Part shown: positions 1-64,000 of the stretch, piece after piece
How the letters are laid out: each line of letters starts with the position of its first letter
How positions within the stretch are numbered: the stretch's first letter is position 1
Assembly (NCBI GenBank): GCA_963848835.1
Contig: CAWKFB010000007.1
Coordinates: forward strand, 6,366-70,365
Length of the DNA: 64,000 nucleotides
Direction of reading: 5' to 3'
From: Candidatus Aminicenantes bacterium
GTDB lineage: Bacteria; Acidobacteriota; Aminicenantia; Aminicenantales; UBA4085
Notes under the pieces: generated by a model
What the model saw: the letters and a program-made list of their open reading frames with translations, nothing else
Database searches by the model: none
Told to the model about the DNA's origin: nothing
Position numbers and translations under genes: made by a program

Positions 1-107
1 CCCGAGGAGCAATCCCGGAAGTGTCATTGAAGTGTCAACTACCTGACCGGCATTTAAAAAACCACAAAGGGACATTTATGTAACTCCCTGTATTGAATGA
101 CTTTAAA

Positions 108-184
108 TGGTATCCCCGAGGTGGCTCGAACACCTGACCTGCGGTTTAGGAAACCGCCGCTCTATCCATCTGAGCTACGGGGAC
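108..184 (-). tRNA. tRNA-Arg (anticodon CCT)
   Basis: The reverse complement folds as a cloverleaf: 7 bp acceptor stem with G1-U72, D arm, anticodon stem GCGGT/ACCGC, loop TTCCTAA (anticodon CCT), T loop TTCGAGC, and an encoded 3' CCA. Confidence 0.8.
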
Positions 185-345
185 ACGGTGGGAATGGCAC
201 TATATCGCGAAGGCCTCAGCAACGCAAACAGAGGTTTTTTACCCGGACTCGGACCCGGACTCATGCTTGGACACGGACCCCGACACGGCGCGGGCTTCTC
301 CTTGAGCGCGGACCGAACCCCGACTATCTTTCTTTCTAACACGCC

Positions 346-1694
346 ATGAACGAAGCCCTCAAAGTCCTGGACACGACCCTCTATCCCTTCGCGACGACGA
401 TCGACATGGAGAGCCCCCGCCTTCTGGTCTTCCGCTCGCAGGTGGATGCCGACATCGCCCGGATGCGGACCCTCCTTGAGACCTCCCTGGGGACGCTCGC
501 TGATGACCCCGCCTCCCCCGCCGCGGCTCCCGCTCCCCGTCTCTGGACAGGGGCCCAAACCGAGACCCGCACCAACGCTGCCGCGGGGCCTTCCCCTTCC
601 GAGCCCCTTCCGCCTCCTGCGCCCCCACGCCAAGACCTGCAAGTCCTCCTGGACCGTGGGCCGCATGATCGAGGCCGGGATCACCCGGTTCAAAGCGACG
701 CCCAACGAATTGACCCTCCTCCTGACGGCCGGTGTCCGGGACATCTTCCTTGCCTATCCCCCACTGCCCCACCTGGCCGAGAGGATCGCCCGGACCATCG
801 CCCTGACGAACGCCCGACGAACGCCCGGACGATCGCCGCGGACCGTCCCTCGACGGACACGCCCCTGGTCCTCCGGGCCCAGGTGGGCGCCCTGGAGCAC
901 GCGGCGGCACTGGCGGCCGCGGCCGCCCGGTCCGGCGTCACGATCGAGTACTTCCTCGACCTCAATGTGGGCATGGGACGCACGGGGATCCACGTCGCGG
1001 CTGCACTGGCGCTCTTCGATTCCATCGGCCGGCTCCCGGACTCCGCGGCGCGCCTGCGCTTCGCCGGCCTCCACGCCTACGCCGGGCAGAACCACGGCGC
1101 CACGGCGGAGGAACGCTCGCGCGAAGCGGAGCGCTCCATGGCTCTCGCGACATCCCTTGCCGGCGAGCTGGCCCGTCGCGGCACTCCGGTCCCCCGCATC
1201 GTGGTCGCAGGCACACCCGCTTTCCTTGCGGAGCTGGAGGTCCTGCGGCGCCTCCTGCCGGGCCAGGGGCCTGGCGGCACCGCCAACTCCGACCCGGAGA
1301 TCGAGGTCTCCCCGGGCACCTGGATCTACTGGGACTCGGCCAGCGAGCGCCTCCTGCCAGGTCTCTTCACGCCGGCCTGCCTCCTCTTCGCCCGCGTCAT
1401 TGACCGGCCCGGCTCCGACCGGATCACCATCGACATGGGCCACAAGCGCTGGGCCATCGACGCGGGCCCCTTGGAGATCTTCGGCATCCCCGGGCTCGAG
1501 GTGGCTGCGATCTCGGAGGAGCACACGGTCCTGCGGGTCCGGGCCCGGCGCGGGACCTGCGCATCGGCGATCCGGTCCTCGCGGTCCCCCGCCACGTCTG
1601 CCCCACCGTGAACCTTTGGGAGTCCTTCGACCTTATCGGACCCGACGGGCGCATCGAAGCGGCCGCGCTCCCCAATGACGGCCGGAACCGCTGA
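346..1694 (+). pseudogene. D-serine deaminase-like PLP enzyme (DSD1 / alanine racemase N-terminal domain family), spread over three frames
   Basis: The N-terminal alanine racemase-like segment (frame of ORF 446..1678) has the lysine motif (PHAKTCKS..GITRFKA). The middle segment (ORF 346..1611) has VGMGRTG..GLHAYAGQ and SEEH. The C-terminal DSD1 segment (frame 0, ending TGA 1692-1694) reads GDPVLAVPRHVCPTVNLWESFDLIG. There are at least 2 frameshifts plus an internal 11 bp tandem duplication acgaacgcccg at about 810-835. Confidence 0.5.
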
Positions 1695-1801
1695 GCACGC
1701 CGCACAAGCTTCACACTTCTGCGGCCCGGTTCCGGGAACATCTTCCGGCCCGGCCCCGTTGGCCGTTCGCTGCCCAGCGGCATATACTCTTCCGGCAAAT
1801 C

Positions 1802-2610
1802 ATGGCATCCAAAGACACCAAGCCAACGGGCAAAGATCCGCTCCGGGATCTCCTCGACGAGAAGTCCCTCGCCGACGAAATCACCAATGCGATTGCCGGG
1901 AACGACTGCCCCGGGGACAAGGAGCTCTTCGCCTACATCCGCAAGGAGCTTCAGGATGCGGAGCGGGTGGAGATCAAGAGCCACCTCATCTTCTGCAGCC
2001 GCTGCAAGGACCGGGAGAAGAACTTCCAGAAGGACCTGGCCTTCAAGGTCGACGAGACCAAGCTCCAGACGGACGGCAAGAGACACAAGAGTTTCCGCAA
2101 ATTCAAGCTCACCCCTTTGGCGAAGCAGCGCTCCTTCGCTCTCACGGTGACCCTGGCCGCAACGGCGGCCCTGGCCGTGGGCATCGGCTCCTACCTGATC
2201 CTCCTGTGGAGCGGCACGAGCGTCTCCTTCGGCGGGAGGTTCGTCCATGCCCAGGGGAGGGACCTCCAGCTCCACAAGAGCCAGCCCTTCCTGTTCGAAG
2301 TCCGCACCCCCCAGGCCCATCTACCTGATCCAGATCGCCATCGACGGCGACGGCCGGATCGTCTCCGGCATCCTCGCTGGCAAGGCCGACGGCCAGTACA
2401 ACGACAAGGACGACATCCAGATCACGCCGGGTGCCACGGGCGACTTCGACCTCTATCTTCATCCCCTGCGAGGCCAGCGAAGGCTTCCCAAACCGGCTCC
2501 TCGACAATATCCTGCAGTTCGTGAAGACCGAGAAATCCCTGAGCCGGTTGAACCAGCGCCGCGGGGTCGAGAATGGCCCTGAGCCTCTACCGGGTCAAGT
2601 TCATCCATGA
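1802..2610 (+). CDS. zf-HC2 anti-sigma-factor-like membrane protein (orphan, no adjacent sigma), frameshifted
   Basis: N-terminal CPGDKELFAYIRKEL..HLIFCSRCKD zinc-finger motif, one TM helix (FALTVTLAATAALAVGIGSYLILLW), then an extracytoplasmic domain. The ORF breaks near 2290 and near 2455. High GC3 supports the frames chosen. Confidence 0.4.
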
Positions 2611-2697
2611 GATCTGCCAGGTAAAGCCCTGAGCCCATCGAAAAAGCCCCCCCTGCGGAGAAGCCCCGAGCCGGAAGTCATCGATGACCGGCTGGAG

Positions 2698-3350
2698 GTG
2701 GAAAGCTACCGGGACGCCGATTTCTCCGAAGTGAACGATGGCGTCGCCCGCAGGGCTCTGCATTTGGCGGGGCCGCGAGGCCGGGCCATTGACCTGGGGA
2801 CGGGCCCCGCCGAGATCCCCGTATTCCTGTGCCGCCGGGCGCCCCTGTGGCGCGTCCTGGCCGTCAATGCTTCGCGCAACATGCTCCGCGAGGCGGCGCG
2901 GCGGGTGGCGCAGGAGGGGCTCGGCCAAAGGATCCGGCTCCTCCTGGGCAATGCGAAGAGGCTCCGCCGCCTCCCTGGAGGCTTCGACCTGGTCCTCTCC
3001 AACAGCCTCCTGCACCACCTCCAGGATCCCATTCCCTTCTGGCGCGAGGTGGGCCGCCTTGCGGGACTGGGGCGCCTGGGGGAAAGCGCGGGATGGTGAT
3101 GGTCCAGGACCTGGCCCGGCCGGCGGACCTCGCCTCGGCCCGACGCCTCGTGCGGATCCACTCCCAGGGCGCAGCGCCCCTCCTGAAGGAACTCTTCCAT
3201 CGGTCGCTCCTGGCGGCATTCACGCCGCGGGAGGTGCGCGCGCAGATCCGGGCCGCCGGCCTGGGAGGCCTGAAAGTGCGGATGGTCAGCGACCGCCACC
3301 TCGTGGTCTACGGACGGCCGGTGCGGCGCAAGGACCCGCGCAAGAAATAA
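2698..3350 (+). CDS. class I SAM-dependent methyltransferase, frameshift near 3080
   Basis: Glycine-rich SAM-binding motif (AIDLGTGPAEIP), D/E-loop, and FDLVLSNSLLHHL motif. The C-terminal half continues in the frame of ORF 2829..3350 (MVMVQDLARPADLA..SLLAAFTPREV..VSDRHLVVYG). The start may lie upstream of 2698 (frame open from 2635). Confidence 0.55.
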
Positions 3351-3462
3351 CCTACCTCGCCGGTTACAATACCCCCCATGGTTCGGACCAGTCGCCGAAG
3401 ACCACACCCCCGAGATCTTCCATCCGAACCCGGAGCTACTCTCCAAGGATGTCCGCGCCCCG

Positions 3463-4273
3463 GTGCCCCTGACGGCGAACTCCCGGCGGCTTCTCCAGGG
3501 AACGGTCCGTCTCCTCCTGAACCAGAGCCAGGCGGCGCCGGAAGTGGTGGAGCCCGCGGCCACCTCGGGCGGAGGCCTCATACACGCCTGTCGGTTCATC
3601 CTGGGCGCCAACCGCCTGGTCACGGCACCCCGCGGCGAGCTTCCGGGAGCGGTCCGGGCCATGCTTTGGGCCTGCAAGGACATCCAGGGAGCCAAGGACG
3701 CCATCTACAGCCTCGAGCAGTCCTGCCCGGGCGGGCCCGCCACCCGGAGCGCCGAGGGATTCTCCCGATTGAAGGACTACATGGCCGTCCTGGAGCCGCG
3801 CCTGGAGGAGCATGGGCTTCCCGGTCCGCATGGACCTGGACCGCTTCGGCATCCTCCAGGTCCACCTGGACGAGGCCTACGACCAGATCGCCCTCCAGCT
3901 CCAGATCTTCTACAAGGCCGTGGCCCAGCGCAGCGATCTGGCGCAGTTCCAGCGGTTCGCCCGGGGATTCGCCCGATCCATGGGACGGGAGGTCATTGCC
4001 GATCTCGTCCTGGGCCTCGGCGCGGGGCCGGGCAAGGAGCGCACAGGGCTGATGGCGCTCCTGCCGGAGCTCGAGGTGGAGTTCGGTCGGCTCGGGACCC
4101 GGCCCGGCAGGCGCGCCGAGCCCGGGCCGACCCGAGCCGGCCCGGGCTGGGATCGGGAGCGGCAGGAAGCGGAGGCGCTGGCTCTCGGCGGCCAAGGCGA
4201 AGGCGGGCGAGAAGGCGACGGCGTGGCGACGATGTCGCCCTGTCGCACAGGACGCTCAACAGGCCCCAGATGA
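3463..4273 (+). CDS. hypothetical protein, frameshift near 3815
   Basis: Two plus-strand ORFs (3463.. and 3812..) have very high GC3 and read through as one protein (..RLKDYMAVLEPRLEEHGL / MDLDRFGILQVHLDEAYDQIALQLQIFYKAV..). No recognisable domain. The 3' end is uncertain and could be about 4090. Confidence 0.35.
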
Positions 4274-4289
4274 GGAGCTGGAGCCCGGT

Positions 4290-4525
4290 CCTATGACGAC
4301 GTTTTCCGTCCCGCATCCCTCCCGCTCCGCGATCAGGCGCCGAGGCGCGGCAGGCCCGCGGCCGATCCGTAGCCGCCCGGGCCGACCTGGCGTACGAAGC
4401 CACGGCCCGCTCGACGGCCGCCGCCGGCGCGGGAAGGTTCGTGTTCCCGATATTCAGCCGGACGATCGTCCGGCCCTCCTGTTCCATCCGGAGCGCCCTT
4501 TCGGCCAAAGCATAGAAGCTGATGA
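4290..4525 (-). pseudogene. class I/II aminotransferase N-terminal fragment (aromatic/histidinol-phosphate aminotransferase-like)
   Basis: Reads IVRLNIGNTNLPAPAAAVERAVASYA, then after a shift YGSAAGLPRL(R)RLIAEREGCGTENVVIGPGSS, the classic Y..GlpeLR.aIA motif. The remainder of the gene is not recoverable, because the overlapping plus-strand CDS has the better GC3. Confidence 0.35.
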
Positions 4526-4527
4526 TG

Positions 4528-5555
4528 TCACTCCAGGTTCTTCCGCAGCCGGCCGAAGAGCTTCCGGGCCTCATCGTGATCGCGTCCCCTGATGACGTGC
4601 TTCAGATATTCGAGGTTGGCCGTCACCTTGTCGAGCTGGGGGAGCGAGCCGGGATTGAAGAGGATCTCGGCCAGGAGCTGGTCGTCCTCGGCCAGCAGCC
4701 CGCGGGCGATCTTGAGGTGGCGGGAGAACGTGGACCCCGGAACGACCGTCTCGTCGACGCCGGTGGCGAAGACGAGCGAGGCGACGAAGGGCGCGGTCAG
4801 CGAATAGGCCATCATCCGATCGTGCTCGGCGAACCAGTATTCGAAGACGCGAACGCCCAGCCGGCCGAACATCGAGCGAAAGGGCGCCGTCCCCGCGGCG
4901 TCCGATTCCGAGATGATCACGGCGTTCTCGTTCCGCAGGGAATCCATGTCCGCGAACGTCGGCCGCGAACATCGGATGGAGGGAGGCGAACCGGAACCGC
5001 GCAGCCGGCGTGATACTCCGGCAGGGCGCCCTTGATCGAAGCGACGTCGACGAGGAGACAGCCCGGCTCGAGCCGGGGCACCGCCGCGCGGAACGCGTCG
5101 ACGGTACCCGAGAGCGTCACCGCGTTGACGACGCATCTCCGGGCGGAATCCGGCCAGGTCCTCGAGCGCCGGAAGGATCTCGGCATTGCGGACGGCTTCG
5201 GCCCTGTCCCGCCGGACGTCATGAACGGCGACGGAGTTCTCCGCGCCGAGTTCCCGGCCAGCCAGGCCCCCATCTTTCCCGCACCAGAATGGCGATCCTC
5301 ATATGTTTTCTCCTTTTCCTGCAGTCTTCGCGATTCGGCCAGGATCTTCCGGTAGATCCGGGTCAGGGCTTCCGGATCCGCCGGCGGCCGGGCCCGCTCT
5401 CGCACCCTCAAAAGGATCGATCGCTCCCGCTCCGGATCCCGCGCCGCCTTCTTGAGCTTTCGCGTCCGGAGGGCATAGCGGAAGCGCAGGTTCAATGATC
5501 GGATGATCCGGTCGTCGAGCCCGTCGATCCTGTCCCGGAGGTCCTCGAGGCTCAT
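4528..5555 (-). CDS. tyrA: chorismate mutase (AroQ) / prephenate dehydrogenase (TyrA-like) bifunctional protein, at least 2 frameshifts
   Basis: The N-terminus (ORF 4917..5555) is MSLEDLRDRIDGLDDRIIRSLNLRFRYA, an AroQ chorismate mutase helix. The C-terminus (ORF 4528..5136) is ..FAEHDRMMAYSLTAPFVASLV..FSRHLKIARGLLAEDDQLLAEILFNPG, a prephenate dehydrogenase C-terminal domain. Confidence 0.55.
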
Positions 5556-6559
5556 GGCCTCCTCCCCGCGACTCGGGAGATCCGGCCGGCGATGAGCATC
5601 AGGTCGGCCAGGACGATCGCCGCCGCCGCTTCGACGACGACGGGGACGCGGAGGGCGAAGCAGGCGTCGTGCCGTCCGCCGACGCGGAGAACGGCCGGCC
5701 GCCCGTCTTCAGATCGATCGTCCGCTGGGGCTTGGAAATACTCGCCGCCGGGCGCACGGCCGTCCGGAAGACGATCTCGCCTCCGCCCGTCAGGCCGCCG
5801 TAGATCCCGCCCGCGTGCGCCGTCGCGGTGCGTCCCCGCGCGTCGAGGATGGGATCGTTGAATGCGCTCCCCCGCATTCGCGCCGCATCGAACCCCGCTC
5901 CGAACGCGATCCCCTTGATGCCCGGGATCGAAAAGACGGCGTGGGCGAGGAGCGACTCGGCGGAATCGAAGAACGGCTCGCCCAAGCCGGGGGGAAGCCC
6001 CGTGATCCGGCATTCCACGACGCCGCCGACCAGTCTCCTCGGAAGCCGCGGCCGCGACGGCTTCTCGGATCTCCCCTCGGCCCGTGCGGCCCGCGGCTTC
6101 GGCGAGGCGCGCCCGGACACGGGCCGGGGCGATCATTCTCTTGGCCACGACGCCCGCGGCCACGAGCGGTGCGGTCAGCCGGCCCGAAAAATGCCCGCCG
6201 CCCCGCGGATCGTTGAACCCGGCGAACCGGACCGCGGCCGTGAAATCGACGTGCCCCGGCCGCGGCGTCCGGCGGAACCTTGCGTAGCCCGCGGACCAGA
6301 CGTCCCGGTTTTCGATCCAGATGAGAAGAGGCGCGCCCGTTGCCCGGCCGGCGAACACGCCTGTTCGAAAGACCGGCAGGTCTTCTTCCCGGCGCGGGGT
6401 CGTCCCGGCCTCGCCGCTCCGCCGCCGGCCGAGATCGCGGCCGAAATCGCCCGCTTTCAGGGGCAGTCCGGCCGGGACGCCGTCGAGAAGCGCGCCGACG
6501 CCCGCCCCATGGGATTCGCCGAGCAGGCTGACCCTGAAGATCCTTCCCATCGTGTTCAT
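5552..6559 (-). CDS. aroC: chorismate synthase, 2 apparent frameshifts
   Basis: MNTMGRIFRVSLLGESHGAGVGALLDGVPAG.., RPGHVDF..GGGHFSGRLTA, then in a second frame GLPPGLGEPFFDSAESLLAHAVFSIPGIKGIAFG..AGGIYGGLTGG, and a C-terminus HDACFALRVPVVVEAAAAIVLADLML. The ATG at 6559-6557 overlaps the aroA stop. Confidence 0.75.
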   Translation of the reverse strand: MNTMGRIFRVSLLGESHGAGVGALLDGVPAGLPLKAGDFGRDLGRRRSGEAGTTPRREEDLPVFRTGVFAGRATGAPLLIWIENRDVWSAGYARFRRTPRPGHVDFTAAVRFAGFNDPRGGGHFSGRLTAPLVAAGVVAKRMIAPARVRARLAEAAGRTGRGEIREAVAAAASEETGRRRRGMPDHGASPRLGRAVLRFRRVAPRPRRLFDPGHQGDRVRSGVRCGANAGERIQRSHPRRAGTHRDGARGRDLRRPDGRRRDRLPDGRAPGGEYFQAPADDRSEDGRPAVLRVGGRHDACFALRVPVVVEAAAAIVLADLMLIAGRISRVAGRRP

Positions 6560-7794
6560 GTCTTCTCCTTCAGCGCATCGAGGTCGTCGAAGAATTCCGG
6601 ATAGGATTTCGCCGCGCATTCCGGCCCTTCGACGGCCACCCCCTCCTCCGAAGCCAGGCCCGCCACCGCGCCCGCCATGGCGATCCTGTGGTCGCCCCGG
6701 GACCGGATCGTTCCCCCGCGGAGGCGTCCGCCGCGGATCGCCATCACGTCCCCGCTGACGGTCACGTCCGCCCCGATCCTCCGGAACTCCTCCTCGAGGG
6801 CCGCGGCCCGGTCGCTTTCCTTGTGCCTCAGCCGGCCGGCTCCGCGGAGAACGCTCGTTCCCGGGCAAAAGCAGGCGAGGGCGACGAGCGGCGGGAAGAG
6901 ATCGGGGCATTCCGTCGCGTCGAACTCGAAACCGCGGAGATCCGCCCGGGCGGCTCCGGCCCGGTCCCCGGTTCGCTCCACCTCGGCTCCGGCCGCTCTC
7001 AGCGCGTCGAGAACCGCGCTGTCCGGCTGGTCCACGGGCAGGTTCGTGACGATCGTCCGGCCCGCGACGGCCCCGGCGACGAGCCAGAAAGCCGCGGCCG
7101 ACCAATCCCCTTCGACGGCATAGACGCCCGGCCGGTAGGCCTGGCCGCCCCGGACGCGAAAACGGACCGCGCTCTTGTCCGCATCGGCCGCGACTCCGAA
7201 GCGGGCCATGACCGCGAGCGTCAGGGCGAGATAGCCCCGGCTGACGGCGTTCCGGACCTCGATTTCGGAATCCTCACGGCACAGGGGCAGGGCCATGAGC
7301 AGGCCGCTCGCCAATTGCGACGTCAGCGATCCGTCCACCGCGATCCGCCCTCCGCGGAGGGGGCCCCGAATGGACACGGGGGGGAAGCCCGAGGCCGTCG
7401 CGCATTCGACACCGAGGGAGCGCAGAGGCTCCACGATCATCTCCATCGGCCTCCTCCCCAAGCTCCCGCTTCCTTCGAGCGAGAACCGCTCCGGAAACAG
7501 GGCCGCGATCGGCGCGGCCATCCGCATGACCGTCGCGGATTCGCCGCAGTTCAGGCGGCCCCCGCGGGCCCTGCTGCCGCCGCGGACCTCAATGTCTTCC
7601 CCGGCGAGCCGGACATCGGCGCCGAGCCCCGAGGCCGCCTCCATGGCCGCCACGACGTCGCCGCAGCCGCCCGCGTTCCGGATGACGCACGGGCCTTCGG
7701 CCAAAGCCGCGGCGAGGAGCAGCCTCTGTCCGACGCTCTTCGAAGGCGGCGCGGCGATGGTCCCATCAATCGTCGAGGGCGCGATGTATCTCAT
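6556..7794 (-). CDS. aroA: 3-phosphoshikimate 1-carboxyvinyltransferase (EPSP synthase)
   Basis: MRYIAPSTIDGTIAAPPSKSVGQR.. start and ~413 aa of full-length EPSPS-like sequence (LGRRPMEMIVEPLRSLG, RGDHRIAMAGAVAGL). Confidence 0.85.
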   Translation of the reverse strand: MRYIAPSTIDGTIAAPPSKSVGQRLLLAAALAEGPCVIRNAGGCGDVVAAMEAASGLGADVRLAGEDIEVRGGSRARGGRLNCGESATVMRMAAPIAALFPERFSLEGSGSLGRRPMEMIVEPLRSLGVECATASGFPPVSIRGPLRGGRIAVDGSLTSQLASGLLMALPLCREDSEIEVRNAVSRGYLALTLAVMARFGVAADADKSAVRFRVRGGQAYRPGVYAVEGDWSAAAFWLVAGAVAGRTIVTNLPVDQPDSAVLDALRAAGAEVERTGDRAGAARADLRGFEFDATECPDLFPPLVALACFCPGTSVLRGAGRLRHKESDRAAALEEEFRRIGADVTVSGDVMAIRGGRLRGGTIRSRGDHRIAMAGAVAGLASEEGVAVEGPECAAKSYPEFFDDLDALKEKT

Positions 7795-9082
7795 CGATGA
7801 TCCTTTCGGCGGCGGCTTCCGGCCCGCCGTCTCCGTCGTCGTTGCCCACGACCGCGTCGGCCGCCCGGGCATAAGCCGTGATCCGGCCGCGGAAGATCCT
7901 TTCGGCCGCTTCCGGGGACCCCTCGATCGGAAAGAGCGGGCGGCTTCCGTCGGGGATCCTCCGGCCGGCCGTCCCGGGATCGGCCGCGATCCAGAACGTC
8001 ACGGCATCGCGCTTGACGCGCTCGCCGTTCGCCGGATCCAGGACGGCGCCGCCTCCCAAGGCCGCGACGGTGTCCGTGCCGAGGTCGAGCCGCCGTATCA
8101 GCCGCTTCTCCCTTCTCCGAAAGGCCGCCTCGCCGTAACGGGCGAAATAATCGGAGATGGAGAGGCCGGTGTCGGCCGATAACCGAGCGTCCGTATCGAT
8201 GAAGCGGCGGCCGGTCCGCCTCGCGACCAGCTCTCCGATCGTGCTTTTCCCGGCGCCCATGAACCCGATGAGGGCCAATCCCGGCTTGGAGACCGGGGCC
8301 GTCGCGCTCCGCAGCGCTTCTCTCATCGCCGCCTCCGGCGCGGGGAGCCCCGTGAACAGCGCGAAAGCGGGGACGGCTTGATACAGGAGCCATTCCACGC
8401 CTGGGATGACGGTACAGCCGCGCTCGGCTGCGTCCTCGGATAGGATCGAGGCCGGATAGAGGGCGTCCAGCACGACTTGGCCGCTGTGGAGACATTCCCG
8501 TCCGATCACCCGCTCCCGGACGGCGAGGCAGGACACGATGATCTCCGCGGTCCGGACGCAATCTTCGCGACGCGCCCAGACCTCCGCGCGGCAGCCGAGC
8601 GCGCGGGCGGCGCCTTCGGCCCGGCCGGGAGTCCTGTTGACGAGAGTGACCGAGGCCCCGGCCCGGGCGAGACCGAACGCCGCGGCCCGTCCGGCTCCCC
8701 CCGCGCCCAGGATGACCGCGCGCCGCCCGCGCGGGCTTCGTCCGGCCGCCTCAAGCGCGCCGACCACTCCGTCGGGATCGGTGTTGAACCCGAACCAGCC
8801 GCCGTCCTTTCGGACGAGGGTGTTGGCCGCTCCGATTGTTCGGGCGGCGGGATCGAGCCCCGAAAGGTGCGGCAGGATGCTTTCCTTGAACGGCGAGGTG
8901 ATGTTCATCCCGGCGAGCCCGAGCCGGTCGGCCATGACGAGCGCTTCGGCCGCCGACCGGGCGGCCAGCCGGGTGGCGAGCCCGGGAAGTCCGGCGGCGG
9001 CGAATCCGGCCCGGTATATCTCCGGGCTGAGGCTGTGGAGGATGGGATTTCCGGCCACGGCGAAGATCCGGGGCTCAGGCAT
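7766..9082 (-). CDS. aroE-aroK: bifunctional shikimate dehydrogenase (N-terminal) / shikimate kinase (C-terminal) fusion
   Basis: The N-terminus MPEPRIFAVAGNPILHSLSPEIY..ITSPFKESILPHL..GAANT..GFNTD..ILGAGGAGRA is a shikimate dehydrogenase. The C-terminus LALIGFMGAGKSTIGELVARRTGRRFIDTDARL..GEAAFRRRE is a shikimate kinase with a P-loop. It is a single ORF with no intervening stop. Confidence 0.8.
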   Translation of the reverse strand: MPEPRIFAVAGNPILHSLSPEIYRAGFAAAGLPGLATRLAARSAAEALVMADRLGLAGMNITSPFKESILPHLSGLDPAARTIGAANTLVRKDGGWFGFNTDPDGVVGALEAAGRSPRGRRAVILGAGGAGRAAAFGLARAGASVTLVNRTPGRAEGAARALGCRAEVWARREDCVRTAEIIVSCLAVRERVIGRECLHSGQVVLDALYPASILSEDAAERGCTVIPGVEWLLYQAVPAFALFTGLPAPEAAMREALRSATAPVSKPGLALIGFMGAGKSTIGELVARRTGRRFIDTDARLSADTGLSISDYFARYGEAAFRRREKRLIRRLDLGTDTVAALGGGAVLDPANGERVKRDAVTFWIAADPGTAGRRIPDGSRPLFPIEGSPEAAERIFRGRITAYARAADAVVGNDDGDGGPEAAAERIIDEIHRALDD

Positions 9083-9716
9083 GTGCGATCGCCTTCCACA
9101 CGCGGACCAGGACCGCGGCCGGGACCTGGCCGGGCGCGGTTTGCCGGCCCGGGGCCGGAGCCGCGTAGGTGAAGGGAGCGCCGAGCCCGGGGGCCGCGAC
9201 GCGCGTGATGGCGCCTTTCGACCCCATCCCGATGACGATCGTCGGCCGCGGATCGTCGAGGAGGCCGAGGAGCCGGGCATTGTCCCGGCGGCCGCGGCTG
9301 CGGCAGGCGATCTTGGCGATGTCGGCGCCGGCGGCGAAGGCCTTGTTCCGCAGGCGTTCCAGGATCGCCCGGGACGGTGTGCCTTCCGTATCGTGATAGG
9401 AGATGATCACCCGGCACCGGCGGCGCTTGGCTTCCCGGATGAGCTTTCGCGACTCTTCTCCGAGCTTCTCAATTTCCACGTCGACGTAGGCCGCGCCCGC
9501 CCGGACGGCCGCGCAAAGAAGCCGCAGGCGCTCCGCTTCCGGGACGCGTCCCGGCCGGAAGGTCGCGATCCTGCGGCCGGGGCCGGAGAAGATCGTCCGG
9601 ATCCCGGCTTCCGTCAGGTCTTCGATCGCATCGAGCCGGATCTCGGCGAAGGGGCGGCCGCGCAAGGCCCGCGCGACGGCGGCCGCGGAACGTCCGGCCA
9701 GGCTAACACACAGCAT
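9075..9716 (-). CDS. aroD: 3-dehydroquinate dehydratase, type I
   Basis: 213 aa with ..VDVEIEKL..IISYHD..TPS.. type I DHQase features. Its ends overlap the neighbouring genes by a few nucleotides. Confidence 0.8.
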   Translation of the reverse strand: MLCVSLAGRSAAAVARALRGRPFAEIRLDAIEDLTEAGIRTIFSGPGRRIATFRPGRVPEAERLRLLCAAVRAGAAYVDVEIEKLGEESRKLIREAKRRRCRVIISYHDTEGTPSRAILERLRNKAFAAGADIAKIACRSRGRRDNARLLGLLDDPRPTIVIGMGSKGAITRVAAPGLGAPFTYAAPAPGRQTAPGQVPAAVLVRVWKAIAHA

Positions 9717-10751
9717 CGAAATGCTCCTTGAGCTCCCCGGCCGGGATCGAGCGGATGATCGCCCGGCCGATCGCGCCTTTCAGGAGGACGAAGCGCACGG
9801 CATCACCGGCCCGTTTCTTGTCTTTGTCCATCGAGGAGAGGCGCGCGCCGCTGACCGGCCCGCGGACGTGGGAAGCCCGAGGGACCGGAGAAGCCGGATG
9901 AGCCGCGCGGCTTCGGTTTCGGGCAGAAGCCCCAGCCGGGCCGAGATCCGGGCGGCCGCGCACATCCCGACCGCGACCGCCTCGCCGTGGCGGAATCGCC
10001 CCTCTCTCTCCAGGGCGTGGCCGAAGGTATGCCCGAAGTTCAAGAGCCGGCGGGGGCCGGTTTCGAGCTCGTCGCGCTCGACGATCCGGGCTTTGAGGCG
10101 AAGCGATCGCTCGATGAGCCCGCGCGTCACGGCCGGATCCAGGGCCAGGGCTTTCCCGGCATGGCGCTCGAGGTCCCGGAACATGCCCGCGTCGGCGATG
10201 GCGGCGGATTTGACGATCTCGGCCAGTCCGTTGCGGACCTCGCGGCGCGGGAGCGTCTCGAGGAAGCCGGTGTCGATGAGGACGAGGTCCGGCTGTCGGA
10301 TCGTCCCGATCAGGTTCTTGAAGCGGTCGAGGTTGACGCCGTTCTTCCCTCCGAGGCAGGCGTCGGCCTGGGCCAGGAGCGTCGTCGGCACGATCACGAG
10401 CCGGAGCCCCCGCATGTAGAGGGCCGCGGCCAGGCCGGCCACGTCGCTCACGAGGCCGCCCCCCACGGCCGCGACGGTCGTCGTCCGGTCGGCCCCGGCG
10501 CGCAGGAGGCGCTTGAGCAGGTCATCCACCGCGGCGAGCGTTTTACGCCCTTCTCCCCGTCCGGCGAACAGCACGCGCCAGCCCGAGAAAAAGCTCCGGT
10601 GAAGGCCGAAGACGCGGCGGTCGGTGACCAGGATCGAGCCCGCCCGCGGGCAATGATCCTCGAGCCGGGCGGGCCCGTCGAGGAACGCGATCCGGGTGCG
10701 CGCGTCCGGCCTTCGGAGCCTCAATGGCCTCATTGGAGCCGCTCCCAACAT
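9703..10751 (-). CDS. aroB: 3-dehydroquinate synthase, frameshift near 9800-9850
   Basis: [44 protein letters not shown].., [21 protein letters not shown]. The C-terminus continues in the frame of ORF 9703..9963 ([25 protein letters not shown]). Confidence 0.75.
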
Positions 10752-11542
10752 TCTCGGACCGCCCGGACCTTCCGGACCAGGTTCCGGAACGGCTCGGGGG
10801 GCAGGGTCTGGGGCCGGTCGCTCACGGCTTCCTCCGGATGGACGTGCGCCTCGATGAGGAGTCCGTCCGAGCCGGCGGCGGCCGCGGCGAGCGACATGGG
10901 CTCGATCAGGCTCGCCCGTCCGGTCCCGTGGGCGGGATCGACGATGATCGGAAGATGGGAGAGCTCACGGATGGCGGGGACGGCGCTCAGGTCCAGCGTG
11001 TTCCGGGTGTAGACCTCGAACGTCCGGATGCCCCGCTCGCAGAGGATGACGCCGGAGTTGCCTCCGCTCAGGATGTATTCCGCGCTGTTGAGCCATTCTT
11101 CGAGGGTGGAGTTCATTCCCCGCTTGAGCAGGACCGGTCGGCTGCCTTTGCCGGCCTCCTTGAGCAGGGAGAAATTCTGGATGTTCCGCGCCCCGATCTG
11201 GATGACGTCGGCGAACTCGGAGACCCAGGGGACGTCGCGCGGGTCGAGCACCTCGGTCACGATGGGCAGCCCGGTCTCGCGGCGCGCCTTTTCGAGGATC
11301 TTCAGCCCGGCGAGCCCCAATCCCTGGAAGGAGTAGGGCGATGTCCGCGGCTTGAACGCGCCTCCGCGCAGGGCGTCCGCGCCGGCCTCCTTCACCATCC
11401 AGGCCGTGTCCAGGAGCTGCCGCTCGCTTTCGACGCTGCACGGGCCGGCGATCACGATGAACGACTCCCCGAACCTGAGGGAGCCGACGGGTATGACGGA
11501 TTTCGGGCGATCCGAACGGGCGAAAAGCTGGGGTTGTTCCAT
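10730..11542 (-). CDS. aroG: 3-deoxy-7-phosphoheptulonate (DAHP) synthase, type I-beta (KDO8PS-like)
   Basis: 270 aa: [92 protein letters not shown]. Confidence 0.85.
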
Positions 11543-12010
11543 TGCGCCTCCTAGCGTCAGAGCTTTCCCTTGGAAAAAAGGAGAGGAAGGGAGGACGGTG
11601 GTTTATCGGGCTTGGGGCCCGAAATAATAATAATAGAGCGCGGAGGCGCTGCTCGGAGAGACCGGCCGACGCGTCGGCTCGACCGCCTGACCGGCTTTTC
11701 GAAGCAGCATGCGCGCAGATTACAGAAAGCGCTTCGGGATGTCAAGGGTGAAATTCATTTGAAATTCCTCTCGGGCGGGATTTTTTCCGCTGGCGAAAAG
11801 GGAAAAGCCGGGCCGTCCGTTTGGTTTCCGGATCGACCGCGCTCCGGATTTGACATCGTTTTGCCTCGATTTCGAGGCCTTAAAGCGCAATCGTGGAAAG
11901 GATTATTAGTCTCATGGCTTTCCCTCATTCCGCCGCCGGCTCCGGTTGGCATGCCGATTGCATTATCGATGCGGGTGAGGCGTCCTATTCGTGGCGCCAA
12001 AGGAGAAGAC

Positions 12011-12610
12011 ATGAAGATCAAAGCTGTCGTCATCGCGGCGCTCCTGCTCCTGGCCCCCCTCTCGGCCGGCGCGTCGATCGGGGTCAAGGCCGGATTCAAC
12101 TTCGCCAACGTCACGAACGCCTCGTCGATCAACGCATCGAGCCAGACCGGTTTCATGGCCGGCGTTTTCATGGGCCCGCCGAGCGGAGTCTTGCTGGGCT
12201 TCCAATCGGAATTGGTCTTCTCGCGCCAGGGCTACGATTTCAAGACGAACCAGACGACGGGCTCGGTGAAGCTGGACTATCTCCTCTTGCCCCAGCTGCT
12301 CACCCTCAACTTCGCGAATATCGTCCGAGCCCAGGCGGGATTCCAGCTCTCTTATCTATTGAAGGCCAAAGTCGAGGGGGCCGCGACGGGCGACCCGGAG
12401 ACGGACAAGCTTCTGGACCTCTTCAATCGTCTGGACTACGGATTGGCCGGCGGCGTGGAGGTCTCTCCGTTCATGGGATTCCTGGTCGGGGCGAGGATCA
12501 ATATCAGCTTCGGGAAGCTTTATAAGGAGGTCGCCGAACCGCCCTCTTTCTTCCCCAGCGTCAACGCCAAGAACAACGTGTTTCAGATCTACGGCGGATA
12601 CCGGTTCTGA
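12011..12610 (+). CDS. outer-membrane beta-barrel protein (OmpA/porin-family-like)
   Basis: RBS AAAGGAGAAGAC before the ATG, signal peptide MKIKAVVIAALLLLAPLSAGA, alternating beta-strand pattern, C-terminal ..IYGGYRF (terminal Phe). Confidence 0.7.
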   Translation: MKIKAVVIAALLLLAPLSAGASIGVKAGFNFANVTNASSINASSQTGFMAGVFMGPPSGVLLGFQSELVFSRQGYDFKTNQTTGSVKLDYLLLPQLLTLNFANIVRAQAGFQLSYLLKAKVEGAATGDPETDKLLDLFNRLDYGLAGGVEVSPFMGFLVGARINISFGKLYKEVAEPPSFFPSVNAKNNVFQIYGGYRF

Positions 12611-12650
12611 GGCCGGCGAGCGTCGGGAGGCCTCGGCCCGGCCCCGATCG

Positions 12651-13970
12651 TCACCGCGATCGCGAAGATCGAGGGGGACCGTCCGCTCCGAGCCGGTCGA
12701 GCTTGTCGAGCAGGACTGCGGACAGGACCCGGACGCCGACGGCGATGCCGTCCTCGTCGGCCGTGAACAAAGGCGAATGCAAGGTGGCCGTCGATCCCTT
12801 GGGCTCGACGCCCAGGTAGAGCATGGCCGCCGGCATCTCCCGGCCGAAATAGCTGAAGTCCTCGCCGCCCATGCCGGGGGCGTCCCGGACGACGTTTGCC
12901 TTGCCGAGCAGCCGCTCGGCCACGGCGACCGCCTCCATCGTCAGGGCGGGATCATTGTACGTCGCCGGAGTGCCGAAGGAATACTCGAGCGTATATTTCG
13001 CCCCCGAGGCCTCGCAGATGTTGGCGATCGTCCGCTCGATCTTCTCCCGGACGACCTTGCGCTGGTCGTCGCCGAAGGTCCGGACGGTCGCTTTGAGGTC
13101 GGCCCGCTCGGGGATGATGTTGCTGACCGTCCCGGCGTGAAACGAGCCCACCGTGATCACGGTGTCGTCATGGACGTCGATCTGCCGCGCCACAAGCACC
13201 TGGAGGGCGACGACGATCTGGGAGGCGACGACGATCGGATCGACGCAGATGTTGGGATGGGCCCCGTGGCCGCCTTCGGACAGGACCGAGAGCGCGGCCG
13301 AGTCCACGTTGGCCATGGCGTAGCCCGGGACGTACTTGATGACCCCGGCCGGGGCCGAGTCGTCCACATGGACGCCGAACATCGCGGCGGGTTTGATGTC
13401 CCGGAAGACGCCCTCCCGGATCATCCGGGCCGCGCCGCCGACGGATTCCTCGGCCGGCTGGGCGATGAAGAGGACGGTCCCGGCGATCTCCGGCCGGAGG
13501 CGCGACAGAACGGTCGCGACGCCCATCAGGACGGTCGTGTGGATGTCGTGGCCGCAGGCGTGCATGACGCCCGTCTCCCTGCCGCCGAGGACGGCCCGGA
13601 CGGTCGAGGCGAAGGGCAGGCCCGTGTCTTCGGTGATGGGCAGGGCGTCCATATCGCCGCGCAGCCCGACGACCGGTCCCGGCTTGCCTCCCCGTAGGAT
13701 TCCGAGGACGCCCGTTCCCGCGATTCCCGTCCGAACCTCGAGGCCGAGGGCCTTGAACCGGTCGGCGACGAGGGCGGCCGTGCGCGTCTCCTGCGTCGAC
13801 AGCTCGGGATGGGCGTGGATGTCGCGGCGGACGGCGATGAGCTCAGGACCGATCTCCTGGACGATGGCGGAGATCCGCCGGTCGGCGTCGCGGACCTGGG
13901 CCGGGTTTGCCGCCGCCGCGCCGAAGATCAGAAGGGACGCGGCCGCGGCCGAGAGGGCGTTCTTGTTCAT
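12651..13970 (-). CDS. M20 family amidohydrolase/peptidase (hippurate-hydrolase-like), secreted
   Basis: Signal peptide, then metal ligands HAHPELS, DMDALP, HACGHD and E..GGHGAHP. ~439 aa. Confidence 0.8.
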   Translation of the reverse strand: MNKNALSAAAASLLIFGAAAANPAQVRDADRRISAIVQEIGPELIAVRRDIHAHPELSTQETRTAALVADRFKALGLEVRTGIAGTGVLGILRGGKPGPVVGLRGDMDALPITEDTGLPFASTVRAVLGGRETGVMHACGHDIHTTVLMGVATVLSRLRPEIAGTVLFIAQPAEESVGGAARMIREGVFRDIKPAAMFGVHVDDSAPAGVIKYVPGYAMANVDSAALSVLSEGGHGAHPNICVDPIVVASQIVVALQVLVARQIDVHDDTVITVGSFHAGTVSNIIPERADLKATVRTFGDDQRKVVREKIERTIANICEASGAKYTLEYSFGTPATYNDPALTMEAVAVAERLLGKANVVRDAPGMGGEDFSYFGREMPAAMLYLGVEPKGSTATLHSPLFTADEDGIAVGVRVLSAVLLDKLDRLGADGPPRSSRSR

Positions 13971-13974
13971 AGCC

Positions 13975-15039
13975 TCACCTCAAGCCGATCTCGAGGAGGA
14001 CCGGATTGTGGTCGGAGAATCTGAAGTCGAGCGGCTGGGTTTTCACTTCGAGGACCTGGACGTTGGGCGAGAGGATGAAGAAATCGATGACCGTCGCCTT
14101 CGTCGCGCCGGGCCGGAGCGGGGCGCCGACGTCCCGGTTGGATGGCGAGCGGAGATCATAAGCGACCGTCCAGCCGGCCGGGAACAGCGCGTCGCTCATC
14201 GCCTCGGTCGCCTGGGCCGGGAACGGGCCTCCCAGGGCCTTGGGGTCGAAGCCGGGCGGATTCTGGTTCCAGTCGCCGCCGGCGACGACGTAGTTGCCCT
14301 TCTCGAATTCCCGTACCATCAAGTCGCGGATGAGGGGCATCTCGACCTGGCGGAGCGCGCCGCCCGGATCGTAGGCCGAGTTGTGATTGTTGAGGAGGAC
14401 GAGGTCTTTTCCACCCGCGGTCTTGAACCGGGAGAGGAGGAAGCAGCGGTCGAGCATGAAGAGCTGCTTGGGCCAGCTATAGGCGGAATGGTAAGCATAC
14501 CGCTCCGCCGAGACCGGGACGGACTTGGACAAGGTCATCTGGCCGGCCTCGATCCGGCCGAGCGGATTCAGGAACGGGACGGGATTGAACCGGACCAGGT
14601 AGTTGACCCCGAAGGAATTCGCGAACCCCCGGAGAGTGGCTTCAATGATCTCCGTCTCGTCCCGCTTCCCCGTCCGGGCGGAGCGTTTGTCCACTTCCTG
14701 GAGGATGATGAAATCCGCGCCGGCCGAGGCCCGCAGATGGTCCAGGATCCCGGCGATGAATGTGTCGGCCTGCGCCGGGGTCGGGCGGACCATCTTGCCG
14801 CCGTCGTAGAAGAAATCCATGTCCGCACCCAGGCCGCCGTAGCCGATGTTCCAGGACAGGACGGTCAGCTCGGAGCCGAGGAGCTCGCCTGAAGCGCCGT
14901 TGGCCCGGACGTCGAGAGGGACGATGTCCGGGGGCCGGAAGTCCGTCACCGTCGCCAGCCCGATCACCGCGCCGAGGTAGAGACCCGCGATCAGGACCGC
15001 CGCCCCGATGAGCTTGAAGAGGAGCTTCAGGATCTTCAT
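13975..15039 (-). CDS. endonuclease/exonuclease/phosphatase (EEP) family protein, membrane-anchored
   Basis: N-terminal TM MKILKLLFKLIGAAVLIAGLYL; LSWNIGYGG.. and ..FSDHNPVLLEI catalytic-end motifs typical of the EEP fold. Confidence 0.75.
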   Translation of the reverse strand: MKILKLLFKLIGAAVLIAGLYLGAVIGLATVTDFRPPDIVPLDVRANGASGELLGSELTVLSWNIGYGGLGADMDFFYDGGKMVRPTPAQADTFIAGILDHLRASAGADFIILQEVDKRSARTGKRDETEIIEATLRGFANSFGVNYLVRFNPVPFLNPLGRIEAGQMTLSKSVPVSAERYAYHSAYSWPKQLFMLDRCFLLSRFKTAGGKDLVLLNNHNSAYDPGGALRQVEMPLIRDLMVREFEKGNYVVAGGDWNQNPPGFDPKALGGPFPAQATEAMSDALFPAGWTVAYDLRSPSNRDVGAPLRPGATKATVIDFFILSPNVQVLEVKTQPLDFRFSDHNPVLLEIGLR

Positions 15040-15158
15040 GGCAACCGGATTATATGGGAATCGGGAGCGGGGAATCAATTTGCCGGCGGGGCCGGCCCTC
15101 GGAAACCGCTTGACATGAATTTCCGGGCGGGGATAAAACCATTCCAGGAGGATGCGAT

Positions 15159-17183
15159 ATGGTCATGAAAAAAACGGCCCCCGGGTCGTCTTTCCGGCTC
15201 GGCGCGTTGGCCCCGATCCTTTTCGTCCTCGGCCTCGGCTTCTGTTCGGGCGGGGGCGGCGCGCCTTCCGTCGGCGCGAGGGTCCTGGGCGTCGAGGAGC
15301 TCAGCCGGCTCGACCTCCTGCCCCGGCTCAAACAATCGGTCAAGGTCGGGCTCGTCTCGAGCTACGACCGGAAGGGCGGCAACGACGACGGATTCTCGGG
15401 AGCCTATTCCTTCGTCCGCAAGGAGCCCGGCGGCCTGGTCCTGGCCGATATTGCCGGGCCTGGCATCATCACCCGGATCCACACGCCGACGCCGACGGAC
15501 GATCTCATCGAGTTCTATTTCGACGGCGAGAGCACGCCCCGGATCAGCCTCAAGTTGACCGATCTCTATGCTGGGACGCATGCGCCGTTCCTCGCTCCTC
15601 TCGCCGTGACGGGCGCCGGCGGCTATACGTCTTACGTTCCGCTGACATTCCGAAAGTCCTGCAAGATCCTCCTCCGGGCGGAGACCTTCATGTTCTACGA
15701 CATCAATTACGCCCAATATCCCCCGGACACCGACCTGCCGACGTTCGAAAACCCGCCCTCCCCGGAATTCCGGCGCCATCTCGACGCCGCGGCGAAGCTT
15801 TTTGCCCGGACGGGGACGGATATCAGCGAGGCGCTCGTTCCGGCCGGGACGCCCGTCTCCCGGACCCCGGTCCAAGGGTCTCTGGCGCCGGGAGGATCGC
15901 TGACCCTCTTCAAATCGTCCCGCCCCGGCCGGATCCTCGGTCTCAAGCTCGGGCCCGCTTCCGCCTTTGCCGGAACGGAGCGCGACGTTCTGATCCGCAT
16001 CTTCTGGGACGGGGCGGCCGAGCCGGCCGTCAGCTGCCCGGTGGGCGATTTTTTCGGCTACAGCTTCGGCGATCCCGCCGTTCGCTCCCTCCTCCTCGGC
16101 ACGGACGAAGATACGAACTATGTCTATCTTCCCATGCCGTTCGCCCGCTCGGCCCGGGTCGAGCTCGTTTCCGAAAGGACGGCGGGTCCTCCGATCGGCG
16201 TTCGGGCCGAGATCGTCCACGCCCCGCTCGGCAAGGCCGCCGACGAAGGCCGCTTCTACGCCCTCTGGCGGCGCGAGAATCCCTGCACCCCCGGCGTCCC
16301 GTATACGTATCTCCGGACGACCGGACGGGGGCACGTGGTCGGCGTCATCCTCCAGGCCCAAGGCCTCGAGTCCGGCAGCACGCCCTTCTTCGAGGGCGAC
16401 GACCGGGCCGAGATCGACGGCGAGATGGCGATCTTCGGAACGGGCTCCGAAGACTCGTTCAACGGAGGATATTACGACATCCCCGGCCGCTGGGAGACGC
16501 GGACCTCCCTCCCGCTCAGCGGCTGTCTCGATTACAAAAAGCCGCTGGCCCGGACGGGAGGCTATCGCTTTATGATCACGGACGCGTACGCCTACGCCAA
16601 GAGCATCGATTACACGATCGAGCACGGACCGGAGGGGAACGCGATCCCGACGGATTATGCGAGCGTCGTCTTTCTCTATTCGGAGGAACCGCCGCCGCCC
16701 GCCGCCCCTCTTCTCCCGGCGGCGGCTCGAAGGGTCGCGAGTCTCGACCGGATCGTTTTTGTCCCGGGCTGGAACGTTCCCATCCGCACGACCTCGCTCC
16801 GCAACGCGAGCTGGACGAAGGCGGCCGAGCGTGTGGGGAAGGATGACGTCCGCTATTTCTCAATGAAGACTTCGGGTCCCTTCCGCTACGGCCATCATGT
16901 CTCGTTCATCTGCGATCTTCCGGCCGCGGGGCGCTACAGGATTTCGGTCAAGGCGGTCCTGGGCCCCGACCAAGGAATCTTGAGGCTCTTCGAACGGGAT
17001 TGTCCGGCCGGGGAGCCGGCGAACCTCTACGCGGCGGCGCGGTCGCTGAGCGAAGCCCTTCCGTTGGGTGTGTTCGAAATGCGCCGCGGCGAGAATCTCC
17101 TTTATCTTCATCTCACGGGCGCCGATCCGCGGTCCAAGGGGATCGGGTTCGACCTCGTCGAGATCATTTTCGAAAAGACGTGA
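15159..17183 (+). CDS. DUF2961 (GH172-like) family lipoprotein
   Basis: Lipobox LGLGFCSGG and a 674 aa beta-rich protein with DUF2961-like blocks (FYDINYAQY, GEMAIFGTGSEDSFNGGYY). RBS CAGGAGGA 6 nt upstream, and a TTGACA -35 at 15107. Confidence 0.65.
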   Translation: MVMKKTAPGSSFRLGALAPILFVLGLGFCSGGGGAPSVGARVLGVEELSRLDLLPRLKQSVKVGLVSSYDRKGGNDDGFSGAYSFVRKEPGGLVLADIAGPGIITRIHTPTPTDDLIEFYFDGESTPRISLKLTDLYAGTHAPFLAPLAVTGAGGYTSYVPLTFRKSCKILLRAETFMFYDINYAQYPPDTDLPTFENPPSPEFRRHLDAAAKLFARTGTDISEALVPAGTPVSRTPVQGSLAPGGSLTLFKSSRPGRILGLKLGPASAFAGTERDVLIRIFWDGAAEPAVSCPVGDFFGYSFGDPAVRSLLLGTDEDTNYVYLPMPFARSARVELVSERTAGPPIGVRAEIVHAPLGKAADEGRFYALWRRENPCTPGVPYTYLRTTGRGHVVGVILQAQGLESGSTPFFEGDDRAEIDGEMAIFGTGSEDSFNGGYYDIPGRWETRTSLPLSGCLDYKKPLARTGGYRFMITDAYAYAKSIDYTIEHGPEGNAIPTDYASVVFLYSEEPPPPAAPLLPAAARRVASLDRIVFVPGWNVPIRTTSLRNASWTKAAERVGKDDVRYFSMKTSGPFRYGHHVSFICDLPAAGRYRISVKAVLGPDQGILRLFERDCPAGEPANLYAAARSLSEALPLGVFEMRRGENLLYLHLTGADPRSKGIGFDLVEIIFEKT

Positions 17184-17224
17184 AGGATCCGTCTTAGTTT
17201 ATAATCCTCCCGAAAGGAGCGCCG

Positions 17225-18114
17225 TGGTCCCGCTCGTCATCCAAGGCCTATCGAAGCGTTTCGGCCCGATCCGCGCCCTCGACGGCGTGAGCTTCTCGGT
17301 CGAGGCGGGAGAGGTCTTCGGCTATCTCGGGCCGAACGGGGCGGGCAAGACGACGACCCTGCGCATCGTCCTCGGCCTCATCCATGCCGGGGCCGGCTCC
17401 GTCCGCGTTTTCGGGCAGGATCCCAAGGAGGTCCGTTCGCGTCTCGACGTCGGATACCTTCCCGGCGAGGTCCGGCTCTACGGCGACATGAGCGGCGACG
17501 CGATCCTCGACCACTTCGCCGGCTTCCGGCCCGCCAAGCCCCCGCGCCTTCGAGCGACGCTCGTCGAAGCCCTCGGCCTGGTCCCCTCGGACCTGGGGAG
17601 GCCGGCCAAGTTCCTCTCCCACGGAACCCGGCAGAAGATCGGCCTCGTCGCGGCCATGCAGCACGATCCCTCCCTCCTCCTCCTCGACGAGCCCACGACG
17701 GGACTCGATCCCCTCGTCCAGTCGGCCTTTCGCGCCCTGATCCACGGTTTCGCCTCGCGCGGCCGCGCCGTTCTGTTTTCGTCCCATGTCCTGTCCGAGG
17801 TCGAATCCGTATGCGCCCGGGTCGCGATCCTGCGTCAAGGGAAGATCGTGACGGTCGATACGATCGAAGACCTTCGGGCCCGGACGCTGCGGAGACTCGA
17901 AGTCCGGTTCAAGGGAACCGCGCCGTCCGGTCTGGATTCCGTTCCGGGGATCGCCCGGGCGGAAATCCAGGGCTCCACGGCCTTGTTGTGGGTCCGCGGG
18001 GACGTCAATCCCGTCCTCCGCCGCATCGCCCAGGCCGATGTCGAGCGCTTCGTCTTTCCCGAGGCCGAGCTCGAGGACATCTTCCTGGCTTTCTACGAAA
18101 AAGGGGCCGCCTGA
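17225..18114 (+). CDS. ABC transporter ATP-binding protein
   Basis: Walker A GPNGAGKTT, signature LSHGTRQKIGL, Walker B LLLLDEPTTGLD, H-loop. GTG start after AAAGGAG. Confidence 0.8.
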
Positions 18115-18127
18115 CGCCGGGCCCGCC

Positions 18128-18925
18128 ATGAAGAACCTCTGGAAGCGCCTGCTCGGCCGCCGGTGGACCTTCCTCGCGGTTTCGACGGCCGTCTTCGCCG
18201 GGTTCGAATTCCTGATCTGCGCCGTCGTCGCGGGCATCGACCTTCCCGCCTTGTTCGCCGAGGTTTCGAAGAATTTCCCGCCGGCGATGAAGGGCCTCAT
18301 CGAGCAGTACATCGGCGGCTTCGGACCCGCGGACCTCCTTGCGTTCGCCTGGAATCATCCGGTGGTCCTGGCCGCCGGCGGCGCCGTCGCGATCGTTCTC
18401 GCCTCACAGGCCGTCGCCGGAGGGATCGAAGAGGGGACGCTCGAGCTCGTCCTCGGCCAGCCCATCTCCCGCGGCCGGTACTTCGCCGCTCATGCCGCCT
18501 TCGCCGGGGCGGCGCTCGCGGCGATGAGCCTGGCCGGTGTGGGGGCGATGATCCTCGGCCAGCGCGTCTACCATCTCAGAGCCGTCGGCGCCGCCTCCAT
18601 CCTCCTCATGGCCGCGAGCTTCTTCCTCCTCCAGCTGACATGGTTCGCCGTGACCCTGTTCCTCTCGGCGTTCGGCCGGACGGCCGGCCGGGTGTCCTTC
18701 GCCGGCTTCCTGCTGGCCCTCCTGTCCTATCTGGCCCACACTGTCGGCCAGCTCTGGCCCAAGGCCGCCTTTCTCGTGCGATATTCCGTGAACGGATATC
18801 ACGACCCCCGGTCCATCGCGAGATCGGGGGGGATCCCCGCCGGTTCGATCGCCCTCTTTTTCCTTCTGATCGCCGTTTTCCTGGCCTTGGCGCTCTGGAA
18901 ATTCGAGCGCCGGGACATTCCCTGA
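18128..18925 (+). CDS. ABC-2 type transporter permease
   Basis: Six predicted TM helices, immediately downstream of the ATPase. Confidence 0.7.
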   Translation: MKNLWKRLLGRRWTFLAVSTAVFAGFEFLICAVVAGIDLPALFAEVSKNFPPAMKGLIEQYIGGFGPADLLAFAWNHPVVLAAGGAVAIVLASQAVAGGIEEGTLELVLGQPISRGRYFAAHAAFAGAALAAMSLAGVGAMILGQRVYHLRAVGAASILLMAASFFLLQLTWFAVTLFLSAFGRTAGRVSFAGFLLALLSYLAHTVGQLWPKAAFLVRYSVNGYHDPRSIARSGGIPAGSIALFFLLIAVFLALALWKFERRDIP

Positions 18926-19078
18926 GCCGGCCTGCCCCGCCGTCCCGCCACGGATCGATTCGAGGCGGTTGGCTAGGCGCGGCCGCCCCGCCGTGCTACA
19001 ATGCGCCGATCCGACAATGGTAAAGGCGAAGCCGAGGAATCGGGCGGCCCGGGCCGCCGCCGTCTCGGAGACGCGTCC

Positions 19079-22075
19079 ATGAACGAAAAACCCGTCCGGG
19101 AAGCTGATCAACTTCGGTTGGCCGATTTCCCCGAGCAAAATCCCAACCCCATTTTCCGGCTGAGTTTTCGCGGCGATCTGCTTTACGCCAACGCCTCGGC
19201 CAAAGCCTTTTTGGCCGACCTGAGCCAGGGAGGCGATGCGCCGGCGCCCGCGGTCCTCCGATCTTTAGCCGCTAAGGCGGAGGAGATTCCCGTCGTCGAA
19301 GGCGAGCTGGCCGATGCGAATAGACGGACCTATTGGTACACGGCCGTCCGTCCGGAGGGGGAGAACTACGTCAACTTCTATCTCCGGGATATCACCCTGA
19401 GGAAACGGGCCGTGGAAGCCCTGCGCGAAAGCGAAGCGCGTTTCCGTGCCCTGACCGAAGCGTCTCCGGCCCAGATCGCGGTCAGCCGCGTGACGGACGG
19501 CACGATCCTTTACGCGAATCGGGCCTATGAGAGGGCTTTTGGATTCGAGCCCGGCGGGGTCCTCGGGCGCACGGCGCCGGACCTCTATGTGGACCCCGCG
19601 GACCGCAACGCGATCATCGCCGAGCTGCAAAAGGACGGTGTTCTCCTCAATCGCGAGATCCGGGTCAAGCGCAAGGATGGACGGCCGTTCTGGATCCTCG
19701 CCTCGGGGGTTCCTATCGTTTTTGACGGGAAAGACGCCATCCTTGGGGCGTCGATCGACATTTCCGACCGCAAGCGCGCGGAGGAGGAGCGGGAAAAGAC
19801 CGCCGAGCAGCGCCAGCTGGCTCTCGACGCCGCCCAAATGGGCTGGTGGCACTACGACCCGATCACGAAGATCGTTTCATGGGACGACCGCTTCAGGGAG
19901 ATCTTCGGCGTCACGGGCCCCTCCCTCCGGATCGACGAGGTCTTCGCCCGGTCCATCCATCCTGAAGACGCCCCCCTTCTCTGGGCCAAAATCGAGGCGG
20001 CCCTGGACCCCCGCGATCCCCAGCCTTACGAAGCGGAGTACCGCATCATCCGGCCGGACCACGCCGTGTGCTGGATCGAAGCCCACGGCATCGCCTCCTT
20101 CGAGGGCGAAGGCGAGAACCGGCGGGCGACGAGTTTCGTCGGGACCGTCACGGACATCAACGAGATCAAGAGCGTCCAGGAAGCGCTGCGCCGGAGCCGC
20201 CAGGACCTGGACCATGCCGAAGAGGTCGCCCAGATCGGCTGGTGGCGGCTCGACACGCGGCGCAACGTCCTGACGTGGTCCGACGAGAATCATCGCATCT
20301 TCGGGATCCCGAAAGGCACCCCGCTCACCTATGAAGCTTTTCTGGAGGCCGTCCATCCCCAAGACCGGGCCTATGTCGATGAGCGATGGAATGCGGGAAT
20401 GCGCGGCGAACCTTATGATGTCGAACACCGCATCATCGCCGCCGGCCTGGTCAAATGGGTCCGCGAAAAAGCGTATCTGGAATTCGACGGTGCGGGCGGC
20501 TTGCTCGGAGGGTTCGGGATCACCCAGGACATCACCGAGCGCAAGCGGGCCGACGCCTTGCGGCAGGCCCTGGCCGAGCAGGAGAAGCTCCGCCTGGGCG
20601 CGGCGGTCGAGCAGGCTTCCGATGCCGTCGTCATGGTCGACCTCGACGGGACGATCCGCTACGTCAACGCCTCCTTCGAGACGATCAACCATGCCGGGCG
20701 GGATAAGATCATCGGCCGGCCGTATTTCGAGCTCCTCGCCGGCGATCCGGTCGCCGAGGCGATCCGGGACGCCATCGGCAAGGGAGAGAGGTGGCACGGC
20801 CACCTCACGCGATCCTTCGGCGGGGCGAAGCCCGTCGACCTCGAAGTGACGATCTCGCCGGCCAAGGATCCGGCGGGGACGGTGATCGGCGGGCTGGTCA
20901 CCGAGAAGGACGTGACGCTCGAGAACGCGCTGCAACGCCAGGTCCGTCAGGCTCAGAAGATGGAGGCGCTAGGGACCCTCGCCGGCGGGATCACCCACGA
21001 TTTCAACAACATCCTCGGCGCGATCATCATCAACACCGAGCTGGCCCTGCTCGACCTGGATCCCTCCCATCCCGCCCGGAAACCTCTCCCCACCATCCTC
21101 CAGGCCGCCACCCGCGGCAAGGAGCTCGTCAACCAGATCATCACCTTCAGCCGCCAGAGGACTTGGGAGCGGAAACCCCTCGAAATCGTCCCGGTCGTCA
21201 AGGACGGAGTCAAATTTCTTCATTCGACCCTGGCCAAGGAGATCACGATCCACGAGGCGCTCGAGCCGGGATGCGGGTTCGTCCTGGCCGATCCTTCCCA
21301 TATCCATCAGGTCCTGGTCAACCTGTGCCAGAACGCCGCCCTGGCCATGAGGGAGCGGGGCGGGGCCCTCGAGATCAAGCTCAGGCCGCTCGACGTGGAC
21401 GAGGCCCTGGCGGCCCGCCATCCCGACCTCAGCCCCGGCCCCTATGTCCATCTGACCGTCGCCGATTCCGGCTGCGGCATGACGAAAGACCTCCAGGAAA
21501 GGATCTTCGAGCCGTTCTTCACCACGCGGCGGACGGGCGAGGGGAGCGGCCTGGGGCTGGCGGTCGTCCACGGCATCATCAAGGGCTACCGCGGGGCGAT
21601 CACGGTCTACAGCGAGCCCGGCCGCGGCAGCGTCTTCAACGTCTATTTCCCCCGGCTCCCGGAAGGGACGCACGCCGAAAGCCCCGGCTCGTCGAGTCTG
21701 CCTTTGAAAGGGGAGGAGAGGATCCTCCTTGTCGAAGACGAAAAAGCCCAGCGCACGAGTCTGGCCGAGGGGCTGGAGCGGCTCGGCTATCGCGTGACCG
21801 CCCGATCCGAAGGGCGCACCGCCCTGGCCTCGTTCCGCAAGGATCCCGGCGCTTTCGACCTGGTCATCACCGATCAGATCATGCCCCGGATGTCGGGGCT
21901 CGAGCTGGCCGCGGAGCTGGTCAGGATCAACCCGGACATTCCGATCATCCTGTGCACGGGCTTCAGCGAGAAGATCAACGGGGGCATCGTCGGGAAGACG
22001 GGAATCCGGGAGCTTGTGATGAAGCCCTTCACCCTCAGGGAGATCACCCGCCTTATCCGCAAGATAATGGCCTAA
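19079..22075 (+). CDS. hybrid sensor histidine kinase / response regulator with multiple PAS domains
   Basis: About 4 PAS/PAC repeats, HisKA (ALGTLAGGITHDFNNILG), HATPase_c (GxGLGL), and a C-terminal receiver (LLVEDE..D..MP.MSG). An alternative ATG lies at 19001. A -10 TACAAT lies at about 18997. Confidence 0.85.
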   Translation: MNEKPVREADQLRLADFPEQNPNPIFRLSFRGDLLYANASAKAFLADLSQGGDAPAPAVLRSLAAKAEEIPVVEGELADANRRTYWYTAVRPEGENYVNFYLRDITLRKRAVEALRESEARFRALTEASPAQIAVSRVTDGTILYANRAYERAFGFEPGGVLGRTAPDLYVDPADRNAIIAELQKDGVLLNREIRVKRKDGRPFWILASGVPIVFDGKDAILGASIDISDRKRAEEEREKTAEQRQLALDAAQMGWWHYDPITKIVSWDDRFREIFGVTGPSLRIDEVFARSIHPEDAPLLWAKIEAALDPRDPQPYEAEYRIIRPDHAVCWIEAHGIASFEGEGENRRATSFVGTVTDINEIKSVQEALRRSRQDLDHAEEVAQIGWWRLDTRRNVLTWSDENHRIFGIPKGTPLTYEAFLEAVHPQDRAYVDERWNAGMRGEPYDVEHRIIAAGLVKWVREKAYLEFDGAGGLLGGFGITQDITERKRADALRQALAEQEKLRLGAAVEQASDAVVMVDLDGTIRYVNASFETINHAGRDKIIGRPYFELLAGDPVAEAIRDAIGKGERWHGHLTRSFGGAKPVDLEVTISPAKDPAGTVIGGLVTEKDVTLENALQRQVRQAQKMEALGTLAGGITHDFNNILGAIIINTELALLDLDPSHPARKPLPTILQAATRGKELVNQIITFSRQRTWERKPLEIVPVVKDGVKFLHSTLAKEITIHEALEPGCGFVLADPSHIHQVLVNLCQNAALAMRERGGALEIKLRPLDVDEALAARHPDLSPGPYVHLTVADSGCGMTKDLQERIFEPFFTTRRTGEGSGLGLAVVHGIIKGYRGAITVYSEPGRGSVFNVYFPRLPEGTHAESPGSSSLPLKGEERILLVEDEKAQRTSLAEGLERLGYRVTARSEGRTALASFRKDPGAFDLVITDQIMPRMSGLELAAELVRINPDIPIILCTGFSEKINGGIVGKTGIRELVMKPFTLREITRLIRKIMA

Positions 22076-22158
22076 GCCGGCCTCCCGCCTTTGTCGGTCT
22101 CCGCATTTTTTGCTTGACCGGCGGGGAAGGAAGTTTAAAATGGACGCGTAGCAGGCTC

Positions 22159-23250
22159 ATGATCAACCTCTGCCTGGGGATCGGGATCTGGCTCGGGATC
22201 GTCCGCGGCCTGGTCACCGGTCTTCCGGCCGCTCAAGTGAATCCTCTTCCCGAAACCGGCGCGTCGCTTGCCGCCGAAGCCGCGGCCGTGCCGGCGCCGT
22301 CCGCTCTCCTCGATCTTTCGGACGACGAGCTGTTCAGGATCGTCCAAACCGATCAGGCGTCGCTCGGTTCGATCTCGATCGGCGCCCCCGGCGGGGGGAT
22401 CCTTCTCAACCCGGTTCCGCTCGGGGCCGAGCCCGGCTTGAACATCGTCTCCGCGGAAGGCGCGTTCGGCACCGCGGAAACCATGGAATTCGTCCACGCC
22501 TCGGTCGCCGCCGTCGGCCGGCTCTTCCCCGGCACGCCCCCGATCAGCATCGGCGACATCAGCTTCGAGGCGGGAGGCCGGATGAAGCGGCACGTGACCC
22601 ATCAGTCCGGCCGGGACGTCGATTTCGGGCTGTATTACAAGAACGGGGCGCAAAGCGGATTCATCCCCGGCTCGGCGGCCAACCTGGACCTGCCCCGCAA
22701 TTGGGCCCTCGTCCGCTCCCTGCTCGCCTTCACCGACATCGAAACGATCCTTCTCGATGCCGGGATCCAGAGGCTTCTCTACGCGTACGCGCTCAAGATC
22801 GGCGAGGACAAGGACTGGCTCGACCAGGTCTTCCAGGTCGGCAAGGGCTCGGCCAAGGCCGTCGTCGTTCACGTCGCGGGCCACAGGACTCATTATCACG
22901 TCCGGTTTTTCAATCGCGTCGCCCAGGAGATGGGCCGCCGGGTCTATCCCCAATTGGTTAAGCTCGAGAGGATCAAACCGCCCGTCTACAGCGTCCCCCA
23001 TTACGTCCGGAACGGAGAGACCCTCGGCCACTTGGCGCGGCGCTACGGGACGAGCGTGAGGTCCATCCAGCAGTACAACGGCTTGGCGGGAACGATCATC
23101 CGGGCCGGGCGGACGCTCCGGATTCCGCTGCGCGGGGTCAGCGCGCCCGCCCTGGCGCGTCTCGTCGTTCCGGCCCGTCTTCTGCCGCCATCCACGCCGG
23201 AGATCCTGGCGGGGATCGACTGGCCCGTCGCTTCCTCCAACCAGCTTTAA
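22159..23250 (+). CDS. penicillin-insensitive murein endopeptidase (MepA-like, M74) with C-terminal LysM domain
   Basis: Signal/TM MINLCLGIGIWLGIV; the HVTHQSGRDVDFGLY and HVAGHRTHYHVRF motifs resemble MepA. LysM is YVRNGETLGHLARRYGTSVRSIQQYNGL. Confidence 0.7.
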   Translation: MINLCLGIGIWLGIVRGLVTGLPAAQVNPLPETGASLAAEAAAVPAPSALLDLSDDELFRIVQTDQASLGSISIGAPGGGILLNPVPLGAEPGLNIVSAEGAFGTAETMEFVHASVAAVGRLFPGTPPISIGDISFEAGGRMKRHVTHQSGRDVDFGLYYKNGAQSGFIPGSAANLDLPRNWALVRSLLAFTDIETILLDAGIQRLLYAYALKIGEDKDWLDQVFQVGKGSAKAVVVHVAGHRTHYHVRFFNRVAQEMGRRVYPQLVKLERIKPPVYSVPHYVRNGETLGHLARRYGTSVRSIQQYNGLAGTIIRAGRTLRIPLRGVSAPALARLVVPARLLPPSTPEILAGIDWPVASSNQL

Positions 23251-23290
23251 GGGGTTCCGGCTCTTCTCTTCTGTTCCGCTTTCCGCCGAT

Positions 23291-23488
23291 TCAAGCGCGC
23301 GGTGCGGCTTTTTTCCTGGCGGTGAAGATAACGAGTCCGATGCCGACGACAACGGCGATCCCCCCGTAGATCGCCCAGCGGCTCTGGCCGGTCATCGAGC
23401 TTCCCTGAATGACGTTGATCCCCTGGAAAAACCAGATCCCTCCCGCGACGATGAGAAGGATGCCGAAGATCATCAGGATGGATTTCAT
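23291..23488 (-). CDS. small membrane protein (2 TM), hypothetical
   Basis: Strong RBS GGAGGGAGGGG before ATG MKSILMIFGILLIVAGGIWFF.. Confidence 0.5.
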   Translation of the reverse strand: MKSILMIFGILLIVAGGIWFFQGINVIQGSSMTGQSRWAIYGGIAVVVGIGLVIFTARKKAAPRA

Positions 23489-23551
23489 GATCGCCCCTCC
23501 CTCCGAATTTATCCAAGAATCGTGCCAAAAGAGGATGAGATCCAAGGAGCC

Positions 23552-24079
23552 TTAATCGGCTCGTTCGCCGGGGGCGAACCGACGGACCTGATCGGCCAGG
23601 AACCGGGCGATCGCCCGCGTCTCGAAAGGCCAGGCGTAGATGATCTCAACGCCCGGATGTCTCACCCGGGCCCGGTCGACGGCATGGGCGATGTCGCGTT
23701 CGGCGTGTTCGCCGCCGCGGGTCAGCATTGCGGTCAGGACGAGGATGCGTTCCGCCCCGTCCCCGGCCGCCCGGTCCAGGGCCTCGTCGAGGTCCGGGGC
23801 GCAGAATTCGTTGAATCCCACGATCACGCGGAGGCCCGTCTCGTTTTCGAGCGCGCCGGCCAGCTCCAAGGAAGCGGCATGATAAGGGTCGGTCCGGGGC
23901 GTTCGCCGCCAGCGCTTGACCCTGTCTTCGAGCTCTCCATGGCGGCGGGCCATCGCCGGATCGTGAGGGGCGGGCGACGTTTCCATGCGCCCATGGAGCT
24001 CGAAGAACTCCCCTAGCTCCCGGCGGGGGAAATCGTTCGCCGGGGCGCCGTGCATGGCCAGGACGATGAGCGTCTTCAT
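23552..24079 (-). CDS. cbiX: sirohydrochlorin chelatase CbiX-like
   Basis: MKTLIVLAMHGAPAND..VGFNEFCAPDL..ERILVLTAMLTRGGEHAERDI, matching the CbiX small-chelatase pattern. Confidence 0.6.
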   Translation of the reverse strand: MKTLIVLAMHGAPANDFPRRELGEFFELHGRMETSPAPHDPAMARRHGELEDRVKRWRRTPRTDPYHAASLELAGALENETGLRVIVGFNEFCAPDLDEALDRAAGDGAERILVLTAMLTRGGEHAERDIAHAVDRARVRHPGVEIIYAWPFETRAIARFLADQVRRFAPGERAD

Positions 24080-24085
24080 TGAGGA

Positions 24086-25004
24086 TCAAACCATGCCGCG
24101 GCGATCTTGCGCCGGGGCGGATCGGCCTGATGGCTGAACGCGCCATATGAAGACCAGCAGGGTGAAGACGGCCAAGCCGATCCCGGAGAGCGGCACAGGC
24201 GGGAAGCGGTAGAGGACAATGGTGATGAGGGCGGACAAGCCGATCGCGGTCAGGAGCCGCCCCCGCCGGCGCCGGGCGAAGAGCATGACGATGATCAGGA
24301 GGCCGGACCCCCAGGATCGAGAAGAACCAGAGATAATCCGAAGTCGTGGGGATCACGGGCCGATCCGCCGGGGTTTTCGCTTCGGCCATCTCCTTGATCC
24401 CCAGCATCATCCGCCGCTGCATCAGGAAGTGGATCGGATCGAGAGTGAGGGACAGGGCGAAGCGGAGGAGAGGCCGGCTCTCGACCCGGCTGCGGATGAG
24501 GAGCCGACAGCTTCGGCCGTCGGCCGCGGGTTCGAGCACGAAAGCGCCCCAGTATGTCAGCACCAGGGCCCGGCCCGGATCGACCCGAAGAACCTTGAGC
24601 TGGATCATGCCCTCTTCCCGGGCCAGCCTGATGGTGTCGCCGGGCTTCAGCTCCTGCCATTCCGGCCTGATCTCGTTCGTGTTGCGGATCGCTCCGGCGT
24701 CGAGGACATTTTCCAGGAACGTGTAGCTGTAGAATCCTCCCCGGCCCTGGCCGATCTGGACCAGCCATTTCCAGGCTTCGTCCGCCGGGGCGTTGATCGT
24801 CAATCCGAAGGTATGCTGCGGGACCGACGCCTCTCCGAACTCGTCGCCGGGGAGGGGTGCCATCTGTTCGCTCTCGGTCGCCCCCCAGCTGTAGGCCCAG
24901 GAATAGATGAAGACCCGCCAGACGACGGCGGTGATCACGATCAGAAGGAGCAGCCAGCCGATTCCGCCCAGAATCCTTCGCCATGCGGTTTTTTTATCCG
25001 GCAT
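24086..25004 (-). CDS. membrane-anchored SRPBCC-like (polyketide cyclase/dehydrase fold) protein, frameshift near 24300 (C5 run)
   Basis: N-terminal TM (ILGGIGWLLLLIVITAVVW), then a soluble domain TFGLTINAPADEAWKWLVQIGQGRGGFYSY.. The C-terminal TM segment continues in ORF 24086..24286. Confidence 0.45.
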
Positions 25005-25167
25005 CCGGCGCCTCCCTGTGCGATCCATTATAACAAGAAACCCGGATCTTCCATTTCCCGTTCTCGATGCCCGCCCGCGGCCGGCTTATCTATTGTCCCG
25101 GAAAGGCAATTTCCTTCAATAGAGGAAAATGCAGGCCAAGACGAAAGCCGTCTGTTTTCCAAGGAAA

Positions 25168-25405
25168 CTTGACAGACACTACTGGGTTTTTCCTGATTTT
25201 TGCGGGTTGCGTCGCCGGCTGGTTCAAGGAACTTATCGGTGCGATTTTGATCCTGGCCGGGACCGCGGCCGTTGGCGTGATGGCCGCCCGGGAACCTCGG
25301 GCTTTGTGGATGCTCACCTTACCGGCCGCCGTGGGTCTGCTGTTCCTGTATGCCTATCTGATACGCGGGAAAAAACGCGCTTCCGCCGATCGTGTTTCGC
25401 GTTGA
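25168..25405 (+). CDS. small 2-TM membrane protein, hypothetical
   Basis: FFLIFAGCVAGWF..ILILAGTAAVGVMAA..LTLPAAVGLLFLYAYLI. The likely TTG start lies after AAGGAAAC; sequence upstream of about 25168 is AT-rich and looks non-coding. Confidence 0.4.
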
Positions 25406-25457
25406 CCGGCATCTGCCTGGGTGATAACATCCGGGCATCGGCAAGAGCGAGTTGGTC

Positions 25458-27962
25458 ATGAAATGCCCGAAATGCCAGTATGACAACCCCGACGCGACGA
25501 ACTTTTGCGGGAAGTGCGGGGGGCCGCTCAAGGCAGATACCGGGATAGCCGATTCCCTGACGAAAACCTTAGCGGTACCTCCTCCGGTCATAGCGAAGGA
25601 CAAGCTCATTGCCGGGAAGTACCGCATCATCGAGGAGATCGGCCGGGGTGGGATGGGGATCGTCTATAAGGCCGAGGACCTCAGGCTCAAGCGCTGCGTC
25701 GCCCTCAAGTTCCTGCCGCCGCAATTGATGGATTCGCCGGAGCTCAAAGAGAGATTCCTCATCGAGGCCCAGGCGGCCGCGGCGCTGTCCCATCCGAACA
25801 TCTGCGTTATCCACGAGGTCGGGGAAAGCGAGGAGCGCCCGTACATCGCCATGGAGTATGTGGACGGGGCGACGCTGCGGGACAGGATCAAGAAGGGACT
25901 GCTCAAGCCGGATGAGGCTCTGGACATTGCCCGGCAGGTCGCCTCGGGGCTGGACGAGGCCCACGGCAAGGGCATCATCCACCGGGACATCAAGAGCGCG
26001 AACATCATGGTCACCGAGAAGGGCCAGGCCAAACTCATGGATTTCGGGCTGGCCAAGCTCCGGGGCGGAAGCTCGCTCACCCGGAGCCAGACGACTTTGG
26101 GCACGGTGGCGTACATGTCGCCGGAGCAGGCCAAGGGAGGCGATCTCGACCAACGGACGGACATCTGGTCGCTGGGCGTTGTCCTTTATGAGATGCTCGC
26201 CGGCAAGCTGCCCTTCCCCGGGGACCACGACCAGACCGTGATCTACTCCATCCTTCATCGCGAACCGGAGCCTTTACTGAAGGCCAGTCCCGGCACGGCC
26301 CCCGAGCTGGCGCAGATCGTCGGCCTGGCCATGGCCAAGAAACCGGCCGACCGCTACCAGACCATGGAAGAGCTTCGGGAGGATCTTTCCGCCGTCGCCG
26401 AAGGATTCAGGCCGGTCAGAGCGAAACGCCGGCCATCCGGACCGAGGATTTTCGGGCTGAAGATCGCGTATCTCCTCCCCGCCGTCCTCGTCGTCGCGCT
26501 GGGGCTCGGGATCGGTATCAATGTCGGCGGCGTCCGGGACCGGCTTCTCGGACGGAACGCCGCCCCGGCCCGCGCCGTCAAGCTGGCGGTCCTGCCGTTC
26601 GTCAATCTCACGGGCGATCCCGAACAGGAGTATCTTTCCGAAGGCCTCACCCAGGAGATGATTACCCAGCTCGGAAGCCTCCACCCGGAGACCCTCAGTG
26701 TCATCGCCCGTTCCTCGGTCATGCGCTACAAGAAGGGCGATACGCCGATCGACCGGATCGGCCAGGAGCTCGGTGTGAACTATGTCCTGGAGGGCAGCAC
26801 ACGGCGCGAGAAGAACCGCGTCCGCATCACGGCCGAACTCATCCAGGTGCGGGACCAGACGCAGCTCTGGGCCGACAGCTACGAGCGCGAGCTCTCGGGC
26901 ATCTTGGCGGTGCAGAGCGAGGTGGCGCAGAGCGTGGCCAAGGCGCTGGCGCTCAAGCTGCTGCCGGCCGAACAGGCGCGCCTGGCTTCCACCCGCACCG
27001 TCAACCCGGAGGCCTACGATGCCTACCTCAGGGCCTTCCAACACTGGACGCAGCTGACGCCACGGGGAATCGACATCGCCGAAAAGTACGTCGATCTGGC
27101 CCTCGAGAAGGACCCCTCCTACTGCACCGGCCTACGTCGGTCGCGCCTGGGTCTGGGCCGGCCGGAACCAGATGGGCCTCGCGTCGCCCAAGGAGGCGGG
27201 ACCGAAGGCCATCGCCGCCGCGCTGCGGGCCATCGAACTGGACGAGAATTCCGCCGTCGCTCACGAAATCCTGGCTTCGATAAGGACATGGATCGATTGG
27301 GACTGGGCCGGCGCCGAGCCGGAGTGGCGGCGGGCCCTCGAGCTCAACCCCAACGCGGCGCAAACTCACGCCCTCTACTCGCACTTCCTGGCGAACATGG
27401 GGCGCCTCGACGAGGCCGTATCGAACATCAAGCTGGCGCTCGAGTTGGACCCGTTCAACGTGTTGTTTCATAGCTTCTACGCCTCGGTCCTGATGTATTG
27501 CCGGCGCTACGACGATGCCCTTGCCGCGGCCCGTGCGGCGCTCGCCATGCAACCCGACGCGCCGGTCGCTCTCACCAACCTGGAAGAGGCTCTCTTCGCG
27601 AAGGGGATGCGGGACGAGCTGCTCGCTGTGGAAAGGGAGAGGGCCGCCGGCGATCCTGAGCGCGCCGCGGCGTTGAGCGAGGTCTTGCGGAGGCCGGATA
27701 CGAGGGAGTGCAACGGCGTCTTGGGGATTTTATGGCGGCCCGGTACGAACAATCCGGCAGGGTTGGGGGTGTGGACATCGCGATCAAGTACATGTTTGCC
27801 GGCGATAAGGTTCGGGCCGTCGATTGGCTCGAGAAGGCCTATGAGGATCGCGACCCCAACCTGCCTTACCTCGGCAAGCCCGTCTGGGACTCCGTCCGCT
27901 ATGACCCGCGCTTCCAGAACCTTTGGCGCCGGATAAACCTTCCGGCGGGCGATAAAAAATAG
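25458..27962 (+). CDS. membrane Ser/Thr protein kinase with N-terminal zinc ribbon and C-terminal TPR domain, 2 frameshifts (~27130, ~27700)
   Basis: CPKCQYDNPDATNFCGKCG; kinase subdomains (GRGGMGIVYKA, HRDIKSANIM, DFGLAK, SPEQ); TM helix IAYLLPAVLVVALGLGIGI; extracytoplasmic region with TPR-like repeats continuing in ORFs 27172.. and 27708.. Confidence 0.8.
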
Positions 27963-28184
27963 CGGGATCAGTTCTTAGTTATCCCCCTTGAAATTCAGCG
28001 GGGGGCAAAAGGACGGCGGGAGAAGGCGCCGCCTTAGGCGGGCGAAGAGCCGAAGACGCCTCCACACCTCTCCCGCGACGTTGAAGATTGCCCAGGACGT
28101 CCCCGGATTTTCTTATTGATTTCTAACCCCCGGCCCCCTTGCGACAAACAAGGGGGAATTGTCGACGTCCTGGGAGATGTGGGA

Positions 28185-28256
28185 TGGGCGATACTGGATT
28201 TGAACCAGTGACTCCTACCGTGTGAAGGTAGTACTCTGCCGCTGAGTTAATCGCCC
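28185..28256 (-). tRNA. tRNA-Val (anticodon CAC)
   Basis: Reverse complement GGGCGATTAACTCAGCGGCAGAGTACTACCTTCACACGGTAGGAGTCACTGGTTCAAATCCAGTATCGCCCA: 7 bp acceptor stem, anticodon stem CTACC/GGTAG, loop TTCACAC, T loop TTCAAAT; CCA not encoded. Confidence 0.75.
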
Positions 28257-28355
28257 AGCCGGCGTTAAAATAGCATTTTTCCCCGGGCGACACAATATCG
28301 CTTCCTGCCCCCTAAAGCGTTGACTTTGCCCTTGTTTCCCCCTATAAATAAGGTA

Positions 28356-30038
28356 ATGGCCATCCGCCGCTGCCCTTATTGCAAAGCGATCATCGACGAA
28401 TCCCAGAAGTACTGCAACAATTGCGGGACCCAGCTTCTTTTTCCCCAGGATGAGGAGATCGAAGAAGACATCAAGGGAGAAAAGATCCGGGACGATGATT
28501 TCCGGGACGCCGAGCCTTCGGACGAAGAGCCCGACAAGAAGGAAATCGACCTCGAGCAGCTGCTCGCTGGCGACGGGCCCTTTCCCGACGAAGCCGGAGA
28601 GCTCGGAACGGACGAGTTGGAAGCGTCCTCCGAGCCGATCATCATCCCCGCTCCCAAGCCCCGCGCGGCGGCGAAGCCGAAGCCGGCCAAAAAGCCCGCC
28701 ACCCGCCCCGCGCCCGCGCCGAAGCCCGGACCCGAGCCCGAGCCGAATCCCGTCATCCCGGTCGCCGCGAAACGGAAAGAGCCTCCGGCCGAAGCGGAGG
28801 AAATTAAGGCCGAGAGGGAAAACGAACGCAGCCGTTCGAGCGTATTCGAAGATGCCGACGAGGCCGCTCCCGAAGAAGCGCGCCCGGACCTCGAAGAGGC
28901 GGAGGCCGGGCCCGAGCCCGCTCCCGCCCGCCGCGGCGGCCGGATCCGAAGACGACCAGGACGCTCGGGACGAGCCCCGGGAATCCGTTCCGCAAAATAT
29001 GGATGAGCCGGGATCCGGGAGCGGGCGCGAACGCGACGACGACGACGAAGACCTCGTCGGCGATAAGATCGAAGACGAAGATGAGCTCCTTGGGGACGAA
29101 GAAGGCTGAAGAGAGCCGAGGAAACCGAGGAAACTGAGTCGAGGAAGCCGAAGACCGAAGACGCCGAGGAAGAGGATCTGGGAGACGCCGCTCCGGCGGG
29201 TCGACCGGAGGCTTTCGAGCTCGACAGACAGAGGACGCGGCTGCGGATGAGCGTCGTGAAGAAGCGGAAGCCGCCGTAGTATCGCGAAGCCGCGGAAGAA
29301 GCGGAAGAAGCGGAAGAAAGCGATGAAGATCGCGACGAGGCCGAAACGCGGGCGGAGATCGCCCGGCTGATCGAGGCGCTCGAGAAGAAGCACAAAAAGA
29401 TCCCGCTCTCCCGGGAGGAAAAAAAGATCATCGCCCCCCTGGAGGAAACGAGCGGCCTCCCCGCCTGGCCCAGTCATCGAAGATCACCGGGGACGTCGAG
29501 ACGGAAGGCGATGAAGAGATCGGGAAGCCGGGCGGAGCCGGAAGCTTCGCTCCGGGCGACACCATGGACTTCGAGGAGGAGGTCATGCGCGATGCCGGGC
29601 GGCACGACTCGAAGCCGACGATCGGCATCCCTGAAACCCTGTCCAAGATCGAAATCCCCGGGCGGAAAGAGTCCGATACGGAAGAGATGGAAGAGAAGAG
29701 CGCGGAGGAGCCGGAACGGAAGATCGGAGTCTCGGAGCACGGGCGAAGCCGGCGAGGACGAGACCGAGCCGGTCCCCAGCTTCGTTTTCCGAAGGTCACT
29801 CGGTTTCTTCGGCTTCCTTCAGGCGGCGGTCTATGACGTGTTCTTCGTCGCCCTTATCTGGTTCGCCGGCGTCTGGCTGGCGTCGCGGATCCTGGCCCTT
29901 CCGGTCTTCCGCTTCCTGACCCGGGCGGCGGTCCCGCTCGGGTTGTTCTTCGGCGTGCTCCTCCTCGGGTATCTGTTCCTCTTCCTCTTTTTCCTCGGCG
30001 AAACGCTCGGCCGCCGCCTCATCGCCTCGAAAGATTGA
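28356..30038 (+). CDS. zinc-ribbon protein with long acidic/lysine- and proline-rich low-complexity region and C-terminal 3-TM domain, multiple frameshifts
   Basis: MAIRRCPYCKAIIDESQKYCNNCG; ~450 aa of E/D/K/P-rich sequence over 3 frames, including a gcggaagaa x3 tandem at 29290-29316; C-terminus FFGFLQAAVYDVFFVALIWFAGVWLASRILALPVF..LGLFFGVLLLGYLFLFLFFL. Confidence 0.5.
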
Positions 30039-30050
30039 CGCGACGCGGCC

Positions 30051-30797
30051 CTAGAACGCCGCCTTCCGCTCTTCCCCGAAGGTGAACTCGGCCCCCAGGA
30101 ACCGCTTCCGCGCTTCCGGGTTCGCCGCGACCGCGACCGGCGCGTCCTCGATCAGGATCTCCCCGTTATCGATGATGCAGGCGCGGTCGGCGATGCGGAA
30201 GGTGTCCCGGACGTTGTGGTCCGAGAGGAGGATGCCGATCCCCCGCGTTTTCAACCGGGTCATGATCTTCTGGAGCTCGGCGATCGTCAGGGGATCGATG
30301 CCGGTGAAAGGCTCGTCGAGAAGAAGGAACTTCGGGTCGAGGACGAGGGCGCGGCAGATCTCGAGCCGCCGCCGCTCTCCTCCGGAAAGGCTGTGCGCCG
30401 CCTGGGATGCGAGCGGCAAGAGGCCGAATTCCTCGAGCAGGTCGGCGGCGGTCTTCTTCCGGACGCCCTTTGGGACCGGCCGGAGCTCGAGGGCGAGCTT
30501 GAGGTTGTCGGCCACCGTGGCCCGGAGGAAGACCGAGTTCTCCTGGGGCAGGTAGGTCAGGCCGGCCCGGGCGCGCTCGTGCGTCGGGACGCGGGTGATG
30601 TCCCGGCCGTCGAGGGTCACCGCGCCCTGGTCGGGCCGGAGCAGCCCGACGACCATCTGGAAAATGGTCGTCTTGCCGGCGCCGTTGCGGCCGAGCAGGC
30701 CGACGATCTCGCCCGCCCGGACGGTGACGCCGGCGCCCTTGACCACGGTCCGGGTCCCGAAGGACTTGACCAGGTTTTTCGCTTCGAGAACGGGCAT
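30051..30797 (-). CDS. lptB: LPS export ABC transporter ATP-binding protein
   Basis: MPVLEAKNLVKSFGTRTVVKG..GLLGRNGAGKTT..LSGGERRRLEICRAL..LLLDEPFTGIDP. Confidence 0.85.
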   Translation of the reverse strand: MPVLEAKNLVKSFGTRTVVKGAGVTVRAGEIVGLLGRNGAGKTTIFQMVVGLLRPDQGAVTLDGRDITRVPTHERARAGLTYLPQENSVFLRATVADNLKLALELRPVPKGVRKKTAADLLEEFGLLPLASQAAHSLSGGERRRLEICRALVLDPKFLLLDEPFTGIDPLTIAELQKIMTRLKTRGIGILLSDHNVRDTFRIADRACIIDNGEILIEDAPVAVAANPEARKRFLGAEFTFGEERKAAF

Positions 30798-30862
30798 GGA
30801 TTGATGAGGCCGCGCTTGGACCGTTAGAATACTAAGGGCATTCGCCTGGAGTGTCAAGGAAC

Positions 30863-31695
30863 GTGAAAACGGTTGTCAGCGCCTCGCGGCGGACGGACCT
30901 CGTCGCCTTTTACCCGCGGTGGCTCGCCGAGGCTCTCGAACGGGGATCGGTCGAGGTTCTCGGCCCCCGCGGCCGGATGCGAACCATAGACCTCCGTCCG
31001 GAATCGGTCCATACGGTCGTCCTGTGGTCTAAGGATTTCTCCAATCTGATCGAGGACCGGCACGGGCTGAGGCGCGCCCTGGACCGGTTCGATCAGCTCT
31101 ATGCTCTCTTCACGATCACGGGGCTGGGGGGAAGCCCGGTGGAACCGGGGCGCCCCCCGCCGGAGAGGCTCTTGCCCAGCTCCCGGGCCTCGTATCCATC
31201 GTCGGCGATCCCCGCCGCGTCTCTGTGCGCTTCGATCCCATCCTGACCTGGCGCGAGGGGACCGCGACGCGTACGAACCTGTCGTTTTTCGAGGTGTTGG
31301 CGAATCAAACCGCCCGGCTCGGGATCGGGGACATCCGTTTCAGCTTCGCCCAATGGTACCGGAAATCCGTCCGCCGGACCCTCGAGGCGGGGATGGATTA
31401 TGTCGATCCGCCGCGGGAGGAGAAGATCGAGGCGGCGGCCCATTTGGCCGAGATCGCCCGGGGATATGAGCTCCGGCTGCATGCCTGCGCCCAGCCGTTT
31501 ATCGCGGGTCGGGGGATCCTCCGCTCCGCCTGCATCGACGGCCGGCTCCTCAGCGCGCTGCATCCGCGCGGGGAGCGGGCGACCGGCGCTAAAGACGGAA
31601 GCCAGCGTTCCGACTGCGGCTGTACGAAGTCCGTGGACATCGGGAGCTATGCCCAGGCCTGCCCCCACGGCTGCCTGTACTGCTACGCGCAATAA
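30863..31695 (+). CDS. DUF1848 family protein, frameshift near 31200
   Basis: RBS AAGGAA + GTG; VSASRRTDLVAFYPRW.. N-terminus; C-terminal cysteine cluster DCGCTKSVDIGSYAQACPHGCLYCYAQ typical of DUF1848. Confidence 0.55.
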
Positions 31696-31723
31696 GAAAA
31701 CGGATCTTCAGGCTTTTCGAGTC

Positions 31724-31760
31724 GTTCCCCCTCTTTGAAAAAGAGGGGCCAGGGGAGATT
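31724..31760 (+). terminator. rho-independent terminator (for DUF1848 gene)
   Basis: CCCCCTCTTTGAAAAAGAGGGGG hairpin followed by a T-rich run (GATTTTTCGTTTTGTTTT). Confidence 0.6.
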
Positions 31761-31965
31761 TTTCGTTTTGTTTTATTGGGCAGGGCCGCAAGCCCTGCCC
31801 ATGGGGGGTCAGCGAAGCGCCGAGGGGGCGCCAGCCTCCTGGGAGCATTCCGTTCCTAAAAACTAAATAATAAAAGGAACGGAATGCGCATCCCCCCTGA
31901 ATCCCCCTTTGCAAAGGGGGAGAACATTTCCGTTGCCCACACAAAAGCCCGGAAGGACCGAAGAA

Positions 31966-32712
31966 TTAAATTCCGAGGGAGAGGCGCTCGGCCAGGGCGG
32001 GCGGCAGGTTCTCTTTGTAGATCTTCTTCTTCGACTCTTCGATGTCGTAGTCGATGCGGTGGAACTTGACCGTCCGGGCGTCGGAATCGTAGATGGCGAA
32101 CGCGGCGCGCGGGTTCCGGTCGCGCGGCTGGCCGACCGAGCCCGGGTTGATCAGGTAGGTGAGCCCCCGCTCGAGCTTGACCTCGTTCGCGTTCCCTTCC
32201 ATGAATGTGCCTTCGACCCCCGTCCGTCCGCTCGCGCTCGTGTAGACGAAGGGAAAATGGGTGTGGCCGAAGAAGCACAGAGGCAGCTTCAGGTAGTCGA
32301 ACGCTTCGGCCGCGTCGAACTCGCCGAAGATGTAGTAGTCCTCGTCGAACGGCGCGCCGTGGCAGATGGTGAACTGCTCGTGGACGACCTGCGGCCCCTT
32401 CTTCAGGTGGGTGAGGAACTCGGCGTTCTTCTTGATGATCCGCTTCTTCGTCCAATGGATGGCCGCCGCGGCGATGGGGTTGAAGGTCTCGATCGAATCC
32501 GCCCCGCTGACGGCCTTGTCGTGGTTGCCGCGGATGATGGACAGCGGCCTGAGGTTCCGGACCTTCTGGATCGTTTCATTCGGCGAAGCCCCGTATCCGA
32601 CCAGGTCGCCGAGGCAGACGAAATGATCGATCTTCCGCTTCTGGATGAACTTCAGCAGGGCGTTGAGGGCTTCGAGGTTGCCGTGGATGTCGCTGAAGAT
32701 CAGATACCGCAT
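31966..32712 (-). CDS. metallophosphoesterase (calcineurin-like phosphodiesterase, YfcE/MJ0936 family)
   Basis: MRYLIFSDIHGN..CLGDLVGYG..RGNHD..GHTHF.. metal-binding motifs. Confidence 0.8.
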   Translation of the reverse strand: MRYLIFSDIHGNLEALNALLKFIQKRKIDHFVCLGDLVGYGASPNETIQKVRNLRPLSIIRGNHDKAVSGADSIETFNPIAAAAIHWTKKRIIKKNAEFLTHLKKGPQVVHEQFTICHGAPFDEDYYIFGEFDAAEAFDYLKLPLCFFGHTHFPFVYTSASGRTGVEGTFMEGNANEVKLERGLTYLINPGSVGQPRDRNPRAAFAIYDSDARTVKFHRIDYDIEESKKKIYKENLPPALAERLSLGI

Positions 32713-33611
32713 GCGGGCTCTTTCCGGGAGTGCTGTAGGTTAGCATAAAGCTCATGGGCGTGGAAAGAGCTCCGCACGAGCGGCCCCGCTTCGACGCCGG
32801 CGAAGCCGAGCTCGAGCGCCCGGGCCTTGAGGCCGTCGAACTCCCCGGGCGGGACGTAGCGGACCGCTTCCGCGTGGGCCCGGGTCGGCTGGAGATACTG
32901 GCCGAGGGTCAAAAGGTCGCATCCGGCTTCGCGCAGGCCGGCGAACGTTTCCAGGATCTCCTCGGGCGTCTCGCCCAAGCCGACCATCAGCCCGGACTTG
33001 GTCACCGCCCCGGCGGCCTTGGCCCGCCGCAGAACCTCGAGGGAGCGCCGGTAGTGGGCCTTCGGGCGGCCGATGGCGGGGTAAAGCCGCTCGATCGTTT
33101 CGATGTTGTGGTTGAGGACCTCGGGCCGCTCGGCCAGCACGGCCGCGAGCGGCTCGGGCCGGCCGCCGAAATCCGGGACGAGCACCTCGATCCGGACATC
33201 GTGCCTTTTCCGCCGGAGGGCCCGGATGGTCGCGACGAAATGGCCCGCTCCTCCGTCGGGGAGGTCGTCCCGGGTCACGGACGTGACCACGACGTAGGCC
33301 AAGTCGAGCTCGGCCGCGGCCGCCGCGACGCCCTCAGGCTCGGCCGGGTCGGGAGGCAGGGGCGCGCCCTTGTCGACGGCGCAAAATGCGCAGGCGCGCG
33401 TGCAGACCGCTCCCAGGATCAGAAAAGTCGCCGTGCGCCCGGTCCAGCACTCGGTGATGTTCGGGCAGCGGGCGCTCCGGCAGATGGTATGCAGGCCTCC
33501 TCCCTTGAGGAGGGAGGAGACCGAAAAAAAGTCAGACTGGGACGGAAATCGGACCTTGAGCCACGGGGGCTTGGGGGTCTTCGGAACGACCTGAGGAGGC
33601 TGGAGGATCAA
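32700..33611 (-). CDS. lipA: lipoyl synthase
   Basis: PPWLKVR..GLHTICRSARCPNITECW.. and radical-SAM CTRACAFC; ~300 aa. Confidence 0.85.
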   Translation of the reverse strand: MILQPPQVVPKTPKPPWLKVRFPSQSDFFSVSSLLKGGGLHTICRSARCPNITECWTGRTATFLILGAVCTRACAFCAVDKGAPLPPDPAEPEGVAAAAAELDLAYVVVTSVTRDDLPDGGAGHFVATIRALRRKRHDVRIEVLVPDFGGRPEPLAAVLAERPEVLNHNIETIERLYPAIGRPKAHYRRSLEVLRRAKAAGAVTKSGLMVGLGETPEEILETFAGLREAGCDLLTLGQYLQPTRAHAEAVRYVPPGEFDGLKARALELGFAGVEAGPLVRSSFHAHELYANLQHSRKEPACGI

Positions 33612-33814
33612 TAGTCGAGATCTTTTTCCCGCTTCATCCGCCGGCGCATCCGCTTGCGCGCCTGGGCTTCCTTCATCCGCTTCTTTTCGCCCGGCTTGAA
33701 GTAGACGGAATGCTTCTTGATCTCTTTAATGATGGCTTCCTGCTGAACTCTCCGCTTGAACCGCTTCAGCGCGCTTTCAATGGATTCGCCTTCATCGACG
33801 AGGACAAACGCCAA
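33611..33814 (-). CDS. rpsU: 30S ribosomal protein S21
   Basis: RBS GAGGAGGTG, 6 nt spacer, TTG start; MAFVLVDEGESIESALKRFKRRVQQEAIIKEIKKHSVYFKPGEKKRMKEAQARKRMRRRMKREK. Confidence 0.8.
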
Positions 33815-33950
33815 GAAATTCACCTCCTCACATATGCAAAGGCCCATGAGTTATATCCGAACGACCGGCCAAAGTCAAGAAAACCGGGCGATTTCGCATC
33901 CTTGACACCGTTCTCCGGCGGGGCTTATAGTTGCGCGGGAGGAGACGAGC

Positions 33951-34583
33951 TTGAGACCGACGGCGATTCCCGTGCCGGCGCAGGGACCGGGCTTCGCGGC
34001 GGCGGAGATCGACCGCGACCGCCGGCTGGCCCTGGCCGTCCGGTCCGGCGACGAGGCCGCCTTCCGGGAGTTCTACCAGGCCTACCGCGACCGCATCTGG
34101 ACCTTCGTCGTCTATTCCGTCGGCGACGTCTGCCAGGCGCAGGACATCCTTCAGACGGTCTTTCTCAAGGCTTTCCGCGGCCTGGGCGGTTTCCGCTTCC
34201 GCTCGAGCCTGGAGACGTGGATCTACCGGATCGCCCGCAATGAATGCCGGAGCTACCACCGGCGGCGCGGCGTCCCGCCCATGCCGCTCGAGGCCATCCT
34301 CGGCAGCCGGGATGAGATCGACGGCCGGGCCGGCCCGCCGGATCCGGACCTGAGCCGGACGGTCCTGCGGATCGCCCTGTCGCGGCTCTCCCCCAAGATG
34401 CGCGACGTCGTCGTCCTCCGCTATCTCGAAGGGCTTTCCTATGTCGAGATCGGCCGCGTCCTCGGCCGCTCTCCGGGGACCGTGGCTTCGCGGCTCAACC
34501 GGGCCCTGGCCGAGCTCGAAGAGCATCTCCGGCCGTTCCGTCTTTCTTCGGGGGAAGCGAGTCGCCGGGAGGGGCGGACGTGA
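33951..34583 (+). CDS. RNA polymerase sigma-70 factor, ECF subfamily
   Basis: Region 2 (FREFYQAYRDRIWTFVVYSVGDVCQAQDILQTVFLKAF) and region 4 (LSYVEIGRVLGRSPGTVASRLNRA). Confidence 0.8.
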   Translation: MRPTAIPVPAQGPGFAAAEIDRDRRLALAVRSGDEAAFREFYQAYRDRIWTFVVYSVGDVCQAQDILQTVFLKAFRGLGGFRFRSSLETWIYRIARNECRSYHRRRGVPPMPLEAILGSRDEIDGRAGPPDPDLSRTVLRIALSRLSPKMRDVVVLRYLEGLSYVEIGRVLGRSPGTVASRLNRALAELEEHLRPFRLSSGEASRREGRT

Positions 34584-35311
34584 GCTGCCGCCGGACCGGG
34601 CCGAAGAGACGGCTTCTGCGCTACCTCGAGGGGGATCTCCCCGTGGGCAAGGTCGAGCGTCTGGAGAAGCATCTTCTTCGTTGCCCGGAATGCCGGGCCG
34701 AGATCGCCCGGCTCAGGACCGCGGGCGCGGCCGTCCGTGGTCTTTCCGTCGGGGAGGCCGATCCCGCCAATAATAAAGCCCCGGGGATCTCCGAGATCCT
34801 CTCCGGCCCCGCCGAGCCGTCCTCGAGGGTCGGGGGCTGGCTCCGGCGTTGGGAGATCCGATTCGCCGCCCTGGCGACGCCGAGAGCCGTGCTGATCCTG
34901 GCCCTCATCGTGCTCATGCTGTTCATCGCCGTGCTCGCGGGCAACCGGACGTTCTTCGGCGGCGGGCGGGACTTCTCTTCGTTCCGGACCTGGATCTCCG
35001 CCGCCGGCGAATTTCATCCGCTTTCCGTCTCCGAAGTCGCGGCGAACACGCGCCCCCGCATCAGCGTCGAAGGCATCGTCCACGAGGTCCTATTCGATCC
35101 GAAGGAAGGGATCCTCCGCTTCAAGCTCATCGGCAAGCCCTCGGAACCGGAGCCGTTCGTCGTCTGCGAGATCCTCGATTCCGCGTCCCTTCCGGCCGTC
35201 CGCGAAGGCGACCGGGTCCGGGTCTATGGGATCGCCCGGTTCGATCCCCAGCCCGGGCGCGAATGGCACGAGGTGAATCCCGTCCTGAACATGACCGTCA
35301 TCAAGGATTGA
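34580..35311 (+). CDS. anti-sigma factor (zf-HC2) with TM and extracytoplasmic domain
   Basis: Start overlaps the sigma-factor stop (ATGA); LEKHLLRCPECRAEI zinc-finger; one TM (AVLILALIVLMLFIAVLAG). Confidence 0.7.
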   Translation: MSCRRTGPKRRLLRYLEGDLPVGKVERLEKHLLRCPECRAEIARLRTAGAAVRGLSVGEADPANNKAPGISEILSGPAEPSSRVGGWLRRWEIRFAALATPRAVLILALIVLMLFIAVLAGNRTFFGGGRDFSSFRTWISAAGEFHPLSVSEVAANTRPRISVEGIVHEVLFDPKEGILRFKLIGKPSEPEPFVVCEILDSASLPAVREGDRVRVYGIARFDPQPGREWHEVNPVLNMTVIKD

Positions 35312-35314
35312 AGT

Positions 35315-37754
35315 GTGAAACGAACACCGACAGCCCTCGCCGCCCTGGCCCTGTTCGCCGTCCTGTCCGTGATCCAGCTCGCGCCGATCTCCTTCCGGCC
35401 CGCGGACGGCGTCCGGGACGCCGGAGACCCTCTCCTGAACTCATGGATCCTGTCCTGGGTTGCGCATCAGGCTTTCCGCGGCCCCCTCGACCTCTTCCAG
35501 GCGAACATCTTCCACCCTTATCCCGGGGCGCTGGCCTTCTCCGAGCATCTCCTTCCCGAGGCCCTCGCCGCGGCGCCTGTGGAATACCTGACCGGAAATT
35601 CCGTCCTGGCCCACAATTTCGCCCTTTTCCTCGGCTTCATCCTGAGCGGCTTCGGGACGTTCCTCCTCGTCCGGCGCCTCACCGGAAATCCGGGGGCGGC
35701 CCTTCTCGCGGGGATCGTCTTCGCCTTCAGCTCCTTCAAGATTATGCACGTCTCCCACCTTCAACTCCTCTGGTCGGTGGGGATCCCGTTCTTCTTCCTA
35801 TTTTTGCACCGCTTCCTGGATGAAGAGCGCGGCCGCGACGCCTGGCTTTTCGCCCTCTTTCTCGTCATCCAGGCGCTCGCCTGCGTCTATTACGGGCTTT
35901 TCTCGATCGCGATCCTGGCCCTCGTCCTGCCCGTCTTTCTTCTGGCTCCGGCGCCGCAGGCTCACGGCGTCCCTGATCGGGAAGCTCGCCCTTCCTCTCG
36001 TCCCGGCCGCCGGCGTCCTGACTCTGTTCTCGCTTCCGTATACGACCGCGTTCCGGAACATGGGCTTGAAGAGGGAGCTCGCCCTGGGGGCCGAGATACA
36101 GAATTATCTGGCCGCCTTTCCGACCAACCTCGTCTGGGGAAAGCTCCTTTCCGGCCTGGGAAGCCCGGAGAAGTACCTCTTCCCCGGCCTTTTAGCCCTC
36201 GTCCTGGCGGGGGCGGCGGCTTGGGGACTGCGAGGGACCGATCTTCCGCCCGCCGCGCCCGGGAAGACGCGGCGGCCATGGGCCGGCCGGCTCATCCGCG
36301 TCGGGCTCGCCCTCGTCGCCGGGCTCAGCGTGTTCAGCTTCGCCGCGGCGCTCCTCGGCGGCGCCGGCGTTTCGATCGGACCGCTTCGCCTTTCGGCCAA
36401 CAGCCGGGTGAAGCCTCTTCTTTATCTTTTCCTCGTCGGGCTGGCCGTCCTCATCCTCCGCCTGGTCCGGCATCTCCGCTCGCCCGCGCCTTCGGCCCGG
36501 TCGCGCTCGGTCCTCTCCTACTCCGTCCTCACGGCCTGGGCGATGCTCCTCTCCTTCGGGGCCGGCTTCGCCTTTTTGGGCAAAACCACGATGCTCGTCC
36601 CGATGCCCTTCCCCTTCTTCCATCGTCATGTCCTGGGCTTCAACGGGATTCGAGAGCCGGTCCGTTTCGCCGTTTTCGTCCTGTTCGGCGTCGCCGTTCT
36701 GGCCGGCTTCGGGGCCGAGCGGCTTCTCGCCGCGCTCAAGCGGCCGGGGACGCGAACGGCCGTCTGCGCCGGGCTGGCCCTCCTCCTCAACGTCGAGTTC
36801 CTGGCTTGGCCGATCGACGGCGTCACGGTCCCGGTCGGGCGGGACGTCCCGCCGACCTATCGCTGGCTTGCCGGCGAGCCGGCCGACGCGGTCGTCCTCG
36901 AGCTGCCCATGCACGACTGGATCCCCGACGAATCCGTCTATCTCTATTTCGCCACGATCCACCGCAAGACGCTCGTCAACGGCTACAGCGGGTTCATCCC
37001 CGCTTCGAGCTTCCTCGCCCGCGATGTCTTCCGCGATTTCCCGGACGGCGAGAGCCTGGAGTTCCTGAGGCTGTTCGGGGTGACCCGCGTCGTCGTCCAC
37101 GCCAAGATGCTCCCGGGCGGCCCGGACGGGGAGACCCGCCGGCGCCTCGAGGCCGCGGCCGATCCGCGTCTCAAGCTCGCCCGGACCTTCTCATATTCCT
37201 TCAGCCGGCCCAACTCCCTGTCCAACGAGCTCGGCGAGGACCTGGTCTATTCCTTCACGCCCGGTCCGGGCGACGGCCGTGCGGACGAGCGGGACGCGTT
37301 GGAGGGAACGACGCCCATCTCTCCGGCCGGGTGGACGATCACCGCGCACCCGAGGAGCGAAGGGACCAAGGCCTTGACGGACGGCGATCTGACCACCGTC
37401 TGGTCGGCGGGGGAGACCAAGCGGCCCGGGCAGTTCGTCGAGATCGACCTCGGCCGGGTCCGCGATCTGGCCTCGATTTCGCTCCGCGCCGGGTCCTCGT
37501 TCCATGATTACGGCCTCGGCTTCCGGGTCGAGGTTTCCGAGGACGGCCTGGGCTGGGAGCCCGTCACGGCGCGCTATTCGCGTGCGGAGTTCCTCGGCGA
37601 GCTGCTGCGGAACCAGATCGAGGCCGGCCAGACGCTCCGCTTCGACGCCGTCCGGGCACGACGGGTCCGCATCGTCCAGACGGGGACGTCGGACGAATTC
37701 ATGTGGTCCGTGGCCGAGGTCAGGCTCTTCGGCCCAGCCCCGGACGGGCGCTAG
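35315..37754 (+). CDS. large polytopic membrane protein (GT-C / family-39-like glycosyltransferase fold) with C-terminal F5/8 type C (discoidin) domain, frameshift near 35930
   Basis: More than 10 TM helices across ORF 35315.. and ORF 35820..; periplasmic loop with YFATIHRKTLVNGYSGFIP; C-terminus TDGDLTTVWSAG..GQFVEIDLG..RRVRIVQTG..MWSVAEVRLFG matches the discoidin pattern. Confidence 0.55.
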
Positions 37755-38467
37755 CTTTTTTTCAACCGATACCCGGCTTTGCGGACGCAGGCGCGGGCGC
37801 CGATCGTCATGGGCTCGATGAGAGGGACGGCGAGGTCTTCCGGCCGCAGGACGAGAGGCACCTCGGTGCAGCCGGCGATGATCGCGTCCGCCCCGCGCGC
37901 GATGAGGCGCCGGGCCATAGTGATGATGGTCGTCCGCGGCCGGCCGGAGGTGACGCCCGCTTTGATCCCGCCGGGGCCGATGATCGCGTCCATGACCCGA
38001 TCCTGTTCGGCCGGGGAAGGGGCGATGACCCCGACGCAGGCCTTGGCGAACGTCGCCGTCCAGAGGCCGGAGGCGACCGTGCCGGAGCTGGCGATGAGCC
38101 CGATCGTGTGGACGCGCGGGAGGCTCTTTCGGGCGTAGGCGAGCGTCTCGTCGAGAAGGCTCACGAACGGGACGCGGGCGGACTTGCGGATCTCGGCCGC
38201 CCAGTAGTGGGCCGTGATGCAGGGCATGACGATGAGCCCGGCGCCGCCCTTTTCGAGCCGCCGGACGCCGGCGCGAAGGCGGGGGAGGGGGCTCGGCCCG
38301 GTGCCGAGGATGGCGTCGGTCCGGGGCGGGACGGCGGGATCGCTCCATACGAGCGTCGGGATATGCTCCTGATCGACCGACGCTTCCGTTTGGGCGATCA
38401 CGGCTTTGAAAAAGAAAGCCGTCGCCTCCGGCCCCATTCCGCCCAATATTCCCAGTATCTTTTTCAT
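37751..38467 (-). CDS. Asp/Glu/hydantoin racemase family protein
   Basis: MKKILGILGGMGPEAT..VMPCITAHYW..IAGCTEVPLVL: two-cysteine racemase pattern. Confidence 0.75.
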   Translation of the reverse strand: MKKILGILGGMGPEATAFFFKAVIAQTEASVDQEHIPTLVWSDPAVPPRTDAILGTGPSPLPRLRAGVRRLEKGGAGLIVMPCITAHYWAAEIRKSARVPFVSLLDETLAYARKSLPRVHTIGLIASSGTVASGLWTATFAKACVGVIAPSPAEQDRVMDAIIGPGGIKAGVTSGRPRTTIITMARRLIARGADAIIAGCTEVPLVLRPEDLAVPLIEPMTIGARACVRKAGYRLKKS

Positions 38468-39600
38468 TTAAAAATCCCTTTGAGCTTGTCGAGCGGAAGC
38501 GGCTCGGCGACGTGCTTCTCGTAGCCTTCGACGCGGGTGGCCTTGAACAGGGAGTTGAGGATGGCCTCTTCCGCCGCTTCGGCCGCGGCGAGAAAGAGCG
38601 GCGAGATATTCTCGTTGCGGAGGAGCGTCACGGTCCGCGTCGGCGCCGGCGCGCGGTGAGGGACGCGAACCTCGGATGCCGTGGAAAAGGCGATGATGAA
38701 ATCGCCGCTTCCGTTGGAGTTGTATCCGCCCGTCCGGTGGATGCCGATCCCGGCCCTCTGGGCCAGCCGCTCCAGGTTCCGGGCGTCGAGAGGGGCGTCC
38801 GTGGCGACGACGATCATGATCGAGCCCTGGACGACCGGATCGGACGGCCGCCCCGAATCGAACGGGAAGGCCGACGGGCTTTCTTTCAGGAGATCGGCGA
38901 CGCGCGTCCCCGCGATCTGGAAGACCCCGCCGTGGTTCGATTGGACGATCACGCCGACTGTGTATCCGCCCTGGCGGGCCGGGAGCTTCCGCGAGCTCGT
39001 CCCGATGCCGCCCTTGTACCCGTAGCACATCGTGCCCGTGCCTGCCCCGACCGATCCCTCCGCGACCGGACCGCCCGCCGCTTTGCGGATCGCCTCGAGG
39101 ACGTGCTCTTTCCGGACATGCCGGCCGCGGATGTCGTTCAGGAAGCTGTCGTTGGTCTCTCCGACGACGGGATTGACCGACACGACGCCCTCGTTCCCCG
39201 GCAGGCCGAGGATGTAATCCAGAACGGCGTCCGCGGCAGTCGGGACGCTGAGCGTGTTGGTCAGGACGATGGGCGTCTCGATGGTCCCGATCTCGCGGAC
39301 TTGGTTCGTGCCGGTCAGCTTGCCGAATCCGTTGGCCACGAAGACCGCTCCCGGGACCTTGTCCTGGAAGATGTTCCCCGTATGGGGCAGGATGGCCGTG
39401 ACGCCGGTCCGGACGTCCGTACCCTCGATGATCGTGACCTGTCCGACCGCCACGCCCGCGACATCGGTGATGGCGTTGAGCGGGCCGGGCTCGAGGACGC
39501 CCGTCTTGATCCCGAATTCCCGGGCCCGAGGCCGTTCGGCCGGGGTCTGGACGGCGGCCGCGGCGAACGCGGCGAGGATGAGCAGCGCGAAAATCTTCAT
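38464..39600 (-). CDS. DmpA/ArgJ-fold peptidase S58 (L-aminopeptidase / D-Ala-esterase-amidase-like), secreted
   Basis: Signal peptide; GVAVGQVT..TGVTAILPH.. and the self-processing site region GAGTGTMCYGYKGGIGTSS. Confidence 0.75.
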   Translation of the reverse strand: MKIFALLILAAFAAAAVQTPAERPRAREFGIKTGVLEPGPLNAITDVAGVAVGQVTIIEGTDVRTGVTAILPHTGNIFQDKVPGAVFVANGFGKLTGTNQVREIGTIETPIVLTNTLSVPTAADAVLDYILGLPGNEGVVSVNPVVGETNDSFLNDIRGRHVRKEHVLEAIRKAAGGPVAEGSVGAGTGTMCYGYKGGIGTSSRKLPARQGGYTVGVIVQSNHGGVFQIAGTRVADLLKESPSAFPFDSGRPSDPVVQGSIMIVVATDAPLDARNLERLAQRAGIGIHRTGGYNSNGSGDFIIAFSTASEVRVPHRAPAPTRTVTLLRNENISPLFLAAAEAAEEAILNSLFKATRVEGYEKHVAEPLPLDKLKGIFK

Positions 39601-40285
39601 GGTTTGCTCCCTGCCCCGCTATCTTACCGCTTGGGTTTCTCCCCGACAAGTGCGACGCATAAGACCGGGGCTCCCGGAGGGCTTCCTGATCGGGACGCGG
39701 ATTTTTCCCAGCGAGAAAAATCCGCTCCCCGTGCTCGCTCGCTCTCCTCTCCCTCCGGTCGCGGAACCGTGCCCGCTTCGCTGCGCTGGCCCGCTCAGGG
39801 AGCCCCCCTCGCGCCCCGGATACATCAGACCGATTCGTCGGCGTTCGGGATGGGAACGGAGCGAATTCCGTCCCACGATCGGCCGTCGGGCGCGCGAGCC
39901 TGACGATCGGATGACTCGGTCGATGAGCGCCGGGACGCTTTTAAGACTCATCATATTCATCTACCCCACCTACCGCCCCTAAAACTAGGGGCGGACTGGC
40001 GGTAAGCGTCCCTCCGAGCACGTCGCTCATCAGGGTGACGCAGCGAATCGGCCGAGTCAGTCCGCGTCAGGATTTGCGAAAGCTAGCGCACTATCGCGGG
40101 CCGGTCGCGTTTTATATTGCGGGGCGCGAGGGGTGAGGGTTCGAGGGACATACGGAGGCGAGCGGGCACGGATTCCCAGCCGCAGGCTGGGAAGAGCGAG
40201 CCGGAGAACGAGCCGGTTCCCTCGCCGGGGGAACCGGCGTGCCCGAGAACCCTTACCCCGGAAGCCCCGTGTTATAATCGCGGCG
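39600..40285. repeat. repeat-dense non-coding island with members of a hairpin-forming intergenic repeat family
   Basis: 685 bp without a credible ORF; contains CCCCTCGCGCCCC (about 39793) and its inverse GGGGCGCGAGGGG (40112), plus hairpins CCGCCCCTAAAACTAGGGGCGG and CCGGTTCCCTCGCCGGGGGAACCGG. Confidence 0.5.
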
Positions 40286-40993
40286 ATGAGCGAAGAGAAA
40301 TACCTGACGGTCGGGGCGCTCGAGCGCGTCCCGGGCCTCGTCCACGGCTTCGGCACTCGGTCGCTCGACCTTCCCTCGCTGCGGCGGCTCGCCGCCGCGG
40401 CCCGCTGTCGGATCGTCATGCTCTCCCAGGTCCACTCCGCCGACGTCGTTATCGCCGGTCATGCCCCTCGGCCGCGCGCGCCCCGCCCCAAGGGCGACGC
40501 CCTGATCACGGATCGGCCGGGACTTCTCCTTGTCATCAAGACCGCGGATTGCCTTCCCGTCCTTCTCGTCGATCCGGAGAAACGCCTCGCCGCGGCCGTT
40601 CACGCCGGATGGCGCGGCACGCGCTTGCGGATCCTGGAGAGGACCGTCGCCGCGCTTATTTCCCGCTACGGCAGCCGTCCTTCCGACCTCCTTTCCGCCT
40701 TCGGCCCATGCATCGGCGCGGCGTGCTACGAGGTCGGGGAGGACGTCCGCCGGGAGTTCGTCTCCGCCGGCCTGTCGCGACGCGATTTCCGCAGCTCGCC
40801 GGCCCGGCCCGGCGCGTTCCTCTTAGACCTGGCCGGGGCGAACCGGCGGCAGCTCGTTTCCCGCGGCCTCTCGCCGCGCCGGGTCTTTGCCGCCGACTCC
40901 TGCACGCACTGCGACCCGCGCCTCCTCTCCTTCCGGCGCGACCGAGACGCTCACGCCCGCCTCTACAATTTCATCGGCTTCCGCCCCGATTGA
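40286..40993 (+). CDS. pgeF: YfiH/PgeF-family (DUF152) purine nucleoside phosphorylase / peptidoglycan editing factor
   Basis: MSEEKYLTVGALERVPGLVHGFGTR..MLSQVHSADVV..TADCLPVLL..HAGWRGT..CIGAACYEVG..CTHCD. Confidence 0.75.
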   Translation: MSEEKYLTVGALERVPGLVHGFGTRSLDLPSLRRLAAAARCRIVMLSQVHSADVVIAGHAPRPRAPRPKGDALITDRPGLLLVIKTADCLPVLLVDPEKRLAAAVHAGWRGTRLRILERTVAALISRYGSRPSDLLSAFGPCIGAACYEVGEDVRREFVSAGLSRRDFRSSPARPGAFLLDLAGANRRQLVSRGLSPRRVFAADSCTHCDPRLLSFRRDRDAHARLYNFIGFRPD

Positions 40994-41099
40994 CGCCAGT
41001 CCAGCAGGCGGTCCGTCCACAGCTACTCCCCGAAATTTCAAGATTGCCCTTGCGCAAAGGGGATCTTCGAAATTCGCCGATGGCAAACGGAAGCTTGCC

Positions 41100-41265
41100 G
41101 AAACGCCGGCCCCGGGGCGCGAGGGGGAAGGATTCGAACCACGAAATTCTGAAAAACTCTCCTAGCGGAGGGATTGCCCATGCGCGAACCTCAATCAAAC
41201 GGGGCGCGAGGGGATAGGGTTCCCGGGAGCCCCGCTCATGTGAGCGTGGGGCAATCCCGGAGCGT
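41100..41265. repeat. two adjacent copies (one partial, one full) of the intergenic repeat family
   Basis: Full copy at 41166-41262: GGAGGGATTGCCC ATGCGCGAAC .. GGGGCGCGAGGGG ATAGGGTTCCC GGGAGCCCCGCTC ATGTGAGCG TGGGGCAATCCCGGAGC. Terminal GGGATTGCCC/GGGCAATCCC inverted ends. Confidence 0.5.
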
Positions 41266-41338
41266 CGACTTTTAGGCCGAATTTCGGTATGATGGACCCT
41301 GCTCGCGAATTCCCAGGAACCCTAGATCACGGTGCAAC

Positions 41339-42229
41339 ATGGAAAAAGCTTATGCGGACGTCGTTCTGCCCGGATTCACTCTTTTCAAGAAGGGCAAGGT
41401 TCGGAACGTCTATGAGGTCGGCGAAAAGCTCCTGATCATCGCCACGGACCGCATCTCGGCCTTCGACTACGTCCTGCCCTCGCTCATCCCGTTCAAGGGC
41501 AAGGTCCTCACCCAGCTCTCGCGGTTCTGGTTCGACTTCACCCAGCTCGTTTGCCCCAACCACGTGATCACGGCCGACGTCGACAAGTTCCCGGCTTCCT
41601 TAGCGCCCCATCGCGAGATCCTCGACAAGCGCTCGATGCTGGTGAAGAAGACGCAGGTCATCCCCATCGAGTGCGTCGTCCGCGGCTATCTTTCCGGGTC
41701 CGGCTGGAAGGAATACAAAGCCTCCGGCAAGGTCTGCGGACTCCGCCTCCCCGAGCGGCTCAAGGAATCCGACCAGCTCCCCGAGCCGATCTTCACCCCG
41801 TCGACCAAGGCCGAGCAGGGCCACGACGAGAACATCACCTTCAAGGAGATGCAGAAGCGGATCGGCGCCCGCCTGGCGACGCGGATCAAGAAGGCGAGCA
41901 TCGCCCTCTACCAGAAGGCCTCCCTTCACGCCCTGTCCAAGGGCATCATCATCGCCGACACGAAGTTCGAGTTCGGCCTCGAGGGGGACGACCTCATCCT
42001 CGTCGACGAGATCTTCACCCCGGATTCCTCCCGCTTCTGGCCCCTGGCCACCTACGCCCCCGGCCACGGCCAGCCCAGCCTCGACAAGCAGTTCGTCCGC
42101 GATTATCTCGAGAGCACGAAGTGGGACAAGCAATCCGATCCGCCGGCCCTTCCGCCCGAGATCATCGAGAAGACGTCCCAAAAATATCTAGAGATCTACC
42201 GGCTCCTCTCGGGCAAGAACGACCTCTGA
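41339..42229 (+). CDS. purC: phosphoribosylaminoimidazole-succinocarboxamide (SAICAR) synthase
   Basis: 296 aa: KGKVRNVYEVGEKLLIIATDRISAFD..GLRLPERL..IADTKFEFGL.. Confidence 0.9.
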   Translation: MEKAYADVVLPGFTLFKKGKVRNVYEVGEKLLIIATDRISAFDYVLPSLIPFKGKVLTQLSRFWFDFTQLVCPNHVITADVDKFPASLAPHREILDKRSMLVKKTQVIPIECVVRGYLSGSGWKEYKASGKVCGLRLPERLKESDQLPEPIFTPSTKAEQGHDENITFKEMQKRIGARLATRIKKASIALYQKASLHALSKGIIIADTKFEFGLEGDDLILVDEIFTPDSSRFWPLATYAPGHGQPSLDKQFVRDYLESTKWDKQSDPPALPPEIIEKTSQKYLEIYRLLSGKNDL

Positions 42230-42239
42230 GGCCCGTCCG

Positions 42240-43122
42240 ATGAGCGGTTTCGTCGACCTCCATATCCATTCGGACCATTCGAGCGATGGGGAGTTCTCCC
42301 CGGCCGCGCTCATCGGATTCGCCAAGGAAAAAGGGTTCGCCGCCATCTCGATCGCCGACCACGACACGACCTCGGCCTATCCCGGGGCGATCGCGGCGGC
42401 AGCCGGCTCCGGGGTCGAGGTCGTCCCGAGCATGGAGGTCACCACCCTTTTCGAGGGCCGCGAGTTCCATGTCCTTCTGCCGTTCCTGGACTGGACGAGC
42501 GGGACCGTCGAAGCGATCTCCGAGCGGGTCACGCGGGGGCGGTTCGAAGAGGCCCGGGAGCGCGTCGACAATGCTCCGGCGGCTCGGCCTCGACATCACC
42601 TGGGAAGAGGTCGAGGCCGGCTCGCGCGGAATGGCCCCGCTCGGGGTCACGATCGCCCGGATCCTCCTCGACAAGCCCGGCGCGCGGGACGACGTCCGGC
42701 TGGCGGAATACTATACCCCCGAGAAAGAGCCGCGCGCTCCGTCGTACTTCTACCAGAATTATTTCATGGAGGGCCGCCCGGCCTTCGTGACCAAGCGGCA
42801 TATCGGGCTCCTGGAAGTGCTGGAGATGGCCCCGGCGGCCGGGGCCGTCCCCGTCCTCAGTCATCCCGGCGCTTATTTCCAGAACACGACCCGCGAGGAC
42901 CTCGTCAAGCTCAAGGGCCGCGGCCTCGCCGGTGTCGAAGTTTACACGTCCTACCACACGCCGGAACAGACGGCGGCCTTCGCCGGGATCGCCCGCGACC
43001 TCGACCTCGTTCCCACGGCCGGGTCCGACTTCCACGGCCGGGTCAAGCCGCACGTCGCCTTCGGCTCGATCCGGGACGGCGGCCTCGAAGTTGTCGAAGC
43101 GCTGCGGAAAAGGAGGCCCTGA
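42240..43122 (+). CDS. PHP-domain phosphoesterase (TrpH/YciV RNase AM-like), frameshift near 42570
   Basis: VDLHIHSDHSSDGEFSPAALIGFAKEKGFAAISIADHDT..; C-terminal part in ORF 42286.. (VLSHPGAY..GVEVYTSYH..AGSDFHG). Confidence 0.65.
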
Positions 43123-43123
43123 C

Positions 43124-43657
43124 ATGGTCGGATGGCTCGATATCGTCCTGGCCGTCATCATGCTCGGGACCCTCATCTCCGGGCTGGTCAAGGGTCTGAT
43201 CAAGGAGGCCGTGGGCGTCGCCGCCGCCCTGGCCGGCTTCATCCTCGCCGCCCGGTGGTACAAGCCCGTCGCGGTCTGGTTGGAAAAGACCTTCGTCAAC
43301 CCTGCCGTTTCCAAGTTCCTGGGATTCATCCTCGTCCTGGTCGCGGTGGTCGGCGTCGGGCTTCTCATTGCCGCGATCCTGTCCAGGATCATGATCGGTC
43401 CGCTCAAGCTGGCCAATCACCTTCTCGGCGGGGTCTTCGGCCTGATCGAGGGCATGCTCATCTGCGGGGCGCTCGTCTTCGCCCTCACGGTCTTTCCGAT
43501 CAACAAGGCTTCGCTCGCCGCGTCCCGGCTGGCCCCATACTGCTTCGGATTGACTAAAACCATGGTCGGGCTCATCCCCCAGGAGCTGAAGGACCAGTTC
43601 AAGTCGGCCTATCGGGAAATCGTCAAAAGCGAGAGCGTCGATGGAAAGAAAATTTGA
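43124..43657 (+). CDS. cvpA: CvpA family (colicin V production) membrane protein
   Basis: MVGWLDIVLAVIMLGTLISGLVKGLIKEAVGVAAALAGFILAARWY.., 4 TM. Confidence 0.75.
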   Translation: MVGWLDIVLAVIMLGTLISGLVKGLIKEAVGVAAALAGFILAARWYKPVAVWLEKTFVNPAVSKFLGFILVLVAVVGVGLLIAAILSRIMIGPLKLANHLLGGVFGLIEGMLICGALVFALTVFPINKASLAASRLAPYCFGLTKTMVGLIPQELKDQFKSAYREIVKSESVDGKKI

Positions 43658-43883
43658 CCAGCTCAACATCCACCAGAAAATGGAGATCCTCATTTCCGAC
43701 CTCGTCGATAAAGAGGTCCGCTTCCGCGACGCCCTGCGCGAGTTCCAGAAGATCTACCTCGAGTCCGCGGCCCGCAAGTACGAGGGGAACAAGTCCGCCA
43801 TGGCCAAGGCCCTGGGCATCCACCGCAATACGCTCCACAACCGGGCGAAGATCCTAAAAGTGAAGAAGATATCTGGCAGTTGA
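43641..43883 (+). CDS. Fis-family helix-turn-helix DNA-binding protein
   Basis: 80 aa; C-terminal NKSAMAKALGIHRNTLHNRAKIL matches the Fis/NtrC HTH. The start overlaps the cvpA 3' end. Confidence 0.6.
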   Translation: MERKFDQLNIHQKMEILISDLVDKEVRFRDALREFQKIYLESAARKYEGNKSAMAKALGIHRNTLHNRAKILKVKKISGS

Positions 43884-43917
43884 CCCTCACGACTGCTAAT
43901 TTTTCTCCTTTTCCCCC

Positions 43918-43971
43918 TTGACAACCGTCCTTGAAGGCGTTATATTAGCACTGCGTTTTCGCGACTGCTAA
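43918..43971 (+). promoter_or_regulatory. sigma-70 promoter (TTGACA -17- TATATT) with CIRCE-like HrcA operator for groESL
   Basis: TTGACA 43918-43923, 17 nt spacer, TATATT 43941-43946. The inverted repeat TTAGCACTG-N9-CGACTGCTAA (43945-43971) is one position off the CIRCE consensus TTAGCACTC-N9-GAGTGCTAA. An extra GACTGCTAA half-site lies at 43890. Confidence 0.7.
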
Positions 43972-44002
43972 ATTCAATTTACAAATCTAAGAGGAGGTTT
44001 TT

Positions 44003-44290
44003 ATGAAGATCACCCCGTTATACGATCGTGTTCTTCTGAAACGGATCGAGGAAACGGAAGTCCGGCGCAGCGGGATCATCATTCCCGACACCGCCAAGGA
44101 AAAGCCCCAGGAGGCCGAGGTCATCGCCGTCGGCAAGGGCAAGCTCGACGAGGGCGGAAAGATCATCCCCCTCGAGGTCAAGAAGGGCGACCGGGTCCTG
44201 ATCGGCAAGTACAGCGGGACCGAGGTCACGATCGACGGCGAAGAGCACATCATTCTGCGCGAAGAAGAGATCCTGGCCAAGCTCGGCTGA
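44003..44290 (+). CDS. groES: co-chaperonin GroES
   Basis: RBS GAGGAGG; [41 protein letters not shown]. Confidence 0.95.
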
Positions 44291-44308
44291 TCCGCGCGCG
44301 CCATTTAA

Positions 44309-45940
<1,632 letters not shown>

Positions 45941-45965
45941 GCTTCCCTTCCAAAAACGTTTTTTC

Positions 45966-46004
45966 CAGGGGGGACGGTCCTTGAACCGTCCCCCCTTTTT
46001 TTGT
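45966..46004 (+). terminator. rho-independent terminator after groEL
   Basis: GGGGGGACGGTCCTTGAACCGTCCCCCC followed by TTTTTTTGTTG. Confidence 0.85.
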
Positions 46005-46066
46005 TGTCCCCCTAGCAAGCCTGAAAAGCCTTTTTCTTATCCATTTTTTTGGTATATTGGAGGACG

Positions 46067-48448
46067 ATGCTCAAGTATTTCGACCGCTACGTCCTGCGCG
46101 AGGTCGCGCCTCCCTTCGCGGTCGGGCTGACCATCTACACGTTCGTCCTCCTGATGAACGAGCTCCTTCGGGCGCCCGAGCTCTTCATCGCCAAAGGCGT
46201 CCCCCTCGGGACGACCCTCCTGCTGCTCGTCTACCTCCTCCCGGCCGTCCTGTCCTTCACCCTGCCCATGTCGGTCCTGATGGGCTTCCTGGCCGGGCTG
46301 GGCCGCCTCTCCTCGGACTCCGAGATCACCGCCTTCCGGACGCTCGGGATCAGCCCGGCCCGGATGCTCCGCCCGTTGGCCGTCTTCGCCCTGGGCGGCT
46401 GGCTCCTGACCTCGTTCCTGACCATGGTCATCGCCCCCCGGTTCAACTATCGCTGGTCGCAGACCTTCGCCAAGGCCGTCATCAACCGGGTCGACCTCCA
46501 GTTCAACCCGCGGGAATTCAACGAAAGCCTGGCGGGGATGACCCTCTATATCGAGAACGTCCGGCGTGACGGGAGCTGGGGCGACGTCTTTCTCCTCTAC
46601 AACGACCCGCCCGAGGAGCCGCGCGTCATCCTGGCCCGGGAAGGTGGCCTCCGCGTCTTCCCCGACGTCAAGCGGGCCGTCCTGGAGCTCCGGGACGTCC
46701 TTCAGCTTTCGACGGCCCTGGCCGATCCGGAGAGCTCGCGGGTCTGGACTTCGAGCCGGCTCGAAGAGGAGATCAACGCCGAAGGTCTCTTCGCCACGTT
46801 CACGAGCGAGAAGCGGATCGCCGAAAAGAGCCTCGGCGAGCTCCGGGCGGGCCTGGCCGCCGCCCGCGACCGGGTCCCCGTCCTGGAGAGGGATGCCCGG
46901 GACGTCGCCCGGAGGAACATCCGGGCCGACGACTGGCAGCGGGGCGAGAGCCGGACGGCTCTCATCGACATCAACCAGGACATCCGCTCCCATCGCGTCG
47001 AGATCCAGAAGAAGTACGCCCTGCCCTTCGTCTGCTGGATCTTCGTCCTGCTGAGCCTGCCGCTCGGAGCGTCGACCCGGAAGGGCGGCCGGACGAGCGG
47101 CTTCACCCTCAGCATCCTGATCATCCTGATCTATTGGACGGCCTTCACGGCCGGGGTCAACCTCTCCCTCAACGGACGGGTTTCGCCTTTCCTGGGCATC
47201 TGGGGCGGAAACATCCTTCTCGGCGCCGTGAGCCTCCTCCTCTTCGCGGCCATGGCCAGGGAAAGAGCGATCTTCGGTTCGTTTTTCCGCGGCCGGGTCT
47301 TTCTCGCCCAGCAAAAGGCCCGGGCCGGCCGGGGCGTCCGCAGGCTCAGGCTTTCGATCGCCTTCCCCAACATCCTCGACCGCTATCTCATCCGGCGCTA
47401 TACCTTCATTGCCCTCCTCATCTTCGCCAGCCTCGTCGGCATCTCGATCATCGTCACGATCTTCGACCAGATCGACAACATGTACCGGCACCACAAGGCG
47501 CTCTCGCTCCTCCTCGCCTTCGTCTGGGCCCGCATCCCGGAGTTCATCCATTTCAGCCTGCCGGTGACGGCGCTCATGGCCGCCGTCCTGACCCTCGGCC
47601 TGTTCACGAAGACCAACGAGATCACGGCCATGAAGGCCTGCGGCATCAGCGTCTACCGGGCCATCCTTCCTCTCGTCTTCTGTTCGCTCGTCCTGGGCGG
47701 GCTGGCGTTCTATATGCAGGAGAACATCCTGCCGCGGGCCAATCTCCGGGCCGCGGAGCTCCGCAACCGCTTGAACGACGCCCCGGTCCAAAGCTATACG
47801 TACGAAACCCGGAGGTGGGTCTCGAACAAGGCGGGGGACCGGTTCTACAACTACAGCTATTTCGATCCCAAGACATCGACGTTCAATCACCTCTCGATCT
47901 TCGACCTCGACCTGGGCCGGTGGACGATGAACCGGCGGGTGTTCGCCCGGAAGGGCGTGCTCGCGGGGGATACGCTGCGGCTCGAGGACGGCTGGGTCGA
48001 GGAATTTACAGGGGGGGTCCGCGAGCGATATAAAGCGGCCAAGGCGTTCGATCTCAAGCTCCAGCCCGGCGAAGAGATCTTCCTCCGCGAGGAGAAGGAC
48101 ACCGCCCAGCTGACCTATCGGGAGCTCGGCCGCCAGATCAAGGACGTGGCCGGGATGGGCTTCGAGACCGTCCGCCTCCGCGTAGACCTGATGTCGAAAG
48201 TATCCTTCCCCTTCGTCGCCCTGATCATGACCCTGGTCGGGGTCCCCTTCGCCTTCTCGATGGGAAGGAAGGGGGCCCTGGTAGGGATCGGCGTGGGCCT
48301 GGGCATCGCCGTCGTCTACTGGGTCGCGATCGGGGTCTTCCGCAGCCTGGGGTATGTGGGTTTCCTCGGCCCGTTCCTCGCCGCCTGGGGGCCGAACCTC
48401 GTCTTCGGCCTCGCCGGGCTGACTTTCCTCTCCCGCCTCCGGACTTAA
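46067..48448 (+). CDS. lptFG: fused LptF/LptG-type LPS export permease (two YjgP/YjgQ domains in one polypeptide)
   Basis: N-terminal MLKYFDRYVLREVAPPFAVGLTIYTFVLLMN.. and a second YjgP/YjgQ domain starting ILDRYLIRRYTFIALLIFASLVG..; 794 aa with about 12 TM helices and two periplasmic domains; -10 GGTATATT upstream. Confidence 0.8.
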   Translation: MLKYFDRYVLREVAPPFAVGLTIYTFVLLMNELLRAPELFIAKGVPLGTTLLLLVYLLPAVLSFTLPMSVLMGFLAGLGRLSSDSEITAFRTLGISPARMLRPLAVFALGGWLLTSFLTMVIAPRFNYRWSQTFAKAVINRVDLQFNPREFNESLAGMTLYIENVRRDGSWGDVFLLYNDPPEEPRVILAREGGLRVFPDVKRAVLELRDVLQLSTALADPESSRVWTSSRLEEEINAEGLFATFTSEKRIAEKSLGELRAGLAAARDRVPVLERDARDVARRNIRADDWQRGESRTALIDINQDIRSHRVEIQKKYALPFVCWIFVLLSLPLGASTRKGGRTSGFTLSILIILIYWTAFTAGVNLSLNGRVSPFLGIWGGNILLGAVSLLLFAAMARERAIFGSFFRGRVFLAQQKARAGRGVRRLRLSIAFPNILDRYLIRRYTFIALLIFASLVGISIIVTIFDQIDNMYRHHKALSLLLAFVWARIPEFIHFSLPVTALMAAVLTLGLFTKTNEITAMKACGISVYRAILPLVFCSLVLGGLAFYMQENILPRANLRAAELRNRLNDAPVQSYTYETRRWVSNKAGDRFYNYSYFDPKTSTFNHLSIFDLDLGRWTMNRRVFARKGVLAGDTLRLEDGWVEEFTGGVRERYKAAKAFDLKLQPGEEIFLREEKDTAQLTYRELGRQIKDVAGMGFETVRLRVDLMSKVSFPFVALIMTLVGVPFAFSMGRKGALVGIGVGLGIAVVYWVAIGVFRSLGYVGFLGPFLAAWGPNLVFGLAGLTFLSRLRT

Positions 48449-48449
48449 A

Positions 48450-48884
48450 ACGGGGCTCCGGGGTCGCCCAACGGCTCACGAAGGATGTTCGCCAGGGAAC
48501 CCCCTCGCGCCCAAGCAGGAAGTATCCGCGCAAGTCTGCGATAGCGACGGGACCCGGCTGCGGCCGCTGATGGTTCGCTGCGTCACCTGGCGAGTCGACT
48601 CCGCTCCCGTCCGCCAGTCCGAGCAGCCGTTTTGCGGAATTGGCTCCCGTTGGGGTGATCAGGCCGTCGGAGCAGGGTGAGGCAGATTCTCAGACTAATT
48701 CGAAAAACCGAGGAGGCGGCAAGTTCGAAATATGGTAGGGCGAGGGGAGTTCCCTTCGGAAGCCAGCGCAGCGGAGCGGGCATGGTTCCTCGCCCAAAGG
48801 GAGAGGAGAGCGGAGCGAGCACGAGGAGCGAATTTCCACGCTGGAGGAAATTCGCGTCTTCCGAAGGGAATTCCCCGCAGCCCG
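48450..48884. repeat. repeat-dense non-coding island (intergenic repeat family, inverted copy at 48452-48525; second copy at about 48741-48800)
   Basis: Reverse complement of 48452-48525 reads GGGGCGCGAGGGGGTTCCCTGGCGAACATCCTTCGTGAGCCGTTGGGCGACCCC; hairpin CGAATTTCCACGCTGGAGGAAATTCG at 48841-48866. Confidence 0.45.
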
Positions 48885-49370
48885 TTACATTTTATATTTG
48901 CCGAATTCCTCGGGGGAGAGGGCCTCGAACCACTTGCGGAGGTTCTCCGAGCTCTCCAGGCTGTCCTCGAGCTTCATGCCGTGGGCCTTGTGGACGACTT
49001 CCTCTTCGACAAAGATGGGGGAGGCCATCCGTAAAGCCAGGGCGATGGCGTCGGAGGGGCGGGAATCGATGACGACCTCGCGGTCCAGATGGCGGCAATG
49101 GATGGCGGCGTAGAATGTATTGTTGCGGACGTCGGTGACGACGATGCGGTCCACGGCGATATCGAGGCCGTTGAAGACGTTGCGGAGGAGGTCGTGCGTC
49201 ATCGGCCGGGGCGTCGTGACCCGCTCGATGGTCAGGGCGATGGCGTTGGCCTCGTAGGTCCCGATCCAGATGGGAAGGATCCGTCCCCCGGCCGCGTCCT
49301 CGAGGAGGACGATGGGCATCTTCGAGATCGGGTCGACGACTAGGCCCTTGAGTTTCATCTCGATTTCCAT
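48885..49370 (-). CDS. bifunctional nuclease (BFN/DUF151) family protein
   Basis: MEIEMKLKGLVVDPISKMPIVLLEDAAGGRILPIWIGTYEANAIAL..RPMTHDLL.. matches DUF151. Confidence 0.7.
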   Translation of the reverse strand: MEIEMKLKGLVVDPISKMPIVLLEDAAGGRILPIWIGTYEANAIALTIERVTTPRPMTHDLLRNVFNGLDIAVDRIVVTDVRNNTFYAAIHCRHLDREVVIDSRPSDAIALALRMASPIFVEEEVVHKAHGMKLEDSLESSENLRKWFEALSPEEFGKYKM

Positions 49371-49731
49371 CGGGAGCGCTCCTTCCTGATGATCCAATAT
49401 AGGGCGGCAACGGCTTCTTGTCAATTTAATGAATAAAGCACAAGAATCCAAAAATATGGATGAAATTCAAATAAATGGATAGTAAAGGGGCGATTTGCTT
49501 TTGTAACTAATTGAAAACAAACACAATTATCCATTTATTCGGCCCCCTGGGGGTTGGCATGTTTTTTGCGATAAAAGGGGTGATATCCAAAGGCAATTAT
49601 TATGTTTTATCCGATCATACAAGGAGGTGAGAATAGAAGGAATTTCGTCCAAGGACGAAGGTCCGGGACGGAGGCCGCAAAGGATTCCGTTCCGGGGGGT
49701 TTTGAATTGGAGAAAAGGAGAGTTCAATCGA

Positions 49732-52700
49732 ATGAGCATTCTTAAGAAAAGCGTTTTCACGCTGCTCTCTCTCGCCTTGATCGCGTCCTTCGCGGTGGCC
49801 CAGACGCCGACCGGAAGGATCACGGGCAAGGTGACGGATGAGCAGGGCGTGTCCCTGCCGGGCGTGACGGTCGAAGCGACCAGCCCGCGCCTGGTGGGCA
49901 CCGCCTCCTCGATCACGGACGAGTCCGGAACATACCGGCTCCTCGCTCTCCCGTCGGGGACCTACACCATCACGTTCTCGATGCCGGGCTTCAAGCAGAA
50001 GATCCGTACGGGCATCATCCTGCAGCTCGAGCAGACCCTGAGCCTGAATGAGACCCTCACTCAGAGCGCGGTTGCCGAAGAGATCACGGTCGTCGGGCAG
50101 AGCCCGCTGATCGACGTCAAATCGACGACCAAGGGCACGACGATGTCCAAGGACGTCTTCATGCAGCTGCCCCGCAGCCGGAACTTCCAGGGACTGCTGT
50201 CCACGGTTCCAGGCGTCCAGACCGAAGGCATGCAGGGCGGATTGTCCGTCGACGGCGCCTCCGGAACAGAGAACGTCTACTATGTTGACGGGACGAACGT
50301 TTCCAACATCCACAACGGCCTCGTGGTGCAGGGCGGCGTGGTCATGGAGCAGCTCGAGGAAGTCAAGGTTACGGCTTCCGGGTACAGCGCCGAGTTCGGC
50401 GGCTCCATGGGCGGCGTGATCAACGTCATCACCCGGTCCGGCGGAAACGAGTTCCACGGCGACATCTTCGGGTACTACAACAACAATAGTCTCCTGTTCC
50501 AGGGGAAAGACCGCGACTATCTGCGGATCAACCCCTACTGGGAGAACCCGCTGGACGCCGCGGATATCGAGTACGTCAACGACGACGACATCTATTACAA
50601 CGGCGGTAAAGACCGCAACAACTACCAGAGGTTCGAAGGCGTCTTCAACCTGGGCGGGTACGTCATGAAGGACAAGCTGTGGTTCTTCGCCTCCTTCAAC
50701 CCGACCTACGGCAGCACGACCGCCAATCGCTGGTTCATGACCGACCCGGTCAATCTGGCCGCGGCCAAGGTTCCGGGCGACACGAGGCAAGACCCGCAGC
50801 AGGGCCGCCAGACCTACGAGTTCGCCAGCAAGAACCTCTATCTCTACTGGCAGGCCAAGCTGACCGCGCAGCCGTTCAAGGGCATGCGCGTGTCCCTGTC
50901 CGGCGTCAGCAACTTCTCCAGGTCCTTCGGCGGTGAAATCCCCTCGATCGCCGGGACGTCCGCCAAGAACTATCCGTGGAACAGGGGCTGGGATAACACC
51001 ATTCTTCCCGGCAAGGAATCCCGCTGGGGCTATCCCAACATTTCCGGTAACCTGACCGCGGACTGGACCGTCAGCAACAACTTCCTGGTCAGCCTGCGCG
51101 GCGGCTACCAGAGGACCAACACGACCGGCCAGGAAATGGTCATGCCGACCACCCGGTACGCGTTCTCCGGCTCGAACACCTCGACCACGACGTACCCCGA
51201 GATCCCGGACAGCCTCCGGCACTCCTCGGGCTGGACGAACTGGTCGGCCTCGATGTACGAGTACAAGAAGTGGATCTACGGCCGGGCGAGCGTCAACCTC
51301 GACATGACCTATTACTTCAGCATCGCCGGCGAGCACGCGATCAAGTTCGGCGCCCAGTTCATCCGGCCCTTTGAGGATGTCGACGCCTCCTCGGCCCATC
51401 CTTACGTCACCGTGGTCTGGGGCAACTACTACCAGTGGCCCGACGGCCAGAAAGTCCAGGGCAAGTACGGCAACTACCAGATCCGGGGAAGCTTCGTTTC
51501 GCCCTACGGCAACTTCTGGGCGATTCACAGCGACAACTGGGCCCTTTACCTCCAGGATTCCTGGACGATCGGCGACCGCCTGACCCTGAACCTCGGCGTC
51601 CGGACCGAGAGCGAATATGTCCCGGCCATGTCCACGGACACCACGCTCCCCGGTTACTCGGCCAAGCCGATCCAGTTCGGTTTCGACCAGAAGCTGGCCC
51701 CCCGCCTGGGCGTCATCTATGACGTCTTCGGCGACTCCAGCCTGAAGGTCTTCGGCAGCTTCGGGATCTACTACGACGTCATGAAGCTGTACATGGCGGA
51801 AGGCGCGTACGGCGGGTTCAAGTGGTGGACGAGCTACTTCACGCTCGACGACTACGACTTCACCAAGATCGCGGCCAATGGCGATGTCACCGACAAGGCC
51901 AGCCAGACCGCCACGAACACCTACTTCGGCTCCCGCAACTGGCGGACCGGCTCGTTCGAAGCCACCGAGCCCAACATGAAGCCCGTCGCCCAGTCCGAGG
52001 TCTCCTTCGGCGCGGAAAAGAAGCTGACCGAGGAGATCTCCCTCGGCGCCCGGTTCGTCTACAAGCACCTCATCCGCACGATCGAGGACATCGGCTATTA
52101 CGACGCCGACTTCAACGAGCAGTATTTCATCGGCAACCCCGCCGAAGGCAAGGGCCTCCCGGTTTCGCAGGGCGGCATCTTCTCCGACAACTTCTGGCCC
52201 GCCCCCAAGCCGAAACGGGAATACTACGCCCTCAACCTGTCGGTGGAAAAGCGTTTCTCCAACAACTGGCAGGGCGGGTTCAACTACACCTGGAGCCAGA
52301 TGACGGGGAACTACGGCGGTCTGTCGTCCTCGGACGAGAGCGGCCGGAACTCGCCGAACGTCGAGCGGTATTGGGACATGTGGTTCGAGCGCTACGACAT
52401 CCACGGGAAAGCCTATGACGGCATCCTCCCCTCGGACCGCACCCACTACTTCAAAGCGTTCGGGTCCTACGCCTTCCCGTTCGGGCTGACGGTCGGATTC
52501 GTCGGCTACGCCCGGAGCGGCCTGCCGCGGAACACGAACCTGAGCTTCAACGACATGCAGGTGTTCCCGGACGGCTACAACAACCTCGACCAGCGCACTC
52601 CGTTCACGATGTGGGCGGACCTGTATCTTGAGTACAACCTCAGGATCGCCAAGCGCTACACGGTCAACCTCAACGCGACGATCAGCAACGTCACCAACAC

Positions 52701-52911
52701 GTCCACGATTCAGGCTTACTACGACCGGTATAACTACTCCATGCTCCGCCTGACGGACGATGAGCTCCTCGCTCAGGCCACGAACTATGTGGATTGGAAG
52801 CAGCTGGTTGCCACGAAGATCACCGTCAACCCGCTTGACCCGCGCTATGGCATGTGGACCAGCCGGTTCGGCTCCTGGTCCTGGCGCCTGGGCGCCCGGT
52901 TCTCCTTCTAA
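49732..52911 (+). CDS. TonB-dependent receptor-like outer-membrane protein with N-terminal CarboxypepD_reg domain
   Basis: Signal peptide; GRITGKVTDEQGVSLPGVTVEA..GTYRLLALPSGTYTITF (carboxypeptidase-regulatory-like); plug region; ~900 aa beta-barrel; C-terminal ..GARFSF. Confidence 0.8.
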   Translation: MSILKKSVFTLLSLALIASFAVAQTPTGRITGKVTDEQGVSLPGVTVEATSPRLVGTASSITDESGTYRLLALPSGTYTITFSMPGFKQKIRTGIILQLEQTLSLNETLTQSAVAEEITVVGQSPLIDVKSTTKGTTMSKDVFMQLPRSRNFQGLLSTVPGVQTEGMQGGLSVDGASGTENVYYVDGTNVSNIHNGLVVQGGVVMEQLEEVKVTASGYSAEFGGSMGGVINVITRSGGNEFHGDIFGYYNNNSLLFQGKDRDYLRINPYWENPLDAADIEYVNDDDIYYNGGKDRNNYQRFEGVFNLGGYVMKDKLWFFASFNPTYGSTTANRWFMTDPVNLAAAKVPGDTRQDPQQGRQTYEFASKNLYLYWQAKLTAQPFKGMRVSLSGVSNFSRSFGGEIPSIAGTSAKNYPWNRGWDNTILPGKESRWGYPNISGNLTADWTVSNNFLVSLRGGYQRTNTTGQEMVMPTTRYAFSGSNTSTTTYPEIPDSLRHSSGWTNWSASMYEYKKWIYGRASVNLDMTYYFSIAGEHAIKFGAQFIRPFEDVDASSAHPYVTVVWGNYYQWPDGQKVQGKYGNYQIRGSFVSPYGNFWAIHSDNWALYLQDSWTIGDRLTLNLGVRTESEYVPAMSTDTTLPGYSAKPIQFGFDQKLAPRLGVIYDVFGDSSLKVFGSFGIYYDVMKLYMAEGAYGGFKWWTSYFTLDDYDFTKIAANGDVTDKASQTATNTYFGSRNWRTGSFEATEPNMKPVAQSEVSFGAEKKLTEEISLGARFVYKHLIRTIEDIGYYDADFNEQYFIGNPAEGKGLPVSQGGIFSDNFWPAPKPKREYYALNLSVEKRFSNNWQGGFNYTWSQMTGNYGGLSSSDESGRNSPNVERYWDMWFERYDIHGKAYDGILPSDRTHYFKAFGSYAFPFGLTVGFVGYARSGLPRNTNLSFNDMQVFPDGYNNLDQRTPFTMWADLYLEYNLRIAKRYTVNLNATISNVTNTSTIQAYYDRYNYSMLRLTDDELLAQATNYVDWKQLVATKITVNPLDPRYGMWTSRFGSWSWRLGARFSF

Positions 52912-52967
52912 GCAGGACGGGGTTTAGCCCAAGCACGAGCAGAAGCAGGTATCGCAGCTAAGATACA

Positions 52968-53006
52968 CCGGCCCGGCGCCCTTCGGGGCGCCGGGCCATT
53001 TTTTTA
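52968..53006 (+). terminator. rho-independent terminator after the TonB-dependent receptor gene
   Basis: CCGGCCCGGCGCCCTTCGGGGCGCCGGGCC followed by ATTTTTTT. Confidence 0.8.
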
Positions 53007-54126
53007 ATCGGGGGACGTAGCACTCATTCCCCGATTTCGTATAACAAAAATCGTCAGATGGCGGCTTTTATTTCTCTTTATCGGGGGACGTAGCACTTAT
53101 TCCCCAATTTTGTTCTAACAATAAACGTCAGATTGGGGGCTTTTATTTCTCGGGATCGAGGCCCTGGAAAACGGGCGATGTCAAAATCTCCATCCTTCTT
53201 TTCCTTCCCGCCGACTTTGGCGCGAGAGACCGCCCTGCCAGCCTTTCGAGATTTTCGATGAATTCCTTTGATCCAAGCGGCCGTCCTGTTCGCGCGTGGA
53301 GCTTGATCTCTCTTTCGAGTTCAGGTGAATCTTCCGCCTGGAGAAAGAGGGACCAATCCGGAACATCAATGAACTCGCGAATATCCGTCAGCCGGAGAAG
53401 TGATTTCCGCGTTCCGGATACGTGCTCCGCGGCGCTCGACCAGGGATAGTCTTCAGCCTTTTTAACGAGGCCGGCTTTGACCGGATTTCGCTCCGTATAT
53501 CTAACGCAATTGAATAGATAGGCGGCATCCATTGGAAAGGAATGATAACGGCCATCCCAGAGATTGCCGGTCCAGCTCTCCCTGGCGTTGATGATCAGAG
53601 TGTATTTCCTCTTTATTTCCGCAATACATTTGGCGAAGCTTGATTCCGTCTTGGGGATTGCGTTCAGGTGGAAGTGGTTGTTCATAAGGCAATACGCTAG
53701 GAACACGACACCGAATTTCTCTCCGCATTCATCTAAAAGCTTGAGAAAGAGCATTTTATCCGAGTCGAGGATGAAGACGTCGGCTTTATGATTCCCCCGA
53801 TTATAGATGTGAAACGGAACACCTGGGAAAACGACTCTCGCAATTCTGGGCATCGGGTTCATCTCCAGATGTCGATATTGAGCTCAATAAAACGAACGTG
53901 TCCCGGAATGTCAATTTCTCACTCTGGAGACGGAAACAATGGCTATTCATCGAAGGAATATATTGGGCTTCGGTTAGCCCATAATAGATTGATATAAAAT
54001 GAGTTACCTGTGTTAAGCAAAGAATCAGAATTCAACACTCTGGCGGGGTAAAAAGAATCCGAGCAGTGGTTATTACGGCGAGAAGTGATTGACGAAATTT
54101 GCTTACGAAATCGGGGAATAAGTGCT
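53007..54126 (-). mobile_element. REP-RAYT unit: IS200/IS605-like Y1 (HuH) REP-associated tyrosine transposase flanked by REP hairpins
   Basis: Two direct ~72 bp units carry the REP ATCGGGGGACGTAGCACT(C/T)ATTCCCC (53007-53035, 53080-53106). An inverted copy ATCGGGGAATAAGTGCTACGTCCCCCGAT lies at 54098-54126. The block is AT-rich compared with its surroundings. Confidence 0.75.
53143..53862 (-). CDS. REP-associated tyrosine transposase (RAYT, Y1 HuH transposase IS200-like)
   Basis: FHIYNRGNHKADVF..LAYCLMNNHFHLNAIP (HuH motif), catalytic Tyr region ..RYHSF..; 239 aa. Confidence 0.8.
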   Translation of the reverse strand: MNPMPRIARVVFPGVPFHIYNRGNHKADVFILDSDKMLFLKLLDECGEKFGVVFLAYCLMNNHFHLNAIPKTESSFAKCIAEIKRKYTLIINARESWTGNLWDGRYHSFPMDAAYLFNCVRYTERNPVKAGLVKKAEDYPWSSAAEHVSGTRKSLLRLTDIREFIDVPDWSLFLQAEDSPELEREIKLHARTGRPLGSKEFIENLERLAGRSLAPKSAGRKRRMEILTSPVFQGLDPEK

Positions 54127-54137
54127 ACGTCCCCCGA

Positions 54138-56402
54138 TTATTTCTTAATAAGACGCGCGAGCTCGGCGCGGGCGCCGGCGATCTTTTCTTCCGGCTCGCC
54201 CTGCGGCGCCTGGAGGTACTGCTCGAGGCAGCGGATCGCGTCGGCGGTCTGCCCCTTCTCCCGGTAGGCGAGGGCCAGGTTGTACAGCGCGTCGGGATTG
54301 GGCCCCCCGGCGAGGATGCGGTTGAAGCACTCGATGGATTTGTCGAAATTCCGGGTCATCCCGTAGGCGATCCCGAGCTGGCGGAGGAAGCCGATCTCCT
54401 TTGGATAGTCCCGGGAAAGCCTTTCCAGGACCCCGATCGCCTCCTCGAGCCGTCCGCTCGTGGCGAGATTTCCCGCGTAAGCGGTCCGAAGGAACTTGTT
54501 CTCCGGCTCGGCCGCCAATCCCTCCTCAAAATAGGCGCTCGCTTCGGCCTTTTTCCCCGTGTTGTCCAGGATGACCGCGACGGCCGTCAGGGCGTCGATC
54601 GACTTCGGGTTTCGTTGGAGCGCCTCGCTCATCGTCCCGAACGCTTCCTGCGTCCGTCCCTCGACGAGATACGTGTAGCCGAGCCGCAGCAGCAGCGTCT
54701 CGTTCCCCGGGATGCGCTCCAAGCCGAGCTTGAGCGTCGCCACCGCGGCGTCCATCTTCTTCTCCCGGGCCTGGACCAGGGCCAGGCTGACATACGAGGA
54801 CGCGGAAAACGGCCGGAGGCCGACCATCCTTTCATATAGGGCGGCCGCCGTGGCGAGATCGCCTCGGAATTCCGCGTTTTCGGCGTCCTGGTACATTTTC
54901 AGCTCGTCGCGCTTGTCCTTGGGATCGGGCTCGAGGGCCGAAGCTCCGCTCGCGCCCGCCTCCCCGGCTCCCTTATCCGAGAAGCCGACGTATCCGAGCG
55001 AGCGGAGCCGGCTCTCTTCCTCGGCGGTCAGCGTCCTCTTCCCTGAGGCGGCGCCGGGGGCGAGGCTGTCCTTGACCGTCCGGTCGAGCCCGTCGCGCAT
55101 CTCCCGGACGGTCCGCGCCTCCCCGACGATGCGGTTGTCCCGCTCGCCCGGGTCGCGGCCGAGGTCGTACAGCTCCTCCTTGGGGGCGCGGATGTATTTC
55201 CAGTCCTTGACGATGAGCCCGCTGAGCGGAGCCCAGCCGAAATTCTCTCTCGGGTAGTACGTCTCGATATAAGTATCGAGATCGGCCCGCTCCTTTTTCC
55301 GGATGTAGGGGAGAAGGCTCACGCCTTGCGTTCCCTCCGGAGCGGGGCGGCCCATCAGATCGAGAACGGTCGGCATCAGGTCGATCAGCCGGACCCGGGG
55401 CGCGACGACGGCCCCCGCCGGCAAATGCCCCTCGGCCGCCATGATGAGCGGCACGCGGAGCGTCTCGTCGTAGAGGAAGACGCCGTGCCCCCATTCGCCT
55501 TTGTCGCCCAAGCCCTCGCCGTGGTCGCCGGCCACGACGACCACGGTCCGCCCGAGGAGACCGCGGTCGCGGAGCTTGGCCATGACCCGGCCGAAGACGA
55601 AGTCCATGTACGCGATCTCTCCGTCGTACGGCCGGCCGGAGAATTCCTCGCTGTACGGCGAGGGCGGGTTGTAGGGGATGTGGGGATCGAAGAAATGGAC
55701 CCAGCCGAAGAACGGTTCGGCCGGGTTGGCGTCCATCCAGTCCGAAAAGAGGCCGTAGACCTGTTCGGCCCGCCGCTCGGCGTTCGCCGCCTTGAACGGC
55801 GATCCTTCCTGGTAGTTGTCGTCGTAGTGGTCGAAACCTTGGGCCAGCCCGAAGCGCGAATCCACCGAGAACGAGGCGACGAAGGCCGCCGTGGCGTAGC
55901 CGTCGGCCTTCAGGACCTCGGCCAACGTCGTCCGGTCCGCCGCAAGCTCATACGCGCCGTTATTATGGACGCCGGTCGCGACCGGGTTCTGCCCGGTCAT
56001 GATCGAGGCGTGGCTCGGGAGCGTCAGGGGGACCGGGGCGTAGGCGTTGGAAAAGCGCACGCCGGACGCGGCCAGAGCGTCGAGATTGGGCGTCTTGACT
56101 CCCGCCGCCCCGTAGCATCCCAGATGGTCGGCCCGGGTCGTGTCGAGGGTGATGAGCAGGACGTTGAGGCGCTCCCCGCGGCTGACGGCCGGGCCCCCGC
56201 GGAGAAGGAAGAAAGCCGCGATCGCGGCCAGGATCAGGACGGCCGCGATGCCTAGGGAAGCTGTTCTTCGCGGCGGGCGCTTTCCGGCCGGCGCGGGAGC
56301 GGGGGCCGGTCCGGACGCGCGGACGGCCGGCTTGGGCCCATCGGGGCGGGGCCCCTCCGTTCGGTCCGGCCGGCGCGGCTTGTGGTGCTTGCGTTTCGCC
56401 AC
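54138..56402 (-). CDS. sulfatase-family hydrolase (alkaline-phosphatase superfamily) with C-terminal TPR repeats, membrane-anchored
   Basis: TM helix; LNVLLITLDTTRADHLGCYG.., SHASIMTG, GDHGEGLGDKGEWGHG; C-terminal ~300 aa of TPR. Confidence 0.8.
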   Translation of the reverse strand: MAKRKHHKPRRPDRTEGPRPDGPKPAVRASGPAPAPAPAGKRPPRRTASLGIAAVLILAAIAAFFLLRGGPAVSRGERLNVLLITLDTTRADHLGCYGAAGVKTPNLDALAASGVRFSNAYAPVPLTLPSHASIMTGQNPVATGVHNNGAYELAADRTTLAEVLKADGYATAAFVASFSVDSRFGLAQGFDHYDDNYQEGSPFKAANAERRAEQVYGLFSDWMDANPAEPFFGWVHFFDPHIPYNPPSPYSEEFSGRPYDGEIAYMDFVFGRVMAKLRDRGLLGRTVVVVAGDHGEGLGDKGEWGHGVFLYDETLRVPLIMAAEGHLPAGAVVAPRVRLIDLMPTVLDLMGRPAPEGTQGVSLLPYIRKKERADLDTYIETYYPRENFGWAPLSGLIVKDWKYIRAPKEELYDLGRDPGERDNRIVGEARTVREMRDGLDRTVKDSLAPGAASGKRTLTAEEESRLRSLGYVGFSDKGAGEAGASGASALEPDPKDKRDELKMYQDAENAEFRGDLATAAALYERMVGLRPFSASSYVSLALVQAREKKMDAAVATLKLGLERIPGNETLLLRLGYTYLVEGRTQEAFGTMSEALQRNPKSIDALTAVAVILDNTGKKAEASAYFEEGLAAEPENKFLRTAYAGNLATSGRLEEAIGVLERLSRDYPKEIGFLRQLGIAYGMTRNFDKSIECFNRILAGGPNPDALYNLALAYREKGQTADAIRCLEQYLQAPQGEPEEKIAGARAELARLIKK

Positions 56403-56412
56403 GGGGCGGCGG

Positions 56413-57378
56413 TCACTTCTTGACGGCGTTCAGGATGTTTTGGGCCAGCGCGGCCCGCGGCCCCTCCGGCTCGAGGGTCAGGAACTTCTCGAGGCTCTCG
56501 ATGGCCTTGGGGTTGTCGGCTTTGTTGAGGTAGACATAGCCGAGCTTGAGGTACGGGTCCGGCCAATCCGGCTTGATCTGGGCGGCCAAAGCGAAATACT
56601 TGAGGGCGTCGTCGAACGCCTGGTTCGAGAAGTAAATCTCGCCGACATTGTAGGCGAGGATCTCGTCCTTCGGGGAGTTCTCGATGGACTGGCGGAAAAG
56701 GTCCTGGGCTTCGGTCATCTTGCCCTGCTTCAGGTAGCAGTTGCCGATCCCGGCCAGGGCCTTGGCCGTCATCTCCCTGCCCAGGGTCACGTCGAGCTTG
56801 GCCTGTTCCACCACGGCCTTGTACGTCTCGATGGCTTTCTCGAAGTCTCCCTTCTCCCGGTAGCAGTCGCCGATGCTCAGCTGGACCTGGTAGAGGTTCG
56901 GGTTTTTGCTCAGGAATTCCTGGTAGGCCGCGATGGCTTCGTCGAACTTCTGTTCCTTGAAGAGCGCGTTGCCCTTCTCGAGGATGGCGAAGGTGGCTTC
57001 GTCGGCAACGACGCCCGCGCCCTTGGTGATCTTCTGGAGATGGACCACGACCTTCGGGTTCACCGAGAGCTGGCTGACGTACAGCGTCTTGTCCTGGGGC
57101 ATGTAGCCCGTGATCACGGCGGTCATGGTCCAGTTGCCCGTGCCGAGCCCAAGGAAGGACCATTCGCCCTTCTTGTTCGACGTCGTCTCGAACTTGAGGC
57201 TGGGGTTGTCCGCGAACTGCAGGGTCAGCTTGACGCCCTCGAGCGGCTTCTCTTCGAGGTCGTAGACGATCCCGCCGAGCCGTCCGACGCCCCGTCCGGC
57301 CTGGCCGAAGGCCAGGCCTCCGGCGAGGAGAAGGATCGCCGCCAGAGCCGCTATGGTCTTCCGGGAGTGATGTTTCAT
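56413..57378 (-). CDS. secreted CarboxypepD_reg-like domain + TPR repeat protein
   Basis: Signal peptide; GIVYDLEEKPLEGVKLTLQ.. beta-sandwich, then TPR-like AYQEFLSKNPN.. repeats. Paralog of the 63038..63958 protein. Confidence 0.65.
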   Translation of the reverse strand: MKHHSRKTIAALAAILLLAGGLAFGQAGRGVGRLGGIVYDLEEKPLEGVKLTLQFADNPSLKFETTSNKKGEWSFLGLGTGNWTMTAVITGYMPQDKTLYVSQLSVNPKVVVHLQKITKGAGVVADEATFAILEKGNALFKEQKFDEAIAAYQEFLSKNPNLYQVQLSIGDCYREKGDFEKAIETYKAVVEQAKLDVTLGREMTAKALAGIGNCYLKQGKMTEAQDLFRQSIENSPKDEILAYNVGEIYFSNQAFDDALKYFALAAQIKPDWPDPYLKLGYVYLNKADNPKAIESLEKFLTLEPEGPRAALAQNILNAVKK

Positions 57379-57530
57379 TTCACGCCTCCACGAGAGTTAT
57401 GATGCAACTTATGTGCCAAAAATGCACACGATAAATGCGCCTGAATTCCGGCAAATCGGTATTTTAGCACGTTCCGCGCGGTAAAGGAAATTGCGTCCGG
57501 CCGGTTCACGAATGAGGTAGATACAAATTC

Positions 57531-58547
57531 CTAAAAGCTCTCTCGGCGGAGGGATTGCCCCGGAGCGAACATTGGGAGGGGGGCCCGGCTTCCGGGGGAA
57601 CCGCAGAGGTTCCCGTGAGCGAGGGGGCAATCCCGAAGCTTCTTCCGCTTCGAGACCGTGCCCTTGTCCGCCGAGTTCGCCAGGGTCACGACGAGAACGC
57701 GCGACTCGGGAGCGGGGGCGAACTCGAGGTCGATGACGTAGAATTCTCCGCGCAGGCCCTCGACCTTCTCTTCGGTCAGGGAGAGCGGATACGCGCTCGA
57801 GCTTTCCTGGGTCTTGGCTCCGGACGCGTCTTCGCCGATCAGCGTGACCGTCAGCGTCGTCCGCAGCTCCTTGTTGTCCCCGGAGGTCATCCAGATCTTG
57901 GCATAGGGAACCCGGAGGCGCACGCCGAGCCCCCCGGCCGGGCTCTTCTTCTCGACCGCCAGGTCGAATTCCAGGAGCGAAGCCCCCGCCTCGACCTGGG
58001 GCTTCCACGCGAGCTGCGTCTTCATGATCGTCGTGAGCTGGGCCGGGCTGGACGGATCGAGCCGGTAGTTCCCGGTCCAATCCGGATCGACGAAGACGAT
58101 GGGAAAGAACCCGTAATACCAAACCTCCGTCGGGATGCCGTAGAACGTCACCCCCCGCGGGTAGACCTCGCGCTCGGAAGGCGGGCCGAGGAGGATGTAG
58201 ATCCGGCCGCGGTCCTGGAGCCAGCCCGGCTCGCCGCCGTCGGTGAAGAGGTGATTGGCCTCGTCGATGCGCTGGAAGTACTGCGTCTTGAACTCGTTCT
58301 CCTCGGTGTCCGGGTCGGGGTCCCGTTTCTTCCAGAACTCCTCCATGAAGGCCGGCCGCTCGGCCGACGGCAGATTCAGGAAGATCCGGCGCTCCTCGGC
58401 GGTGACGAGATAGCGGACCTTGGAGATGAATTCGCGGCTCTCGGGCTCCATGCGGCGGATGAGACGGTACGAGCCGCAGGCCGAGGACAGGACGGCCAGA
58501 AGGAGGGCGAGGGCGGGGACGAGCCTGGGCGCGCGGTCCAGGGTCAT
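57531..58547 (-). CDS. GWxTD domain-containing lipoprotein
   Basis: Lipobox LSSAC; ..EFWKKRDPDPDTEENEF..GWLQDRGRIYILLGPP matches the GWxTD signature. The C-terminal about 30 codons are encoded by an intergenic-repeat copy. Confidence 0.65.
   Translation of the reverse strand: MTLDRAPRLVPALALLLAVLSSACGSYRLIRRMEPESREFISKVRYLVTAEERRIFLNLPSAERPAFMEEFWKKRDPDPDTEENEFKTQYFQRIDEANHLFTDGGEPGWLQDRGRIYILLGPPSEREVYPRGVTFYGIPTEVWYYGFFPIVFVDPDWTGNYRLDPSSPAQLTTIMKTQLAWKPQVEAGASLLEFDLAVEKKSPAGGLGVRLRVPYAKIWMTSGDNKELRTTLTVTLIGEDASGAKTQESSSAYPLSLTEEKVEGLRGEFYVIDLEFAPAPESRVLVVTLANSADKGTVSKRKKLRDCPLAHGNLCGSPGSRAPLPMFAPGQSLRRESF
57547..57640. repeat. copy of the intergenic repeat family embedded in the 3' end of a CDS
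   Basis: GGAGGGATTGCCCC GGAGCGAAC .. GGGGGAACCGCAGAGGTTCCC GTGAGCGA GGGGGCAATCCCGAAGC. Confidence 0.5.
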
Positions 58548-60628
58548 TTCTTATCCTTCAGGGACTTGACCGCGGCCCGGATCGTTTCCTGCTTCGGATC
58601 GAGCTCGAGGGAGCGCTCGTAGGCGATCAGGGCCTCCGGAACGTTCCCCAGCCGGACGTAGCATTCCCCGATGTTGTTCAGGACGATGATGTTCGTCCCG
58701 AAGTGAGCCAGGTAATCCTTGTAGAACGTGACCGCTTCTCCGTATTCACCCAGGCCGCGGGAGGCGTCGCCCAGGAGCTGGAGGAAGTCGTATTTCTGCT
58801 CGTCGCTCATGAACGCCCGGGCGATCGAGCGGACCTCGGCGTATTCTTTCAGCGAATAGAGAAGCTGGGCGTAGTCCAGCGCGTAGGGAGCCGATCCCGG
58901 GTTGCCCCGGTGGGCCGATTCGAGGAGCGGGCGGGCCTGGGCGGCGTCCCCGAGCTGGAAATACTGCTTGCCCAGGGCGTGGCGGATCGACGGATCGTCG
59001 GAGGCCGGCGAGGGCGTGGAAACGATCCAGGGCCGGGGGAAGTTCGGGATCGAAGTGATGCCGAATTGGATCTTGGCCCCGACGCGCTCGGTCCCGTCGG
59101 CGGCCTGAACGGAAATCTGGAGGAGGTAGTTGGCGATCCCGTATCCGGCCAGGGAGAAGTCCTCGCTGAAGTCCGTTCCGTGGACGGCGTCCTTGAAGGT
59201 CCGGGTTCGGGTGGCGACGGGCAGGGCGTTCTTGAAGATCGTGAATTCGATCTTGCCGTTTTCGCGCAGGTCCGCAGGGGGGTTCTGGACCTGGAAAAAG
59301 GCGTTCATGACGTCGCCGGGGAGGAAGATTCCGTTCGGGGACGGCACGTATTGGACGTTTCCGACGAGGAAGGCCTTGTTCGTCCCGCGATACTTGGATT
59401 CCCGGTCCGTCCGGTAGGCCAGGATCGGCTGGCTCATGGAGAAGGCGTTCCGGGCGGGGATGAGGATGTCGGCCTCGAGCGTCGTGAACTCCTTGGAGAC
59501 CGTGTTCTTCCAGAGGATGTTGACCTTGTAGCTGCCCGGGACGAGGGGGAAGAGGTCCTGGAAGCTGACCGGCAGGGGCCGGACGCGGCTGAATTGCGCC
59601 TGATCGAAGCGGAGGGGGAACGTCCGGTCGAACTGGTAGACGGTCCGGCCCTTGAGGTCGCTGATCTTGGCGTTGATCAGGACCTCGGCCCGGTACCGGT
59701 CTTCGTTCTGCTCGAACGTCAGCCGCGACGGCTCGATGGCGTAATGGACGAAGGAGAGCCCCTGGGCGTCCTGGAAGACGTCGATCATGGCCGCGCTCTG
59801 GATGTAGTTGGCGCTGTAGTCGACCTCGATGATGTCCTTGTAGCGGAGGAGCTTCTCGGCGTAGTCGTCCTTGATCTTTTCGAGGGGCGCGGCCGGAATC
59901 CGCTGCCGGAGGAGGATCTCCGAGGCCAGAGAGGGCGTGAGGTTGAACTGCGTCTCGCCGGGGATGAGCGAGATCGACGCCTGGGCGACCGTGGTGGCGA
60001 TGTTGGCCAGCACGGCGTAGGCGGCCTCGATGTTGGCCACGTCTCCGGAATAATGAACCATCAGCTGGGAGGGTCCGTCGGCGACCGGAGAGTAGAGCCT
60101 GTATTCGGCGTTGATGTCGCGCTTGTAGAACATCAGGGTGAACGTTCCGGGAAGGTTCATCTCGGCCATGCCGTCGTAGAACCAGACGATGGTCGGCCGG
60201 AGCTCGTAGTCGTTCTCGTACTTCTCGACCGATTTCGGCTCGCCCAGGATGATGTGGATCCGGCCCATGTCCGTCCGCCAGCCGGCGCCGGGGACGTCCC
60301 GTCCGAACCATTTGTTGGCGTATTCGATCCTCTTGTAATGCTCGGTCTTGAACTCGTTTTCCTCCGTCGACAGGTCGGGGTCGCGCTGTTTCCAGAAGGC
60401 GTCGATGAAGATGTTCCGCTCCCGGTCGGACCCGAGCTGGAGGAAAACCTCCCGCTCTTTGGGGGTGATGATATAGACGACTTCCTCGTCGAGCCATTTC
60501 CGGAATTGAGGGGGGAGGTTCTTGGACGTCAGCTTCTTCTGCGGGGCGGCGGCCGCGGCGATCGACCCCAGCAGGAGGATGATGATGAGGCCTAAAACGT
60601 TCTTTTTCACCGACTTATTATAGGTCAT
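58544..60628 (-). CDS. GWxTD domain protein with C-terminal TPR repeats, membrane-anchored
   Basis: TM VLGLIIILLLGSIAAAAA; ..AFWKQRDPDLSTEENEF..GWRTDMGRIHIILGEP; C-terminal TPR (..YVRLGNVPEALIAYERSLELDP). Its stop overlaps the downstream GWxTD gene start. Confidence 0.7.
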   Translation of the reverse strand: MTYNKSVKKNVLGLIIILLLGSIAAAAAPQKKLTSKNLPPQFRKWLDEEVVYIITPKEREVFLQLGSDRERNIFIDAFWKQRDPDLSTEENEFKTEHYKRIEYANKWFGRDVPGAGWRTDMGRIHIILGEPKSVEKYENDYELRPTIVWFYDGMAEMNLPGTFTLMFYKRDINAEYRLYSPVADGPSQLMVHYSGDVANIEAAYAVLANIATTVAQASISLIPGETQFNLTPSLASEILLRQRIPAAPLEKIKDDYAEKLLRYKDIIEVDYSANYIQSAAMIDVFQDAQGLSFVHYAIEPSRLTFEQNEDRYRAEVLINAKISDLKGRTVYQFDRTFPLRFDQAQFSRVRPLPVSFQDLFPLVPGSYKVNILWKNTVSKEFTTLEADILIPARNAFSMSQPILAYRTDRESKYRGTNKAFLVGNVQYVPSPNGIFLPGDVMNAFFQVQNPPADLRENGKIEFTIFKNALPVATRTRTFKDAVHGTDFSEDFSLAGYGIANYLLQISVQAADGTERVGAKIQFGITSIPNFPRPWIVSTPSPASDDPSIRHALGKQYFQLGDAAQARPLLESAHRGNPGSAPYALDYAQLLYSLKEYAEVRSIARAFMSDEQKYDFLQLLGDASRGLGEYGEAVTFYKDYLAHFGTNIIVLNNIGECYVRLGNVPEALIAYERSLELDPKQETIRAAVKSLKDKK

Positions 60629-60727
60629 GTTGGTCTCCCGGTCAAACCGCACGGGGGCCTGGGGACATGATTCCATGTCCCCCGGAGCCCGTTGGTATAA
60701 CTCCCGCCGGAAGGCGAACGGTTGCGT

Positions 60728-62029
60728 CTAAAAAAGGGACATCTGTCCCCCGCCGGGGGCATCGGAGGCGCCGTCGGGATCGAACAGCCGGATCGTCCCG
60801 TATTCGCCGTCGTGGCCCGGGGAGATCTTCACCAGCCCTTTGCGCATCCGCTCGATCCCGTCGGCCACCCGCTCCGGAGAGATCCGGCGGAGGTCGGCGG
60901 CCGGAGTTTCCGTCAGGACGGTCTGCTCGTCGCCGAACTCGTGGATGAACCGGAAATAAAGCTCCCAGACGCCCTGGCTCTCGGGCGTCTTCCCGCACGC
61001 TTCGGCGATGACCTCGTTGAGGGGGATGAGGCGGCGGAAGGGTGCGCGCGGGGCGGCGTCCCGGACCTCGTCCGCGGTCCGGTCGGCCAGCTCCTCGACC
61101 CGGTGGGCCACGCCGATCGTGAGCTTCTTTCCGCAGGACGGGCAGATGTCTCCGAGCCGGAGGGACTCGCGCGGATCGAGGACGACCGCGCACTTACGGT
61201 GTCCGTCCCAGTGATATTTGCCTTCTTCGGGAAAGAACTCGACCGTGCCGAGGAAGCGGGCCGGGTCCCGGCTCTTGATCGCGTCGATCATCCCCTTGTA
61301 GCTGAAGTCCGCGTCGAAGATGTTGGCTTCGCGCCCGATCTTGGCGGGGGAGTGGGCGTCCGAGTTCGAGATCAGGGCGAAGCGGTCGAGGGCGGACAGC
61401 CGCCAGTTCATGGCCGGGTCGGACGACAGGCCCGTCTCCAGGGCGAAGAGGAACGGCGTCATCTCCTCGAAGCACTCCTCGATGGCGTCGAACCCGGAAT
61501 TCGCCCCGAACAGGGAAAACCAGGGGGTCCAGATGTGGGCGGGAATGACCGCGCACTGGGGACAGAGATCGGCGACCAGGCGGACGAATCCTTTGACGTC
61601 CATGCCCAGGATCGGCCGTCCGTCCGAACGGAGGTTGCCCAGCCCGGAGAGACGAGTGTTGATCTTATCCACCGACTCGAAATCCGGGGCCAGGAGGAGA
61701 AGATGAACCTTCCGGACGCGGCCCTTCTTCGAATAGATGAAGCTGATCTCGGTCGAAAGGACGAACGAGACGTCGTCGGGCCCCAGGGTGACGGACCGGA
61801 AGGGCTCCCAATCGGGCCGCTGGGGATTCCTCAGCCGGAAGAATCCGTTCCCCTTGGGCTCGAGCTTCTCCCGGGTCAGGAAGAACCATTCCGGGTGGGT
61901 GAAGTCGGCCGAGGCGAGCAGCGAGATGCCCTTGACCTTGCTCCAGTACGCCAGGGCGTCGAAGGTCATGTCCCGCGACGTGGCCCGTGAGAACTTCGAG
62001 TGGATGTGGAGGTCGGCGGTGTATTTCAT
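60728..62029 (-). CDS. endonuclease Q (EndoQ)-like PHP-domain protein with CxxC zinc finger
   Basis: MKYTADLHIHSKFSRATS, PAHIWTPWFSLFG, SNSDAHSPAKIGREANIF, GKYHWDGHRKC..ICPSCGKKL, C-terminal GHDGEYGTIRLF. As recalled, these parallel the archaeal/Bacillus EndoQ motifs. Confidence 0.65.
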   Translation of the reverse strand: MKYTADLHIHSKFSRATSRDMTFDALAYWSKVKGISLLASADFTHPEWFFLTREKLEPKGNGFFRLRNPQRPDWEPFRSVTLGPDDVSFVLSTEISFIYSKKGRVRKVHLLLLAPDFESVDKINTRLSGLGNLRSDGRPILGMDVKGFVRLVADLCPQCAVIPAHIWTPWFSLFGANSGFDAIEECFEEMTPFLFALETGLSSDPAMNWRLSALDRFALISNSDAHSPAKIGREANIFDADFSYKGMIDAIKSRDPARFLGTVEFFPEEGKYHWDGHRKCAVVLDPRESLRLGDICPSCGKKLTIGVAHRVEELADRTADEVRDAAPRAPFRRLIPLNEVIAEACGKTPESQGVWELYFRFIHEFGDEQTVLTETPAADLRRISPERVADGIERMRKGLVKISPGHDGEYGTIRLFDPDGASDAPGGGQMSLF

Positions 62030-62085
62030 GCGTCGCGTGGTCTCCGTATGTTTAGACCTTTTCGCGCCCCAATTCAAGTACAATC

Positions 62086-62925
62086 GGCGAGGGCGGTCTC
62101 GCTCGACGGGAAATCCTGACGCTCTGCCTGGCGCTCGAGGCTCCTAGGCGCTGCGCCCTCCGCGCCCCGATGGTCTCCTCGCCGTCCCTTTGTATACGCC
62201 TCAGCGTCTGCAATATGGTCACGTGCTCAAAGCTCGGGATCGCCCCACGCTCACGATGGAATGCTCACCTCCGGGAGCCCTCGGCTCGCCGCCAGATCAG
62301 GCAAGACGCGTCCCCGATGTTCGCTTATCTGCGATCGCTCTCGCAAGCTCCCGCCGACGGCCACGCCGCTGGCCGATTCGCCTGACGTCACTCTGACGAG
62401 GGTCCGCAGGGAAAGCTCCGCGCATCATCCGAGTCGGCCGCACGGTTCAGGCCCGCAGCGAACAGGAGCCGCCGAACCTGTTTCTTCGGCAGGGGAACCG
62501 GTATCGGCGGTTCCCCCCGAAGCGGAACCCCCCTCCACTCTGCACGATCGTCGGTCGTTGTCTGGCCGAAGGAAGCAAGCCGTGTGGCGGGCGATTCGAA
62601 AAAATTCTCTGTAGGGAGGCGAGGTGCGGTTCGAGCGACATCGGGAAATCCCAGCTCTGCGTCCCGAGCTCCGACGGGAAGCCCCGCGCAGCGGGGCTTC
62701 GCCAAATGAAGTGACGCGATTTTTTCTTCGACCATCATATCTGGAAAGATCAAACGGGCGAAGGGATCGCCCGTGAGCGAACATCAGGAGGGGGGGCCCC
62801 GCATTAATTCGGGGGGGAACCAGAAGGGTTCCAACGTGAGCGATGGGCGATTCCGAAGCCCTCCTAGGAGCTCGAGTGACAGGCAGAGCGTCAGGATTTC
62901 CCGTCGAGCGAGGGGCCGCCCTCGC
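62086..62925. mobile_element. transposase-less element bounded by ~65 bp terminal inverted repeats (MITE-like), internally full of the intergenic repeat family
   Basis: 62100-62130 CGCTCGACGGGAAATCCTGACGCTCTGCCTG is the exact reverse complement of 62890-62920. Flanking TCGGCGAGGGCGG and CTCGAG..CTCCTAGG blocks extend the TIR to about 65 bp. No protein-like ORF inside. Confidence 0.55.
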
Positions 62926-63037
62926 CGAATTCCCTTTGATAATTGCCCCCATGTTGCTACAATGAAGGCGCCGGGAGCAGGCCCGGAGAGAGGCGATCCT
63001 GGCATAAAAGTTGCATCTGAATCATCCGGAGGCGGTA

Positions 63038-63958
63038 ATGAAAAGATCCCTCATATTCGTCCTCAGCCTGGTCCTTATCGCCGGCGCCCTGTCCGCCCAA
63101 GCCTACCGGGGCGGCCGCGGCCGGCTGACCGGGCTGGTCATGGACCAGAAGGGCCAGCCCATCGAGGGCGTCACGGTCAAGCTCTTCGCCGTCAAGCACC
63201 AGGACGGTTTCTCGGTCCAGACCGGGCCGGATGGGAAGTGGGCCGCGACGATGCTGAGCGGCGGGGAATGGAACCTGGATTTCGAGAAATCGGGCTACGC
63301 CCCGTTCAGGACCGCGGTATCGGTCAAGGAGCTCGAGCGGCTGCCCGATATCAAGGTCGTCCTGCAGAAGGTCGAGGGGCTCGTCCTGACCGATGAGCTC
63401 AAGAAGCTCCTCGGCGACGCCAACCAGCTCTTCGATCAGAAGAACTTCGCCGGCGCGCTCGAGGGATACAACGCCATCCTGGCCAAGTACCCCGACGCGT
63501 ACATCATCTGGCAGAACGTCGGCAACTCCTACTTCGCCCAGGAGCAATATGACAAGGCGGAGGAGGCCTACCTCAAGGTCCTGGCCAAGAGCCCGGCCGA
63601 CACCACGGCCATCGTGGCCGTCGGCAACTGCTATTTCAACCGGAACCAGACCGAAAAGGCCCTCGAATGGTACGGCAAGGTCGACTACACCAAGATCACG
63701 GACCCGACCGTGCTCTTCAATATCGGGCTGAATTTCTCGAACCTGACCAAGTACGATGAAGCCTTGAAGTATTTCAAGCAGTCCGTCGAGGTCCAGAAGA
63801 CCTTCGAGGACGGTTTTTACCAGATGGGGCTGACCTATGTCTCGATGCAGAAGACGACCGAAGCCATCGCGGTCTTCGAGCAGTTCCTGAAGCAGTTCCC
63901 GGATTCCCAGAAGACCGACCAGGTCAAGGGCTTCCTCGACTACCTGAAGAAAAAATGA
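63038..63958 (+). CDS. secreted CarboxypepD_reg-like domain + TPR repeat protein (paralog of 56413..57378)
   Basis: Signal peptide MKRSLIFVLSLVLIAGALSAQA; GLVMDQKGQPIEGVTVKLF..; TPR (NVGNSYFAQEQYDKAEEAYLKVLAKSP..). Confidence 0.65.
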   Translation: MKRSLIFVLSLVLIAGALSAQAYRGGRGRLTGLVMDQKGQPIEGVTVKLFAVKHQDGFSVQTGPDGKWAATMLSGGEWNLDFEKSGYAPFRTAVSVKELERLPDIKVVLQKVEGLVLTDELKKLLGDANQLFDQKNFAGALEGYNAILAKYPDAYIIWQNVGNSYFAQEQYDKAEEAYLKVLAKSPADTTAIVAVGNCYFNRNQTEKALEWYGKVDYTKITDPTVLFNIGLNFSNLTKYDEALKYFKQSVEVQKTFEDGFYQMGLTYVSMQKTTEAIAVFEQFLKQFPDSQKTDQVKGFLDYLKKK

Positions 63959-64000
63959 CATCGCCGCGGCCCCGGGCATGGCTCCGGCCGGTCGGAGCGG

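Follow-up and report, generated by a model that had tools for sequence, protein, structure and literature searches.

The window analysed here, a stretch of 64,000 nucleotides from a contig whose host is an Aminicenantes-type acidobacterium, raises the question of what fills the long spacers between its genes. Aminicenantes are abundant in anoxic sediments, and we know of no cultured model for them and of no described repeat or non-coding RNA biology. The original prediction had proposed a single family of 90-100 bp intergenic repeats that form hairpins and cluster in non-coding islands. The repeats proved to be real, hairpin-forming, intergenic and present beyond chance, but several distinct modules had been merged into the one family. 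The clustering also held, in that the window has five islands that are free of ORFs and flanked by Pfam-confirmed genes, and these islands are pieced together as mosaics from six or more hairpin modules. Two or more of the modules are core, with a length of about 100 nt for A and about 160 nt for B, and no fewer than four are accessory; they combine and nest, and they make up most of the long 'empty' spacers of this contig (Table 1).

Self-comparison by blastn and nhmmer linked the islands to one another with E-values down to 1e-24. The motif GGGGCGCGAGGGG, which is the 5' end of module B, occurs five times when up to one mismatch is allowed, against 1.39 occurrences expected, and none of 100 shuffles contained five or more. 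Folding against shuffled sequences gave z of -7.6 for 40118-40276 and of -3.1 to -4.1 for three copies of A, and this, together with covariation in both A and B, bears out the proposal that the repeats form hairpins.

Table 1. Repeat modules and associated features of the window, in order of position.
Feature	Position	Strand	Basis
Module A, partial right arm GAGGAGCAATCCCGGAAG, truncated at window edge	1..23	+	direct reading; resembles consensus GGGCAATCCCGGAGC
Module B, full, subtype B1	39659..39820	-	covariance model R1, 148.1 bits, E 6e-33
Module C: long stem (..GGATGACTCGGTCGATGAGC / GCAGCGAATCGGCCGAGTC..), then TCCGCGTCAGGATTTGC, then spacer	39889..40117	+	alignment upstream of B, 11 loci
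Module M2, nested in C: outer inverted repeat GGGACGCTT/AAGCGTCCC, hairpin CCGCCCCTAAAACTAGGGGCGG and TAGGTGGGGTAG tail	39928..40018	-	nhmmer
Module B, full, subtype B2	40118..40276	+	covariance model R1, 157.9 bits; MFE -100.8 kcal/mol, z -7.58
Module B, 5' fragment, only 5' strands of P1 and P2	41113..41141	+	79-88% identical to B starts
Module A with conserved 5' leader AAATTCTGAAAAACTCTCC	41144..41262	+	arms by pattern; fold z -3.52
Module A, partial right arm, and B-like 5' motif	48449..48525	-	motif search, direct reading
Candidate copy of module C	48560..48640	-	by-eye comparison with C consensus
Module B, full, subtype B1	48732..48893	+	covariance model R1, 148.6 bits
Module A in typical form; H1 and H2 hairpins in the apex	57544..57641	+	pattern; fold z -3.11
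Long inverted repeat, left arm bounding island 5	62075..62148	+	91-95% complementary to 62863-62937
Module A, degenerate copy	62227..62345	-	self-comparison, pattern
Module X, standalone apex-type (GGAGGGGGGTTCCGCTTCGGGGGGAACC..GGTTCC)	62457..62536	-	85% identical to A apex 57575-57607
Further repeat module, start resembling B 5' end	62590..62712	+	nhmmer
Module A, typical form	62756..62861	+	pattern; fold z -4.08
Long inverted repeat, right arm bounding island 5	62863..62937	-	self-comparison

Module A runs from GGGATTGCCC..GCGAAC through a variable apex to GTGAGCG..GGGCAATCCC, and its arms are mutually inverted, forming terminal inverted repeats like those of MITEs; A and B are also small, non-coding and multi-copy, within the size expected of MITEs (less than about 600 bp). 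The window holds three good copies of A, one degenerate copy, which has no stable overall fold (z about +0.8), and two partial ones. The base stem is 96.8% paired, and no consistent target duplication was found at any offset pair among 21 copies. In the copy upstream of purC (41144-41262) the apex is a 'mini-B' at 41198-41241 (26.1 bits with covariance model R1), the 3' end adjoins the purC promoter-like site at 41265-41293 found by promoter scan, and the arms are kept at the orthologous site in the relatives L026 and L027. The same two relatives keep the outer helix supplied by the partial copy at 48449-48525, which begins directly past the lptFG stop codon. The copy at 57544-57641 lies, by translation, antisense within the 3' end of ORF 57531-58547. 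About 37 codons of one window ORF read through a repeat.

Module B is multi-branched, and the window contains three full copies of it, the 'mini-B' in an A apex and one 5' fragment. These copies are mutually 62-74% identical by global alignment, and 39659-39820 is 81% identical to 48740-48858 by self-comparison. Their 3' ends are placed with respect to genes as follows: that of 39659-39820 faces the peptidase S58 gene (38464-39600, minus strand), that of 40118-40276 overlaps the extended -10 TGTTATAAT of pgeF (ATG at 40287), and that of 48732-48893 coincides with the point (48885) where the convergent BFN-domain gene has its stop codon. Further copies exist in sediment metagenomes, where a pattern with 24 specified bases found B in at least 120 stretches; covariance model R1 gave 102 matches, most of them full length.

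The covariance check that had been proposed found compensatory changes in both modules, in 8 of the 17 base-stem pairs of A and, over about 100 copies, in 44 of the 48 base pairs of B, where both sides had changed. In the alignment of B, 91.7% of cells were paired, compared with 43-57% when the partner columns were slid, and the covariation score was 0.44, compared with at most 0.135 for the slid partners. The pairs included 138 G-U and 37 A-C mismatches, a bias toward one strand. B also carries conserved unpaired motifs, although the conservation of its three anchor motifs in L030-L149 is by construction, because those loci were fetched with the motifs. With 44 of 48 pairs covarying, B ranks among the better-supported unannotated folds obtainable from sequence alone, which makes it ready to be proposed to Rfam and looked for in metatranscriptomes.

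The accessory modules recur as well. Module C, immediately 5' of B at 40118-40276 and broken by M2, was matched by nhmmer in nine loci and M2 in six, with the M2 architecture present in tandem at L150 19838-20060. An nhmmer query with 48525-48735 found no match in the loci, so the assignment of 48560-48640 to C is weak. Module X was matched in L030, L120 and L121, and the module at 62590-62712 in L095, L126 and L105, with E down to 3e-18 (both by nhmmer). Island 5 is bounded by inverted repeats of 74 nt, one arm of which has a further nhmmer match in L105, and a promoter-like site (62936-62963) comes after the right arm. Nesting extends beyond C and M2: five or six of 100 copies of B sit within A arms, in the same orientation.

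Most of the individual copies first listed had to be reassigned. Those at 41166-41262 and 57547-57640 are indeed module A, as is 62762-62850, for which 62756-62861 are better bounds. The stretch at 40100-40260, by contrast, is the 160-nt module B (40118-40276), a different module from A. Four others were reassigned as well: 48741-48800 is merely the first third of B 48732-48893, 41108-41150 is a B 5' fragment, 62470-62540 is a separate minus-strand module of apex type (85% identical over 33 nt to the A apex at 57.5 kb), and 48452-48525 comprises a partial A right arm, on the minus strand. At 1-50, positions 1 to about 23 resemble an A right arm truncated at the window edge and the remainder does not. 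Missing from the list were the full B at 39659-39820 (-), the degenerate A at 62227-62345 (-), the 74-nt inverted repeats of island 5, and modules C, M2 and X.

Copies of B were intergenic in 132 of 133 cases, by gene calls from a crude home-made caller, on which all the context counts for B rest. The genes downstream are unrelated housekeeping genes, with no transposase among them. Where a neighbouring gene is convergent, its stop codon is no more than 10 nt from the B end in about half of the cases, and sigma-70-like promoters concentrate just past that end, 12 of 24 lying at most 10 nt away. In relatives with a PgeF of 68-76% identity the corresponding spacers hold these modules too, but number and orientation differ. 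At the orthologous sites upstream of purC the outer helix is retained and the interior replaced, and the same is true of the lptFG/BFN spacer, which measures 436, 76 and 151 nt in three genomes. The ftsY-recJ spacer of L150, which has B, measures 552 nt, those of L151 and L152 measure 90 and 68 nt respectively, and the B upstream of leuS is present in three of six relatives.

A related lineage provided a signature of mobility. In the Ga0209102 metagenome at least 12 contigs carry B-containing elements that are 96-99% identical within unrelated flanks. These are composite elements of 338-531 nt without ORFs, which end in a 15-nt terminal inverted repeat, CCCGAAATTGCCGAT/ATCGGCAATTTCGGG, and hold an optional internal module of 97-190 nt. 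Perfect 5-bp direct repeats flank three of the six elements that constitute the target-duplication evidence, all from a lineage other than that of the window, and a fourth matches at four of five positions. The terminal repeat does not occur in the window beyond chance, and a search of the fetched loci, about 1.06 Mb in all, turned up no autonomous element, parent insertion sequence or transposase whose ends match.

On balance, then, the islands are probably mosaics of lineage-specific non-coding hairpin modules that are, or descend from, non-autonomous mobile DNA. Among the functions originally offered, a MITE-type element is best supported, because the copies dispersed in the related lineage are almost identical and have terminal inverted repeats and 5-bp target duplications, and because orthologous sites differ by insertion or deletion; a small RNA is disfavoured, and a REP of the strict RAYT type is unsupported. 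We infer that the window copies moved by the same route as the elements of the related lineage. The modules would survive solely where they are harmless, between a stop codon and the -35 box of the next promoter, and would accumulate by insertion beside one another or into each other's apical parts, and we propose that outer helices therefore persist while interiors are exchanged. The fold may have to form in cis, as an intermediate in single-stranded state, or a hairpin strong enough to block read-through may help the host to tolerate an insertion, or even to profit from it. Against mobility stand the low identity among the B copies of the window, the lack of target duplication at module A, the negative searches for the related lineage's terminal repeat in the window and for a matching transposase, and the observation that A arms and outer helices stay at orthologous positions across deep divergence.

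The main rival holds that these are host-selected RNA hairpins, serving as bidirectional terminators, read-through insulators or stabilisers of mRNA ends, multiplied by duplication and recombination and kept by selection on the fold. We regard this as possible, though rather unlikely. It would accommodate the strong covariation with pairing biased to one strand, the outer helices kept at orthologous sites, the placing of elements precisely in the gap from a stop codon to the -35 box that follows, and a minimal 72-nt perfect hairpin in L026 that is flush with both convergent stop codons (z -8.3). It also draws on orthologous B copies that differ by one compensatory change and wobble swaps, which point to selection on resident copies and not on a mobile master copy alone. 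T-rich tails (5 or more T among the 10 nt that follow the helix) point the same way, but they are found on only 25 of 113 copies of B, and most copies lack a U tract. In co-directional spacers, moreover, the copies are oriented at random relative to transcription (24 versus 20), yet an antisense transcript would turn the G-U pairs into A-C mismatches, and of 92 classifiable copies 34 occupy divergent spacers, into which no upstream gene is read. An intrinsic (Rho-independent) terminator calls for a G+C-rich hairpin with a U tract directly behind it, in the orientation of the upstream gene; the hairpin is present, and with the counts just given for U tracts and orientation this identity is a possible one. 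The conserved unpaired motifs and multi-branched 160-nt fold exceed the needs of a terminator, and this reading does not account for dispersed copies that are nearly identical and bear terminal repeats and target duplications. A terminator or insulator function is possible as a secondary or co-opted role of modules that would otherwise be mobile DNA.

A further suggestion, which we think unlikely enough to offer only tentatively, is that the 160-nt B core is more than a hairpin and folds into a nucleic-acid domain for which a specific partner molecule exists. The core is kept across Aminicenantia in at least three unrelated frames, which are the A arms, the C-B arrangement and the MITE with terminal repeats and target duplications. 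B may be what a mobilisation system not yet described recognises in cis when it inserts hairpins beside hairpins or into their apices, or it may be a widespread host RNA or single-stranded-DNA domain captured by mobile elements as an insulator. If true, either would mean that this uncultivated lineage of phylum level has structured elements of a new class.

It is very improbable that the modules are independent small-RNA genes, that is, a multi-copy trans-acting structured RNA of which B is the 3' domain. The conserved fold with conserved unpaired nucleotides would suit such a gene, as would the at least 24-45 nt of extra non-coding sequence, often module C, that always lies 5' of B, and the arrangement of nearby pairs (outward 6, tandem 3, inward 0). 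This reading is disfavoured because only four scattered sigma-70-like promoters lie on the same strand within 400 nt upstream of 80 copies of B, although the same scan readily found the promoters of neighbouring genes; the upstream positions also showed no conserved signal, and Rfam gave no match.

Slightly less probable again are elements of REP/REPIN type whose single-stranded hairpins would be moved by a Y1 transposase (RAYT or IS200-like), for example the one encoded at 53143-53862. The presence of this gene in the window, the strand-biased conservation of the hairpins and the lack of target duplication at module A, as expected of this class of transposase, are consistent with the idea. 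The gene, however, is flanked by its own 37-nt repeat, which self-comparison showed to be a different sequence, as had been predicted, and the related B-carrying element has 5-bp target duplications, which transposases of this class are not known to produce. A REP is an imperfect palindrome of 20-40 nt tagged by GTAG or CGTC (PMC3733652). A and B, in contrast, are units of 100-160 nt with no consistent GTAG or CGTC at either end of the aligned flanks. Double-stranded DNA architecture, in the form of cruciforms or of platforms for nucleoid proteins or topoisomerase upstream of promoters as proposed for BIMEs, is the least probable reading, for while -35 boxes follow directly downstream of the elements, and divergent spacers with promoters often contain them, a cruciform requires pairing on both strands (G-U 138, A-C 37) and the stem sequences, unlike protein-binding sites, vary freely if paired.

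The claim that the repeats are unreported also stood, in that neither plasmid sequences nor viral contigs matched them and no paper on them was found in the searchable literature. Rfam at gathering threshold identified two tRNAs and no repeat in the whole window, and at E<=10 nothing relevant over islands 1, 2, 3 and 5, island 4 (57.5 kb) having been scanned at gathering threshold only. Two specific identities were considered and rejected. Hammerhead ribozymes have CUGANGA and GAAA cores around three helices; module C has GAUGAGC..GCGAAUC (window copy CUGAUGAG), U4 and A15.1 are not conserved among copies, and Rfam hammerhead models gave no match at E<=10. Integron attC sites have RYYYAAC..GTTRRRY boxes where mobile cassettes end on their 3' side, with an integrase nearby; the GCGAAC and GTGAGCG motifs do not fit the R''/L''..L'/R' boxes, and the neighbours of the repeats are syntenic housekeeping genes.

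The module superfamily is probably confined to Aminicenantes-type Acidobacteriota, and its modules can serve as lineage-specific markers for tracking Aminicenantes; they will also break assemblies and mislead gene callers. The pattern of an outer helix kept while the apex is replaced offers a concrete system for the mutual invasion of small hairpin elements, and the modules allow one to ask how bacteria tolerate or use insertions that fall precisely in the gap from a stop codon to the promoter that follows.

In our analysis the modules are best read as belonging with MITEs and with the mosaic repeats of enterobacteria and pneumococci (ERIC, BIME, BOX). ERIC/IRU elements of Enterobacteria and Vibrio are likewise imperfect palindromes of at least 100 nt, strictly intergenic, with pairing kept through compensatory changes, larger variants arising from insertions at fixed internal sites, and no transposase known to be associated. 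The present modules are unrelated to them in sequence and host phylum, B is multi-branched with conserved unpaired motifs, several distinct modules nest, and the element of the related lineage has terminal repeats and 5-bp target duplications, which to our knowledge ERIC lacks. The BIMEs of E. coli are also intergenic clusters of a few modules in variable order and orientation, and this mosaic organisation is common to both; we rejected identity with BIMEs in that the units here are structured modules of 60-160 nt without a GTAG tag, not 35-nt REPs, are unlinked to the local Y1 transposase, and are common in divergent promoter-containing spacers (the 34 of 92 above), whereas BIMEs lie mainly at gene 3' ends and are rare between divergent genes. 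MITEs such as the Correia elements (CREE/NEMIS) of Neisseria are similarly small and non-coding, sit beside promoters or gene ends, occasionally read through into the end of an ORF, as here, and have terminal inverted repeats and short target duplications, as in the Ga0209102 element. The window copies differ from them in being old (62-81% identical) and without target duplication, and in an internal fold kept across class-level divergence while the terminal frames differ by lineage. REPINs resemble module A as a doublet of two inverted arms of about 25 nt in a hairpin of about 100 nt, but the A arms are not themselves palindromic REPs and flank no RAYT, and the A apex is occupied by hairpins that are conserved or by other modules in full. 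The BOX elements of Streptococcus pneumoniae are likewise modular (boxA-boxB-boxC), intergenic and stably structured, with movement unexplained; their linear order is fixed, whereas the modules described here nest in apices and occur in both orientations.

The window has a G+C content of about 65%, and its housekeeping genes are those for peptidase S58, pgeF, purC, groES/EL, lptFG, a GWxTD protein, and CarboxypepD_reg+TPR proteins. Named homologues of PgeF come mostly from Candidatus Aminicenantes (53-58% identity), the closest (68-92%) being metagenome proteins. When the window was compared with itself by blastn and nhmmer, five ORF-free islands, numbered here from left to right, were linked mutually and with no other part of it, and the motif GGGGCGCGAGGGG occurred five times against 1.4 expected, a count reached in none of 100 shuffles. 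Both results bear out the original prediction that repeats recur between ORF-free islands. However, the links fall into separate groups, and therefore more than one repeat family is present, not the single family proposed. GGGGCGCGAGGGG is indeed a repeat, as had been noticed, but it marks the 5' end of a module, B, that is distinct from the other main module, A.

ORF-free islands and copies of modules A and B in the window
Feature	Position	Strand	Remark
Island 1	39601-40285		ORF-free
Island 2	40994-41338		ORF-free
Island 3	48449-48884		ORF-free
Island 4	about 57379-57650		ORF-free
Island 5	62084-63037		ORF-free
Module B	39659-39820	(-)	full copy
Module B	40118-40276	(+)	full copy
Module B	48732-48893	(+)	full copy
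Module A	41166-41262		good copy (folding z = -3.1 to -4.1 for the three good copies)
Module A	57544-57641		good copy
Module A	62756-62861		good copy
Module A	62227-62345	(-)	degenerate copy
Module A	48449-48525	(-)	partial copy
Module A	1-23		partial copy

Module B is about 160 nt long. Its outer helix, GGGGC/GCCCC, is followed by an internal loop, GCGA/GGGA, and by a long second helix of freely varying sequence; at the junction the conserved AGCGGGCAYGG and AGAGCG stand on either side of a small hairpin, and the terminal hairpin carries a conserved loop. The copy at 40.1 kb folds at -100.8 kcal/mol (z = -7.6). A search pattern of three motifs at fixed spacing (24 specified bases) matched at least 120 stretches in the JGI metagenomes, where by our rough estimate random sequence would give fewer than one match per 10^12 bases, and a covariance model trained on six copies recovered about 95 that were full-length and lay on the expected strand. 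Among 99 distinct sequences, 91.7% of cells were paired and the covariation score was 0.44, as against at most 0.135 with slid partners, figures to be read with two cautions: the fetched loci have the three anchor motifs because of how they were selected, and the alignment is fitted to the model. Compensatory changes, whose absence had been named beforehand as an argument against an RNA structure, are present in B, with both sides changed in 44 of 48 pairs. Copies obtained independently of the pattern (in the window and in the metagenome loci L026, L027, L150 and L151) share these motifs and this fold. There are 138 G-U pairs against 37 A-C mismatches, and therefore it is one strand that does the folding.

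At a locus carrying a distant B subfamily, the encoded LeuRS shares 81-83% identity with proteins named Candidatus Desulfaltia and Aminicenantales, a kinship which suggests that B occurs across the class, its taxonomic range being judged from protein neighbours. The closest relative of the window, the 1.1-kb contig L029 (PgeF 92% identical), has parts of B within 1-212, upstream of pgeF: the first 127 nt are inverted, and the last 60 nt, which follow, keep their normal orientation. Either the hairpin has truly inverted internally or the assembly is chimeric at the repeat, and given the shortness of the contig we set it aside as evidence.

The architecture of module A, about 100 nt long, was drawn from thirteen copies in the window and related loci. 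Outermost is a closing GC/GC pair, then a symmetric GGA/GGA loop, the helix GGGAUUGCCC/GGGCAAUCCC and a short helix of variable sequence; there is also a GC-GA-AC/GU-GA-GC segment with tandem G.A and a conserved single strand, ACAUCAGGAAGGGG, and the apex consists of two hairpins, one variable and G/C-only, the other GGAACC..GGUUCC. Pairing in the base stem reaches 96.8% (18-44% in slid controls), with both-side changes in 8 of 17 pairs. In the copy at 41.2 kb the apex is a B cut down to its two basal helices, scoring 26 bits with the B covariance model, and it is because of this reduced B that a single architecture had been perceived. Among the loci compared, A arms are confined to the window's own branch; a strict module-A pattern that fits the window three times gave 25 matches in GTDB species representatives, all of which we regard as chance since they lie in unrelated phyla and none has the right-arm terminus. 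No target duplication was found at any offset around 21 A elements.

The partial A copy at the start of the window adjoins a tRNA-Arg(CCT) gene (108-184); a tRNA-Val(CAC) gene lies at 28182-28257. At 57.5 kb the last ~37 codons of a GWxTD-domain ORF, 57531-58547(-), run antisense through an A copy and end at a stop codon in the A 5' leader (57531-57641 region); the C-terminus of the protein seems to have been replaced or extended by the repeat. A variant right arm (GTGAGC..GGGCAAATCTGAAAAAC) often precedes the A left arm (L026 2440-2900; L093 3950-4200; L115 7130-7260), giving the latter a choice of two partners; pairing with the upstream or the downstream right arm could form two mutually exclusive, attenuator-like hairpins.

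The modules nest in one another. B lies between A arms, in matching orientation, in five or six of 100 copies, and a subset of B copies has module C upstream at a fixed distance, with module X, an A-type apex on its own, further upstream. C is a long stem with the tandem-G.A motif of A flipped, followed by TCCGCGGCAGGATTCGC; the helix motif GCGAAC/GUGAGC of A reappears strand-swapped as GAUGAGC/GCGAAUC, the window copy (39889-40083) reading CUGAUGAG. That copy is broken by M2, another such module. A hammerhead was considered for C and rejected on its core positions, and Rfam gave no hammerhead match. Two tandem 120-nt M2-type units adjoin a B copy at L150 19838-20060, each with an outer inverted repeat CCGAAACGCC/GGCGTTTCGG, a hairpin CCCCTCCTAATTCGCTAGGAGGGG and a tail TAGGGGAGGTTAAT. 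Island 5 (863 nt) is enclosed by 74-nt inverted repeats, 91-95% complementary (62075-62148 and 62863-62937), and forms one large palindromic composite of A(-), a C-like module, X(-), a further module and A(+); the enclosing repeat has one further copy, in L105, and its flanking repeat is possibly 3 bp (AAT), with nothing more seen. Metagenome loci contain further copies of all these modules and of the repeat bounding island 5.

With genes called by a simple codon-usage caller trained on the Pfam-confirmed genes of the window, B was intergenic in 132 of 133 copies. The 3' end of the B model lies a median of 76 nt from a same-strand start codon, and in about half of the convergent cases a stop codon falls within 10 nt of it; the 5' end is always at least 24 nt from the nearest gene, with a cluster at 43-60 nt. 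This gap is best explained if the true unit runs some 40-45 nt further 5' than the model, which accounts for the asymmetry better than polarity does. B copies number 34 in divergent and 14 in convergent spacers, their orientation in co-directional spacers is random (24 versus 20), and pairs less than 600 nt apart face outward in six cases, are tandem in three and never face inward.

Many B copies have the next gene's promoter, a clear TTGACA-17-TATAAT, 1-5 nt past their end; downstream of 80 copies we counted 24 same-strand promoters, 12 lying no more than 10 nt from the B end. A promoter-like site likewise follows directly on the A copy at 41.2 kb and on the right boundary of island 5, and an extended -10 that precedes the pgeF start by eight bases is overlapped by B at 40.1 kb. 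The pgeF extended -10 (TGTTATAAT or TGGTATAAT) lies 8-10 nt 5' of the ATG (window 40263-40289; L027 9990-10003; L029 196-224), and the gene seems to have little or no leader. The -35 box is assigned to the gene and not to B, because B copies facing a convergent gene lack it and the ftsY promoter persists at the orthologous site in relatives without B. GGCAYGG..TTYC was rejected as a sigma-54 promoter, its spacing being two bases short as judged by eye. B thus lies upstream of promoters and outside leaders, and the 42 downstream genes scanned hold 88 different Pfam families, each in at most two genes; a riboswitch or regulon leader was rejected on the position of the promoters and the unrelatedness of these genes.

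At orthologous sites the modules vary within retained frames. The syntenic contigs L026 and L027 (PgeF 76% and 68% identical) have long spacers at matching places, holding A, B and other modules in numbers and orientations that differ from the window. Upstream of purC the A arms, 5' leader and promoter are conserved in all three, and the A apex is different in each: a mini-B, two hairpins or a ~190-nt insert. In the spacer that separates lptFG from the convergent BFN gene, three of three genomes keep an outer helix (GGGGCUCC../..GGAGCCC) flush with both stop codons. Its contents differ: in the window it encloses a 436-nt composite of A, C and B, in L027 a degenerate B, and in L026 a 72-nt perfect hairpin (z -8.3). 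The L026 hairpin (10036-10112, near-perfect; MFE -57 kcal/mol) is built from a pair of inverted A right arms enclosing a GGAACC..GGTTCC hairpin, and looks like a minimal form of the element and a bidirectional terminator. Of six Aminicenantia compared around leuS, three have B upstream of this gene and three gave no B match at E<=1; two orthologous copies are distinguished by a double change, A-U to C-G, and by G-U wobble swaps. The ftsY-recJ spacer is 552 nt in L150 (B plus tandem M2-type units), 90 nt in L151 and 68 nt in L152.

The median pairwise identity of B copies is 66%, and one cluster is 96-99% identical with unrelated flanks; its members are on separate contigs of metagenome Ga0209102, except one from Ga0136652 (L137). 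The Ga0209102 element (338-531 nt) ends in terminal inverted repeats, CCCGAAATTGCCGAT/ATCGGCAATTTCGGG, and contains a left-specific segment, a long stem and the B core; one internal point optionally carries an M2-type insert of 97-190 nt. Of the six elements with both ends, three lie between perfect 5-bp direct repeats (GCCCA, TGATT, TCTTA) and a fourth matches at 4/5 positions, where chance would give a perfect match about once in 1000 per element. At the level of sequence, these terminal repeats and duplications read as the signature of a transposase-mobilised miniature element. In the window the same terminal repeats are matched at chance level only. No autonomous partner was found in the fetched loci, in the interiors of outward-facing B pairs or in the scanned downstream genes, among which there was no transposase; the interior in L036 is an aminotransferase-like ORF (translation judged by eye), and that in L078 holds small uncharacterised ORFs.

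Most simply, the repeats can be explained as non-autonomous mobile hairpin modules, long resident in Aminicenantia. They would survive only in a narrow neutral zone from the stop codon to the next -35 box, where they would accumulate and nest, with some subfamilies continuing to spread. One further premise is needed to explain why the B fold is conserved and strand-biased within three distinct frames. Either movement depends on the fold in cis, or insertions are made tolerable or useful by a strong hairpin that blocks read-through. The latter, as well as the alternative that the modules are host RNA hairpins, is kept alive because outer helices are retained at orthologous sites and compensatory change separates the orthologous leuS copies. 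Independent sRNA genes are disfavoured: no sigma-70 promoter belongs to B itself, only four scattered same-strand promoters lie in the 400 nt upstream of the same 80 copies, and no conserved signal was found 5' of B. Strict REP/RAYT elements (REP, RAYT and TIR as defined in PMC3733652) are contradicted by the Y1 transposase being flanked by different repeats, and cruciform or protein-platform DNA by the bias of G-U over A-C.

The Y1 ORF (IS200-like, RAYT/TIRYT-type; 53143-53862(-)) lies in a low-GC patch (0.48) within 52990-54140. It lies between 37-nt inverted repeats of its own that are 97% complementary (53005-53041 and 54104-54140), and one more copy of the repeat is at 53080-53113. Their sequence is unrelated to A and B, in agreement with the original prediction of another repeat there; a related pair occurs at L027 1223-1314.

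Rfam gave no relevant family for the whole window at gathering threshold and no relevant match at E<=10 over four islands; viral contigs, searched also with the three-motif B pattern, and plasmids gave no match, and the literature searched held no paper connecting Aminicenantes with repeats or RNA motifs, in keeping with the suggestion that the repeats are unreported. Closest in function and organisation are ERIC/IRU, BIMEs, BOX and Correia-type MITEs. In contrast to these, the Aminicenantia modules have conserved unpaired motifs and a B core of other size and branching, nest mutually, and occupy promoter-proximal, divergent spacers.

Follow-up and report, generated by a model that had tools for sequence, protein, structure and literature searches.

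What is a Y1 HUH "transposase" gene that is bracketed by short inverted repeats and embedded in AT-rich DNA: a REP unit with its own RAYT, a recently inserted mobile element, or a resident of the chromosome? Such a gene lies at 53143–53853 (−) of the 64-kb window, by which we mean the whole stretch of DNA that was analysed, flanked on one side by a pair of direct repeat copies and on the other by a single inverted copy. In an earlier sequence-only reading the locus was taken for a canonical REP–RAYT arrangement inserted as an AT-rich block. Genes for RAYT-like enzymes are widespread and domesticated, and the enzymes have long been puzzling, as have the repeats that go with them. We know of almost no biochemistry on these enzymes beyond E. 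coli TnpA-REP and of none for the TIRYT branch, and the papers on TIRYTs cited below report no biochemical test of any of them.

Layout of the cassette and its repeats

The left neighbour of the cassette is a TonB-dependent receptor gene (49627–52911), followed by an intrinsic terminator at 52970–52997 (+) that consists of a 12-bp GC stem and a T-run. The conserved right neighbour is a sulfatase-TPR gene (54138–56402 (−)), whose stop codon is the outermost TAA (54138–54140) within the right repeat arm. The position between this terminator and this gene was read correctly from the start, as was the AT-richness of the block 52990–54145: its GC content is 0.478 compared to 0.61 and 0.66 in the flanks, i.e. 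14–18 points lower, and low GC is common to all orthologous cassettes. At every orthologous locus the left arm begins immediately past the T-run of the TonB terminator. Between the right arm and the Y1 start codon there is an AT-rich 5′ leader of ~250 nt (53854–54103 (−)), which is poorly conserved and contains no conserved ORF in an alignment of related cassettes. The sole promoter-like site revealed by a promoter scan falls inside the Y1 ORF and is at chance frequency. An Rfam search of the window returned two tRNAs and nothing else.

A search of the 64-kb window for the 29-mer ATCGGGGGACGTAGCACTYATTCCCCRAT gave exactly three occurrences (0 expected), at 53007–53035 (+), 53080–53108 (+) and 54110–54138 (−). 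The first and the last of these are the hairpin-capable core of the left (outer) terminal inverted repeat arm, 53005–53041 (+), and the core of the right arm, 54104–54140 (−). The inverted copy had been noticed earlier but placed at 54098–54126, and its actual location is 12 nt to the right. Together the outer arms form a 37-nt inverted repeat with 97% complementarity, which can be extended to ~53–55 nt at roughly 85%. On the left side the weaker similarity continues to ~53060 and includes an ATCGTCA sub-motif; the extended arm is present too at L005, L001 and in gene-less doublets (see below).

The inner direct copy (53078–53113 (+), core 53080–53108) is partly decayed, its stem being broken by a G>A change. 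The two direct units, previously described as ~72 bp long, were found at a spacing of 73 nt; they are 82–86% identical (D1 86%, D2 82%), and the inner unit overlaps the final 9 nt of the Y1 ORF. The inner copy probably arose by a local 73-bp tandem duplication (53007–53079 / 53080–53152). This call was made from a repeat search of the locus and not from TRF, which did not call the duplication as a tandem repeat.

The outer copies can form a hairpin of 8 bp with a loop of 15 nt (−6.9 to −7.1 kcal/mol as DNA, z about −2.4; −13 to −14 kcal/mol as RNA), and the inner copy folds poorly (−3.3 kcal/mol, z −1.1). Covariation in the hairpin was not significant among 14 arms, with one compensatory pair and with 89 of 500 shuffles reaching the observed score. 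Formation of a hairpin by the arms is plausible. The core of the terminal repeat, CGGGGGAC..ACTCATTCCC, is a local variant of a family-wide GGGGWSAS repeat, and its conserved head, GGGGGACG, is a variant of the GGGGWSAS motif of TIRYTs. The repeat resembles a REP because its core is self-complementary in the Aminicenantes lineage (AATCGGGG...CCCCGATT). The claim of a canonical REP holds as far as hairpin capacity and inverted flanks are concerned, but not for the GT[AG]G foot: GTAG sits in the hairpin loop rather than at the foot of the stem, and orthologues have GAGA, GTGG, GTAA or GACG instead.

The Y1 HUH protein and its family

The start of the Y1 gene at ATG 53853, giving a 236-aa protein, is backed by homologues; with a start at the in-frame ATG at 53862 instead, the protein would have 239 aa (53143–53862), and the 239-aa numbering is used here. 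Another entry of 236 aa, P0001, is 100% identical to the window protein. A search with Pfam Y1_Tnp (PF01797) gave a match of 38.5 bits, above the cut-off of 23, and all 42 aligned homologues match this model as well. The HFHL motif noted earlier is the HUH motif H63-F-H65-L; its histidines and the catalytic tyrosine Y122 align with H59-M-H61 and Y115 of 4ER8 (PDB sequence match) and are invariant or nearly so among the 42 homologues. An AF2 model (pLDDT 90) revealed 4ER8 as top fold match (E 7e-9, TM 0.75 on the target), followed by TnpA of IS608 and ISDra2. Both the enzyme fold and the catalytic residues are intact, and the presence of a Y1 HUH gene is confirmed. The protein continues into a helical C-terminal extension of ~95 aa with a basic GRKRR tail at its end; the modelled region is small, has four helices and is without a separate PDB match.

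The window protein aligns over its full length with the published TIRYT GSU2396 (44% identity, E 8e-66) and with K. versatilis aba2776, also a TIRYT (37% identity, E 3e-52), compared to 25% identity across only 110 aa with the E. coli RAYT. The best NCBIfam model is REP_Tyr_transpos (NF047646, an equivalog), with a score of 62.1 bits that is below the curated cut-off of 80. Equivalents of Q95 and R104 of E. coli TnpA-REP, the residues by which that protein binds the GTAG guide, are not conserved in the 4ER8 alignment. Judged by its sequence, the protein is a RAYT-like member of the TIRYT branch, new to this described class. The earlier assignment to RAYTs was right about the kind of enzyme, Y1 HUH, and wrong about the family.

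Copies of the repeat were searched for elsewhere. Exact and PWM scans revealed no further copy of the terminal repeat in the 64-kb window outside the locus; a weak PWM match at 18814 was rejected as falling inside a coding region, and a candidate at 45968–45995 as an ordinary GroEL terminator. The exact core GGGGACGTAGCACTNATTCCCC had 0 matches in GTDB representative genomes and JGI metagenomes. A generalised repeat pattern matched 17 metagenome stretches, none of them (0/17) with a Y1 gene; most matches are inverted doublets of 90–130 nt, and one gene-less doublet folds with perfect pairing over a stem of 33 bp (−65.8 kcal/mol, z −12.5). In sister genomes, head-to-head gene-less doublets of the repeat, which are REPIN-like, are found at gene 3′ ends. 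One such doublet, L017, shares a 124.5-kb contig with the orthologous locus L002, at ~21 kb from the Y1 gene there; it lies precisely between the stop codons of two convergent genes, and the sequence at the corresponding site of the window is unrelated. Altogether ~2 extra repeat sites are present on this 124-kb sister contig, and the arms flanking the gene at L002 differ from the dispersed copies in the same genome. Dispersed copies of the repeat are seen as gene-less doublets in related genomes but not in the rest of the 64 kb.

These data bear on the view that the locus is a canonical REPtron, i.e. a true RAYT (TnpA-REP) with GTAG-type REPs abundant genome-wide as BIMEs. The nearest solved structure and sequence being E. 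coli TnpA-REP (4ER8), the identity of the best NCBIfam model, the inverted hairpin repeats around the gene and the REPIN-like doublets of sister genomes would all agree with it. However, the sub-cut-off score, the short and low identity to the E. coli RAYT compared to the full-length match to a TIRYT, the displaced and variable GTAG, the lack of conservation at Q95 and R104 and the zero further copies in 64 kb, where a density like that of E. coli would give several, make us regard a canonical REPtron as unlikely.

Descent of the cassette and conservation of its repeats

The slot between the TonB and sulfatase genes holds the Y1 gene in five related genomes of uncultured, Aminicenantes-like bacteria as well (L001, L002/L003/L004, L005, L006 and L007). 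With the window's own, the cassette occupies one intergenic slot in six related genomes, where it is found in two orientations. The L002 species is represented by three independent assemblies (L002/L003/L004) and shows one orientation only. The cassette exists in a long form with the leader (the window, L001, L005, L006) and in a short form without it (L002, L007). Divergence of the Y1 gene scales with that of its neighbours, L007 being the most distant for all genes. The Y1 gene is under strong purifying selection, with pN of 0.13–0.28 vs pS of 0.73–0.83 and dN/dS of ~0.05 where computable. For the same genome pairs, pS of the neighbour genes is 0.18–0.52, and GC3 is 0.46–0.68 for Y1 vs 0.87–0.90 for the neighbours. 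Simple vertical descent alone is insufficient to explain a Y1 gene with greater synonymous divergence than its neighbours and with a GC3 that has not moved towards that of the host.

The pS and GC3 values would be expected from a site-specific mobile or replaceable cassette that is re-inserted or horizontally replaced, the shared slot then reflecting target specificity rather than descent. The two orientations and two length forms in one slot are in line with such mobility, as is an extra ATCGGGG stub ahead of the TonB-side arm of L002. Family-wide, GC of the Y1 gene is near 50% regardless of host, which fits frequent transfer, and in four-taxon distances the flanks join the window with L002 while Y1 joins the window with L005. 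In both four-taxon tests, however, the internal branches are only ~1.5–1.7% in identity units, and the pS contrast is confounded because extreme GC3 bias depresses pS of the neighbours. Orientation and leader length jointly fit one ancestral rearrangement, outgroup L007 shows the greatest distance for Y1 and both neighbours alike, and the constant orientation in the three assemblies of the L002 species also argues against mobility. We consider such a mobile cassette rather improbable.

A related view, to which we give equally little credence, is that the Y1 enzyme is itself a site-specific single-strand recombinase flipping or re-inserting its own cassette at one slot by way of the two identical inverted ends, in which case the cassette would be no fossil. 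This would account for the two orientations, the homogenised arms, the ATCGGGG stub of L002 and the departure of pS and GC3 from the neighbours' track. A milder corollary would be that in this TIRYT branch, reported without REPs, a REPIN-like population is arising from the terminal repeats; if true, REP/RAYT systems and ISs with inverted ends would have a natural intermediate in this locus.

A recently inserted active IS, IS200/IS605-like or novel and TIR-bearing, of which low GC would be the mark, is very improbable. The Y1_Tnp domain, the terminal inverted repeats and the GC deficit could be read in this way, but the same locus in five relatives with saturated synonymous divergence already contradicts it, and the low GC is a feature of every orthologue. 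There is one copy in the window, without a tnpB partner, and the ends of IS200/IS605 elements are dissimilar sub-terminal hairpins, not inverted repeats. Recent insertion was rejected on the synteny in the five genomes, and the AT-rich insertion of the sequence-only reading is not a recent one.

Flanking inverted repeats of 33–54 nt were present at all seven homologous loci examined (7/7), and clear ones were found at 30 of 59 loci from many phyla. The consensus of the 30 clear loci, AATTCCGGGGACA[CG]nATACTTAATT, is the GGGGWSAS motif of Di Nocera 2013. The motif is matched in full at L008 and in 18 of the 30 clear family repeats, and its shorter form GGGGWSR in 23 of 30; arms of L029 and L030 are nearly identical in sequence to those of the window. 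The family-wide consensus keeps sequence more than pairing. Among in-group genomes the arm core is 83% identical and the leader is unalignable, and the arms inside one genome are 85–97% identical. Arms of one genome are thus more alike than orthologous arms, and the repeat was kept while nearby non-coding DNA and synonymous sites were scrambled. The probable recognition sequence is TAATCGGGGGACG-N4-ACTCRTTYCCCGATTTCG together with an ATYGTCA sub-motif.

It is hardly credible that the repeats are unrelated to the enzyme and represent 3′-UTR stabiliser or terminator hairpins of the neighbours that bracket the ORF by chance: the arms do adjoin the TonB terminator and the sulfatase stop codon, dispersed doublets likewise lie at gene 3′ ends and the RNA folds are reasonably stable, but the same motif flanks homologues at unrelated loci and in unrelated phyla at a similar distance from the gene, so the neighbours cannot account for it, and a 3′-UTR role could be a secondary function.

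Proposed mechanism and comparison with known systems

We interpret the locus, with a probability of roughly 0.7, as a TIRtron: a single-copy, vertically inherited gene for a Y1 HUH ssDNA nuclease/ligase of the TIRYT type with cognate TIRs of ~37–55 nt. The Y1 protein would recognize the GGGGGACG-bearing repeat when it is single-stranded and probably folded into a hairpin, nick it via a 5′-phosphotyrosyl intermediate (Y122, with a metal held by H63/H65) and rejoin it. Recognition could be of double-stranded DNA, since the covariation is not significant and the consensus conserves sequence over pairing. Short doublets may be copied or moved in trans by the enzyme, the Y1 gene itself being stationary. 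Recombination between the inverted arms would flip the cassette and would also keep the arms alike.

The TIRtron reading reveals no new kind of system; the locus belongs, as an ordinary case, to a class already described. It provides a comparative series of six syntenic cassettes in two orientations, with co-evolving arms and with doublets on the contig of one orthologue. For annotation, low GC and a "transposase" label at this locus do not amount to a recent mobile insertion.

RAYTs (TnpA-REP) and REPINs are reportedly exemplified by E. coli YafM (PDB 4ER8) and are said to have been described by Nunvar in 2010, Bertels and Rainey in 2011 and Ton-Hoang in 2012. As in those systems, the gene is single-copy and vertically inherited, inverted copies of a repeat flank it, and the same repeat is found as gene-less inverted doublets in extragenic 3′ regions. 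Unlike RAYTs, to which identity is confined to the core, the window protein has the extra C-terminal domain of ~95 aa, and the repeat is far sparser than REPINs, with 0 copies in the other ~63 kb of the window. IS200/IS605 TnpAs are proteins of 130–155 aa from multi-copy mobile elements with unlike left and right hairpins and often with tnpB. The HUH/Y1 catalytic fold is the same as in TnpA of IS608 and ISDra2, and the chemistry of ssDNA cleavage and ligation is presumably the same; unlike these elements, the cassette is single-copy in the window, with identical inverted ends and a fixed location in six genomes.

TIRYTs, or TIR-associated tyrosine transposases, form TIRtrons that include GSU2396 of G. 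sulfurreducens, aba2776 and C. crescentus CC1445; their repeats carry GGGGWSAS in many but not all cases, the genes are usually single-copy, and in some genomes the repeats are moderately abundant, as dimers (Di Nocera, De Gregorio & Rocco 2013, BMC Genomics 14:522). The window protein aligns with TIRYTs end to end, including the C-terminal motif H.RTGRPLG...F...LE...GR.L.P.K.GR, and has long inverted repeats with a GGGG[AT][CG]-type head near its gene. Unlike the TIRtrons described, the window arm reads GGGGACGT, matching 6 of 8 positions of GGGGWSAS, and has a GC-rich 8-bp self-complementary stem; the ~250-nt leader and the extra direct arm copy are further differences. The Aminicenantes-like host lineage is outside the coverage of Di Nocera 2013, where neither cross-species synteny nor an orientation flip is described.

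TnpA_Y1 subclass 2.1 was equated with TIRYTs, 20 of 26 published TIRYTs falling into it; no REP-like sequences were found near its genes, and the HTH domains Bac_DnaA_C, HTH_23 and HTH_28 of Pfam were reported for subclass 2.1.2 (Quentin, Siguier, Chandler & Fichant 2018, BMC Genomics 19:475). Like subclass 2.1 proteins, the window protein is long, TnpA-REP-like and has a conserved C-terminal extension. Unlike 2.1.2, none of the 42 members has a Pfam match to any of the three HTH domains at E ≤ 1, so that, if in subclass 2.1, where only the 20/26-TIRYT statement places it, the protein would belong to 2.1.1. In contrast to the report on subclass 2.1, the window arms are hairpin-capable and sister genomes contain dispersed doublets: REPIN-like elements accompany at least one lineage of TIRYTs, an association that was not found in the Quentin 2018 survey.

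Structure of the cassette and its Y1 protein

The span 52970-54140 was read directly from the sequence. The TonB-dependent receptor ORF (49627-52911, + strand) is followed by its terminator, a 12-bp GC stem and then a T-run (52970-52997), directly after which lies the left outer repeat arm, TAATCGGGGGACGTAGCACTCATTCCCCGATTTCGTA (53005-53041). An inner direct copy (core 53080-53108) stands 73 nt beyond the outer one. The right arm, an inverted copy, occupies 54104-54140; the sulfatase-TPR gene (54138-56402, − strand) ends in its outermost TAA, which serves as stop codon. With up to three mismatches allowed, the 29-mer core is found at exactly three sites in the 64-kb window, all of them local (0 expected). 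This confirms the sequence-only reading, which had described a Y1 transposase gene with two direct repeats on one side and an inverted copy on the other, located between the TonB-receptor terminator and the sulfatase-TPR gene; the inverted copy, which it put at 54098-54126, exists, though these coordinates need a shift of 12 nt to the right.

Together, the outer left copy and the right one make an inverted repeat of 37 nt with 97% complementarity; at lower identity the arms reach about 53-56 nt, with an ATCGTCA sub-motif within. The direct units share 82-86% identity; the inner one contains the last 9 nt of the Y1 ORF (TTATTTCTC) and therefore represents a local 73-bp tandem duplication; its stem is broken and it folds weakly (−3.3 vs −6.9 kcal/mol). 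The block is, as had been noted, more AT-rich than its surroundings (GC 0.478 vs 0.61 and 0.66 in the flanks). The sole RNA genes detected in the window by Rfam and ARAGORN are tRNA-Arg(CCT) (108-184) and tRNA-Val(CAC) (28182-28257).

The Y1 ORF (53143-53853, − strand) codes for 236 amino acids, and an identical 236-aa protein (P0001) is present in a public collection. An HMM search and an inspection of the HuH/Tyr residues, both proposed with the sequence-only reading, agreed with the assignment to the Y1 transposases. The protein matches Pfam Y1_Tnp, and its top NCBIfam model is REP_Tyr_transpos, at 62.1 bits and under the cut-off of 80. Its sole sequence relative in PDB is E. coli TnpA-REP (4ER8); in the alignment H63-F-H65 corresponds to H59-M-H61 and Y122 to the catalytic Y115 (numbering of a 239-aa version of the ORF). 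All three residues are invariant or nearly so in 42 homologues, and the HUH/Y1 catalytic core is demonstrably intact. An AlphaFold model built from the 42-homologue alignment was confident (pLDDT 90), with 4ER8 as its best fold match (E 7e-9) and the IS608 and ISDra2 transposases next. A small helical extension is present at about residues 140-210, with a basic tail at the end; no Pfam HTH domain was found in this C-terminal extension in any of the 42 members.

Age, composition and orientation of the cassette

The closest homologues (55-76% identical) were placed on their contigs. Orthologues of the TonB receptor and sulfatase-TPR genes flank the Y1 gene in L001, L002/L003/L004 (counted as one genome), L005, L006 and L007 (an NCBI Aminicenantes MAG), that is, in five distinct genomes besides that of the window. 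Divergence of Y1 broadly parallels that of its neighbours, with L007 farthest for all three genes. For pairs of Y1 orthologues pN is 0.13-0.28, pS is saturated (0.73-0.83) and dN/dS, where computable, is ~0.05; the Y1 gene is therefore a functional, ancient resident.

All orthologous cassettes have GC contents of 0.47-0.52, vs 0.59-0.66 in the flanks; the low GC thus belongs to the cassette as a lasting trait and does not mark a recent arrival. The AT-rich block had been read as an insertion, and comparison with orthologous loci had been suggested; a recent insertion is rejected by the same slot being occupied in the five related genomes and by the low GC common to all. Y1 GC3 is 0.46-0.68 across orthologues (0.585 in the window), without drift to the host value, vs 0.87-0.90 in neighbours (in the window, 49732-52911, 54138-56402 and 56413-57378). 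Against orthologues, Y1 pS of 0.73-0.83 compares with 0.18-0.52 for these neighbours, a contrast that is partly an artefact since their extreme GC3 bias lowers the saturation level. Between the window and L002, Y1 has a pS of 0.78, and the TonB, sulfatase and TPR genes have 0.18, 0.43 and 0.38, respectively; TonB pS against the far outgroup L007 is only 0.46. The excess synonymous divergence and low GC3 of Y1 may stem from relaxed codon bias, local hypermutation or cassette replacement. In the wider family, Y1 gene GC stays near 45-60% at any host GC, and the composition appears to be buffered, or the gene often transferred. At 38 wider-family loci with full flanks, from different phyla, Y1 GC was up to 0.17 below the flanks in GC-rich hosts and up to 0.12 above them in AT-rich ones.

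Flanking inverted repeats of 33-54 nt are present at 7/7 homologous loci, the non-syntenic L008 included. The clade consensus of the arm is TAATCGGGGGACG-N4-AC-TC-R-TT-Y-CCCGATTTCG; the GTAG of the window is part of the variable N4 and lacks conservation. Among in-group genomes the arm core is ~83% identical, while the adjacent leader is unalignable and synonymous sites are saturated. Arms of one genome are 85-97% identical to each other, which indicates concerted evolution. Pairing of the 8-bp stem is retained in 84% of cells, and its covariation in the arm alignment is not significant. We conclude that the repeat is conserved and co-evolving with the Y1 gene.

The cassette occurs in two forms. 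In the long form (the window, L001, L005 and L006; 1.08-1.19 kb) the gene points toward the TonB gene and has an AT-rich, little conserved leader of 250-290 nt. In the short form (L002 and L007; 827 bp) the gene is reversed, and this compact arrangement is the usual one in the wider family. A single inversion in the long-form ancestor would suffice if L002 branches first; distances are nearly star-like, and two events are needed if it does not. Independent assemblies of the L002 species, three of three, agree in orientation and thus give no hint of phase variation. An extra ATCGGGG stub precedes the TonB-side arm of L002; speculatively, it could be a footprint of cassette replacement or a similar event.

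Gene-less doublets and other palindromic elements

A 38-nt PWM built from 41 repeat copies gave scores of 48-60 bits for the three local ones. Elsewhere in the window the best match was 6.6 (shuffled sequence reaches 4.7), i.e. no dispersed copy; weak echoes lie on the complementary strand of the left outer arm (9.2) and the right arm (1.6). The exact core of the window had no matches in GTDB representative genomes and JGI metagenomes. The generalised pattern TCGGGGGACGNNNNACTYNTTNCCCG was found in 17 JGI metagenome stretches, none of which contains a Y1 protein gene. The majority are doublets of 90-130 nt, arranged head to head, whose two arms carry an ATYGTCA sub-motif, one with a perfect 33-bp stem (−65.8 kcal/mol, z −12.5). 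They derive from the cassette ends and resemble REPINs or MITEs. Within the window the repeat is confined to the locus; gene-less doublets of it are present in metagenomes and sister genomes.

One doublet (L017:7208-7297) shares a 124.5-kb contig with the L002 Y1 gene, from which it is ~21 kb distant. Two convergent stop codons border it exactly, and it has the same core sequence as the L001 arm. The orthologous site in the window, also between convergent genes (31696-31964, ~265 nt), has no cassette repeat. Several unrelated hairpins are seen there, e.g. GCATTCCGTTCC...GGAACGGAATGC and GGGCAGGGC...GCCCTGCCC. A solitary repeat copy is found in L002 at 17357-17382. At the density of this contig, about two extra sites per 124 kb, the lack of any in the other ~63 kb of the window is not surprising.

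The spot in the window orthologous to the solitary L002 repeat is occupied by a perfect hairpin, GGGGACATG-ATTC-CATGTCCCC (60661-60682), in a ~100-nt spacer between PHP_C-like and GWxTD/TPR genes. Hairpins of the GGGGACATGATTCC type, possibly a second, related palindromic family, also occur at L016:6710 and are nested inside doublets in L010, L020, L023 and L025. On these four metagenome contigs the elements are composites, with an outer cassette-type repeat pair around an inner palindrome, GGGGGACGTGATACCCTGCCACC / GGGGACAGGGAATCACGTCCCC, that bears its own GGGGWSAS head. On contigs of a different organism (L009:1454-1702 and L013:5455-5703), 3-4 variant repeats (TTCGGGGGACGTTTAACTTATTTCCC) in mixed orientation are packed into ~250 nt in a BIME-like arrangement. 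Adjoining the solitary repeat, L002:17410-17580 contains an unrelated ~27-nt inverted repeat (GGGGTCGCGTCTACAAATTTCAATTTTT and its complement, ~90 nt apart) that looks like another small palindromic element. The GroEL terminator (45968-45995; GGGGGGACGG-TCCTTGAA-CCGTCCCCCC and a T-run) has a GGGGGACG head like the cassette repeat and is judged to be an ordinary intrinsic terminator.

Proposed mechanism and relation to TIRYTs

Purifying selection on Y1, conserved cognate ends and gene-less end derivatives in sister genomes are demonstrated. On the model of IS608, ISDra2 and E. coli TnpA-REP, whose chemistry is established, the Y1 enzyme would bind the repeat as single-stranded DNA, cleave beside it through a 5'-phosphotyrosyl link to Y122, with the metal on H63/H65, and religate. 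Doublets may be duplicated or moved in trans, the Y1 gene itself presumably being immobile. Recombination between the inverted arms could flip the cassette and homogenise the arms. The hairpins may also play a secondary 3'-UTR part for neighbouring genes.

Searched with the protein alignment, GTDB representative genomes yielded more than 555 relatives in many phyla. Clear flanking inverted repeats were present at 30 of the 59 loci with both flanks, with the consensus AATTCCGGGGACA[CG]nATACTTAATT; arms of two of these wider-family loci, L029 and L030 (CGGGGGACACAATACTCATTC.C), nearly equal the sequence of the window. This consensus is the GGGGWSAS motif known from TIRtrons and their TIRYT genes (Di Nocera et al. 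2013). The TIRYTs GSU2396 (44% identity, E 8e-66) and K. versatilis aba2776 (37%, E 3e-52), taken from Additional file 5 of that work, align with the window protein end to end, whereas the E. coli RAYT aligns over 110 aa only (25%, E 2e-09). The locus had been interpreted as a REP-RAYT unit; the catalytic Y1 protein and the REP-like ends stand, while the type is that of TIRYTs, given the 44% identity to GSU2396 and the REP_Tyr_transpos score under the cut-off. TIRYTs have been equated with subclass 2.1, near whose genes REP-like sequences were reportedly not found (Quentin et al. 2018), and in the large RAYT Group 1 flanking 16-mers are just slightly enriched (Bertels et al. 2017); Group 1 and TIRYTs/subclass 2.1 may be one group. 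In all, the locus comprises a syntenic, long-resident cassette of TIRYT type that is RAYT-like and has REP-like ends.

Follow-up and report, generated by a model that had tools for sequence, protein, structure and literature searches.

A conserved neighbourhood of GWxTD, TPR and TonB-dependent transporter genes in Aminicenantia: a candidate cell-envelope transport module

Four adjoining minus-strand genes (60628 to 54138) in a window of 64,000 nucleotides (the whole stretch of DNA that was analysed) from a Candidatus Aminicenantes bacterium raise the question of whether they form one cell-envelope system and what such a system would do. All six genes that an earlier note had read in this DNA are present, at the positions called there or within a few codons of them, and their domain calls were reproduced with Pfam and NCBIfam. 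In the order of transcription, the four genes encode a GWxTD-TPR protein, a GWxTD lipoprotein, a CarboxypepD_reg (CPD)-TPR protein, and a sulfatase-fold-TPR protein, as had been proposed. Their packing had been described as overlapping or near-overlapping, which is only partly accurate. The first two genes overlap by 4 bp (58544-58547) and the last two are 10 bp apart (56403-56412), but 152 bp with a REP-like hairpin lie between the lipoprotein and CPD-TPR genes. All four products are exported or membrane-anchored, and these signals are kept in orthologs.

To estimate the conservation of gene order, 79 species-representative genomes of Aminicenantia, an uncultured class of Acidobacteriota, were compared; their GWxTD-TPR proteins share 43-55% identity with that of the window. 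The GWxTD lipoprotein gene lies directly downstream of the GWxTD-TPR gene in 49 of 71 loci, and downstream positions are also held by CPD-TPR (49/64 loci) and sulfatase-fold-TPR (30/54). Among the 45 loci with enough flank, the most constant partner is a TonB-dependent transporter (TBDT) gene convergent to the operon (41 loci), which fell outside the unit as first drawn, and at least three of the four partner genes adjoin the GWxTD-TPR gene in 40. Since dozens of genomes share this arrangement at a protein identity of about 50%, it goes far beyond what chance would give, and the synteny analysis thus upheld the idea of a conserved, uncharacterised cell-envelope module. The sulfatase-fold gene is missing from about 40% of the neighbourhoods and the lipoprotein gene from about 30%; therefore, neither is obligatory in cis. 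In addition, one locus (L001) contains, beside its main cluster, a co-directional TBDT paralog (E 6e-28) with a second sulfatase-fold-TPR (36% identity) and a second GWxTD-TPR (30% identity).

The secreted GWxTD-TPR protein (58544-60628, minus strand) matches TIGR04514 with 112.4 bits and also carries TPRs. Its homologs begin at residue M17 of the open reading frame, which places the start at 60628, the same as in the earlier call. A type-I signal peptide, kept in orthologs, is followed by the GWxTD alpha/beta domain (residues ~35-265, with FWKQRDP at 60397-60377 and GWRTD at 60283-60269), two beta-sandwich domains (~278-540), and C-terminal TPRs (546-693). The AlphaFold2 model of this protein (mean pLDDT 87.7) matched only TPRs and transglutaminase/alpha2-macroglobulin-type beta-sandwiches in Foldseek, leaving the GWxTD domain without a solved structural relative. 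A literature search found no paper naming the domain, in agreement with the earlier view that it has no assigned function. The GWxTD lipoprotein (57531-58547, minus strand; TIGR04514, 109.5 bits) has a lipobox, LSSAC (58490-58476), that is kept in orthologs, and about 120 further residues C-terminal to the GWxTD domain. Its conserved part stops near 57633; the remaining 32 codons read through into the REP-like hairpin, a feature specific to the window, and a 95%-identical relative (P0121) has 306 residues. The residues common to both paralogs of the window are rich in Trp and Arg. Furthermore, in five sampled relatives GWxTD is fused to Peptidase_M56, where it takes the place of the sensor domain of BlaR1-like proteins; one of the five (P0279) is also fused to the TonB C-terminal domain (TonB_C), and another protein (P0343) joins GWxTD to VWA. 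The GWxTD domain may thus be a periplasmic binding module.

The third gene (56413-57378, minus strand) encodes a secreted protein with a CarboxypepD_reg beta-sandwich and TPRs (Pfam), whose type-I signal peptide with the conserved mature end ..AQAGRG is kept in orthologs. The fourth (54138-56402, minus strand) encodes an enzyme of the alkaline phosphatase superfamily (Pfam Sulfatase, 2e-50; Phosphodiest, 3.6e-14) with a K/R-rich cytoplasmic tail, one transmembrane helix (residues 50-67) anchoring it in the inner membrane, and a C-terminal TPR array. It had been called a sulfatase. The fold is indeed that of sulfatases, and soluble S1 sulfatases are its best sequence matches, but none of the NCBIfam sulfatase equivalogs comes near its cutoff. 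The formylglycine motif C/S-x-P-x-R is replaced by T-x-P-[SA]-H in all 36 orthologs (of 39) in which the motif could be located, with Thr127 in TLPSH (56024-56010) in the window. Meanwhile, VASFS of the window protein aligns to VGKWH of sulfatases, so that the sulfate-binding Lys/His pair is lost, and GDHGE (55529-55515) is retained. For lack of the motif and the pair, we rejected a true sulfatase. NPP-type phosphodiesterases carry their nucleophile in the motif T-x-P-[NS]-H-x-[ST]-[IL]-x-TG. The alignment makes a phosphoesterase or transferase with a Thr nucleophile the probable identity of the protein, which would act on phosphoesters.

The convergent gene (49732-52911, plus strand) encodes an Oar/SusC-class outer-membrane TBDT (Pfam OMP_b-brl_4, 1.2e-30; CarboxypepD_reg, 7e-18; Plug, 3e-7); its open reading frame was listed from 49627, and the likely start is M36 (MSILKK). 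A signal peptide, an N-terminal CarboxypepD_reg extension, a TonB-box-like motif (EEITVVGQ, 50077-50100), a plug, and a barrel ending in an aromatic beta-signal (...ARFSF) follow each other. An alignment of 30 orthologs shows this motif, as EE[IV]TV[VI]GQSPL, to be kept between CPD domain and plug. This architecture matches the CPD-plug-barrel layout by which the Oar subclass is defined, a subclass that also includes the importer SusC, and Oar itself exports a protein and is required for protein secretion (PMC6434023). Sequence features of TBDTs cannot tell importers from exporters (PMC6434023).

We proposed that the four operon genes and this convergent gene constitute one TBDT-centred envelope transport module, with a probability of about 0.55. 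The GWxTD-TPR protein, the GWxTD lipoprotein, and the CPD-TPR protein would be periplasmic or membrane-tethered accessory proteins of the transporter, and the module proteins might form a physical complex, scaffolded by the TPR arrays, in which the GWxTD domain binds and the enzyme is kept by its own TPR array. A phosphoester-bearing macromolecule or fragment would enter through the TBDT, energised by TonB, be passed to the GWxTD/TPR proteins, and be de-esterified by the sulfatase-fold enzyme where the inner membrane faces the periplasm. This whole account, including the preferred uptake mechanism, is tentative and stands at somewhat below even odds, and import of a phosphoester substrate in particular is possible but doubtful. 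Several observations count against parts of it. The TBDT gene is transcribed convergently and not with the operon, which weakens the one-module reading, and no TonB/ExbBD genes occur among the annotated neighbours in the loci examined. The import direction is weakened because it cannot be read from the TBDT sequence and the namesake Oar exports. In addition, a long basic tail and an inner-membrane anchor are unusual for a periplasmic hydrolase that processes nutrients.

We regard as unlikely, though worth serious consideration, that the Oar-class TBDT instead moves a protein or polymer out of the periplasm onto the cell surface, in the manner of Oar with PopC. The cargo might be one of the TPR/GWxTD proteins of the operon; alternatively, these proteins might serve as chaperones or adaptors. 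A modification of the cargo by the sulfatase-fold enzyme would precede its export. Besides the architecture shared with Oar, secretion and assembly machines typically have TPR-rich exported proteins, and a split version of the module in Terriglobia hints in the same direction. In all six Terriglobia-type loci that extend downstream (L083-L087 and L089), a gene for a small GWxTD protein heads a triad with genes for a beta-sandwich protein and a CPD(-barrel) protein. The middle protein is homologous to residues 295-464 of the GWxTD-TPR of the window, so that parts joined in Aminicenantia are separate proteins there. The recurrence of the triad in another class also speaks for the proposed TBDT-centred module. 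Three of four examined CPD proteins end in an outer-membrane beta-signal (e.g., ..GGLSLQF), and with 452-571 residues they are too short for a plugged 22-strand TBDT. Furthermore, the GWxTD gene is divergent from genes for an efflux-type MacA-like membrane-fusion protein (adaptor) and an ABC ATPase in 7/7 loci, and L089 has a MacB-type permease close by as well. The short barrel partner and the adaptor/ATPase pair speak against TBDT import. However, no MacAB-like genes were found in the annotated Aminicenantia neighbourhoods, Oar is the sole documented exporting TBDT, and no candidate cargo with secretion-specific features was seen. PopC is not known to have a signal peptide, whereas all proteins here have export signals.

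The earlier note had suggested a machine in the periplasm or outer membrane for the assembly or modification of exopolysaccharide or another surface polymer. On this reading, the TPR proteins would be AlgK/PgaA/BcsC-like scaffolds and the sulfatase-fold protein a BcsG/OpgB/LtaS-like transferase of phospho-groups. LtaS, EptA, and BcsG, polymer-modifying transferases of the superfamily, use a Thr/Ser nucleophile and a DHG motif, as predicted here, and the inner-membrane anchor places the enzyme on the periplasmic side. However, it has one transmembrane helix against 3-5 in lipid-donor transferases, and it is closest in sequence to soluble enzymes. The TPR arrays match PrsT, PgaA, and PilW (NCBIfam), but every such match is far below the family cutoff. 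No glycosyltransferase, synthase/polymerase, flippase, Wza, or porin-type exporter occurs in three loci (L001, L002, and L082) among the genes annotated up to 10 kb away, nor do polysaccharide-synthesis genes occur among the Pfam-scanned open reading frames of the window, and in place of a polysaccharide porin the conserved partner in the outer membrane is a TBDT that has a plug and a TonB-box-like motif. The suggestion gained no positive support and is improbable.

Still less probable is an envelope-integrity or signalling complex modelled on YbgF/CpoB-Tol-Pal or PorE, in which GWxTD might sense a peptidoglycan- or LPS-type component while TPR/CPD proteins tether the outer membrane to inner layers. 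The BlaR1-type sensor position, the TonB_C and VWA fusions, and the shared Trp and Arg residues are consistent with this, as are histidine kinase and sigma54 regulator genes that follow the Terriglobia triad. Both the window and its nearest relatives have LptFG beside the module, but this holds in only 3 of 29 full-flank loci. In addition, Pfam and NCBIfam revealed no OmpA_C, LysM, SPOR, or other domain that binds peptidoglycan, and the conserved catalytic enzyme and plugged TBDT would be left unexplained.

That the genes are unrelated neighbours, an apparent operon produced by conserved gene order among close relatives, is already disfavoured and deserves very little credence. In its favour, many loci lack the sulfatase-fold gene or have it flipped, the TBDT gene lies on the other strand, and membership varies. 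Against it, the association survives rearrangements at this protein divergence and is seen again in the paralogous modules of a single locus and, split, in a second class, and the flanking EndoQ, LptFG, and BFN genes, unlike those of the module, are not conserved around GWxTD-TPR.

The EndoQ-like PHP nuclease gene (60728-62083, minus strand) had been described as preceding the array. Its product matches PDB 5zb8/7k30 (E ~5e-48 over residues 22-433; 4.8e-48 for PfuEndoQ, 5zb8) and scores 185 bits with TIGR00375, below the family cutoff. This cytoplasmic DNA-repair nuclease gene adjoins GWxTD-TPR in no more than 17/79 loci, where it takes three different positions or orientations, and is a bystander outside the module. 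Two other elements also lie outside it. A REP-associated tyrosine transposase gene (IS200-like Y1; 53143-53862, minus strand; Y1_Tnp, 1.5e-9; REP_Tyr_transpos, 5e-17 and 62 bits, under the 80-bit cutoff) is an insertion between the TBDT gene and the operon, where the syntenic locus L082 has just ~200 bp. The terminal inverted repeat element that had been reported in the divergent intergenic region is real. It is a non-coding insertion (62098-62912), holds two REP-like palindromes, and is bounded by 42-nt repeats (62098-62139 and 62871-62912) that are 95% complementary; the orthologous region of L082 is 172 bp long.

Beyond this element, the mirrored paralogous CPD-TPR gene (63011-63958, plus strand; Pfam; likely start M10 at 63038) was likewise confirmed, and its product shares 28% identity with the CPD-TPR of the operon. 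With it begins a mirrored module of two genes: a GWxTD gene comes next after its orthologs in L003, L004, L013, and L082. In the window, an open reading frame starts at 63955 (plus strand) with an ATGA overlap with the preceding stop and runs off the end at 64000. Locus L082 has the identical overlap, and its downstream gene encodes a 318-residue GWxTD protein; by synteny, the frame at 63955 would encode a third GWxTD protein.

The four minus-strand genes of the operon and its two flanking genes were all recovered by six-frame ORF listing, translation and Pfam and NCBIfam searches, and the domain calls of the earlier note were reproduced. The operon encodes a sulfatase-fold protein with TPRs (54138-56402, 754 aa), a CarboxypepD_reg (CPD) protein with TPRs (56413-57378, 321 aa), a GWxTD lipoprotein (57531-58547, 338 aa) and a GWxTD protein with TPRs. 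The last one is carried by an ORF at 58544-60676 (710 aa), and its homologues start at M17 of this ORF, which gives the gene start of 60628 that had been noted before. In addition, there is a TIGR00375-family, EndoQ-like gene on the same strand (60728-62083, 451 aa), and a second CPD-TPR gene, CPD-TPR2, on the plus strand (63011-63958, 315 aa). The operon had been described as tightly packed, and this is true of two junctions (a 4-bp overlap and a 10-bp gap) but not of the third, which is 152 bp long. A scan for promoters, to whose models the promoter type of the host lineage may not belong, gave a single strong sigma-70-like match (60645-60617). We set it aside because it spans the start codon and lies inside the coding sequence, where its TATAAT encodes Y-N.

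The N-termini of the window proteins were compared with those of some 25-30 orthologues per family. The short GWxTD protein has a conserved lipobox, GWxTD-TPR and CPD-TPR have conserved type-I signal peptides, and the sulfatase-fold-TPR protein has a conserved K/R-rich cytoplasmic tail of 40-70 residues followed by a single TM helix. All four accessory proteins are thus predicted to be exported or anchored, three of them with TPR arrays, and this is conserved in the orthologues, in agreement with what had been proposed for the non-nuclease products.

To estimate how often these genes occur together, homologous loci were collected. A word-indexed search with GWxTD-TPR returned 2,595 relatives, and those with names were Candidatus Aminicenantes. 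When one genome was scanned for each GTDB species, at least 574 species had a relative of GWxTD-TPR, and the best 79 loci (43-55% identity) were kept. The best 80 genome matches were all Aminicenantia-like, and the synteny counts cover these loci. Their labels were mostly Aminicenantes, Aminicenantia, Saccharicenans and Acidobacteriota, and many labels of the metagenome-assembled genomes were generic or evidently wrong. All relatives are metagenome-assembled or metagenomic, and genes in the loci were called by simple ORF logic. Partners were counted in the loci with sufficient downstream sequence, which were searched for matches to the window proteins by tblastn and by phmmer at the domain level. 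We found that the GWxTD-TPR gene was accompanied by the GWxTD lipoprotein in 49 of 71 loci, by CPD-TPR in 49 of 64, by the sulfatase-fold-TPR gene in either orientation in 30 of 54, and by a large CPD-Plug-barrel outer-membrane protein in 41 of 45. At least three of these four partners were present in 40 of 45 loci. The earlier note had named a lack of synteny as the result that would speak against its proposal, and the counts are high; therefore, the cluster is real and the claim of a conserved neighbourhood is kept. Furthermore, in the relative's locus L001, a paralogue of the outer-membrane protein (E 6e-28, ending in ..VRFQF) is co-directional with paralogues of the sulfatase-fold-TPR (36% identity) and GWxTD-TPR (30% identity) genes. 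This paralogous array is an independent repeat of the association.

Meanwhile, the flanks of the cluster varied. The EndoQ-like gene, which had been counted as part of the system, adjoined it in 17 of 79 loci and in three different arrangements, and it was rejected as a member. The LptFG and bifunctional-nuclease (BFN) genes were rejected likewise, as they were found in 3 and 5, respectively, of 29 loci with full flanks. We also asked whether GWxTD and CPD domains pair strictly 1:1. The two domains were both present in 34 of 36 full-length loci, but their numbers per 22-kb locus were weakly correlated (r = 0.21), and the relation was kept as co-occurrence only.

The most constant neighbour is a gene at 49732-52911 on the plus strand, convergent to the operon and left outside the limits that had been drawn for the unit. 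It encodes a TonB-dependent outer-membrane transporter (TBDT) with a signal peptide, a CPD extension (PF13620, 7.3e-18, aa 65-144), a TonB-box-like motif, a Plug domain (31.3 bits against a cutoff of 23.9, 3e-7, profile positions 10-107 of 107), a large barrel (OMP_b-brl_4, 107 bits against 30, 1e-30) and an aromatic C-terminal residue in the beta-signal ..ARFSF. The TonB_dep_Rec_b-barrel profile matched weakly (21.5 bits, under its cutoff of 27), and no solved TBDT structure was detectable from the window protein by sequence. Between the CPD domain and the plug, the stretch EE[IV]TV[VI]GQSPL[IV]DV is conserved in 30 aligned orthologues, and its EE[IV]TV[VI]GQ part is called TonB-box-like by resemblance. 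Just 3' of the TBDT stop, at 52970-52997, there is a strong bidirectional terminator-like hairpin with 12-13 G+C-rich pairs and a T-run on the plus strand.

This architecture of CPD, TonB box, plug and barrel defines the Oar subclass of TBDTs, which also takes in SusC-type importers, and when more than 30,000 TBDTs were surveyed, the CPD-extended form was one of two architectures that dominated (PMC6434023). Oar of Myxococcus xanthus is needed for secretion of the protease PopC, the CPD extension being dispensable for this, and sequence does not yet tell importers from exporters among TBDTs (PMC6434023). The window protein has the defining layout, found also in the N-terminal part of Bacteroides SusC, and by its sequence it is a member of the known Oar/SusC-type class. 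However, it has no linked SusD-like genes or Ton gene cluster, and no Ton genes were found among the annotated neighbours in the window and in L001, L002 and the closely syntenic relative L082. The genes linked to it encode GWxTD, CPD-TPR and sulfatase-fold-TPR proteins, and no such partnership has been described for Oar or SusC.

Both GWxTD proteins of the window matched the family models well above the cutoffs. For the lipoprotein and GWxTD-TPR, respectively, TIGR04514 gave 109.5 and 112.4 bits (cutoff 28), and PF20094 gave 51.2 and 53.4 bits (cutoff 26.9). The eponymous motif is GWRTD in GWxTD-TPR (aa 116-120) and GWLQD in the lipoprotein, with Thr replaced by Gln; the G and the W do not vary in the alignments. 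In addition, E58, R71, R82, N91, R100, W79, W117 and W149 are invariant in both window paralogues, a Trp/Arg-rich set. An AlphaFold2 model of GWxTD-TPR from a 90-sequence alignment (mean pLDDT 87.7) predicted an alpha/beta domain (aa ~35-265), two beta-sandwiches (~278-540) and TPRs (546-693). With Foldseek against the PDB, the full-length model matched only TPRs and the beta-sandwiches of transglutaminases and alpha2-macroglobulin. With a model of the GWxTD domain only (pLDDT 76.8), the closest solved structure had an E of 0.25, so that none reached E <= 0.001, and the BamE/BLIP-like matches (E 2-5) were too weak to count as evidence. A sequence profile searched against the PDB also matched TPRs only. 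We found no published work on the family (TIGR04514, PF20094), so the statement that it has no assigned function stands with respect to both the literature and the PDB searches.

The GWxTD family is large. Among 1.84 billion cluster representatives, a profile search gave 10,815 GWxTD clusters at 50% identity with E <= 1e-3, and 5,757 with E <= 1e-10. Nine relatives, hand-picked as unusually long or multi-domain, were scanned with Pfam, and five of them (P0268, P0279, P0286, P0318 and P0366) were BlaR1-like Peptidase_M56 proteins in which one or two GWxTD domains take the extracytoplasmic sensor position. Two of the five have source names labelled Candidatus Acidoferrales, and P0279 additionally ends in TonB_C. 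Another of the nine, P0343 (1,402 aa), combines GWxTD with Big_7 and VWA. Because of the fusion to M56 at the sensor position, these architectures suggest an extracytoplasmic role for GWxTD, as a module for binding or sensing. In the five fusions, the GWxTD domain stands C-terminally to Peptidase_M56, where BlaR1/MecR1 have their sensor; however, the window proteins have no M56, and this comparison informs only on the kind of module that GWxTD is.

The sulfatase domain of the enzyme at 54138-56402(-) is clearly there (Pfam Sulfatase, 2e-50, 172 bits), and its closest solved relatives are S1 sulfatases (choline-sulfatase 7oz8, 1.9e-32). It shares with the S1 formylglycine sulfatases the overall fold, the best sequence matches, the first metal-binding Asp and the DHG motif (GDHGE). 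However, the formylglycine motif C/S-x-P-x-R is replaced by T-L-P-S-H (aa 127-131, aligned to S-G-P-S-R of 7p24), and the same T-x-P-[SA]-H occurs in all 36 orthologues with a locatable motif (of 39), a set that takes in a paralogue group of 32-37% identity. The sulfate-binding Lys and His of GKWH are also both replaced by Ser in the window protein (V-A-S-F-S against V-G-K-W-H of 7p24), and the arylsulfatase, choline-sulfatase and PehA equivalogs of NCBIfam gave 112-167 bits against cutoffs of 433-900. The protein further differs from S1 sulfatases in its fused N-terminal anchor and C-terminal TPR array (~250 aa). Its one hydrophobic segment (aa 50-67) follows the basic tail, and the orthologues have the same layout. 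The tail itself (aa 1-49), in the window protein and in all orthologues in loci L001-L056, is extremely K/R-rich, of the form MSKKKRxxKKK... ahead of the TM helix. The name sulfatase given to this protein in the earlier note is therefore not upheld.

Within the alkaline-phosphatase superfamily, NPP-type enzymes have their nucleophile in the motif T-x-P-[NS]-H-x-[ST]-[IL]-x-TG, and LtaS, EptA and BcsG combine a Thr/Ser nucleophile with DHG. By alignment, the window enzyme resembles NPP-type phosphodiesterases in its Thr at the nucleophile position and its T-x-P-S-H-x-S-I-x-TG context. In addition, Pfam Phosphodiest matches the protein (3.6e-14), and weak NCBIfam matches to EptB and MCR run across the DHG region. 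However, the enzyme is overall closer to sulfatases than to NPP or LtaS/EptA/BcsG, and its single TM helix differs from the multi-pass lipid-access domain (3-5 TM) of the latter group. Because Thr stands in an NPP-like motif, DHG is kept, the sulfatase motifs are gone and Phosphodiest matches, we infer a phosphoesterase or phospho-group transferase, a divergent and probably neofunctionalised protein of the sulfatase fold. It is probably wrong to count this protein as a sulfatase when the metabolism of Aminicenantes is reconstructed.

In Terriglobia, the association was found in split form. With the GWxTD domain of an Acidoferrales protein as the query, a search returned small stand-alone GWxTD proteins, named, where a name was given, as Acidiferrales, Bryobacteraceae, Terriglobales and, in one record, Binatia. 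The cluster lies at locus coordinate ~8001 (L083-L087, L089) or ~4480 (L088). In all six loci reaching downstream (L083-L087 and L089), the GWxTD gene (206-263 aa) is followed by an unannotated protein (~260-360 aa) and then a CarboxypepD_reg protein, the order being less clean in L084 and L089 because of fragmented gene calls downstream. The middle protein shows homology to the beta-sandwich region (aa 295-464) of the window GWxTD-TPR (phmmer 1e-6 and 3e-11 in L083 and L085). The third has an N-terminal CPD domain and is 452-571 aa long where intact, and three of four C-termini examined end in ..GGLSLQF, ..GGLSVQF or ..GGVSFQF, a typical outer-membrane beta-signal; because of this ending and its length, it is predicted to be a barrel. 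A divergent MacA-like adaptor and ABC ATPase lie upstream in all seven loci (L083-L089), a histidine kinase and sigma54 response regulator downstream in five, and a Kdo hydroxylase gene is often next. Because the triad recurs in the Terriglobia loci, GWxTD, beta-sandwich and a CPD-bearing outer-membrane protein appear to make up the ancient unit. The TPR fusions, extra lipoprotein, CPD-TPR and sulfatase-fold-TPR appear to be elaborations of Aminicenantia.

Thus, the linked set in the window consists of five genes, four for exported or anchored accessory proteins and one for an Oar/SusC-class transporter. We infer that the system is a TBDT-centred envelope module with novel accessory proteins. 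The five products would form one envelope-spanning complex scaffolded by the TPR arrays; GWxTD would bind the cargo or else one of the partners, for example the CPD domain, and the enzyme, with its putative Thr nucleophile, would process a phosphoester on the cargo. We favour import, in which a phosphorylated macromolecule would be taken in and then de-esterified, because the transporter of Aminicenantia is complete, with a plug and a TonB-box-like motif, and because the enzyme is on the periplasmic side. A serious rival is export in the manner of Oar, and the MacAB-like neighbours in Terriglobia strengthen it.

The cluster was also compared with the polysaccharide utilization loci (PULs) of Bacteroidota. 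SusD is TPR-like, and PULs often carry sulfatases. The window cluster resembles the SusC/SusD type in having a CPD-bearing TBDT near a lipoprotein, repeat-helical exported proteins and a periplasmic sulfatase-fold esterase. However, the window lipoprotein belongs to the GWxTD family and has an unrelated predicted fold, and no SusD/RagB match was found with Pfam or NCBIfam in the cluster proteins or in the annotated neighbours of L001, L002 and L082. The annotated clusters of these three loci also have no glycoside hydrolases, there is no hybrid two-component or ECF regulator, and the window enzyme is inner-membrane-anchored and has no sulfatase catalytic motif.

The guess of the earlier note, a machine for the assembly or modification of exopolysaccharide or a surface polymer, gained no positive support, since no glycosyltransferase, synthase or porin genes were found in the three annotated neighbourhoods or the scanned window ORFs, the matches to PgaA/BcsC/AlgK-AlgE/PelB-type export were far below cutoff (PGA_TPR_OMP 45 bits against 367, BcsC 17 against 858), and the outer-membrane partner, unlike that of synthase-dependent export, is a plugged TBDT.

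Taking the Aminicenantia and Terriglobia loci together, we propose, with a probability of about one in four, that GWxTD and its attached or adjacent beta-sandwiches are dedicated periplasmic partners of CPD-extended outer-membrane proteins, and that together they form a previously unrecognised, Acidobacteriota-wide class of transport machine. If this is true, the long unexplained CPD extension of Oar/SusC-class transporters would be a docking site for GWxTD/TPR accessory complexes, and a family of more than 10,000 clusters at 50% identity would be given a role. The Aminicenantia machine would also recruit, via TPR contacts, a neofunctionalised Thr-nucleophile 'sulfatase'. Since a CPD-extended TBDT is linked in a conserved way to the same exported GWxTD, TPR and CPD proteins, there is now a concrete hypothesis on accessory machinery that can be tested, and the linkage offers the first functional handle on the GWxTD family. 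Furthermore, Terriglobia include culturable strains, so that genetic tests of the idea need not depend on the uncultured Aminicenantia. Domains of the TPR and CPD types are commonplace. The literature searched describes neither the conserved partnership of such a TBDT with GWxTD, beta-sandwich, CPD-TPR and sulfatase-fold-TPR proteins nor any function for GWxTD. Literature searches on TonB-dependent proteins and sulfatases of Aminicenantes, and on carboxypeptidase regulatory-like domains, returned nothing relevant except one paper, on the envelope proteome of Fibrobacter, which gives just an analogy for TPR scaffolds.

On the other side of the operon, the mirrored arrangement was confirmed. CPD-TPR2 has 28% identity to the first CPD-TPR, and L082 (55% identity) has exactly the layout of the window, including the divergent CPD-TPR2 followed by a GWxTD gene with an ATGA overlap. 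In the window, ATGA occurs at 63955-63958 and opens an ORF that leaves the window end; by synteny with L082, a third GWxTD gene probably starts at 63955. Between CPD-TPR2 and the EndoQ-like gene there is a non-coding element of ~815 bp (62098-62912) with a 42-nt terminal inverted repeat, 95% complementary. It looks like a MITE-like insertion, because the orthologous intergenic region of L082 is only 172 bp long. The EndoQ-like protein itself matches Pyrococcus EndoQ (5zb8, 7k30) with E 4.8e-48 over aa 22-433, and its TIGR00375 score of 185 bits is under the cutoff of 326.6.

In addition, an IS200-like/REP-associated tyrosine transposase (Y1_Tnp; REP_Tyr_transpos below cutoff) is encoded at 53143-53862(-), between the TBDT and the sulfatase-fold gene. 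L082 has ~200 bp at this place, which indicates an insertion in the window. A REP-like palindrome, GGAACC-N5-9-GGTTCC, occurs in three copies (57597-57613, 62494-62514 and 62816-62832) against 0.15 expected. All three lie within the span of the finding, two of them inside the 62098-62912 element, and they may be a substrate of the nearby tyrosine transposase. The lipoprotein ORF reads through for 32 C-terminal codons (57531-57632, minus strand) into a REP-like hairpin, and one of the three palindrome copies lies in this stretch. This extension is missing in the 95%-identical relative P0121 (306 aa), and the stop codon was seemingly lost in the window.

Upstream of the TBDT, a single 799-aa gene (46049-48448, plus strand) encodes the LPS-export permeases LptF and LptG as one fusion (TIGR04407 and TIGR04408 above cutoff), and this long form (~800 aa) is also called in L001 and L082. 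The BFN gene (48885-49451, minus strand) lies between LptFG and the TBDT, in an order shared with L001 and L082.
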